NCBI RefSeq assembly: GCF_001735745.1
Contig: NZ_CP017260.1
Location: forward strand, 2,640,001 to 2,672,000
Reading direction: 5' to 3'
From: Formosa sp. Hel1_33_131
Lineage (GTDB): Bacteria > Bacteroidota > Bacteroidia > Flavobacteriales > Flavobacteriaceae
DNA: 32,000 nucleotides
Notes under the pieces: model-generated
Databases searched by the model: none
What the model saw: only the letters and a program-made list of their open reading frames with translations
Told to the model about the DNA's origin: nothing
In this document: positions 1-32,000 of the stretch, piece by piece
Numbering within the stretch: position 1 is the stretch's first letter
Layout of the letters: every line of letters starts with the position of its first letter
Position numbers and translations under genes: made by a program

Positions 1-126
1 GGTGGATTTATGGTCAAGCCAATAGAAATTGAGTTTTGGCAGGGCAGAGCCAACCGACTTCATGACCGCATTCGTTACCAATTACAAGAAGACTATTCTT
101 GGAAAATAGACCGTTTATCCCCTTAA
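1..126 (+). CDS. pdxH: pyridoxamine 5'-phosphate oxidase, C-terminal fragment (gene begins upstream of the window)
   Basis: Frame 1 is open from base 1 to TAA at 124-126. It reads [41 protein letters not shown]. The EFWQGR..RLHDR....RL.P tail is the conserved PNP oxidase C-terminus. Confidence 0.7.
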
Positions 127-128
127 AT

Positions 129-617
129 ATGAAATCAATTGTTTTTATACGTCACGCAAAATCGTCCTGGAAATTCCGACTTGCAGACGAAAAGCGACCG
201 CTCAATAAACGAGGGTTGTTTGATGCCGAATTTATGTCGTCTTTAGATATTGTAAAATCATTCCAACCCGATGCTGTGTTTTGTAGTACTGCGAAACGCA
301 CCCGAGAAACCTGTGATTTTTTCTTAAAATATGCTGTATCTACAGAAACACAAGTGCATTATTCAGATCAGTTGTACGATTTTAGTGGGCCAGGTTTAGA
401 AGCATTTATCAACACGATCGATGCGAGTGTATCGAACGTCTTTATTTTTGGTCATAACAACGCATTAACAGCCATTGTAAATACTAAAGGTGATCAGTAT
501 ATAGAAAATATTCCTACCTGTGGAATTGTTAAAATTAATTTCAAAACCAACCGATGGAGTGAGTGTTCAAATGGGGTTGTGGAATATAAGTTATTTCCTA
601 AAAATCTAAATCCTTAA
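129..617 (+). CDS. histidine phosphatase superfamily protein (SixA-like)
   Basis: ORF track gives 99-617. I prefer ATG at 129 (MKSIVFIRHAKSSW...) because 99-126 overlaps the pdxH tail. The N-terminal RHAKS matches the catalytic RH motif of this fold, and the size fits SixA-like members. Confidence 0.7.
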   Translation: MKSIVFIRHAKSSWKFRLADEKRPLNKRGLFDAEFMSSLDIVKSFQPDAVFCSTAKRTRETCDFFLKYAVSTETQVHYSDQLYDFSGPGLEAFINTIDASVSNVFIFGHNNALTAIVNTKGDQYIENIPTCGIVKINFKTNRWSECSNGVVEYKLFPKNLNP

Positions 618-625
618 AAGTAGAA

Positions 626-1207
626 CTACCCGTGAATGGATTCGGTGACGCTTAATGTTTTCATAATCTCTGCTTCGAATTCTAAGAGAGCCTCCCATTT
701 TTGATCCACTTCTTTGCGCTCGCCATATTGTCTTGCAAATCCTAAAAATGAGCTGTAATGATTCGCTTCGCTAATCATTAATTTTCTGTAAAATTTAGCA
801 AGTTTCTTATCTTCTAAATGTTCAGACAACAGTCGGAAGCGTTCACAGCTCCTGGCTTCAATCAACGCTGCCAAAAGTAAACGATGTACCAATTGTGTGG
901 TGCGACTGCCTCCTTTTGGGAAAAACTGCAATAGTTTTGACACATAGGCATCTTTTCGATCGCGCCCTAAAGTGAAGCCACGCTCTAAGATGAGATCGTG
1001 CACCATTTTGAAATGACTCATTTCCTCTTCTACCAAAGCAATCATTTCTTGCACCAACTCCGTATATTCAGGGAAACTCACAATTAATGAAATGGCAGTA
1101 CTGGCCGCTTTTTGTTCACAAAAGGCATGGTCCGATAAAATTTCTTCTAAATTCTTTTCAGCGATGTTTACCCATCTCGGGTCTGACGGTAACTTTAGTC
1201 CAAGCAT
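626..1207 (-). CDS. miaE: tRNA-(ms2io6A37)-hydroxylase, ferritin-like di-iron enzyme
   Basis: 193 aa carrying the MiaE motif series DHAFCEQKAASTA, EEEMSHF, IEARSCERF and SEANHY (the di-iron E/H ligand pattern). Confidence 0.8.
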   Translation of the reverse strand: MLGLKLPSDPRWVNIAEKNLEEILSDHAFCEQKAASTAISLIVSFPEYTELVQEMIALVEEEMSHFKMVHDLILERGFTLGRDRKDAYVSKLLQFFPKGGSRTTQLVHRLLLAALIEARSCERFRLLSEHLEDKKLAKFYRKLMISEANHYSSFLGFARQYGERKEVDQKWEALLEFEAEIMKTLSVTESIHG

Positions 1208-1210
1208 AAA

Positions 1211-2956
1211 TTATAAATCTAAATCAAAGGTTTTACGTAAAAGCTCAACGTGTATGTTTTTCTCTACTAATTTTTGATACTTATCTTCTGGAGTGTATGC
1301 ATATTGTTTCTCCAGGGTTTCATTGACAATGATGTCTAACGAAATTGAGAAATTATTAACGGCTTTTCGTAAGTATTGTAACAACTCAAATTGCTGACGT
1401 TCCACTTCGATTTTATTGGTGGTATTTGGAAACTCCAATCGAATGGTATTTTCGTTGATGAGTTTTGGCGTATCAATCTGAAGAATTGCTGCTAAATTGT
1501 ATTTTCCGTCCGCTTCTAATTTCGTTACAAAAATATTCCAAAATTTGATAAGCGTTTCTAAGGTAAACGCATCGTTTGGCAGATCTTCTTCATCAACCGT
1601 GACTTCCATCAGTTTAATTTGGTGCTCCTTTTTCTTTCGAATGCTACTGAGCGACAGTCCAGAAGTGGGGCGTTGTGTGCTACTAATGACGGGGATGGGT
1701 AATTCCTTTTTAGGATAGGGAGTTTTTGGCTCCTCTACTTTTTCAGCAACCGCTGGAATTTCTTTCGCTGGGTATTTCGAAGGTTCTTGAGTTGGTGTTT
1801 CTGGAGCCACAACCGGTCGAGTGACTTTAACTTCAGGAATGTTATTGGATCTGAAGTAAGATGCGGGAATTATGAATCCGCTAGGCTTTTTTTTTTCTCC
1901 ATCAAAAGTGATAGAGGCAAGCTGCATGAGACAAAGTTCGACCAACAGTCGCTGGTTTTTACTCGTTTTATATTTCAGATCACAATCGTTTGCAAGTTCA
2001 ATACCTTGAATCAAAAAGGCTTGTGAGGTGATCTCCGATTGTGTTTTATAGATGGCTTTTGTATCATCGCCCACTTCTAACAATTCAATAGTTTGAGGTG
2101 TTTTAGAAACCAATAAATCTCTAAAATGAGATGCCAAGCCTGTTATAAAATGTTGACCATCAAATCCTTTGGAAAGGATATGGTTAAAATGCAATAGTAA
2201 ATCTGGAATTTTATTGGCTAAAATTAAATCAGTGGCTTCAAAAAAGGTGTCGTAATCTAAAACGTTTAGATTTTCTGTGACCGCTTGACGGGTTAGGTTT
2301 TTACCAGAAAAACTAACAACTCTGTCAAATATCGAAAGGGCATCTCTCATGGCGCCATCTGCTTTTTGAGCGATGATGTGTAAGGCATCATCTTCTGCAG
2401 TAATTCCTTGTTCTTCAGCAATGATCTTCAAATAATTTTTAGCGTCTGTGACCGTAATTCTTTTAAAATCAAAAATCTGACAACGCGATAAAATCGTTGG
2501 AATGATCTTGTGCTTTTCAGTAGTCGCTAAAATAAAAATACAATGTTTTGGGGGCTCTTCTAAGGTCTTTAGAAAGGCATTAAAAGCCGAAGGCGATAAC
2601 ATATGTACTTCATCAATGATATATACTTTGTAGTTTCCTACCTGTGGGGGAATCCGAACTTGATCTGTAAGACTTCTAATATCATCTACAGAATTGTTAG
2701 AGGCAGCATCTAATTCAAAAATATTAAAGGCGAAATCTTCATTTTTATGTTCAGCACCTTCACTGTTAATCATTTTGGCAAGAATCCGCGCGCAAGTGGT
2801 TTTACCAACGCCTCTCGGACCTGTAAACAGCAAAGCTTGTGCGAGGTGATTTTGATCAATGGCGTTTTTTAGCGTATTGGTAATTGCAGACTGACCCACT
2901 ACATCTTTAAATGTTTGAGGTCTGTATTTTAATGCCGATACAATAAATGGTTCCAT
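1211..2956 (-). CDS. dnaX: DNA polymerase III subunit gamma/tau
   Basis: 581 aa. The N-terminus has the clamp-loader AAA+ motifs GPRGVGKTT (Walker A), IIDEVHML (Walker B) and SRCQ (sensor 1). The C-terminal half is a Pro/Glu-rich linker plus a tau-like tail. Confidence 0.95.
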   Translation of the reverse strand: MEPFIVSALKYRPQTFKDVVGQSAITNTLKNAIDQNHLAQALLFTGPRGVGKTTCARILAKMINSEGAEHKNEDFAFNIFELDAASNNSVDDIRSLTDQVRIPPQVGNYKVYIIDEVHMLSPSAFNAFLKTLEEPPKHCIFILATTEKHKIIPTILSRCQIFDFKRITVTDAKNYLKIIAEEQGITAEDDALHIIAQKADGAMRDALSIFDRVVSFSGKNLTRQAVTENLNVLDYDTFFEATDLILANKIPDLLLHFNHILSKGFDGQHFITGLASHFRDLLVSKTPQTIELLEVGDDTKAIYKTQSEITSQAFLIQGIELANDCDLKYKTSKNQRLLVELCLMQLASITFDGEKKKPSGFIIPASYFRSNNIPEVKVTRPVVAPETPTQEPSKYPAKEIPAVAEKVEEPKTPYPKKELPIPVISSTQRPTSGLSLSSIRKKKEHQIKLMEVTVDEEDLPNDAFTLETLIKFWNIFVTKLEADGKYNLAAILQIDTPKLINENTIRLEFPNTTNKIEVERQQFELLQYLRKAVNNFSISLDIIVNETLEKQYAYTPEDKYQKLVEKNIHVELLRKTFDLDL

Positions 2957-3045
2957 AAAAATCTTATTGAAACAAATTTAAATATTCATGGCCGATTGCC
3001 TAAATTAAACCCTGTAAAATTAAAAGGAGTTATTAACAATTTATG

Positions 3046-3053
3046 TATTTTTG
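3046..3053 (+). promoter_or_regulatory. candidate Bacteroidota sigma-A -7 box (TATTTTTG) for rnpB
   Basis: Exact match to the TAnnTTTG consensus. It ends 5-8 nt before the predicted 5' end of RNase P RNA. Confidence 0.5.
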
Positions 3054-3057
3054 CCGC

Positions 3058-3365
3058 AAAGCAGATCGCCTTATCGCTGTTCGTTTTAAACGAAGGGAGG
3101 AAAGTCCGGACACCATAGTGTATTATAGTGGCTAACGGCCACCAGTCGTAAGGCTAGGAAAAGTGCAACAGAAAGAATGTACAGGTTAAGCTGTAGTGAA
3201 ACCAGGTAAACTCTATAAGGTGCAATGTCATGTATATCAGTGCTTGAGCGCGACACGTGCGATGCTGAAGGGTAGGCAGCTAAAGTTTACTGGCAACAGT
3301 AAACGTAGATAAATGATAAGGGTCACATTTTGTGTGATACAGGATCCGGCTTATAGATCTGCTTT
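3058..3365 (+). ncRNA. rnpB: RNase P RNA, bacterial type A
   Basis: Universal GGGAGGAAAGTCCGGAC (3095-3111) and ACAGGATCCGGCTTAT (3339-3354) elements form P4. P1 pairs gcagatc (3061-3067) with gatctgc (3356-3362). P2 pairs ccttatc with gataagg (about 3315-3321). A T-run follows. Ends are approximate to within a few nt. Confidence 0.9.
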
Positions 3366-3368
3366 TTT

Positions 3369-3905
3369 TTAATTTTCGAAAAAACTAAACCGATTTCCAC
3401 CGTAACCTTTCACTTCTGAGAATTGAGGTGCAGAAGACAAATCTGTTTGTTTGGAATGTTCTACAATCAGTACACCATCTTCCTCTAAGAGTTCGTTTTG
3501 AAACACAAGCTCTACAATTTTTAAAAACTTTTCATGTTCTAGCTCATAAGGAGGATCGGCAAAAATAATCGTTTGGGGTTGTTTTGTTTTTTCTAAAAAG
3601 CCAAAGACTTCTGCTTTTACCACTTGGATAGGCATTTCAAATTCTTCGGAGGTTTGCGAAATAAATTTTGTACAATGAAAGTTTTGATCGACCGCCACAA
3701 TGGATTCCGTCCCTCTTGAAGCAAATTCATAGCTAATATTTCCGGTGCCCGAAAATAAATCTAATACCGAGATATCATGAAAATGATAGCGATGGTTGAG
3801 GATGTTAAACAACGCTTCTTTGGCCATATCGGTGGTGGGACGCACGGGTAATTTTTTTGGTGCCATAATTCGTCTGGCCTTGAATATTCCTGATATGATT
3901 CGCAT
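3369..3905 (-). CDS. rsmD: 16S rRNA (guanine966-N2)-methyltransferase
   Basis: 178 aa with the SAM-binding LDLFSGTGNISYEFASRG motif and the N-methyltransferase FADPPYE motif. Both are typical of RsmD. Confidence 0.85.
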   Translation of the reverse strand: MRIISGIFKARRIMAPKKLPVRPTTDMAKEALFNILNHRYHFHDISVLDLFSGTGNISYEFASRGTESIVAVDQNFHCTKFISQTSEEFEMPIQVVKAEVFGFLEKTKQPQTIIFADPPYELEHEKFLKIVELVFQNELLEEDGVLIVEHSKQTDLSSAPQFSEVKGYGGNRFSFFEN

Positions 3906-4732
3906 TATAAGCTGTTTAGGAGTGTAAAATGTTTAGAACTAGCATCGTTGCTGTAAAGCATTGCATCTTCATGTAAAAGACTGACGTGCCTTACATACTT
4001 GTATGCAATCTGATAGAGGTCGTCATTTTCATCAACAGAGCCCATTAAGATTGCTGGAAATTCTTCGGGATTCAGTTGTAATTGTTCCGCTGTAAATAAA
4101 AGGTAATAAATAAAATCTTCTTTAGTACTGTACTCAAAACGGTTGTAAAACTTTAAATGATTGTTTTCAACCACAATAATTTCAAAATGAGAGGTCTCAA
4201 TATTGAGATACATTTTCAAGGATTTTGAATTTTTTTCAAGTGTCAACACGCGGTTTAATGTAATGGTGGCACTGTGCTTGTATTCAAAACTTCCAAAACG
4301 CTCAAATATAAAATTGTTGATATTTACGAGTGGTACATATACAACCACTATATCTGCAATTTTCAGAGGATCATACGTGATGAAATCTGTTTTTAATATT
4401 TTGGTATTAAATTTTAGATAATCGACTAGGTTCGTTTCATCAAACAAAGGCTTAGGAACAAGGGTCGCTAATTCATTGTCGTGAATGACGGTCACCTTGC
4501 CGAATTGTTTTTGAAGCTCTTCTAGACTGTTAAAACTATGGGTGAGTTGATCTAAAAGGGCTTGAGGGGTTTGTTTCTTATCAAAATTCACCGACTCTAA
4601 AAATTCAATTTTCGAGTCCATTAAGTTTAAAACAAAAAAAGAAAGTCCATTCAAGTTTACTTGAATGGACAATTCATATATGGAGTCTGATATGTTATTG
4701 TTCTTTAGAATAATTTTTTGGCCAGTTTCCAT
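3905..4732 (-). CDS. conserved hypothetical protein (recalled as the DUF3822-type family that follows rsmD in Flavobacteriia; unverified)
   Basis: 275-aa ORF whose stop overlaps the rsmD start (ATG/TAA overlap at 3905). No catalytic motif recognised. The family name is from memory only. Confidence 0.6.
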   Translation of the reverse strand: METGQKIILKNNNISDSIYELSIQVNLNGLSFFVLNLMDSKIEFLESVNFDKKQTPQALLDQLTHSFNSLEELQKQFGKVTVIHDNELATLVPKPLFDETNLVDYLKFNTKILKTDFITYDPLKIADIVVVYVPLVNINNFIFERFGSFEYKHSATITLNRVLTLEKNSKSLKMYLNIETSHFEIIVVENNHLKFYNRFEYSTKEDFIYYLLFTAEQLQLNPEEFPAILMGSVDENDDLYQIAYKYVRHVSLLHEDAMLYSNDASSKHFTLLNSL

Positions 4733-5429
4733 TTGTATTTATTTCTTCCATAGACCCTACCTTTAGGCTCGGTCCATTCACACCTTCTACAGATTTGACT
4801 TCAGATTCAAGATCTACTAAGTTCTTATCTTGGTCAAATAAAATTACTTTTTTAGAAACAGAGGCTTCAAACACAGGAATGTTCACTCCGTTTTGTTCCA
4901 AAAGACCTGCTTTTAATTCAAATTTTTGTCCATCTTCTAAGGTAGGAATGTTCATCATTGTTTTGTATCGAGGATCCGCTCCAAACAAGGAGTCTCTTAC
5001 AGGAACAAAGCCTAGTGTGTCAATAATGACAATATCTTTAGGCGTATCAACTCCGTAAATACGTGTCAATTCTTTGTCAATGATCGTGGAATCTCTTCGT
5101 TGTGTGATTGTGAATTTTTCATTTTCAATGAATTTCACTAAGCTATCCCAATTTGCTTCAAATTGACCAGTCACAGTTCTGTGTGCTAATTCGGCATCTC
5201 TAATATCTTTTAGATTTTCGATAACCACCTTGTAGCGTTTTTCTTTTAGTTGATTGAATTGAATTTCACCATAGACAGACATAATGGTGATGTACCCTAA
5301 ATAAATGATGAGTCCCCAGAGGCCAACAAGAATAAATGGTTTGTATTTTTTTGGGACGTTTTTATCAATTAGATAAACAATTCCAATGGTCAGTAAAATG
5401 ACGGCAACGATTATTAAAAAAATTATCAT
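4695..5429 (-). CDS. hypothetical membrane protein (two N-terminal TM helices)
   Basis: 244-aa ORF. The N-terminus MIIFLIIVAVILLTIGIVYLI...FILVGLWGLIIYLGYITIM gives two hydrophobic helices followed by a soluble domain. It is co-directional and overlapping with the downstream gene. Confidence 0.6.
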   Translation of the reverse strand: MIIFLIIVAVILLTIGIVYLIDKNVPKKYKPFILVGLWGLIIYLGYITIMSVYGEIQFNQLKEKRYKVVIENLKDIRDAELAHRTVTGQFEANWDSLVKFIENEKFTITQRRDSTIIDKELTRIYGVDTPKDIVIIDTLGFVPVRDSLFGADPRYKTMMNIPTLEDGQKFELKAGLLEQNGVNIPVFEASVSKKVILFDQDKNLVDLESEVKSVEGVNGPSLKVGSMEEINTNGNWPKNYSKEQ

Positions 5430-5510
5430 AGTTTTATAAATTGTTATGAGACACTACAAATCTACAATTTTTTTTTATTCAATAAAGTGAATGTTACAAA
5501 AAATCATTTC

Positions 5511-5518
5511 TATATTTG
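5511..5518 (+). promoter_or_regulatory. candidate -7 box (TATATTTG)
   Basis: Exact TAnnTTTG match 29 nt upstream of the ATG at 5547, inside a 117-bp AT-rich divergent intergenic region. Confidence 0.35.
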
Positions 5519-5546
5519 AATAAAAATATATCTGCTATACAATCGA

Positions 5547-6971
5547 ATGGATAAAAATGACTTTTATAAACTACTAAAAACCAGTTTTCCTTTTACGCCA
5601 ACGGTTAAGCAAAACATTGGATTACAGCAACTTTCTAACTTTGTTTTTAGTACGGTTGCCAATGAACTCTTTGTTTTAAAAGGCTATGCTGGTACTGGAA
5701 AAACAACAATTATTGGAGTGCTTGTAAAAAACTTATGGGAAGTTCAAAAAAATGCTGTTTTATTGGCGCCAACAGGACGTGCAGCTAAGGTGATTAGCAA
5801 CTATTCACAAAAAGAAGCGTTTACCATTCATAAGAAAATTTATGTGCCACGTTCCGAAAAAAACGGTAAAATTTCTTTTGTACTGGCGCCTAACAAGCAC
5901 AAAAAGACCATTTTTATTGTGGATGAAGCCTCTATGATCTCAGATATTTCCAATCAAGCAAAGTTATTTGGAACGGGGTCGTTGTTGGACGATTTGATTC
6001 AATATGTGTATTCTGGCTTTCAGTGTAAGTTGTTGTTAATTGGTGATACCGCACAGTTGCCACCTGTGAAACTCGATTTGAGTCCTGCGTTAAATGAATC
6101 TAACTTAGAGCTCAACTACAATAAAGAAGTTCTCCGTCTAGAGTTGGACGAAGTGGTGAGGCAAGGGGAAGATTCTGGGATTTTATTCAATGCCACGCAT
6201 TTGAGGGAAGCCATCTCAAATTCGTACTTTGATTCTTTTGAATTCAACCTTAAAGGGTTCAAAGATATTGTGCGTTTGAATGATGGTTATGAGATTATGG
6301 ATGCTATTAACGATGCTTATAGCAACTTAGGGAATGAAGAAACGGCTTTAATAGTGCGCTCTAATAAACGAGCAAACCTCTATAATGAGCAAATTCGTTC
6401 TCGGATTTTGTTTAATGAAAATGAATTGACAGCGGGCGATTTTTTAATGATTGTTAAAAATAATTACTTTTGGTTAAAGCCTACAAGTGCAGCTGGGTTT
6501 ATAGCCAATGGGGATATTATAGAAGTTTTGGAAGTTTTTAGTGTTAAAGAATTATATGGTTTTCGGTTTGCAGAAGTTAAAATCCGAATGGTAGATTATC
6601 CTAAAATGCGCCCATTTGAAACCGTTTTAATGTTAGATACCATCACCTTAGAAACCCCTTCTTTGCCCTATGAAGAGTCCAATAAATTATATCAAGAAAT
6701 ACTAAAAGATTTTGAAGATGAACCCTCTTCTTATAAAAAGTTTTTAGGCGTTAAAAAGAGTAAATACCTCAATTCACTCCAAGTGAAATTTTCGTATGCG
6801 ATTACCTGTCACAAATCGCAAGGGGGGCAGTGGAATACCGTATTTGTAGAGCAGCCTTATTTACCAAATGGTATCGATCGTGACTACTTGCGTTGGCTTT
6901 ATACAGCAATGACGCGTGCCAAAGAAAAACTATATCTAATTGGTTTTCAAGATGATTATTTTGAAGATTAA
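5547..6971 (+). CDS. RecD-like SF1 ATP-dependent DNA helicase
   Basis: 474 aa with Walker A GYAGTGKTT, Walker B FIVDEASM, GDTAQLPPV (motif III) and a C-terminal ITCHKSQGGQW...YTAMTRAKEKL (motifs V/VI of the RecD/TraA-type UvrD_C_2 module). Confidence 0.85.
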   Translation: MDKNDFYKLLKTSFPFTPTVKQNIGLQQLSNFVFSTVANELFVLKGYAGTGKTTIIGVLVKNLWEVQKNAVLLAPTGRAAKVISNYSQKEAFTIHKKIYVPRSEKNGKISFVLAPNKHKKTIFIVDEASMISDISNQAKLFGTGSLLDDLIQYVYSGFQCKLLLIGDTAQLPPVKLDLSPALNESNLELNYNKEVLRLELDEVVRQGEDSGILFNATHLREAISNSYFDSFEFNLKGFKDIVRLNDGYEIMDAINDAYSNLGNEETALIVRSNKRANLYNEQIRSRILFNENELTAGDFLMIVKNNYFWLKPTSAAGFIANGDIIEVLEVFSVKELYGFRFAEVKIRMVDYPKMRPFETVLMLDTITLETPSLPYEESNKLYQEILKDFEDEPSSYKKFLGVKKSKYLNSLQVKFSYAITCHKSQGGQWNTVFVEQPYLPNGIDRDYLRWLYTAMTRAKEKLYLIGFQDDYFED

Positions 6972-7008
6972 AGACGATTCCTTTAAATAAATTCTCAAAA
7001 AAATATTG

Positions 7009-7016
7009 TATTTTTG
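7009..7016 (+). promoter_or_regulatory. candidate -7 box (TATTTTTG) for the kdsB operon
   Basis: Exact TAnnTTTG match ending 23 nt before the ATG at 7040. Confidence 0.35.
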
Positions 7017-7039
7017 TTCATTAATTAATCTTAAGCTAA

Positions 7040-7774
7040 ATGAAAATAATTGCCATGATTCCTGCGCGTTACGACTCATCTCGTTTTCCTGGAAAACTTA
7101 TGCAAAATCTAGGAGGGAAGAGTGTCATTCTTCGTACCTATGAGGCTACAATGGAAACAAATTTATTTAGCGATGTCTATGTAGTGACCGACAGTGAGAT
7201 TATTTCACAGGAAATTAAAAGTCACGGCGGAAAAGTTTTCATGAGCCAAAAAATACATGAATCAGGAAGTGATCGTATTGCCGAAGCTGCGGAAGCGATT
7301 GATTGTGATATTGTGGTCAATGTGCAAGGAGATGAACCTTTTACAGACAAAGAGAGTTTGATAAAAGTCTTAGATGAATTTGAAAATGATTCTGAAAATG
7401 AAATTGATTTAGCCTCTTTAATGATCCATATTACAGATGCTGAAGAAATTCTGAATAGAAACTCTGTTAAAGTAATCGTTGATCAACGTAATTTCGCTCT
7501 CTATTTTTCAAGAAGTCCCATTCCTTATTCCAGAGATAAAACAGTAGATACTAAGTATTTTAAACATAAAGGTGTGTATGCTTTTAGAAAACAAGCCTTA
7601 CTTGATTTCACAAAACTTCCCATGAAAATGTTGGAGGCTTCTGAAAAAATAGAATGCATTCGTTATTTAGAGTTTGGGAAAAAAATAAAAATGGTGGAAA
7701 CAGATATTCACGGCATTGAAATTGACACTCCCGAAGATTTGATAAACGCCAATAAACATTGGAAAACGAATTAA
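7040..7774 (+). CDS. kdsB: 3-deoxy-manno-octulosonate cytidylyltransferase (CMP-Kdo synthetase)
   Basis: 244 aa with [24 protein letters not shown] and VNVQGDEPF, the canonical KdsB motifs. Confidence 0.92.
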
Positions 7775-7789
7775 TTAAGAAGAATAATA

Positions 7790-8410
7790 TTGAAAAAATT
7801 AGATATAAGCGCTTGGAATCGCAAACACCATTTTAATCATTTTAATGCATTAGCAGATCCTTATTTTGGGGTGACGATTCCTTTTGATGTGTCTAAAGCC
7901 TACAAAAAATCAAAGGACACGGGTTCTAGTTTTTTTGCGATCTATCTTCACGACTGTATGAAAGCGATTAATGCAGTTGAAAATTTTAAATATAGAATTA
8001 TAGACGACGAAGTATTTGAATGCGATGTCATACACGCTTCTTCAACCATTCTAAGAGCTGATAAAACCTTTGGTTTTAGCTATATCAATTTTTCAGAAAA
8101 CTTTGAAGAATTTAACACCAATTTACTGAAAGAAAAACAACGCATTGATGAATCTTCGGAACTTTACCCCCCAGTTTATGGTTTAGATTGTATCCATTGT
8201 TCTGCCTTGCCTTGGTTTTCTTTTACATCCCAAAAAGAGCCTTTTTCAGGGGTCAAAGATTCCGTACCCAAATTAGCATTTAGTAAAACCTACAAAGAAA
8301 ACGATTCATTATTGATGAATGTAGGGATTAGTGCAAATCATGCCTTAATAGACGGCTATCATGTCGGGCAATTTGCAGAATTATTTCAAAAAAACCTTAA
8401 CCTCCCATAA
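7790..8410 (+). CDS. chloramphenicol-acetyltransferase-fold (CatA-like) O-acetyltransferase
   Basis: 206 aa with a TTG start at 7790. It aligns by eye with type-A CAT: DISAWNRKHHFNHF, LPWFSFTS, and the active-site block NHALIDGYHVGQF, in which the catalytic His is retained. Confidence 0.8.
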   Translation: MKKLDISAWNRKHHFNHFNALADPYFGVTIPFDVSKAYKKSKDTGSSFFAIYLHDCMKAINAVENFKYRIIDDEVFECDVIHASSTILRADKTFGFSYINFSENFEEFNTNLLKEKQRIDESSELYPPVYGLDCIHCSALPWFSFTSQKEPFSGVKDSVPKLAFSKTYKENDSLLMNVGISANHALIDGYHVGQFAELFQKNLNLP

Positions 8411-8440
8411 TATATTATTATGGATTAATACTACCTAGTT

Positions 8441-9526
8441 ATGAATATGAGTTTTAAAAATTTCCCCATGGTTTCCAAAGTTGTCTTTGGTCGCGGTAGT
8501 TTCACCCAATTAGGTGAAATCTTAGCCCCAGAACGTCTAAATGAAAGTGCCCCTTTCATATTTCTTGTTGACGACGTATTTGAACACAATGCATCCTTAA
8601 TAGCCAAAATCCCCTTACTGTATAAGGATCAAATTATCTTCATATCATCTGAAGAAGAACCCAAAACAACACAAGTAGATAAATTGGTCGAAGACATCGT
8701 TTTAAACTCGAGTGTGTTGCCCTCAGGAATTATTGGAATAGGAGGGGGAACCCTTTTAGATTTAGCCAAAGCAGTTGCTTTGATGCTAACGAATGACGGA
8801 TCGAGCCACGAGTATCAAGGCTGGGATTTGATAAAAAATAAAGGCATTTATCATGTTGGTGTTCCTACAATTTCAGGCACAGGTGCCGAAGTGTCAAGAA
8901 CAACCATTTTGACAGGGCCCACTATGAAATTAGGAATCAATAGTGATTTTACACCCTTTGATCAAGTAATTTTAGACCCAGAACTTACGGAAGGTGTTTC
9001 TAAAGAACAATGGTTTTATACAGGAATGGATTGTTATATTCATTGTATAGAATCGCTTACAGGAGAGTATATCAACTCCTTTAGTAAAACTTATGGAGAA
9101 ACAGCTTTAAGTCTTTGTAAAGAAGTCTTTTTAGAGACGTTGATCCAAGAAGAAAGTCAAGATAAATTGATGATGGCGTCTTGGCATGGTGGAATGAGCA
9201 TTGCGTATTCGCAAGTGGGCGTTGCCCACGCCATGAGTTATGGCTTGTCTTTTTTATTAGGGACCAAGCATGGGATTGGAAATTGTATCGTATTTGATCA
9301 CTTAGAAGAATTTTATCCAGAAGGGGTTGAATTGTTCAAAAAGATGAAAGCAAAGCATAATATCTCATTACCGCAAGGAATTTGCGCCAACCTCACAGAC
9401 AAACAATTTGACATCATGATTGATGTCTCTTTGAGTCTTGAACCCTTATGGGAAAATGCCATCGGAAAAGATTGGAAAACCAAAATAACAAGATCCCGCT
9501 TAAAGGACCTTTATTCTAAAATGTAA
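8441..9526 (+). CDS. iron-containing (group III) alcohol dehydrogenase family protein; possibly a KdnB-like Kdo 8-oxidase
   Basis: 361 aa with the Gly-rich NAD(P) loop GIGGGTLLDLAKA and the metal-ligand region DCYIHCIES...HAMSYGL typical of the Fe-ADH/DHQS-like fold. The KdnB suggestion rests only on family membership and adjacency to kdsB. Confidence 0.7.
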   Translation: MNMSFKNFPMVSKVVFGRGSFTQLGEILAPERLNESAPFIFLVDDVFEHNASLIAKIPLLYKDQIIFISSEEEPKTTQVDKLVEDIVLNSSVLPSGIIGIGGGTLLDLAKAVALMLTNDGSSHEYQGWDLIKNKGIYHVGVPTISGTGAEVSRTTILTGPTMKLGINSDFTPFDQVILDPELTEGVSKEQWFYTGMDCYIHCIESLTGEYINSFSKTYGETALSLCKEVFLETLIQEESQDKLMMASWHGGMSIAYSQVGVAHAMSYGLSFLLGTKHGIGNCIVFDHLEEFYPEGVELFKKMKAKHNISLPQGICANLTDKQFDIMIDVSLSLEPLWENAIGKDWKTKITRSRLKDLYSKM

Positions 9527-9527
9527 C

Positions 9528-10070
9528 ATGCACAGGATATCAAAATTTATATACCATCGTTTATTAGGTTGGAAATCAACCGGTTTTAAAAATTTTGATT
9601 CTGTAAAAAAAGCAGTGCTTATTGCAGCACCCCATACGAGTTGGCATGACTTTTATATAGGGGTGCTTTTAAGATCATCCCTAAAGCTGGAAGCACATTT
9701 CGTAGGGAAGAATGCATTATTTAATCCTTTAACAGCTTGGTTTTTTAGAGCCCTTGGCGGGGCACCTGTACGCCGAAATGCAAATGAAAAACAAGTGGAT
9801 GCTATTGCTAGACTGTTTGAAGATAGAGAGGTGTTTCGTATGTTGTTAGCTCCCGAAGGCACTCGTAAAAAGGTTGAGTCCTGGCGAACGGGATTTTACT
9901 TTATAGCCAAAACGGCAAAAGTCCCTGTAGTTATGTTGTCTTTTGATTTTGAAAATAAAGAGAATAAGTTCTCAGAACCTTTTTACCCCACCGATGATAT
10001 GGAAGCAGATTTTAAGTTTATGCGTGCGTTTTTTGAAGGGGTTAAAGGAAAAATCCCAGAATTCTCTTAA
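9528..10070 (+). CDS. PlsC-type (lysophospholipid/glycerol-3-phosphate) acyltransferase
   Basis: 180 aa with the HX4D catalytic motif HTSWHD and a downstream APEGTR motif. It starts 1 nt after the preceding stop. Confidence 0.75.
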   Translation: MHRISKFIYHRLLGWKSTGFKNFDSVKKAVLIAAPHTSWHDFYIGVLLRSSLKLEAHFVGKNALFNPLTAWFFRALGGAPVRRNANEKQVDAIARLFEDREVFRMLLAPEGTRKKVESWRTGFYFIAKTAKVPVVMLSFDFENKENKFSEPFYPTDDMEADFKFMRAFFEGVKGKIPEFS

Positions 10071-10781
10071 TTACTCTTGCATGGTGTGGTACACAAATTG
10101 AACATCGTCGTCCTCTTCTAGTTTTTCCAAAAGTTTTTCGACATCCGCCACTTGTGCTTCGTTTAGGGGTTTCGTCACTTGTGGTATCCGTTCAAATCCA
10201 GAAGATAGAATTTCAATTTCACGTGATTCTAAAGCTGATTGAATCGCTCCAAAACTTTCAAACGGGGCATAGATCAAAATACCATCATCGTCTGCAAAGA
10301 CTTCTTCGGCACCAAAATCGATAAATTCAAGTTCAATATCGTCAACATCCAATCCTTCTGCATTGATTCTAAAATTACAAGTATGGTCAAACATAAACAC
10401 TACAGAACCAGAAGTTCCTAAACTTCCATTGCATTTATTGAAAAAACTTCTGACATTTGCAACGGTACGGGTATTGTTGTCTGTCGCCGTTTCAACAAGA
10501 ATCGCAATCCCATGAGGCGCATAGCCTTCAAACAAGACTTCTTTATAATCCCCTTGACTTTTATCACTGGCTCGTTTAATGGCACGCTCAATGTTGTCCT
10601 TGGGCATGTTGACCGCTTTCCCATTCTGAATGACGGCTCTTAATCGAGAATTGCTATCTGGATCCGCACCACCTTCTTTGACTGCCATGACAATGTCTTT
10701 TCCAATACGTGTGAATGCCTTGCTCATTGCTGACCAACGTTTCATTTTTCTTGCTTTGCGAAATTCAAATGCTCTTCCCAT
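10071..10781 (-). CDS. YebC/PmpR family DNA-binding transcriptional regulator
   Basis: 236 aa. MGRAFEFRKARKMKRW...KDIVMAVKEGGADPDSNSRLR...IERAIKR is the highly conserved YebC N-terminus. Confidence 0.9.
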   Translation of the reverse strand: MGRAFEFRKARKMKRWSAMSKAFTRIGKDIVMAVKEGGADPDSNSRLRAVIQNGKAVNMPKDNIERAIKRASDKSQGDYKEVLFEGYAPHGIAILVETATDNNTRTVANVRSFFNKCNGSLGTSGSVVFMFDHTCNFRINAEGLDVDDIELEFIDFGAEEVFADDDGILIYAPFESFGAIQSALESREIEILSSGFERIPQVTKPLNEAQVADVEKLLEKLEEDDDVQFVYHTMQE

Positions 10782-10861
10782 AGGTTTTATTGTATTCTAA
10801 ATAATGTTTAACAAAAATAAAAATGCTGAAGCGAAAAACAAGTATAAATCGACTTAAAACT

Positions 10862-11689
10862 TTAAAACATATTTTCAAAGAGTTCCAAGCTGTACATTTG
10901 AAGGTGTTTTGGAAGGGTGTTTTCTTTTGGTAAAACAGCCAAGTATCGGTCGTCATTGGTGGTATATACAAGTTTATAACGCGGGGTTTTAGTTCCTATT
11001 TTAGAAACTAACTCTTTGATAAAATCATCGTGGTGTACCAAGTCCTTACTTCCTAAATGAAAAATACCATGTTTGTTTCGATTGATGATGTAGTGTAATT
11101 GTTGGGTTACTTTTTTATCTGAAATGACATTCATAATCAGATTAGGAAATAATTCAATCGGGACGTCCAGTTCAAGATGTAATTTAAGCTCATTAACCCG
11201 TGGAGATGGCGCTCCAAAAACCATCGGCAACCGTAAGATGGTTACTTTTTTAGGGGGGAGTTTTAAGAATAACTGCTCAAGTCTAATTTTAAAATGACCG
11301 TAAACACTGTTGCTAAGCGTGGTGTCATTCTCATAACTCGGAAATTTACTGTAGGCATCAAATACATTGGCAGAAGATAAAAAGACCATCTTGCAATTTT
11401 TCTGAGAAGAGATGTACTCAAAAACATGTTTATGTGCTGTCAACTGTGCTGCAAAATCGCCTCTCAGCGCAGAGATGATGATTGTTGGTTTTACCACATT
11501 TAGAACCTCAAAAATATCATCTTCCTCTACATCGTAGTGAAAGAATTGCTTGTTCTTTTCAAATGCTAAAAGAGGCGTTCGATAGGTTCCAAATGTTTGG
11601 TAATAGGGGTGGAGCTCCTTATAAATAGCATTGCCTAAAAAGCCACTGACCCCTAATATCAGAATGCGGTGTTTTTTTAAGGTAGCCAT
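10862..11689 (-). CDS. NAD(P)-dependent oxidoreductase, RmlD/sugar-nucleotide-binding-like
   Basis: 275 aa with the N-terminal Rossmann motif ILILGVSGFLGNAIY. Size and layout resemble dTDP-4-dehydrorhamnose reductase-like proteins. Specific function is unknown. Confidence 0.55.
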   Translation of the reverse strand: MATLKKHRILILGVSGFLGNAIYKELHPYYQTFGTYRTPLLAFEKNKQFFHYDVEEDDIFEVLNVVKPTIIISALRGDFAAQLTAHKHVFEYISSQKNCKMVFLSSANVFDAYSKFPSYENDTTLSNSVYGHFKIRLEQLFLKLPPKKVTILRLPMVFGAPSPRVNELKLHLELDVPIELFPNLIMNVISDKKVTQQLHYIINRNKHGIFHLGSKDLVHHDDFIKELVSKIGTKTPRYKLVYTTNDDRYLAVLPKENTLPKHLQMYSLELFENMF

Positions 11690-11702
11690 ATTTCTACGAA
11701 AG

Positions 11703-12785
11703 TTATTTTTTGTAAAAAGGAAGTTTCACAATCGTGGCAAGCACTTTTTGTTTGCGAATGGCAATGCAAATTTCAGTTCCAACGGCTGCTTGTTCTGACA
11801 AGACATAACCCATTCCAATCCCTTTTCCTAACGACGGTGCCATGGTCCCCGAAGTGACAATTCCGATGTCATTTCCAGAGGCATCTTCAATGGTGTAATC
11901 CTTACGAGGAATGCCACGTTCTAATAATTCAAAGCCAACCAAACGTCTTTTAGGACCTTCTTCTTTTTCAGTTTTAAGGGCTTCAGAATTTGTGAAGGAT
12001 TTTGTAAACTTGGTAATCCATCCCAATCCAGCTTCGATAGGAGAGCTGTGGTCATCAATGTCATTTCCATAAAGACAATAGCCCATTTCCAATCGTAAGG
12101 TATCTCGCGCGGCTAAACCAATAGGTTTGATTCCAAAAGAAGCACCTGCTTCTAGGACTTTTTCCCATACCTGTTTCACTTCTGAGTTTTTACAATAAAT
12201 CTCAAAGCCACCACTTCCAGTATATCCGGTTGCAGAAATGATGACATGCTCTATGCCTGCAAAATCAGCCACTACAAAATTATAAAACCCAATAGAAGCC
12301 AAATCAACGCTGGACAACGATTGCATCGCTTCCACTGCTTTTGGCCCTTGAATGGCTAATAAGGAATAGACCTCACTGATATTTTTCATCTCCGCACCCA
12401 TTGAATTTTTGGACGCAATCCAGTTCCAATCTTTTTCAATATTACTGGCATTGACCACTAACAGATAGGTTTCTTCTTTGACTTTATAAATAATTAAATC
12501 ATCGACAATACCGCCTTGATCATTTGGCAAACAACTGTATTGTGCTTTTCCGACGGTTAGTTTTGAAGCATCGTTTGAAGAGACCGATTGTATAAGATCT
12601 AAAGCATGCGGACCTTTAATAAGAAACTCGCCCATGTGAGAGACGTCAAATACACCAACGCCATTCCTAACGGTTTCATGTTCGGCATTAACCCCTTCGT
12701 ATTGAACGGGCATATTGTATCCCGCAAAGGGAACCATTTTAGCGCCTAGAGCTTCGTGTGTAGATTGGAGTGCAGTAACTTTCAT
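11703..12785 (-). CDS. gcvT: glycine cleavage system aminomethyltransferase T
   Basis: 360 aa. [12 protein letters not shown]...[12 protein letters not shown]...[16 protein letters not shown] matches GcvT throughout. Confidence 0.93.
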
Positions 12786-12840
12786 AGTAAATTAGATTTT
12801 AAGTAGTACAAATCTAATCAAAAATAGGAATCGAAACGGC

Positions 12841-14136
12841 TTAAAGCTGTGTTAAAAATGCTTTAAATTCAGAATAGTCCTTAATATCAGTCGCTACTTT
12901 TTGTTTATCGATGACGGATTTTATTTGTGGAGGTAGTGGAATTTCGGCATCAATAACTTCTTTAACCACATCTAAAAACTTTGTCGGGTGGGCGGTTTCT
13001 AAAAACACACAATGCGCTTCTGGATTGGTCTTTAAATACGATTTAGAGCCTAAATAACCCACGGCTCCGTGTGGATCGGCGATGTAATTAGTGGTCTTAT
13101 AAATCTCATCCAACGCTTGTTTTGTTTCTTCATCCGTGAAGCTGTAAGAAGAGAGGTTTGATTTTAAGGTATCAAACTCATTATTATAAATCGCTTGAAT
13201 TCGGATAAAATTACTTGGATTCCCTACATCCATCGCGTTACTCACCGTTTGAACGGACGGTTTAGGATCGTAAGAATTGGACTCTAAATAACGAGTCACC
13301 ACATTATTATCATTGTTAGAAGCGATAAAATGTTTAATGGGCAAACCTAATTTTTGGGCAATCATTCCGGCACATACATTTCCGAAATTCCCACTAGGCA
13401 CTGAAAACACGATGTCTTTATATTGATGCTTCAGTTGTTTGTACGCAAACATAAAATAAAACAACTGCGGAAGCCAACGCGCGACATTGATAGAGTTTGC
13501 GGATGTCAATTGCATTAATGAAGTAAGATCATCATCTAGAAATGCTTTTTTTACCATGTCCTGACAATCGTCAAAAGTACCCTCAACTTCAAGGGCGGTG
13601 ATGTTTTGACCTAAAGTCGTGAGTTGTTTTTCTTGAATGTTACTGACTTTTCCGCTTGGATATAAAATGACCACTCGAACGCCTTTAACCCCTAAGAATC
13701 CATTGGCCACCGCACCTCCCGTGTCACCAGAAGTGGCCACCAAAACGGTCACTTCATTGGAATTATTCTTATTAAAATAGCCTAAACAACGTGCCATAAA
13801 GCGTGCGCCAACATCTTTAAACGCCATTGTGGGGCCATGAAATAATTCGAGTGTGGATATGGATTCTGTCAGTTTTACAACAGGAAAATCAAAACTAAGC
13901 GTTTCTGAGACGATTGTTTTTAAAACAGCTTCAGGAATTTCGGGACTTATGAATTGTTTGATGGCTTCAAACGCAATGTCTTCATTTGAAAGATTCTCTA
14001 TGTTCTCAAAAAAAGAAGCATCTAAAGGGGTAATATTCTCTGGGAAATACAAGCCTCTATCTGGAGCAAGTCCTTTGATGACTGCATTTTCAAAAGTGGT
14101 TGTTGGAGCGATGTTATTTAAACTATAATAGTTCAT
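12841..14136 (-). CDS. thrC: threonine synthase
   Basis: 431 aa with the PLP-lysine motif FHGPTMAFKDVGARF and SGDTGGA, in the long-form ThrC layout. It is last in a thrA-thrB-thrC arrangement. Confidence 0.92.
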   Translation of the reverse strand: MNYYSLNNIAPTTTFENAVIKGLAPDRGLYFPENITPLDASFFENIENLSNEDIAFEAIKQFISPEIPEAVLKTIVSETLSFDFPVVKLTESISTLELFHGPTMAFKDVGARFMARCLGYFNKNNSNEVTVLVATSGDTGGAVANGFLGVKGVRVVILYPSGKVSNIQEKQLTTLGQNITALEVEGTFDDCQDMVKKAFLDDDLTSLMQLTSANSINVARWLPQLFYFMFAYKQLKHQYKDIVFSVPSGNFGNVCAGMIAQKLGLPIKHFIASNNDNNVVTRYLESNSYDPKPSVQTVSNAMDVGNPSNFIRIQAIYNNEFDTLKSNLSSYSFTDEETKQALDEIYKTTNYIADPHGAVGYLGSKSYLKTNPEAHCVFLETAHPTKFLDVVKEVIDAEIPLPPQIKSVIDKQKVATDIKDYSEFKAFLTQL

Positions 14137-14138
14137 CC

Positions 14139-15068
14139 TTAGTTTTCGTTTAAGAGTTTGATGCCGTCTAAATTTATTTTTGAAACATAAATTTCAAACG
14201 GAATATGTTGATTTTGATAGGTTTCTCGGATGGCTTTTTCAACCTTTTCAGCAGTGGAATCACTTTTACACAAACTAAACACAGAAGGCCCTGAGCCCGA
14301 AATGCCAGTGCCTAAAGCACCGTTTTCTAATGCTGCTTTTTTAATGTCTTCAAATCCAGGGATGAGTTGACTTCTAAACGGCTCCACCACCACATCTTTT
14401 AAAGAGCGACTGATCAGATCGTAATCGTTGGTATGTAAGCCGTGAATAAGACTTCCCACATTTGACCACTGCGTGATCGCATTTTTTAATGAAATATGCT
14501 CTGGAAGTATCTTTCGTGCATCCGATGTTTTTATCTCAATTTGAGGGTGAATGACTACGGCAAATAAATCGGAGGGGGTTGGGATTTGAAGAACTTCTAA
14601 AGGCTCTAAACTTTTCACTAAGGTAAATCCTCCAAAGAGGGCAGGAGCAATGTTATCGGCGTGCTCACTTTGACTGGCAACGGCTTCGCCTTTCATGGCA
14701 AAGGCTGTAAGTTCGGTTTTCGAATACGGATTACCAAGCAATACATTCATTCCATAGACACTGCCAACAGCACTTGCAGAGCTGCTGCCAACACCACTAC
14801 CAGGTTTGATGTGTTTATATATTTCGATTTCAAAACCACAATCCGGTTTTGCAGCCTCATACATGGCCAATGCCGAAACACCTGCTACATTTTTTTCAAC
14901 TTCAAAGGGAAGGTCATAGCCTTCAATTTTTGTAATTCGAATTCCTTTTTCTACGGTTTTACGAATCACCATTTCATCACCAATTGAATCCAAGCAAAAT
15001 CCGAGGACATCAAATCCGCAGGAGACATTCGCAACCGTTGCTGGAGAAAACAGTTTAATTTCGTTCAT
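14139..15068 (-). CDS. thrB: homoserine kinase
   Basis: 309 aa with the GHMP kinase motif KPGSGVGSSSASAV. Its start overlaps the thrA stop (TAATG), suggesting translational coupling. Confidence 0.92.
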   Translation of the reverse strand: MNEIKLFSPATVANVSCGFDVLGFCLDSIGDEMVIRKTVEKGIRITKIEGYDLPFEVEKNVAGVSALAMYEAAKPDCGFEIEIYKHIKPGSGVGSSSASAVGSVYGMNVLLGNPYSKTELTAFAMKGEAVASQSEHADNIAPALFGGFTLVKSLEPLEVLQIPTPSDLFAVVIHPQIEIKTSDARKILPEHISLKNAITQWSNVGSLIHGLHTNDYDLISRSLKDVVVEPFRSQLIPGFEDIKKAALENGALGTGISGSGPSVFSLCKSDSTAEKVEKAIRETYQNQHIPFEIYVSKINLDGIKLLNEN

Positions 15069-17521
15069 TAATGTGTATTTGAAATTCTAATAATATCTGC
15101 AAATAAACCTGAAGCCGTAACTTCAGATCCTGCGCCAGCTCCTTTGATAATCATGGGTTGATCGCTGTAACGGTTGGTGTAAAACATCACAATATTATCT
15201 TTTCCTTCCAGGTTGTAAAAAGGGTGTCCAACAGGAATTTCTTTGAGACCTACTTTTGACGCTCCATCTTTAAATTCTGCCACATATTTCAGTTGACAGT
15301 CGTTTGCTTCCGCAGACTGAAATAGTTTTTGAAACAAATCTTCATTGGTTTTTAGGGTTTCATAAAAAGCATCTACAGAGTTGGCCTCCATACATTCTTT
15401 TGGCAAAAACGCTTCATTTTGAATGTCTTCCATTTCTAACATCTCTCCGCTTTCTCTGGCTAAAATCAATAATTTTCTTGCAACATCCACACCACTCAAA
15501 TCAATTCTTGGATCTGGCTCCGTATAGCCTTCTAATTGTGCTTGTTTTACAACGTCGTGAAAGGTCGTGTTTTTATTGAAATTATTAAAGATAAAATTCA
15601 AACTTCCTGAAAGTACTGCATTGATGGAAGTGACATGATCCCCAGACATGATTAAATTTTTTAATGTATCAATGACGGGCAAACCAGCACCAACATTTGT
15701 TTCGAACAAGAAGGGCACATTGTATTTATGGGAAAGTTGCTTTAATTCTTTGTAGTTTTCTATGGCACCTGAACACGCAATTTTGTTACAAGCCACCACG
15801 GCGATGCTTTGTTTTAAATAGTGAGCATAGGTATTGGCGACCGCTTCGTTGGCTGTAATATCTATAAAAATAGAATTTCTTAAGTTTAAATCTTTTGAGG
15901 CTTCAAAGAACGCCATCGGTTCTGTTGGTTGTCCTTCTTTCAACAGAGTATCCCAATCTGAAAGATTTAATCCACTTTCATCAAACACCATCTTTTTAGA
16001 GTTGGAAAGGGCGACGACTTTAAGGTTGATTTTAAGTGTTGATTTTATGTATTTCTTTTGTTGTTTGATCTGATCCATGAGGGATTTACCTACATTTCCA
16101 ACCCCAGCAATGAATAAGTTCATTTGCTTGGTTTGTTCCTCAAAAAATTGCTCATGTAAAGAATTCAATGCTTTTTTTACATCCGATTCAGAAATCACGG
16201 CTGTAATATTCCGTTCTGAAGCCCCTTGTGCAATCGCTCTAATATTGACATTGTTTTTCCCTAAAGTACTAAACATTTTCCCGCTAATCCCTTGATGGCT
16301 TTTCATTTTATCACCTACAACCGCCACAATGGACAAGTTGGGTTCAATGATTAAAGGATCAATTTTATGGAGCGAAATCTCATTTTCAAATTCTTTATCA
16401 ATCACCGTTTTTGCGGAGAGCGCATCGGCATCTGAAACTCCAATACATATAGAATGTTCCGAAGATGCTTGGGTGATAATGATCACATTTATTTTAGAAT
16501 GCGCCAAGGTTTCAAACAAACGTTTGGAAAACCCAGGAATCCCTACCATGCCATTTCCTTGTAGCGTGAGTAAAGAGACATTATTGATATTGCTAATTCC
16601 TTTGATCGGAGATTGAGAGCCGTTTTCTGAAATTTTAGTAATCAAGGTTCCAGGATCTTGAGGTGCTAAGGTGTTTTTTATAAGTAGTGGAATGTCTTTT
16701 CGGAGGACGGGTTGCACGGTTGGTGGATACAATACTTTAGCTCCAAAGTGCGACAATTCAATGGCTTCTAAATACGATAACTTGCTAATTGGTTTCGCAT
16801 GTTTGACCATCTTAGGGTTGGTCGTAAACATCCCGCTTACATCTGTCCATATTTGCAAAACACTGGCGTTGAGTGCTGCCGCAAGAATCGCTGCAGTGTA
16901 ATCGGACCCACCACGCCCTAAAGTGGTGATCTCGTCATTTTCAGACTTGGATATAAAGCCTGGTAAGATGGTTACCATTTTTTGATTGCTTTCAAAATAG
17001 GTGGTGATATTGGCATTTGTTTCTTCAAAATTAACAGCTGCATTGGTAAAGTTTGAATCGGTTACAATTAAATTTTGTGAATTTTTTAATTGAACGTTGA
17101 CCCCTTTAGATTTGATCGCTTCGTAAATAATTAATGAAGAAATCAATTCTCCAAAACTGAGAAGTTTATCGTTTGTTTTTGGTGACAGTTCGTTTATTAA
17201 ATACACGCCATCTAATAACTTTTCAAGCCGTGATAAATGTTCCAACACAATGTCAGTAGTGGCTTCATGCACTTCGCCACTCAGTAAACCATCAATCACT
17301 TCGATATGCTTTAAGCGTAAGGACTCAAAGTCTTCTTTGTAACTGTGGTCTTTACGAATGGCTTTATCGGCCGCAATGAGTAATTTATCGGTAATTCCAC
17401 CAACGGCAGATACCACAACCACAATGTTTTCAGAAGCAGATTCTTCTTTAATGATTTTTATGACTTTGGATATGTTTTTTGAAGAACCTACAGATGTTCC
17501 TCCAAATTTTAAAACTTTCAT
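15068..17521 (-). CDS. thrA: bifunctional aspartokinase / homoserine dehydrogenase I
   Basis: 817 aa. The N-terminal aspartokinase starts MKVLKFGGTSVG and includes LGRGGSDYTAA. ACT domains follow, then a C-terminal homoserine dehydrogenase with a GVGNVG Rossmann loop. Confidence 0.95.
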   Translation of the reverse strand: MKVLKFGGTSVGSSKNISKVIKIIKEESASENIVVVVSAVGGITDKLLIAADKAIRKDHSYKEDFESLRLKHIEVIDGLLSGEVHEATTDIVLEHLSRLEKLLDGVYLINELSPKTNDKLLSFGELISSLIIYEAIKSKGVNVQLKNSQNLIVTDSNFTNAAVNFEETNANITTYFESNQKMVTILPGFISKSENDEITTLGRGGSDYTAAILAAALNASVLQIWTDVSGMFTTNPKMVKHAKPISKLSYLEAIELSHFGAKVLYPPTVQPVLRKDIPLLIKNTLAPQDPGTLITKISENGSQSPIKGISNINNVSLLTLQGNGMVGIPGFSKRLFETLAHSKINVIIITQASSEHSICIGVSDADALSAKTVIDKEFENEISLHKIDPLIIEPNLSIVAVVGDKMKSHQGISGKMFSTLGKNNVNIRAIAQGASERNITAVISESDVKKALNSLHEQFFEEQTKQMNLFIAGVGNVGKSLMDQIKQQKKYIKSTLKINLKVVALSNSKKMVFDESGLNLSDWDTLLKEGQPTEPMAFFEASKDLNLRNSIFIDITANEAVANTYAHYLKQSIAVVACNKIACSGAIENYKELKQLSHKYNVPFLFETNVGAGLPVIDTLKNLIMSGDHVTSINAVLSGSLNFIFNNFNKNTTFHDVVKQAQLEGYTEPDPRIDLSGVDVARKLLILARESGEMLEMEDIQNEAFLPKECMEANSVDAFYETLKTNEDLFQKLFQSAEANDCQLKYVAEFKDGASKVGLKEIPVGHPFYNLEGKDNIVMFYTNRYSDQPMIIKGAGAGSEVTASGLFADIIRISNTH

Positions 17522-17724
17522 GTGTTTATTTTATTGATTTTTAATGGAAACTATTGTTTTGGTATAAACAATAAAATTAGGGGCGGAATTAAATAATAGC
17601 AAAACCCAAAAGGGTGATCATAATTGCAGTCATCGTTACAAAAAGAGGATTCATTTGGAAAGGTTCCATGAAGGATAAATTTGTAGAACTTGTTAAGTGT
17701 TGCATTAGATATTTATTTAACTTT

Positions 17725-17732
17725 CAAAAGTA
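17725..17732 (-). promoter_or_regulatory. candidate -7 box (TACTTTTG on the minus strand) upstream of thrA
   Basis: Exact TAnnTTTG match on the minus strand about 200 nt upstream of the thrA ATG. It would give a long leader containing the small ORF at 17589-17669. Confidence 0.25.
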
Positions 17733-17961
17733 TCAATTTCAAAGTGAAAAAAAAATAATAATCTCAATTTTACAAATTATGGAATTTAGAGGGTATATAT
17801 TTTTAATAATTAACCAAAAACGAAGTATTCCTGCGCTTTTGTCAATCCCTTTAAAAATTACAAATTTTCAACATAAAAAAGCACTTATTAAATGTTGATG
17901 ACTGTTTAATAAATAGTCGTTGAAATTGTTGTTTTTAATATGTTTACAGCAATCTTATTAT

Positions 17962-17969
17962 TAATTTTG
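17962..17969 (+). promoter_or_regulatory. candidate -7 box (TAATTTTG) for glyA
   Basis: Exact TAnnTTTG match ending 29 nt before the glyA ATG at 17999. Confidence 0.4.
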
Positions 17970-17998
17970 CAGCCATAACCTTTTGAATAAAACTATAC

Positions 17999-19270
17999 AT
18001 GCAACGCGACGAACAAATTTTTGAATTAATTGAAGCTGAAAAAGAACGTCAAATCAATGGAATTGAATTGATTGCTTCTGAAAATTTCACAAGTGAACAA
18101 GTGATGGAAGCTACCGGATCTGTATTGACCAACAAATACGCAGAGGGATATCCTGGAAAGCGTTATTATGGAGGTTGTGAAGTTGTGGACGAAGTAGAGC
18201 TGATTGCTATTGATCGTGCCAAAACACTCTTTGGAGCTGCTTGGGCAAACGTACAACCCCACTCTGGAAGTCAGGCCAATACAGCCGTCTTTCATGCGTG
18301 TTTAAAAGTAGGGGATAAAATCTTAGGATTTGATCTCTCTCATGGTGGACACTTGACACACGGATCGCCTGTGAATTTCTCTGGACGTTTGTACGATCCC
18401 GTTTTTTACGGAGTTGAAAAAGAAACCGGTGTTTTGAATTACGATAAAATTCAGGAGATTGCGACCAAAGAACAACCAAAACTAATCATTGCAGGAGCCT
18501 CTGCTTACTCAAGAGATATCGATTTTAAGCGTTTTAGAATTATTGCCGACAGTGTGGGTGCTATTTTATTAGGCGATATTTCTCACCCTTCTGGATTGAT
18601 CGCTAAAGGTATTTTGAACGATCCTTTACCGTATTGTCACATTGTCACCACCACCACGCACAAGACCTTAAGAGGCCCAAGAGGCGGTCTGATTATGATG
18701 GGAAAAGATTTTGAAAATCCGTTTGGAATTACGTTGAAATCTGGAAAAGTACGCATGATGTCTTCTTTATTGGATTCTGCTATTTTCCCTGGAAATCAAG
18801 GTGGACCTTTAGAACATGTGATTGCTGGAAAAGCGATTGCTTTTGGTGAAGCATTGACCGATGAATTTTTACATTATATTTTACAGGTTAAAAAGAATGC
18901 GGATGCCATGGCAAAAGCTTTTGTAAAACGCGATTACCATTTGATTTCTGGTGGGACTGACAACCATATGATGCTGATTGATTTAAGAAACAAAAACATC
19001 ACTGGAAAGGTTGCCGAACAAGCCCTTGTAAAAGCGGATATTACGGTGAATAAAAACATGGTGCCGTTTGATACACAGAGTCCCTTTGTAACTTCTGGAA
19101 TCCGTGTTGGAACGCCTGCAATTACCACTCGTGGTTTGGTAGAATCTGATATGGAAACGGTTGTTGAGTTTATTGACCAAGCACTTAACAACCATGAAGA
19201 TGAAGCGAAATTAGAAGCGATTTCAGAACAAGTAAATGCGATGATGAGTCACCGTCCTTTGTTTGCTTAG
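17999..19270 (+). CDS. glyA: serine hydroxymethyltransferase
   Basis: 423 aa with [22 protein letters not shown] and the PLP-lysine block [14 protein letters not shown]. Confidence 0.97.
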
Positions 19271-19292
19271 ACGTACATCATACTTTATAATT

Positions 19293-19325
19293 GAGCCTCC
19301 TAATTTTATTGGGAGGTTTTTTTTG
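19293..19325 (+). terminator. rho-independent terminator after glyA
   Basis: cctcc(t) at 19296-19301 pairs with (g)ggagg at 19311-16 around a 9-nt loop, followed directly by an 8-nt T run (19317-19324). Confidence 0.6.
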
Positions 19326-19426
19326 TGTTATATTTTAACTTATGTTAATTAATTATTAAAATATAAGGCAACCATTTTTTTAAATTAGGTTTTTGTTATA
19401 GCTTTAGAGTTCCTAAATCTATTACT

Positions 19427-22400
19427 ATGAAAAAAACAGCCCTCCTTGCCATTGTATTCTTCCTATACATCCAGCCTGCAGTTTCGCAAGAATTGCCAAC
19501 AATAATTCCGCCATCGCCGACAGCTTTTCAAATGACACGTTACGGAGATGTTGCTGTTAATGAGTCAACAGGAAAAATCAGTCCTAGTATCCCTCTTTAC
19601 ACGTACAGAGCAGGGCGTTTAAATTTGCCAATTGGCTTATCCTACCAGGGTAATGGAGTAAAAGTAGATCAGTCGGCAAGTTGGACCGGTATTAACTGGA
19701 ACTTAAATGCAGGAGGTGTTATTGCTAGAACCGTAAGAGATCAAGATGATTTTAATTCTCAAGGAGGAAGGCGATTTTATTCTGAACAAAATTTAAATGA
19801 AATGGATATTTATAACAACCCAGATAATATCGCATTATTATACAATTTTATTACAGCGAATACAGCAGATTCGGAAGTAGATATTTTTAGTTTTTCTTTT
19901 CCAGGATACTCTGGGAGTTTCTATTTTGATGAAGATTTTGAAGCTCATTTAACAAAAAATGATTCTCCACTTAAAATTGAAGTTGACGAGGGACCTCCAA
20001 TTGACAGTGACGGAATAACTCAACATTTAAAACGAGAAATTACAATAACAACTCCAGAAGGTATTAAATATTATTTTGGAGGCCTGCATGCTTCAGAAGC
20101 TTCAAAGACAGTATATCCTACCGCTGGTGGAGGTGCAACAAATTTTGTTCAAACAGCTTTTTATTTACATAAGATGCAGCACCCTTTGGGAGACGAAATA
20201 TATTTTGTTTATGAAACTTTCCCTTTTGAATACAGTAATTTAATTGCAGTTTCTGAAAGAATTTCTATGCTAGTAGAAACCTATACTTCTTGCCTTAAAC
20301 CAGATGAGACCTTACCAGATCTTGGTGCGATTGATAAGTTAAGAAACTCTATTAAAGACGGCCAATTTCTGAAAAGAATTTATAGTAATAAAAACTCTTA
20401 TGAGGTTGTATTTAGCAACTCTACAGTTCCTATATCTAATACAGACGTTAGACCACATTATTTAAAAGTATTAAATAGCATGATCGCAAGAAATTCAATG
20501 AATCTTTCAGAAGAATTAGAAAAAATTGATTTTGAATATCTATATCCAAAAGGGGTTGAAAATTCCCAAAGATTTTTTCTTAAATCTGTAAATTTCAATA
20601 ATGGTACTTCTTATAAAATGGACTACAATTCTCCAGAAAGCTTACCTAAACGGTTTGATTATGACCAAGATCATTTAGGTTATTTTAATAACAAAGGAAA
20701 TTCTAGGTTTGCTCCCAAAACAGATAACAGTGCATTTACTTCTATTTATAATTCGTTGGCCGATAAAAGTCCAAAATTCAATTATTCTTCAAAAGGAGCA
20801 TTAATCAAACTAACATACCCTACAGGAGGATATTCCGAATTTGAGTATGAAAGTGGCTTTCTCAGTAATGAAACTGCTTCTGAAACAAAGTATGCGCACT
20901 TTATAACCTATAGAAATGACCCCACAAGAAACCCTAGTAATAAAAATCCTAATTTTGTTTATCTTGGGGTACTAGAGAATGATAGAGGAATAGGAGGCTC
21001 TGAAAATGGAACAGTAGACACAATAAAGGATCAGTTAATTGACGTAAGATTACATAATGTAAAAAGTATACAACACCTAGATATGCATGTAATATTCCGA
21101 CTTACAGTGAAAGACTTTACGGATAATACGGAACAGATTCTTAACAAACAGCATCAGTATGGTTCAGAAATTCTAGATTGGGATCCGGTTTTAGGAAACG
21201 TTTTTACTTATGAAACTTTTATTTTTAAAGGAATCAGGTTTAAAAGAGGGCATAACTATAAAATTTCATTAGAAATAGTTGCTAATTCTGTTGAATCTAA
21301 TGGAACAATAAATGCTAATATTGATTTTAATTATGAAGTAGAAACAGAAGAACTTATAGAAGATTTAGGAATTCGTATAAAAAGTGTTACAGATTACCCC
21401 GCTAATAAAGCGGCTACCCGTAAGCACTACGAATATTTATCTGAAAGCACTGCAATTATCCCTAGATACGTATACAGTACTTTAACTAAAATTTGTTGTG
21501 ATGAACCTTTAGGGGCCGTTATAGAGAAATCACTTGTGAACCTCACCTCTTCAAGTATTAGCTCTATATACACAAACAGTAACAACGAAAAAGTATATAG
21601 CAAAGTACTTACTTATATGTCAGATGTCAACTCTGAAAATCCTAAAAAAAATTATATTAATGGTTACATTGAAAAGGAATTTATTGTTAGATCAGATGCT
21701 TCGCCTTTCAATTTCTTAGGAGGAGTTACTGGTTCAAGTGCTATATTAGCTGTAGATACGGATTATTATAGATTGCCCAATAAAAGAGAAAATAAATCGG
21801 TAGTTAATGGGCTTTTAAAAAAGGAAAAAATATTCTCTAAAACTGGTGGTATACAGAATGAATATAGATTAATTAAAGAAACAGAATACGATTATACAAT
21901 TGATAGTAACTCTACTTTTATTACTAATAATGCTACCACTGAACTATTTACACGTTGTGAAATAGTAGGAAATGTAAGTGATTTAGGCACTACATATTTG
22001 GGGTTATATAACACATATTCTAATAAAGTACAGCTGAATTCAACAACTACCAAAGTTTTTGATTTTGGTAGTTCAACAATTTCAGGGTCAAATACATCTT
22101 CAGTTGATGCAGCGAAGGTTTTAGAGACTACAATTGAATATGAGTACGATCAATATGTTGGACTTCCAACAAAAGTAACAACCTTTTCTAGTGATACGGA
22201 TATTGCTACAGAAACACGCTACACATACCCAAGTATCTCTAACGATGTTGTGAGTCATATATCAAAACCATTATTCATTCGATCGTATATTACTAATAAT
22301 TTTGGTACTTCTTCAGAATTATTATCTACAGTACAAAATACATATAATAATAACTTCAATCACTATGGCCAGGATTTAAAACTGCCTTCTAAAGTAAAAG

Positions 22401-22903
22401 TTTTAAAAGGAGAGTTAACAGATGAGAGCTTTTTAGAGGACCGCATCCTCTACCACGACTACGACGCCTACGGCAACCCCTTAGAAGTCAGTAAAGCCGA
22501 TGGCACCCACATTGTTTACATCTGGGGTTACAACCAAACCCAGCCCATTGCCAAAATAGAAAACGCCACCTATGCACAGGTATCAAGTCGGGTTGCGAAC
22601 TTACAAACCCTCTCCAATGCAGATGACGATAGAACCGTTGACATCTTAAATTCAAATGGCACCATCACAAAAGTTGGTAAAGAAGGCGATTTAAGAGAAG
22701 CATTACGAAATTTAAGAATCAACTTCAAAAATTCCTTAGTCACCACCTACACCTACGACCCCTTAATAGGCGTCACCAGTGTCACCGACCCACGGGGAAA
22801 CACCGTTTATTATGAATACGACCCCTTCAACCGCCTGAAACACGTCAAAGACAAAGACGGCAATATTTTAAGTGAAAACGAATACAACTACAAAAACCAA
22901 TAA
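19427..22903 (+). CDS. large secreted protein: signal peptide, SpvB/TcB-N-like N-terminal region, C-terminal YD repeats (RHS partner protein)
   Basis: 1158 aa with the signal peptide MKKTALLAIVFFLYIQPAVS|QE. The N-terminal pattern PPSP...YGDV.V....G..S.SIPLY.....L.LPIGLSY...G.KV...ASW.G..W.L..GG resembles the start of SpvB/TcB-type proteins; this is a motif-level judgement only. The last roughly 150 aa carry YD repeats (YHDYDAYGNPL, YTYDPLIGVTSVTDPRGNTVYYEYDPFNRLKHVKDKDGNIL). The stop lies 4 nt before the RHS gene start. Confidence 0.85.
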   Translation: MKKTALLAIVFFLYIQPAVSQELPTIIPPSPTAFQMTRYGDVAVNESTGKISPSIPLYTYRAGRLNLPIGLSYQGNGVKVDQSASWTGINWNLNAGGVIARTVRDQDDFNSQGGRRFYSEQNLNEMDIYNNPDNIALLYNFITANTADSEVDIFSFSFPGYSGSFYFDEDFEAHLTKNDSPLKIEVDEGPPIDSDGITQHLKREITITTPEGIKYYFGGLHASEASKTVYPTAGGGATNFVQTAFYLHKMQHPLGDEIYFVYETFPFEYSNLIAVSERISMLVETYTSCLKPDETLPDLGAIDKLRNSIKDGQFLKRIYSNKNSYEVVFSNSTVPISNTDVRPHYLKVLNSMIARNSMNLSEELEKIDFEYLYPKGVENSQRFFLKSVNFNNGTSYKMDYNSPESLPKRFDYDQDHLGYFNNKGNSRFAPKTDNSAFTSIYNSLADKSPKFNYSSKGALIKLTYPTGGYSEFEYESGFLSNETASETKYAHFITYRNDPTRNPSNKNPNFVYLGVLENDRGIGGSENGTVDTIKDQLIDVRLHNVKSIQHLDMHVIFRLTVKDFTDNTEQILNKQHQYGSEILDWDPVLGNVFTYETFIFKGIRFKRGHNYKISLEIVANSVESNGTINANIDFNYEVETEELIEDLGIRIKSVTDYPANKAATRKHYEYLSESTAIIPRYVYSTLTKICCDEPLGAVIEKSLVNLTSSSISSIYTNSNNEKVYSKVLTYMSDVNSENPKKNYINGYIEKEFIVRSDASPFNFLGGVTGSSAILAVDTDYYRLPNKRENKSVVNGLLKKEKIFSKTGGIQNEYRLIKETEYDYTIDSNSTFITNNATTELFTRCEIVGNVSDLGTTYLGLYNTYSNKVQLNSTTTKVFDFGSSTISGSNTSSVDAAKVLETTIEYEYDQYVGLPTKVTTFSSDTDIATETRYTYPSISNDVVSHISKPLFIRSYITNNFGTSSELLSTVQNTYNNNFNHYGQDLKLPSKVKVLKGELTDESFLEDRILYHDYDAYGNPLEVSKADGTHIVYIWGYNQTQPIAKIENATYAQVSSRVANLQTLSNADDDRTVDILNSNGTITKVGKEGDLREALRNLRINFKNSLVTTYTYDPLIGVTSVTDPRGNTVYYEYDPFNRLKHVKDKDGNILSENEYNYKNQ

Positions 22904-22907
22904 CAGG

Positions 22908-25900
22908 ATGCGACACACCACCCCTCTCTACCTTATTCTATTGTGCTTTATCACAGGTACATTATATACAGCAGCTCAAGACAGAGCTATAAACATTGAA
23001 GACATTGGTAGTTCTGTGAGTATCTCAGGCCCCTCTAACGTTATGCTAAACGAAACTGTTAGTTACACAGCCACTACAGAATCTGGACAAATTTCTTCAG
23101 CAACTTGGAGTGTTGTAGGAGGAGACGTTTTAAGCAGTTCAGCAACAAGTGCTTCTATCAAATGGACCCATGTTGGACCTAAAATCATTAACTATACAGG
23201 AAGAACAACCACAAGAACAACATTAAGAGGCAACTACATTGTTAGAGTTAGTGCTCCTATTGCACCAGCTACGCCCTCACCACCAATTATAGCAAGTCAA
23301 AACTGTTCGTCAGCACTCCTCCAAAAATCTGGCACAGTCCCAAGTGGTGTGCAATGGTATTGGCAAGGAACCAATAGTCAGGGCAGTAGCACCTCTTTTG
23401 CTCAAAACACTTATACTGCAAATGCAACAGGCACTTACTACCTCCGTGCTCGAAATACTCAAGGTGTTTGGAGTACAAGAAGTAGTTCAGTATCTGTAAC
23501 TCTAGGAATGATTGGAGGTTCGCAATGGTATGCCGATACAGATGGTGATGGGTTTGGAGATCCAAACACAAGTCAATTAAGTTGTAACCAACCTTCTGGC
23601 TATGTCAGTAATAATACTGATCAATGTCCAGAATTAAGCGGAACCAATTCTGGATGTCCATCGACAAGTGTAAATGAAAATTATATATTAACAACCAATT
23701 ATCTATCAGAAACGTTGGATGGTGAGGTTTCTAATGGTGAAAAACAAGAAACCATCACCTACATTGACGGTTTGGGCCGTCCCAAACAACAAATAGGCAT
23801 CCGACAAAGCCCCACCGGCAAAGACATCATCACCCATATTGGCTATGACCCATTTGGCAGGCAAAACAAAAACTATTTGCCCTATGTACCAGAAGTTGCA
23901 GGAAGCGAAGGCACCTTCCGAATTGGCAACCAACAACAAGCCACCACCAATTTTTACAACACCCCCAAATACGAAAACACCCAAAACCCCTACAGTGAAA
24001 CCCATTTTGAAGCCTCGCCGCTCAACCGTGTTTTAGAACAAGGCGCCCCCGGCACCGACTGGGCAGTTGATAAAGACAGTGACACCGACCATACCATCAA
24101 ATTTGACTACCAAACCAATGCCCAAACAGACTTTGTACGCCTTTATAAAGTAAACTTTATAAACAACGACACCAAAGCCCCCCAGCTCCAAGACGCCGGC
24201 TTTTATGCCCCCAACGAGCTCTACAAAACCATTACTAAAGACGAAAATTGGAAACCAGGCACCAGCTACAACAATGACGGCAGCAACAACACCACCCAAG
24301 AATACAAAAACAAACAAGGGCAAGTTATTTTAAAACGCAGTTTCAACAACAAAAAATGGCACGACACCTACTACGTCTATGACGACTATGGAAACCTCAC
24401 TTTTGTGCTTCCCCCAAAACTAAACACCTACGCCTCCTTATGGCAGCAAGACAACCTAGGCTACAAATATTTTTCCAATGTATATTCGTTGTACCAACCC
24501 GGCTACCAAAGCTACTATAACTACTTGGGCTACTATTTTTCCACCCACAACAAACGCTTCCAACTTTACTTTGGAGATTATAACGGTCCCAGAGTTGCTT
24601 TAAAAGAAGGCATGGTCTTTGACTTAGGCTTGGAATTTGACATTCCCGACGGTCCCTTGCAAGGAGATATCCGTATTACCACCAGTCCCAACACCTACAA
24701 CTGGGAAACAGGACACTACACCGCTAAGATCATCAACGGACAACTGCACCTCCATGGTGATGGAACCGTCGCTTACAGAGTCTCTGCAAACCTATATATG
24801 CCGATGGAACGCGTGACCGTCTCCCACACCATCACCACCAGCGAACTCAACGACTTGGCCTACCAATACAAATACGACAAACGCAACCGCTTAATTGAAA
24901 AGAAAATCCCTGGTAAAGACTGGGAATACATCGTCTATGACAAACTCGACCGTCCCGTGATGACCCAAGACGCCAACTTGAGAGCCGCCAACAAATGGCT
25001 TTTTACTAAATACGACGTCTTTGGACGCGTCGCCTACACAGGCAGTAGAGACTTAAACTCCATGTACTACACCCGCAGTGTGATGCAATACTTTGCAGAT
25101 GGAAACGGGTACACCCAATACGAATCCAAAAGAAGACTACACACCCTTGGAGGCACTTCCATATACTACACCAGTACCGCCATGCCAACCGGAGTCACCA
25201 AAGTCTATACCATCAACTACTACGACACTTACGAAGATGTCCCAAGCGACTTGACCGTACCTACTGATGTCTTTGGACAAACCGTCACCGCCCAAACCAA
25301 AAGCCTGCCAACCGTTAGCAAAGTCCGCGTATTGGACACCAACCACTGGATTACCAATGTCACCTACTACGATGCCAAAGCACGCCCCATCTATCTGTAC
25401 AGTAAAAACCCCTATCTAGGAACCACCGACATTACCAAACTCCAACTTGACTTTACAGGCAAAACCCTGCAAACCCATACCACCCACAAAAAAACAGGAC
25501 AAGCCGATATTGTCACTGTAGAGCACTACGATTACGACCCTGCAGGTCGACTCTTGACCCAAAAACAAACCCTCAACGGACAAGCCCAAGAACTCATTTC
25601 TGAAAACCACTACGACGCACTAGGCCAACTGGAAAGCAAAGGCGTCGGAGGGAAAGCCACCGCCAGCAATCCCTTACAAACCATTGACTACGCCTACAAC
25701 ATACGTGGTTGGCTCAAACGCATCAACACTCCTGGCGCTTTGGGAGACGACCTCTTTGGATTTGAACTCAACTACAACACCCCACAAGGCCCCACAACCT
25801 CCACATGGTACAACCACCCCTTGTACAACGGAAACATTAGCCATGTGACCTGGCAAACCAACAACGTCTCCAGCGACCAACGGCATTACAACTACCGCTA

Positions 25901-27965
25901 CGACGCTTTGAACCGATTTACCCATGCCTACTATGCTGAAAACAGCCAGTACACACATAAATATAATGCGTATATTTACAACTACGACCGCAATGGGAAC
26001 ATTGGGAATTTGTACCGAAGTGGTCAAAATCCCAATAACCAGAACACAAGTTATTCAATGGACTATTTAAAATACACTTATGACGAAGGCAACCAACTGA
26101 CAGGCGTAAAGGACCACTATAACAATACCACTTCCAACAGCATGGGCGGATTTAAGGATGGAAACACCACCCCAGTAGACTATGCCTACGACACCAATGG
26201 GAACATGACCGTGGATAAAAACAAAAACATTACAAGCATCCAATACAACCATTTGAATTTGCCAACTAAAATAGTTTTCAATAATGACGACCCTGCGTTT
26301 TCTCGCACCCCAAAAGCCATCGAATACACCTATGATGCGACGGGAGTGAAGCTCTCTAAAAAGGTGAATGAAAACTTTAATATCACCAACACTCAATACG
26401 CTGGTAATTATATTTATGAAAACAGCACCCTTAAATTCTTTTCCCACCCCGAAGGCTATATAGAACCTTCAACCACTGGTTTTGACTATGTGTACCAATA
26501 CAAAGACCATTTAGGAAATGTACGTTTGTCGTATTCCGATATGAACAAAGATGGTGTAGTAGCCCCAGCAAATTGGACCACCGTTTTTAGTGACGATTTA
26601 GAAAACAGCACTGGTTGGGACAGTGAAGGCTCCACAAGTGGTTGGTCAGCACCAATAGACACCACTAAAGGCCATTTAGATAATTCGTCTGTAAAATTAC
26701 ACCGCACCGTTTCTGGAGGGTATTATGCCCATTCCAACGAATGGATTCCAATAAATGAATCAGAACCCAACACCTATAAGTTTTCAGGATGGGTCTATGT
26801 AGAAAGTAGTGGGTACTCTTGGGTAATGTTGTCCTTTTTTATGAATGAAGATACAGAAACGAATTATTATACAGAAGTTTCAGAGATCTCTCGTATTTTC
26901 ACGAAAAATCAATGGGTTTATTTGGAGCAGGAAGTTACAGTTCCTGTTAATATTGATAAAATTAATTTAAGAGTTGGGTTGTATAATGGGAGCCCGAGTG
27001 TGACCGCTTGGTTTGATGAGTTGCGTATCGAGCGAATCGGTGAAAGTGAGATTGTAGAGGAATCGAATTACTATCCATTCGGGCTTAAACATAAAGGGTA
27101 TAATAACGTGACATCTGCGAATGTAAATTCTGTAGCAAGCAAGTTTAAATTCAATGGTGTGGAGTTGGAAGAATCCTTAGGACTCGATTTATATGAAACT
27201 AATTTACGTCTATATGACCCTGCAATTGGTAGATGGAATGCAATTGACATTGTAGATCATTTTGAATATTCTCCTTACCAAGCGTTTGACAATAATCCTG
27301 TATTTTTTGCAGATCCAAGTGGTGCTGATTCAATATATAATTTTGAAACAGGTCAATATGTAATAGATGGGCAGGAGGTTTCCTTTGATGAAGCTGTTGC
27401 ATATGCTGAAAATGGAGGGAATAGTGATGGAAATAATAATAACAATTGTTGTAATGACCCCATACAATTTTTTAATTGGCTGGGTTCCCTTTTGGGATTA
27501 AACAACTATAATATAGGGGATGATATTGGATCAAAAATTAATGGAACGAAAAATCCGGCTAATAATACATTGGCACCAGTAGATTTTGGAGTCAAAAAAT
27601 GGATTGCAAATAATAAAGATGATCTATTATCTCTTGCTCAAATAATGCAAGATGTTGGAGATGGAGGAGCAGTTGTTGGCTATGCTCTTACAATATCAGT
27701 TATTGGAGCGGAAGTAGGTATACCTCTTGCAGCTTCAGGTAATATAGTTTCCACTATGGGATCAGGGTTAGAAATAACTGTACATCTAACCCAGAGAGAT
27801 TTAGAAAATGCGACAAATGAGGCTGGTTGGGTTGTAGCAGGAAAACTAATTGATGCAGGATTAAAGAAAATACCAGGGGGCTCTCAATTAGCGAACGAAA
27901 TAATACAACAAAATGGAGCAGTTAAAATGATATTAACCGAAAGAATTGTTGAATCTAAGAAGTGA
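22908..27965 (+). CDS. RHS/YD-repeat polymorphic toxin with signal peptide, RHS core and a variable C-terminal toxin tip
   Basis: ORF track starts at 22872. I prefer ATG at 22908 (MRHTTPLYLILLCFITGTLYTAAQD, a signal peptide), 4 nt after the upstream stop. There are many YD repeats (YVYDDYGNL, YQYKYDKRNRL, HYDYDPAGRL, YRYDALNRF, YAYDTNGNM, YTYDATGVKL). The core end reads DHLGNVRLSY...NYYPFGL...LRLYDPAIGRWNAID...SPYQAFDNNPVFFADPSG (DPSG at 27312-27323). An unrelated tip of about 210 aa follows. Confidence 0.93.
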   Translation: MRHTTPLYLILLCFITGTLYTAAQDRAINIEDIGSSVSISGPSNVMLNETVSYTATTESGQISSATWSVVGGDVLSSSATSASIKWTHVGPKIINYTGRTTTRTTLRGNYIVRVSAPIAPATPSPPIIASQNCSSALLQKSGTVPSGVQWYWQGTNSQGSSTSFAQNTYTANATGTYYLRARNTQGVWSTRSSSVSVTLGMIGGSQWYADTDGDGFGDPNTSQLSCNQPSGYVSNNTDQCPELSGTNSGCPSTSVNENYILTTNYLSETLDGEVSNGEKQETITYIDGLGRPKQQIGIRQSPTGKDIITHIGYDPFGRQNKNYLPYVPEVAGSEGTFRIGNQQQATTNFYNTPKYENTQNPYSETHFEASPLNRVLEQGAPGTDWAVDKDSDTDHTIKFDYQTNAQTDFVRLYKVNFINNDTKAPQLQDAGFYAPNELYKTITKDENWKPGTSYNNDGSNNTTQEYKNKQGQVILKRSFNNKKWHDTYYVYDDYGNLTFVLPPKLNTYASLWQQDNLGYKYFSNVYSLYQPGYQSYYNYLGYYFSTHNKRFQLYFGDYNGPRVALKEGMVFDLGLEFDIPDGPLQGDIRITTSPNTYNWETGHYTAKIINGQLHLHGDGTVAYRVSANLYMPMERVTVSHTITTSELNDLAYQYKYDKRNRLIEKKIPGKDWEYIVYDKLDRPVMTQDANLRAANKWLFTKYDVFGRVAYTGSRDLNSMYYTRSVMQYFADGNGYTQYESKRRLHTLGGTSIYYTSTAMPTGVTKVYTINYYDTYEDVPSDLTVPTDVFGQTVTAQTKSLPTVSKVRVLDTNHWITNVTYYDAKARPIYLYSKNPYLGTTDITKLQLDFTGKTLQTHTTHKKTGQADIVTVEHYDYDPAGRLLTQKQTLNGQAQELISENHYDALGQLESKGVGGKATASNPLQTIDYAYNIRGWLKRINTPGALGDDLFGFELNYNTPQGPTTSTWYNHPLYNGNISHVTWQTNNVSSDQRHYNYRYDALNRFTHAYYAENSQYTHKYNAYIYNYDRNGNIGNLYRSGQNPNNQNTSYSMDYLKYTYDEGNQLTGVKDHYNNTTSNSMGGFKDGNTTPVDYAYDTNGNMTVDKNKNITSIQYNHLNLPTKIVFNNDDPAFSRTPKAIEYTYDATGVKLSKKVNENFNITNTQYAGNYIYENSTLKFFSHPEGYIEPSTTGFDYVYQYKDHLGNVRLSYSDMNKDGVVAPANWTTVFSDDLENSTGWDSEGSTSGWSAPIDTTKGHLDNSSVKLHRTVSGGYYAHSNEWIPINESEPNTYKFSGWVYVESSGYSWVMLSFFMNEDTETNYYTEVSEISRIFTKNQWVYLEQEVTVPVNIDKINLRVGLYNGSPSVTAWFDELRIERIGESEIVEESNYYPFGLKHKGYNNVTSANVNSVASKFKFNGVELEESLGLDLYETNLRLYDPAIGRWNAIDIVDHFEYSPYQAFDNNPVFFADPSGADSIYNFETGQYVIDGQEVSFDEAVAYAENGGNSDGNNNNNCCNDPIQFFNWLGSLLGLNNYNIGDDIGSKINGTKNPANNTLAPVDFGVKKWIANNKDDLLSLAQIMQDVGDGGAVVGYALTISVIGAEVGIPLAASGNIVSTMGSGLEITVHLTQRDLENATNEAGWVVAGKLIDAGLKKIPGGSQLANEIIQQNGAVKMILTERIVESKK

Positions 27966-27969
27966 AAAT

Positions 27970-28170
27970 ATGATTGAAAACAATAAAATATTATTTGGTG
28001 TAGGGTGTATTATTTTCGGTGTTGTTTTCTTGTATTATAATTTTAATAATAATGACTATAAGAATGATAGGGCATGGGATATAGCTATGATTTTTAAAGG
28101 TTTGGTTGGAGGTTTAGCAGTTATATTAATAGGCATTATCGCTATACTGATGCATTTTAATTTTTTGTAA
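27970..28170 (+). CDS. small two-TM inner-membrane protein, candidate cognate immunity protein
   Basis: ATG at 27970, 4 nt after the RHS stop; the ORF-track TTG at 27946 would overlap. The 66 aa contain two hydrophobic helices (ILFGVGCIIFGVVFLYY and FKGLVGGLAVILIGIIAILM). The position immediately 3' of a polymorphic toxin tip is the canonical immunity slot. Confidence 0.65.
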   Translation: MIENNKILFGVGCIIFGVVFLYYNFNNNDYKNDRAWDIAMIFKGLVGGLAVILIGIIAILMHFNFL

Positions 28171-28196
28171 AAATAATTGTCAGAAAATATTATAGA

Positions 28197-28883
28197 ATGA
28201 AAAATAAAAATTTAATTGGAATAATAATATTAGTTTTATTATTTAATTGGAATTACGGTTCATCTCAAAACTACTTTGAAGGAGAAATGTATTTTCATAT
28301 AGATTATGAGTTAATCGATAAGAAAATATCCAAAAACAACCTAATTAAGCAAATGGGAGATTCTGTAGTTGCTTACCTAAAAGAAGATAAGTTTGTACTA
28401 CTACATAATTCAAAAGGAAAATTAGGTAAAAGAAAGACTATATTTTTACTTAATGAAGGTTTTAACTATGTAGATTATGAAAAGTCAGACACTATAATGA
28501 GATTTAATTTAAATAAAATTTCAGGAAAACTTTTAAATTTTAATAGAAATTTACACGAAAATAAACCTATACTTAATGAATTATGTGAATCAATAACTAT
28601 AGAGTTTGAATCAACTAACAAAGAAGATTTTTTTCAGAAACACAAAGGTAAATACTATTTTAGTGCAAATAATTATAAATTAAATCCAAAGTATTACAGG
28701 AATTATGAAAGCAATTTTTGGAATTTATTTGTTAAAGAGTCTACTTCAATTTCCCTGAGAAACGAAGTCGAATACTATCCATTATTTAAATCAATACAAC
28801 AGGTTTATGGAACAATCAAAAGGAAAATACCAGATTCAGTATTTCAATTAAATAAAAATAAATATATTAAAATTATGAAATAG
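28197..28883 (+). CDS. secreted hypothetical protein (signal peptide; unknown family)
   Basis: 228 aa with an N-terminal MKNKNLIGIIILVLLFNWNYGSS|QN signal peptide. The protein is very Asn/Lys/Tyr-rich and the DNA is extremely AT-rich: a hand count of the 60-nt line at 28201 gives 8 G+C. Confidence 0.6.
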   Translation: MKNKNLIGIIILVLLFNWNYGSSQNYFEGEMYFHIDYELIDKKISKNNLIKQMGDSVVAYLKEDKFVLLHNSKGKLGKRKTIFLLNEGFNYVDYEKSDTIMRFNLNKISGKLLNFNRNLHENKPILNELCESITIEFESTNKEDFFQKHKGKYYFSANNYKLNPKYYRNYESNFWNLFVKESTSISLRNEVEYYPLFKSIQQVYGTIKRKIPDSVFQLNKNKYIKIMK

Positions 28884-29089
28884 GTTGTCAACAGGGAGAT
28901 TGTTATGATCCAGTAGATTTTAAAAATGACTCAGATGATGAGATTTATAAAAAACTTTTAAACAATATTACCACTTTTGTTAAAGCTAAAAATAAAGCCA
29001 TAAGAACAAGAGAGACAATGGCAGCCGTTTATATTGAAGAACTTATTAGGCTAGATAATATATATGGGGATATTCATAAATCCCCTCCT

Positions 29090-29116
29090 CGCTGCCGCAC
29101 GAATCCTTTCGTGTGG
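29090..29116. repeat. REP-like hairpin, left copy of an inverted pair
   Basis: cgctgCCGCACGAATCCTTTCGTGTGG. The 22-nt core (29095-29116) is the exact reverse complement of 29300-29321. The core is itself a hairpin with a 9-bp stem (one G-T pair) and a tcct loop. Confidence 0.75.
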
Positions 29117-29183
29117 TCATAAAGAAAAGTAACGAGTTTGATAAAAACAAAGAATTGTATTTTAAATTTAAGAAGGAGGTTAG

Positions 29184-29324
29184 ATGAGTAGAAATTATAA
29201 ATTTCATAATCCAGAAGAATATGTTTATAGTAGTGCCGTTGATTATGCAGATCAAAAAGGATTTATAGATGATGTGCTGGTTTTTACAATGTTAAATTAC
29301 CACACGAAAGGATTCGTGCGGTAG
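29184..29324 (+). pseudogene. N-terminal stub of a RAYT / IS200-IS605-type Y1 transposase
   Basis: 46-codon ORF MSRNYKFHNPEEYVYSSAVDY... preceded by AAGGAGG. From memory, the MSRxYKFHNxE..Y.xS.A start matches the N-terminus of Bacteroidota Y1_Tnp/RAYT-like transposases. There is no HUH motif or catalytic Tyr region, and the ORF runs into the right hairpin. Confidence 0.4.
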
Positions 29325-29326
29325 CG
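29300..29326. repeat. REP-like hairpin, right copy of an inverted pair
   Basis: CCACACGAAAGGATTCGTGCGGtagcg is the reverse complement of 29090-29116, with a perfect 22-nt core and 4/5 matches in the extension. The two copies are 183 bp apart. Confidence 0.75.
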
Positions 29327-29403
29327 GGGCTGCTTTTGATAATAACCCAGTTTTTTGGGCGGACCCTGATGCCGCTAGTTTGCGACCACTAAACAAAGTT
29401 TAG
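29326..29403 (+). pseudogene. orphan RHS core-end fragment
   Basis: The frame reads GAAFDNNPVFWADPDAASLRPLNKV*. AFDNNPVFWADP matches 11 of 12 residues of AFDNNPVFFADP at the core end of the intact RHS gene (27284-27317), but with different codons. Only 11 codons follow the DP. Confidence 0.55.
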
Positions 29404-29422
29404 CATAGCAAAACACTGCGTA

Positions 29423-29794
29423 TCACACCTTTTTAAAGGATAAAATAATTTCTTCCTCCTCCTCGGTATCTAATACATGTAATTCATCTGCAGAAATTTC
29501 TAAGATTTTAAAATGAATTTCACCACTTTTGGTTGATAAAAAAATATTCAATGTTTCACCAGACAACTCCCAAGTTCCCTCATCTGTGGTCTCGTCAAGA
29601 GTGGTCTTAAACGTTTTATCCTCTAAATATTCGTGATAGAAATCATCGGTTTCGACAGCTTCGTAAGTGGTCAATACGGTGCCGTCAATTGTAAGTGTGA
29701 GCAATTGCCACTTTCCGATTAAATCTTCTTTGGTTGTTTGTGAGAATGAAATTGTAATAGTAAATAGGCAAATAAAAAGGGCTAATTTTTTCAT
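29423..29794 (-). CDS. small secreted lipocalin-like protein
   Basis: 123 aa with the signal peptide MKKLALFICLFTITISFS|Q. The LIGKWQLLTLTIDG start and alternating beta pattern are typical of Bacteroidota lipocalin-like domains. Confidence 0.55.
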   Translation of the reverse strand: MKKLALFICLFTITISFSQTTKEDLIGKWQLLTLTIDGTVLTTYEAVETDDFYHEYLEDKTFKTTLDETTDEGTWELSGETLNIFLSTKSGEIHFKILEISADELHVLDTEEEEEIILSFKKV

Positions 29795-29904
29795 GGGTTT
29801 TAATGTTTTTTAAGTAGGTTTATTCTCAAATATACAATTATAAATAATTTCACACAGTTAATTTATATAAATATAATGCCTTAACTATTTACAAATAAGT
29901 CCTT

Positions 29905-29931
29905 AAACAAAAAAGCCACTCTAAGAGCGGC
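29905..29931 (-). terminator. rho-independent terminator downstream of the Omp28-like gene
   Basis: On the minus strand: agccgctc-tta-gagtggct (8-bp stem with one G-U) followed by tttttt. It lies 40-65 nt after the stop at 29971. Confidence 0.6.
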
Positions 29932-29970
29932 TTCTTTATGTTTACTATTATTAGATTTTAATTAGACTAT

Positions 29971-31335
29971 TTAATCAAAAGCTTGCGTTTCTCCAACATG
30001 CACTTCTTGTACATTATAAATATCGTAGTGTGGTGAATCTGTATGGGTTTCATCAAAGTAATCCACAAAAGTTTTAGTATAAGTGTTTCTTACAAATGCA
30101 ATCACTTTTAAATTAGCGACATCATCTACATTAGATGGCAAGTCGAGTCCTGTAAGGGTGCGTGTCAAAACACCTCCAGCCATGGTATTAGAAGCGTCAA
30201 TAGCATCTCCTAATTGATCGGTGTAAACTTCTCTTAAAACATCTCTGTGCACATAGTTAGCGCCCTGAGAAGAGCCTGCTTGCGCTGTAGAGGTTGTAAC
30301 ATTATCTTCTAATAAATAAATCATTAATCGTACAGCTTCATTTGCTGCTGTGTTAAATCCAACTTTAACTTCTAAATCGAGTTTACCACCGACAAGAGCT
30401 GCGTCAACAGCTAAACCAACGGTCGCAGTTTCTGCTAGTTCGGTGTTCACTTGTGACATGCTGTTATAATTCCATCGCGTATCTGGACCGTTCACATAAA
30501 CCGTTGGAAAACCAGTCACGTTATAGTAACCAGACCAGAAAGCAGTTTCTGGAATGGTCATTGGCTCACTACCGCCACCACCGGCATGATAACCGACTCC
30601 AAATATGTTTGAATTTCCACTCATCGCATTTGCAATAGCGGAGCCCGCAGGTGGACATTGTGGACACCATGTCCCTGTGAAATCTTCTAAAAGTGCTTTC
30701 TTAGTAAAAGTTGTAGGAGCTCCAGAAGCTGTAAATGACGAGGTGTCACTAGGGCTAGAAGCAGATACCACATTGATAGTTATTGTATTGGAAGTTAAAC
30801 CTTCGTAAGTAGCTTCAAAATTATAAGTGCCATCAGCAGTAAATGGATAGGGATTGGCTGTAGTAACCGTTCCGTTCACAGTCACTTCAGCTTCCGTTGT
30901 GACCGTATTATTGAAGTTATCTGTAACAACAAATATGGCAGAGTCTCCATTGTTATAATTATCTTGATCAAAACTTAATTCAATACTCGTTGGAGGAATA
31001 TCAGTCACAGTTATTGTAAGCGTGTTCGATGTTAAATCTTCGTACGTAGCAACCACTTGGTAAGTTCCTTCTAAGTTAAACGAAAAAGGGTTTGAAACAG
31101 AAAGGTTATCTACTTTTAAAGAAGATAAACTTGTTAAGTCAGTAGAGTTGTTGCCTGTTACGATGAACGCTACTTGAGCACTTGTGTTGACTGTATTAGA
31201 AGCTGTTGACAATGTTATTGATGTTACTGCTTCGTTGTCAGACCCAGAACCAGATCCTGTAGGTTCATTACTGTCAGAGCAACTTGTGATTAAAAATCCA
31301 AGAAGGATAAATTTAAAAAGATTCAATGTTTTCAT
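29971..31335 (-). CDS. Omp28-related outer-membrane lipoprotein with two Ig-like repeats and a thioredoxin-like WCPQC module
   Basis: 454 aa with the lipoprotein signal MKTLNLFKFILLGFLITS|C. It has a tandem domain duplication of about 77 aa (…EGTYQVVATYEDLTSNTLTITVTD / …DGTYNFEATYEGLTSNTITINVV). The C-terminal half has EDFTGTWCPQCP, as recalled for the Omp28 family. Confidence 0.6.
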   Translation of the reverse strand: MKTLNLFKFILLGFLITSCSDSNEPTGSGSGSDNEAVTSITLSTASNTVNTSAQVAFIVTGNNSTDLTSLSSLKVDNLSVSNPFSFNLEGTYQVVATYEDLTSNTLTITVTDIPPTSIELSFDQDNYNNGDSAIFVVTDNFNNTVTTEAEVTVNGTVTTANPYPFTADGTYNFEATYEGLTSNTITINVVSASSPSDTSSFTASGAPTTFTKKALLEDFTGTWCPQCPPAGSAIANAMSGNSNIFGVGYHAGGGGSEPMTIPETAFWSGYYNVTGFPTVYVNGPDTRWNYNSMSQVNTELAETATVGLAVDAALVGGKLDLEVKVGFNTAANEAVRLMIYLLEDNVTTSTAQAGSSQGANYVHRDVLREVYTDQLGDAIDASNTMAGGVLTRTLTGLDLPSNVDDVANLKVIAFVRNTYTKTFVDYFDETHTDSPHYDIYNVQEVHVGETQAFD

Positions 31336-31622
31336 AAGTTTTGTTTAATTAATTATCAAAACAAATAAACAAAATAATAATCATAACTCGTAATTTTTTA
31401 GCTATATAATGACATCTGTTTAAATTGAAAAAATATAATTATGCACTCTAATTCAATTTTAATACTTGAAATAAACACTAATTATCAGCTCAGTTTGACG
31501 ATCTGATTTATTAATAGCATTCACAAATTATTTTTAAAGGAATTTTATTTGAAAGCATTTTACTATCTTTGATATGAATAATATTTACAGATATTATATA
31601 TAAATTTTTTAGAAGGAACTAT

Positions 31623-32000
31623 ATGAAACTATTAGAAGGAAAAACAGCCATCATCACAGGCGCAAGTCGTGGTATTGGAAAAGGAATTGCAACCGTTTTT
31701 GCTCAGCATGGCGCAAATGTTGCGTTTACATACAGTGCATCTGTTGAAGCTGCCAATGCTTTAGAGACAGAATTGCAAGTTTTTGGAACGACCGTTAAAG
31801 GATACCAAAGCAACGCCGCAAATTTTAACGATGCTCAACAATTAGCAGAAGACGTGCTCGCTGATTTTGGAGGGATTGATATTCTCATAAACAACGCCGG
31901 GATTACAAAAGACAATTTACTCATGCGAATGGGTGAAGACGATTTTGATAAAGTGATTGAAGTCAACCTAAAGTCTGTTTTTAACATGACTAAAGCGGTA
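31623..32000 (+). CDS. fabG: 3-oxoacyl-[acyl-carrier-protein] reductase, N-terminal part (runs off the window)
   Basis: MKLLEGKTAIITGASRGIGKGIA...GIDILINNAGITKDNLLMRM is the SDR TGxxxGxG loop plus the NNAG motif, closely FabG-like. The frame is open to base 32000. Confidence 0.88.
   Translation, partial: MKLLEGKTAIITGASRGIGKGIATVFAQHGANVAFTYSASVEAANALETELQVFGTTVKGYQSNAANFNDAQQLAEDVLADFGGIDILINNAGITKDNLLMRMGEDDFDKVIEVNLKSVFNMTKAV

Follow-up and report, generated by a model that had tools for sequence, protein, structure and literature searches.

A predicted Sec-exported two-gene RHS cassette of Formosa sp. Hel1_33_131: TcB-TcC-like features and a probable T2SS-like export route

Introduction

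How would a pair of RHS proteins with signal peptides leave a diderm cell? The question is raised by a 32,000-nucleotide stretch of DNA (hereafter the window) from the marine flavobacterium Formosa sp. Hel1_33_131, in which gene 1 (FORMB_26090) is followed by gene 2 (FORMB_26100). An earlier note, based on the letters of this DNA, took Gram-negative RHS toxins to be either T6SS cargo or parts of Tc toxins and left the delivery route unexplained. That choice is incomplete, since signal-peptide-bearing RHS toxins have been catalogued as "T2SS" or "TcdB/TcaC" classes that include Bacteroidetes members (PMC3482391), and Sec-type YD-shell toxins are known from other phyla (PMC13018210). The route also no longer lacks a candidate: related genomes embed the same pair in a T2SS-like gene cluster, a context noted in earlier literature too.

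Results

The described layout, a glyA terminator followed by two genes 4 nt apart, was confirmed from the ORF list and the sequence (Table 1); glyA itself lies 5' of the cassette at 17999-19270 (Pfam SHMT, 1e-165). In the span previously given for the cassette (19427-28170), the end coordinate 28170 is the stop of a 66-aa ORF; gene 2 stops at 27965. The other window genes with a Pfam or NCBIfam match are housekeeping genes, two ORFs (4695-5429 and 17614-17898) were without any domain match in these scans, and no T2SS-like genes were found within the window.

Table 1. Features of the cassette and its boundaries in window coordinates (arrows mark predicted cleavage sites).
Feature	Position	Strand	Basis
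glyA intrinsic terminator	19293..19327	+	12-bp stem/hairpin with T-run, 19293-19319; upstream cassette boundary
Gene 1 (FORMB_26090), TcB-like RHS partner (predicted)	19427..22903	+	ORF, 1158 aa, ATG 19427, TAA 22901-22903
Gene 1 predicted signal peptide, aa 1-20, AVS↓Q	19427..19486	+	sequence reading; heuristic; Q-rule
Gene 1 conserved N-terminal region, aa ~24-480	19496..20866	+	conservation profile; SpvB-like predicted fold
Gene 1 variable all-beta insertion, aa ~500-640	20924..21346	+	lowest family conservation (0.27-0.28); all-beta in model
Gene 1 terminal YD hairpins, aa ~1104-1150	22736..22876	+	Pfam RHS_repeat; conservation 0.62
Gene 2 (FORMB_26100), DUF6443-RHS polymorphic toxin, best read as TcC-like	22908..27965	+	ORF, 1685 aa, ATG 22908, TGA 27963-27965
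Gene 2 predicted signal peptide, aa 1-23, TAA↓Q	22908..22976	+	sequence reading; heuristic; Q-rule
Gene 2 Ig-like N-terminal region, DTDGDG motif, aa 24-254	22977..23669	+	weak Ig_2 and Ig_7 matches
Gene 2 DUF6443, aa 265-398	23700..24101	+	Pfam PF20041, E 1.6e-43
Gene 2 YD/RHS shell, aa 399-1222	24102..26573	+	AF2 model pLDDT 82.6; Foldseek matches
CBM-like beta-sandwich within gene 2 shell, aa 1223-1376	26574..27035	+	Pfam CBM_4_9; Foldseek
Gene 2 Rhs core, aa 1377-1474	27036..27329	+	"NYYPFGL ... LYDPAIGRW ... NNPVFFADPSG"
Gene 2 C-terminal toxin domain, aa 1475-1685 (~210 aa)	27330..27962	+	hydropathy; recurrence among relatives
66-aa ORF, two TM helices, candidate immunity protein	27970..28170	+	starts 4 nt past gene 2 stop
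228-aa ORF with signal peptide (GSS↓Q), 24% GC	28197..28883	+	domain scan; ORF list

Both proteins are predicted to begin with cleavable signal peptides, MKKTALLAIVFFLYIQPAVS↓QE in gene 1 and MRHTTPLYLILLCFITGTLYTAA↓QD in gene 2, as the earlier note had proposed. A heuristic based on K/R in the n-region, the h-region, the -3/-1 rule and Gln at +1 revealed signal-peptide-like N-termini in 109 of 120 gene 1 homologues and 111 of 120 gene 2 homologues (~91%). An A-x-A↓Q site occurs in 101/120 and 102/120, respectively, in agreement with the Bacteroidetes Q-rule (PMC5837995). The upstream in-frame extension of gene 2 ends at GTG 22872, just past a stop codon, hence a hidden PAAR domain has no room. 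Pfam (E up to 10) and NCBIfam scans of genes 1 and 2 bore out the reported lack of PAAR, VgrG, Hcp, TcA and T9SS C-terminal domains. PAAR, whose presence upstream of gene 2 had been named as a possible refutation, is absent, together with VgrG and Hcp, from the window, from the precomputed Pfam domains of 120 listed homologues and from the listed recurrent neighbour families.

Comparison of the two families revealed 4754 scored matches for gene 2 (itself 100% identical to the listed homologue P0121 of Formosa sp. Hel1_33_131) and at least 390, in Bacteroidota, for gene 1. Linkage of gene 1 to RHS genes, the lack of which had been named as a refutation, extends across Bacteroidota: at 55 of 62 testable loci the gene 1 homologue is either directly 5' of a DUF6443-RHS gene (53 loci) or fused to one in frame (L049 and L074). 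In the L049 fusion, the terminal YD hairpins of gene 1 run through a ~25-aa linker into DUF6443. When loci were seeded with gene 2, a long ORF (961-1182 aa) was found directly upstream in 9/9, and it was a gene 1 homologue in all seven checked (phmmer, E 1e-59 to 1e-95). Genes 1 and 2 of the window are real and expressed, their proteins having been detected in three subproteomes of published data (PMC6246565 supplements). The riBAQ ratio of gene 1 to gene 2 was 0.56-1.56 over six condition-by-fraction values, which is roughly equimolar. The extracellular fraction of these data also holds ribosomal proteins, and localisation of the two proteins is ambiguous there.

Analysis of the gene 1 AF2 model (pLDDT 78.6, pTM 0.75) indicated that the predicted fold is closest to TcB, with an SpvB-like N-domain, an RHS sheet interrupted by a variable beta insertion, and conserved YD hairpins at the end. 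Foldseek ranks 1-13 were TcB chains (YenB and TcdB2; E 7e-23 to 8e-20, TMq 0.37-0.39), led by 4igl_A (E 7e-23, TMq 0.38), whereas TMq was ≤0.13 against T6SS Rhs cores (about 0.10) and teneurins and 0.23 against mosquito SGS1. Against this likeness stands that TM is below 0.5 and that it appears in predicted structure and in no sequence model. The suggested SpvB-like N-terminus fared alike: in predicted fold it resembles 6p0x_A, the SpvB N-domain (E 1.7e-6, TMt 0.44), and every sequence model tried, Pfam SpvB included, failed to detect it. The most conserved block of gene 1 is aa 51-100; the variable insertion gave weak Foldseek matches of jelly-roll type, and no propeller signature was found. 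That gene 1 ends in YD repeats is confirmed by Pfam RHS_repeat at aa 1116-1146 (5e-8), and the tail KDKDGNILSENEY.YKN is near-identical across Formosa, Flavobacterium and Polaribacter. We propose the terminal hairpins as the docking edge for gene 2. The model matches and the conserved position upstream of DUF6443-RHS genes favour the earlier suggestion of a TcB-like partner, and gene 1 may complete the gene 2 shell or cap it.

Gene 2 is best read as TcC-like, combining Ig-like domains, DUF6443, a YD shell, an outward CBM-like insertion, the Rhs core motif and a toxin. Its N-terminal region varies, with Ig_7, PKD or other domains in homologues. Foldseek matched the shell to Rhs cores, a teneurin-like protein, teneurins and TcB-TcC; TMt was 0.48 for the TcC chain 5kis_B and 0.53 for 6l7i_G, and rmsd was 8.5-10.9 Å against TcC chains, SGS1 and the TcdB2-TccC3 fusion and >30 Å against T6SS Rhs cores. 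The insertion resembles CBM16, CBM22 and CBM61 (Foldseek TMt 0.52-0.64), its Pfam CBM_4_9 match (5e-5) falls under the curated cut-off, and its occupancy across 43 aligned homologues is 0.92-0.97, i.e. nearly all have it. The Rhs core motif, a putative aspartyl autoprotease with its cleavage site, is kept in the homologue alignment, where R, R and D are invariant. The NCBIfam RHS-core model gave no score on gene 2 at E <= 0.01, so the core is called from motif and alignment.

The toxin domain (aa 1475-1685) had no Pfam match. Hydropathy shows a hydrophobic stretch resembling a glycine zipper at aa 1583-1616, and the domain probably acts on membranes; the C-terminal domain of BiTLP has been described as membrane-damaging (PMC13018210). 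The module has 168 relatives at E <= 0.001; in almost every one listed the match falls at the C-terminus or close to it, and three of ten relatives scanned are DUF6443-RHS carriers. The 66-aa ORF gave weak TM-type Pfam matches only; a small ORF (68-218 aa) lies 3' of gene 2 in 9/9 gene-2-seeded related loci. The 228-aa ORF may encode another immunity protein or an accessory one. Gene 2 homologues end in M23, amidase, VanY, M15, colicin D, AHH, NucA or ParB domains, and loose RHS C-terminal fragments downstream in several loci may be orphan cassettes. That homologues bear peptidoglycan hydrolase and nuclease toxins, with immunity genes alongside, suggests bacterial targets.

Among the 57 gene-1-seeded loci that extend 5 kb or more upstream, T2SS-like genes adjoin or surround the cassette in 13, and at 44 a T2SS gene is absent within 10 kb. 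A T2SS-like cluster with secretin, GspE, GspF and pseudopilins also borders or encloses the cassette at eight of nine gene-2-seeded loci, among them those of the two proteins most similar to gene 2 of the window (70-71% identity). Pfam matches beside a gene 1 homologue include T2SSE (1.8e-127), Secretin (9e-36), T2SSF (7e-44) and pilin-like proteins. F. eburneipallidum holds two full copies of the system, with cassettes between both halves of the T2SS-like cluster; such placement inside a split cluster, together with the duplication, makes chance insertion hard to invoke. The secretin is conserved at 64-99% identity across genera. Among three secretin-seeded loci, Algibacter has an adjacent DUF6443-RHS gene, Olleya encodes a divergent protein resembling gene 1 and, after it, an ORF starting like the gene 2 N-terminal region, and one has no RHS gene near the secretin. 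One T2SS-adjacent DUF6443-RHS gene lacks an immediately preceding gene 1; a 1591-aa T2SS-linked Olleya protein carries the gene 1 N-terminal motif (hhalign). In Formosa, GspD (FORMB_04930) and GspF (FORMB_04690) are encoded away from the cassette and were detected as proteins. Proteomics also detected GldM, GldJ and SprA, indicating an active T9SS. A Por_Secre_tail protein (T9SS sorting tail) lies directly 5' of gene 1 in 16 Flavobacterium-type loci and hints at an alternative route. No TcA-like large recurrent family was found among the neighbours in 80 loci.

Discussion

The cassette resembles TcB-TcC pairs (YenB-YenC, TcdB2-TccC3) in its two adjacent genes, B then C and occasionally fused, in a first protein with an SpvB-like N-terminal fold and RHS sheet, and in a second with an RHS shell, core autoprotease motif and hypervariable C-terminal toxin; in both, many C-type paralogues may share a single B-type family. 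Unlike TcB-TcC, it has cleavable Sec signal peptides but neither a TcA partner nor a detected propeller, it adds the junction DUF6443 and the Ig-like and CBM-like domains, its toxins and immunity genes point to bacteria, and its genomic link is to T2SS-like genes, not a lysis cassette; similarity at the sequence level is limited to YD repeats. T6SS Rhs effectors (RhsA, Tse5, Tse15, Salmonella bongori Rhs) share the YD-repeat capsule, core motif, polymorphic toxin, downstream immunity gene and, with related loci, loose RHS C-terminal fragments, but the cassette has signal peptides, two chains and no PAAR/VgrG or T6SS genes. In B. subtilis WapA, a signal-peptide-bearing YD shell surrounds a toxin, with an immunity gene nearby. 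The same holds for bacterial teneurin-like proteins (PMC13018210); both are single polypeptides from other phyla with FN-plug/NHL or cell-wall-binding domains, whereas the cassette is split in two, belongs to a diderm host and is linked to T2SS-like genes. On linkage, the only point compared here, it resembles the Xanthomonas and Ralstonia Rhs families, which are defined by gspG linkage and for which a T2SS route was proposed (bioRxiv 10.1101/2025.05.08.652813). A T2S cluster with ABC-toxin-like (BC-like) proteins was likewise associated, in one sentence, with such a route in F. psychrophilum CC-ST10, where FPSM_02426 and FPSM_02429 are candidate orthologues of genes 1 and 2 (PMC5808330).

Overall, our analysis makes it reasonably likely that the pair forms a two-chain RHS capsule akin to TcB-TcC, adapted to Sec and passing the outer membrane by a T2SS-like machine. 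Both products would be exported unfolded by Sec and cut by signal peptidase I at A-x-A↓Q, then fold in the periplasm and assemble 1:1 around the toxin. Genomic context suggests that the export route is probably the T2SS-like machine, which belongs to the type IV filament family and comprises secretin, GspE, GspF and pseudopilins; its genes surround the cassette in related genomes and would lie elsewhere in Formosa, with GspD and GspF as candidates. The toxin would act on neighbouring bacteria, the producer being guarded by the 66-aa two-TM protein, and no TcA-like injector would take part. Against this reading stand the window and the 44 loci without T2SS-like genes, the conserved secretin, which may belong to a housekeeping system that is a mere insertion hot spot, and the size of the ~310-kDa capsule, to our knowledge larger than any T2SS substrate. 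The same Sec-exported two-part toxin might instead leave by vesicles, lysis or piggy-backing on or tethering to T9SS proteins, with T2SS adjacency reflecting a hot spot or co-regulation. The solitary cassette among housekeeping genes, the 44 loci, the core-gene secretin and very large capsule, the 16 T9SS-tail neighbours and the active Formosa T9SS would all suit such an exit; we nevertheless hold it unlikely, as both proteins lack a T9SS C-terminal domain, cassettes of several genera sit between the halves of T2SS-like clusters, and one genome carries the entire system twice.

Gene 2 alone might also form a self-closed Rhs capsule plugged by DUF6443, with gene 1 as a separate accessory, for example a T2SS-like secretion adaptor, an anchor at the cell surface, or a factor that binds the target or aids translocation in place of TcA. 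The shell with DUF6443 (~1050 aa) is about as long as complete, self-sufficient T6SS Rhs cocoons, which weighs on the two-chain capsule as well; the gene 2 family looks far larger, one T2SS-adjacent DUF6443-RHS gene does without a gene 1 directly 5' of it, and the variable gene 1 insertion is possibly ligand-binding. This we regard as quite improbable, given that gene 1 is structurally most similar to the shell-forming TcB, that the fusions join its hairpins to DUF6443 by a short linker like TcB C-terminus to TcC N-terminus, and that abundance is near 1:1. A canonical Tc toxin against eukaryotes with TcA encoded elsewhere would explain the TcB-like and TcC-like folds and the B-then-C order. 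Signal peptides are not known from canonical Tc proteins, which leave the cell by lysis (PMC10847048), whereas both proteins here bear them; with no large recurrent TcA-like family among neighbours in 80 loci, no propeller signature, and homologue toxins and immunity genes pointing to bacterial targets, that reading is very improbable. T6SS(iii) cargo with mis-called starts draws on the fact that Gram-negative RHS toxins are commonly T6SS effectors; it is scarcely credible and was rejected on sequence evidence, in view of the stop just upstream of 22872, the lack of PAAR, VgrG and Hcp in the window and among the listed homologues and neighbour families, and the conserved signal peptides.

The two-chain capsule with T2SS-like passage remains our preferred reading. 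What this study newly contributes is the counted association of the cassette with a T2SS-like cluster, at 13/57 gene-1-seeded and 8/9 gene-2-seeded loci, a cluster that is probably the export route of the pair.

Organization of the cassette in the window

Analysis of the ORFs and of the sequence confirmed the gene layout described in the earlier note, in which glyA and its terminator are followed by gene 1 (the TcB-like candidate), a 4-nt gap and gene 2 (the TcC-like DUF6443-RHS toxin candidate). One coordinate had to be corrected: position 28170, where the cassette was taken to end, is the stop of a 66-aa ORF with two TM segments, and gene 2 itself ends at 27965. The sole in-frame upstream extension of gene 2 reaches as far as GTG 22872 and there is therefore no hidden N-terminal domain. 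Scans with NCBIfam, and with Pfam even at E <= 10, found no PAAR, VgrG, Hcp, TcA or T9SS sorting domain in gene 1 or gene 2, which upholds the reported absence of such tags from the cassette. No secretion genes are present within the window itself; the remaining window genes with a Pfam match are housekeeping genes (thrA, thrB, thrC, gcvT, dnaX and others), and two other ORFs have no Pfam match. A sigma-70 promoter scan was uninformative, as such scans are for Bacteroidota.

Features of the cassette and its surroundings (window positions; aa, residues of gene 2)
Feature	Position	Details
glyA	17999-19270	SHMT Pfam match, 1e-165
glyA terminator	19293-19319	12-bp hairpin + T-run
Gene 1	ATG 19427 to TAA 22901-22903	1158 aa
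Gene 2	ATG 22908 to TGA 27963-27965	1685 aa; 4 nt after gene 1
Ig-like domains, gene 2	aa ~130-198	weak matches
DUF6443 (PF20041), gene 2	aa 265-398	1.6e-43; 148.6 bits, curated cut-off 27.8
CBM-like beta-sandwich, gene 2 shell	aa 1223-1376; 26574-27035	CBM_4_9, 5e-5, under curated cut-off
Rhs core motif, gene 2	ends near aa 1474	NYYPFGL ... LYDPAIGRW ... NNPVFFADPSG
C-terminal domain, gene 2		211 aa; glycine-zipper-like hydrophobic stretch at aa 1583-1616
Immunity candidate ORF	27970-28170	66 aa, two TM; start 4 nt past gene 2 stop
ORF after immunity candidate	28197-28883	228 aa; own signal peptide; 24% GC; weak DUF5906 match only
Omp28-family protein	29971-31335 (minus strand)	454 aa

Within gene 2, the stretch that encodes the shell is 46-48% GC, with skews of -0.27 to -0.30 (GC) and +0.23 to +0.28 (AT), on a background of ~30-40% GC; positions 28001-29000, 3' of the toxin, go down to 24%. 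This strongly uneven composition of positions 23000-29000 fits repeat-biased amino acids together with horizontally exchanged toxin/immunity modules. By gene order, the 228-aa ORF is putatively locus tag FORMB_26120, which was seen once, in the soluble intracellular proteome. By locus-tag arithmetic the Omp28-family protein may correspond to FORMB_26150, a 48-kDa 'hypothetical protein' that ranks with the most abundant proteins listed for the extracellular fraction of Formosa and is found in a bloom metaproteome table too (PMC6246565). An IS200/Y1 transposase remnant suspected at 29184-29324 was rejected, as Pfam gave no support for it.

Family and predicted fold of gene 1

Gene 1 is recognized by Pfam only through a terminal RHS repeat (aa 1116-1146, 5e-8), and apart from this repeat neither Pfam nor NCBIfam holds a model for the family. 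SpvB and TcdB models of Pfam matched neither gene 1 (E <= 10) nor any of 31 family members (E <= 0.1). Sequence searches of PDB chains with gene 1 and gene 2 returned YD repeats only, as did the gene 1 family profile against PDB sequences. More than 390 homologues of ~1100 aa each were found among the matches listed, and the genome scan detected the family in Flavobacteriia, Cytophagia, Sphingobacteriia, Chitinophagia and Bacteroidia. The best conserved parts are aa 51-100 and the terminal YD hairpins, and the least conserved is an all-beta insertion at ~aa 500-600. BACON-domain extensions are present on some homologues (proteins P0025, P0039 and P0072), and homologues of 1600-2200 aa occur at L024, L030, L055 and L060 (L numbers denote the loci collected in this study); carbohydrate-binding or surface modules can thus be appended to members of this family.

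An AF2 model of gene 1 built from a 31-sequence alignment (pLDDT 78.6, pTM 0.75) was compared with the PDB using Foldseek, and ranks 1-13 were all TcB chains or TcB-TcC fusions (E 7e-23 to 8e-20). TM-scores by query (TMq) to TcB were 0.37-0.39 (YenB 4igl_A, E 7e-23, and TcdB2-TccC3) and thus below 0.5; those to T6SS Rhs cores and teneurins were at most 0.13, and that to mosquito SGS1 was 0.23. The overall predicted fold of gene 1 resembles a TcB-type RHS half-shell, a resemblance and not a proof. The start of gene 1 had been called SpvB-like, and this description agrees with the predicted fold, which matched the isolated SpvB N-terminal domain 6p0x_A (E 1.7e-6; TM-score by target, TMt, 0.44), and is not borne out by the SpvB and TcdB sequence models. 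The suggestion that gene 1 is TcB-like is supported by the top Foldseek ranks of its model and by the synteny and fusions described below.

Domain architecture of gene 2, its toxin and putative immunity

The order of domains in gene 2 is a signal peptide, Ig-like domains, DUF6443, a YD shell with a CBM-like insertion, the Rhs core and a C-terminal domain. By its Pfam score gene 2 is assigned to the DUF6443 family. The core motif, a putative aspartyl autoprotease, is conserved across the family alignment; the NCBIfam RHS-core model gave no score on gene 2. The AF2 model of aa 265-1464 (pLDDT 82.6) matched Rhs cores, a bacterial teneurin-like protein, teneurins and TcB-TcC in Foldseek, and the best superpositions were with the TcC chains 5kis_B (TMt 0.48) and 6l7i_G (TMt 0.53), with SGS1 and with a TcdB2-TccC3 fusion. 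The predicted folds of the two proteins are thus TcB-like and TcC-like, respectively.

The CBM-like domain matched CBM16 and CBM22 in Foldseek (TMt ~0.6), and the insertion is kept in nearly all of 43 aligned homologues. It is unusual for an RHS capsule to carry a lectin-like domain that faces outward; this domain may bind glycans of the target cell.

The C-terminal toxin domain of gene 2 has no Pfam family. A search of 1.84 billion representatives identified 168 relatives of this module (E <= 0.001), and in nearly all relatives listed the match lies at or near the C-terminus; among ten relatives scanned, DUF6443-RHS proteins account for three, and a fourth has an RHS repeat. Homologues of gene 2 end in diverse domains (M23, amidase_2, amidase_3, VanY, M15_4, colicin D, AHH, NucA, ParB and Tox-MPTase2), and a small ORF is present 3' of gene 2 in all nine gene-2-seeded loci (L081-L089). 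Polymorphic C-terminal toxins with small downstream ORFs are the signature of antibacterial polymorphic toxins. Short RHS C-terminal fragments, possibly orphan modules, were also found downstream in L010, L056, L077 and other loci.

Sec signals and expression of both proteins

Both N-termini have the classical n/h/c layout, with predicted cleavage at AVS|QE in gene 1 and TAA|QD in gene 2. Signal peptides were called by a simple heuristic on the sequence. With this heuristic, a signal-peptide-like N-terminus was found in 109 gene-1 and 111 gene-2 homologues, out of 120 each (~91%), and an A-x-A|Q site in 101 and 102 of them, respectively. Glutamine at +1 follows the 'Q-rule' described for substrates of signal peptidase I in Bacteroidetes (PMC5837995). 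Of the exceptions inspected, several start within or just past the expected signal peptide, which suggests that they are truncated gene calls. The presence of such N-termini in ~91% of both families indicates that Sec export is conserved in both and not an accident of this locus. The residue layout and the homologue survey both argue for the classical cleavable signal peptides that had been noticed on the two genes.

By gene order, gene 1 was assigned to FORMB_26090 ('hypothetical protein') and gene 2 to FORMB_26100. The two proteins, each with a predicted Sec-export signal, are co-expressed: both were detected in the membrane, soluble intracellular and extracellular fractions of published subproteomes (Unfried et al., PMC6246565). 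Their riBAQ values indicate that the two are roughly equimolar and soluble in behaviour. The extracellular fraction also holds ribosomal and cytoplasmic proteins, so that the fractions do not discriminate between localisations.

Abundance (%riBAQ) of gene 1 and gene 2 products; first and second values were assigned to the glucose and laminarin sheets from where they stand in the files
Fraction	Gene 1, glucose	Gene 2, glucose	Gene 1, laminarin	Gene 2, laminarin
Membrane	0.0026	0.0033	0.0017	0.0030
Soluble intracellular	0.0181	0.0191	0.0103	0.00995
Extracellular	0.0139	0.0089	0.0223	0.0221

Linkage of gene 1 and gene 2 across Bacteroidota

A scan with the gene 1 alignment, using one genome per species, confirmed at least 438 relatives among 600 pattern matches examined, and the best 80 loci were used for locus analysis. 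An ORF with DUF6443 and an RHS shell lies directly 3' on the same strand in 53 of the 62 testable gene-1 ORFs and is fused in frame in two more, so that the proposed co-occurrence of gene 1 with RHS genes was recovered in 55 of 62 testable loci. Of the other seven, five are split or duplicated copies or have a DUF6443 gene at another place in the locus; L012 and L057 are the two in which no DUF6443 gene was seen. The two natural in-frame fusions (L049 9902-16510, 2203 codons; L074 5907-11813, 1969 codons) do not have the second signal peptide. In L049 the gene 1 tail passes through a ~25-aa linker into the DUF6443 motif YLDGLGRP, and no signal peptide, stop codon or ambiguous base is present at this junction.

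The converse survey covered nine gene-2-seeded loci: four from F. eburneipallidum, one each from Flavivirga, Tenacibaculum and Polaribacter, and two with the genes most closely related to gene 2 of the window. Directly 5' of the queried gene, all nine have a long ORF (961-1182 aa). In the seven loci checked with phmmer, these ORFs and that of a second cassette in L081 proved homologous to gene 1 (E 1e-59 to 1e-95). The gene 1 tail 'KDKDGNILSENEY.YKN' is near-identical among Formosa, Flavobacterium and Polaribacter. For a TcB/TcC-like heterodimer one would expect strict synteny in B-then-C order, natural fusions, a conserved junction and an abundance of ~1:1, as observed here; this pattern falls short of proving a shared shell. 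As a caveat, the gene 2 shell is long enough for self-closure. Among the matches listed, gene 2 homologues by far outnumber those of gene 1 (at least 4754 at E <= 1e-10 vs more than 390) and at least one T2SS-adjacent DUF6443-RHS gene has no upstream gene 1, so that several gene 2 paralogues may share a single gene 1. In Yersinia, distinct TcC cargoes of separate loci are reported to share one shell (PMC11067744).

Association with a T2SS-like cluster

Recurrent neighbours were sought by clustering all ORFs of the 80 gene-1-seeded loci, followed by Pfam analysis. This revealed a T2SS/T4P ATPase (T2SSE, 1.8e-127), a secretin (9e-36) and GspF (T2SSF, 7e-44), along with pilin-like proteins and a weak PilN-like protein. 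T2SS-like genes were present in 13 of 57 gene-1-seeded loci with at least 5 kb upstream, where by our own rough estimate (20-kb neighbourhood, 4-Mb genome) ~1% is expected by chance, and in eight of nine gene-2-seeded loci; in most gene-1-seeded loci the cassette is stand-alone. Where the cassette is embedded in the cluster, as it recurrently is, the canonical arrangement has three parts: one (pseudopilin, a 158-160-aa protein, GspE, secretin and proteins of ~400 and ~170 aa) diverges from the cassette, gene 1, gene 2 and the immunity gene lie in the middle, and the third consists of GspF and five to six small proteins, an N_methyl pseudopilin among them, often with further cassettes after it. 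The F. eburneipallidum genome (CP114291.2; L081-L084) has two complete cluster copies, at 2.31-2.36 Mb and 2.87-2.89 Mb, each with gene 1-gene 2-immunity cassettes between the cluster halves. In one region of this genome there are three cassettes with IS elements scattered among them. A T2SS-like cluster also encloses each of the two genes most closely related to gene 2 of the window (70-71% identity).

Among three secretin-seeded loci, a DUF6443-RHS gene adjoins the cluster in Algibacter, and no RHS gene is present within 10 kb in Mariniflexile. In Olleya the cluster lies beside an OmpH chaperone and a 1591-aa exported protein (L090 715-5490, minus strand) that has only the conserved N-terminal motif in common with gene 1 (hhalign probability 96%; identity 39% over 74 residues), and the start of the following ORF resembles the N-terminal region of gene 2. 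Gene-1-like proteins tied to the T2SS-like machine may thus form a wider superfamily. The OmpH/Skp-type periplasmic chaperone gene beside the cluster (Olleya L090 6159-6695, Mariniflexile L092 296-829) is reported beside the T2S cluster of F. psychrophilum as well (PMC5808330), and its product may chaperone large Sec-exported cargo. The cluster secretin is highly conserved in flavobacteria (64-99% identity) and may have other roles.

Two further kinds of neighbour were observed. In some Flagellimonas/Muricauda-type loci (L059 7023-9963, L062 6862-9441, L073 2700-9891), the T2SS-like genes are separated from gene 1 by extra ORFs with fn3, DUF2341 (LamG-like) or T4 tail-fibre-like domains. In 16 loci, mostly Flavobacterium, a Por_Secre_tail protein (~530-650 aa, ~1e-9) lies directly 5' of gene 1 on the same strand; these three-gene cassettes include L004, L006, L010, L014, L015, L022, L024, L026, L027, L030, L038 and L072, and the T9SS-tail protein might act as a tether at the surface or offer another route.

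In Formosa, GspF (FORMB_04690) and GspD (FORMB_04930), as annotated by the authors of the proteome, were detected as proteins and are encoded elsewhere in the genome; no Formosa entry was among the 120 secretin matches listed. Judged from sequence, the signal peptides on both proteins together with GspD and GspF in the same genome agree with the genomic criteria for T2SS substrates. The delivery route had been described as unexplained; the T2SS-like cluster of related genomes is now a specific candidate for it. To our knowledge, a ~310-kDa complex would be larger than any known T2SS substrate. Duchaud et al. (PMC5808330) mention, as a passing parallel, a T2S cluster of F. psychrophilum with ABC-toxin-like proteins, and Zhang et al. 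2012 (PMC3482391) classed signal-peptide RHS toxins, some from Bacteroidetes, under 'T2SS' or 'TcdB/TcaC' export. A 2025 preprint (bioRxiv 2025.05.08.652813) predicted T2SS export for gspG-linked Rhs families of Xanthomonas/Ralstonia, functionally unconfirmed according to its authors.

Comparison with known systems

The cassette works most like the BC subcomplex, the TcB-TcC shell of ABC toxins. Gene 2 resembles TcC in its predicted RHS shell fold, core motif and hypervariable C-terminal toxin. In contrast to the cytoplasmic assembly and lysis release of Tc, both cassette proteins carry predicted signal peptides. No TcA translocator was found in the window and no recurrent large TcA-like family among the neighbours in the 80 loci. 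Membership of the ABC toxin family itself was rejected on the lack of TcA, the signal peptides on both proteins and the lack of an SpvB/TcdB sequence signature.

A T6SS Rhs effector was likewise rejected, as there is no PAAR/VgrG-binding domain, there are no T6SS genes nearby and signal peptides are present. The cassette proteins are not T9SS cargo, since neither matches Por_Secre_tail or CHU_C; the Por_Secre_tail model does detect tails in the upstream neighbour of gene 1 in other genomes. A bacterial teneurin-like protein shares the YD shell, but here there are two chains and only this shell matches 9ifo_A, and this assignment was rejected too; NHL and FN-plug families were not found by Pfam in the cassette proteins. 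In the wider classification the cassette is a polymorphic toxin system, having the N-terminal trafficking signal, central repeats, variable toxin, candidate downstream immunity gene and orphan-like modules described for such systems (PMC3482391).

Proposed mechanism and significance

Gene 1 and gene 2 would form one composite capsule in the periplasm around an autoproteolytically released toxin. The capsule could then pass through the secretin or be displayed on the pseudopilus, and target cells may be bound via Ig-like, CBM-like or variable insertions. The toxin is probably membrane-active and would be neutralised by the 66-aa protein. We tentatively propose, as a possibility that we hold with some reserve, that Bacteroidota have a dedicated T2SS-like (type IV filament) pathway that exports or displays on its pseudopilus a TcA-free, periplasm-assembled ~310-kDa TcB-like/TcC-like capsule, with DUF6443 as the inter-chain docking element. 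Such a capsule would be a widespread weapon between bacteria and differ from T6SS, CDI and Tc toxins.

DUF6443-RHS proteins are abundant in Bacteroidota, with at least 4754 matches at E <= 1e-10. Marine and freshwater flavobacteria are the sources of the homologues listed, and the loci extend to soil and sediment Bacteroidota. A literature search for DUF6443 found no paper on the domain. The hypothesis is directly testable, as genetically tractable Flavobacterium species carry the full cluster. If a Sec-exported BC-like capsule leaves via a T2SS-like machine, assembly of RHS capsules would be possible outside the cytoplasm and type II-like secretion would be widened to very large toxin complexes. 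Such a capsule would also constitute a compact, TcA-independent scaffold for protein encapsulation, and the system would represent a major, unstudied mechanism of bacterial competition in algal blooms and other Bacteroidota-rich habitats.
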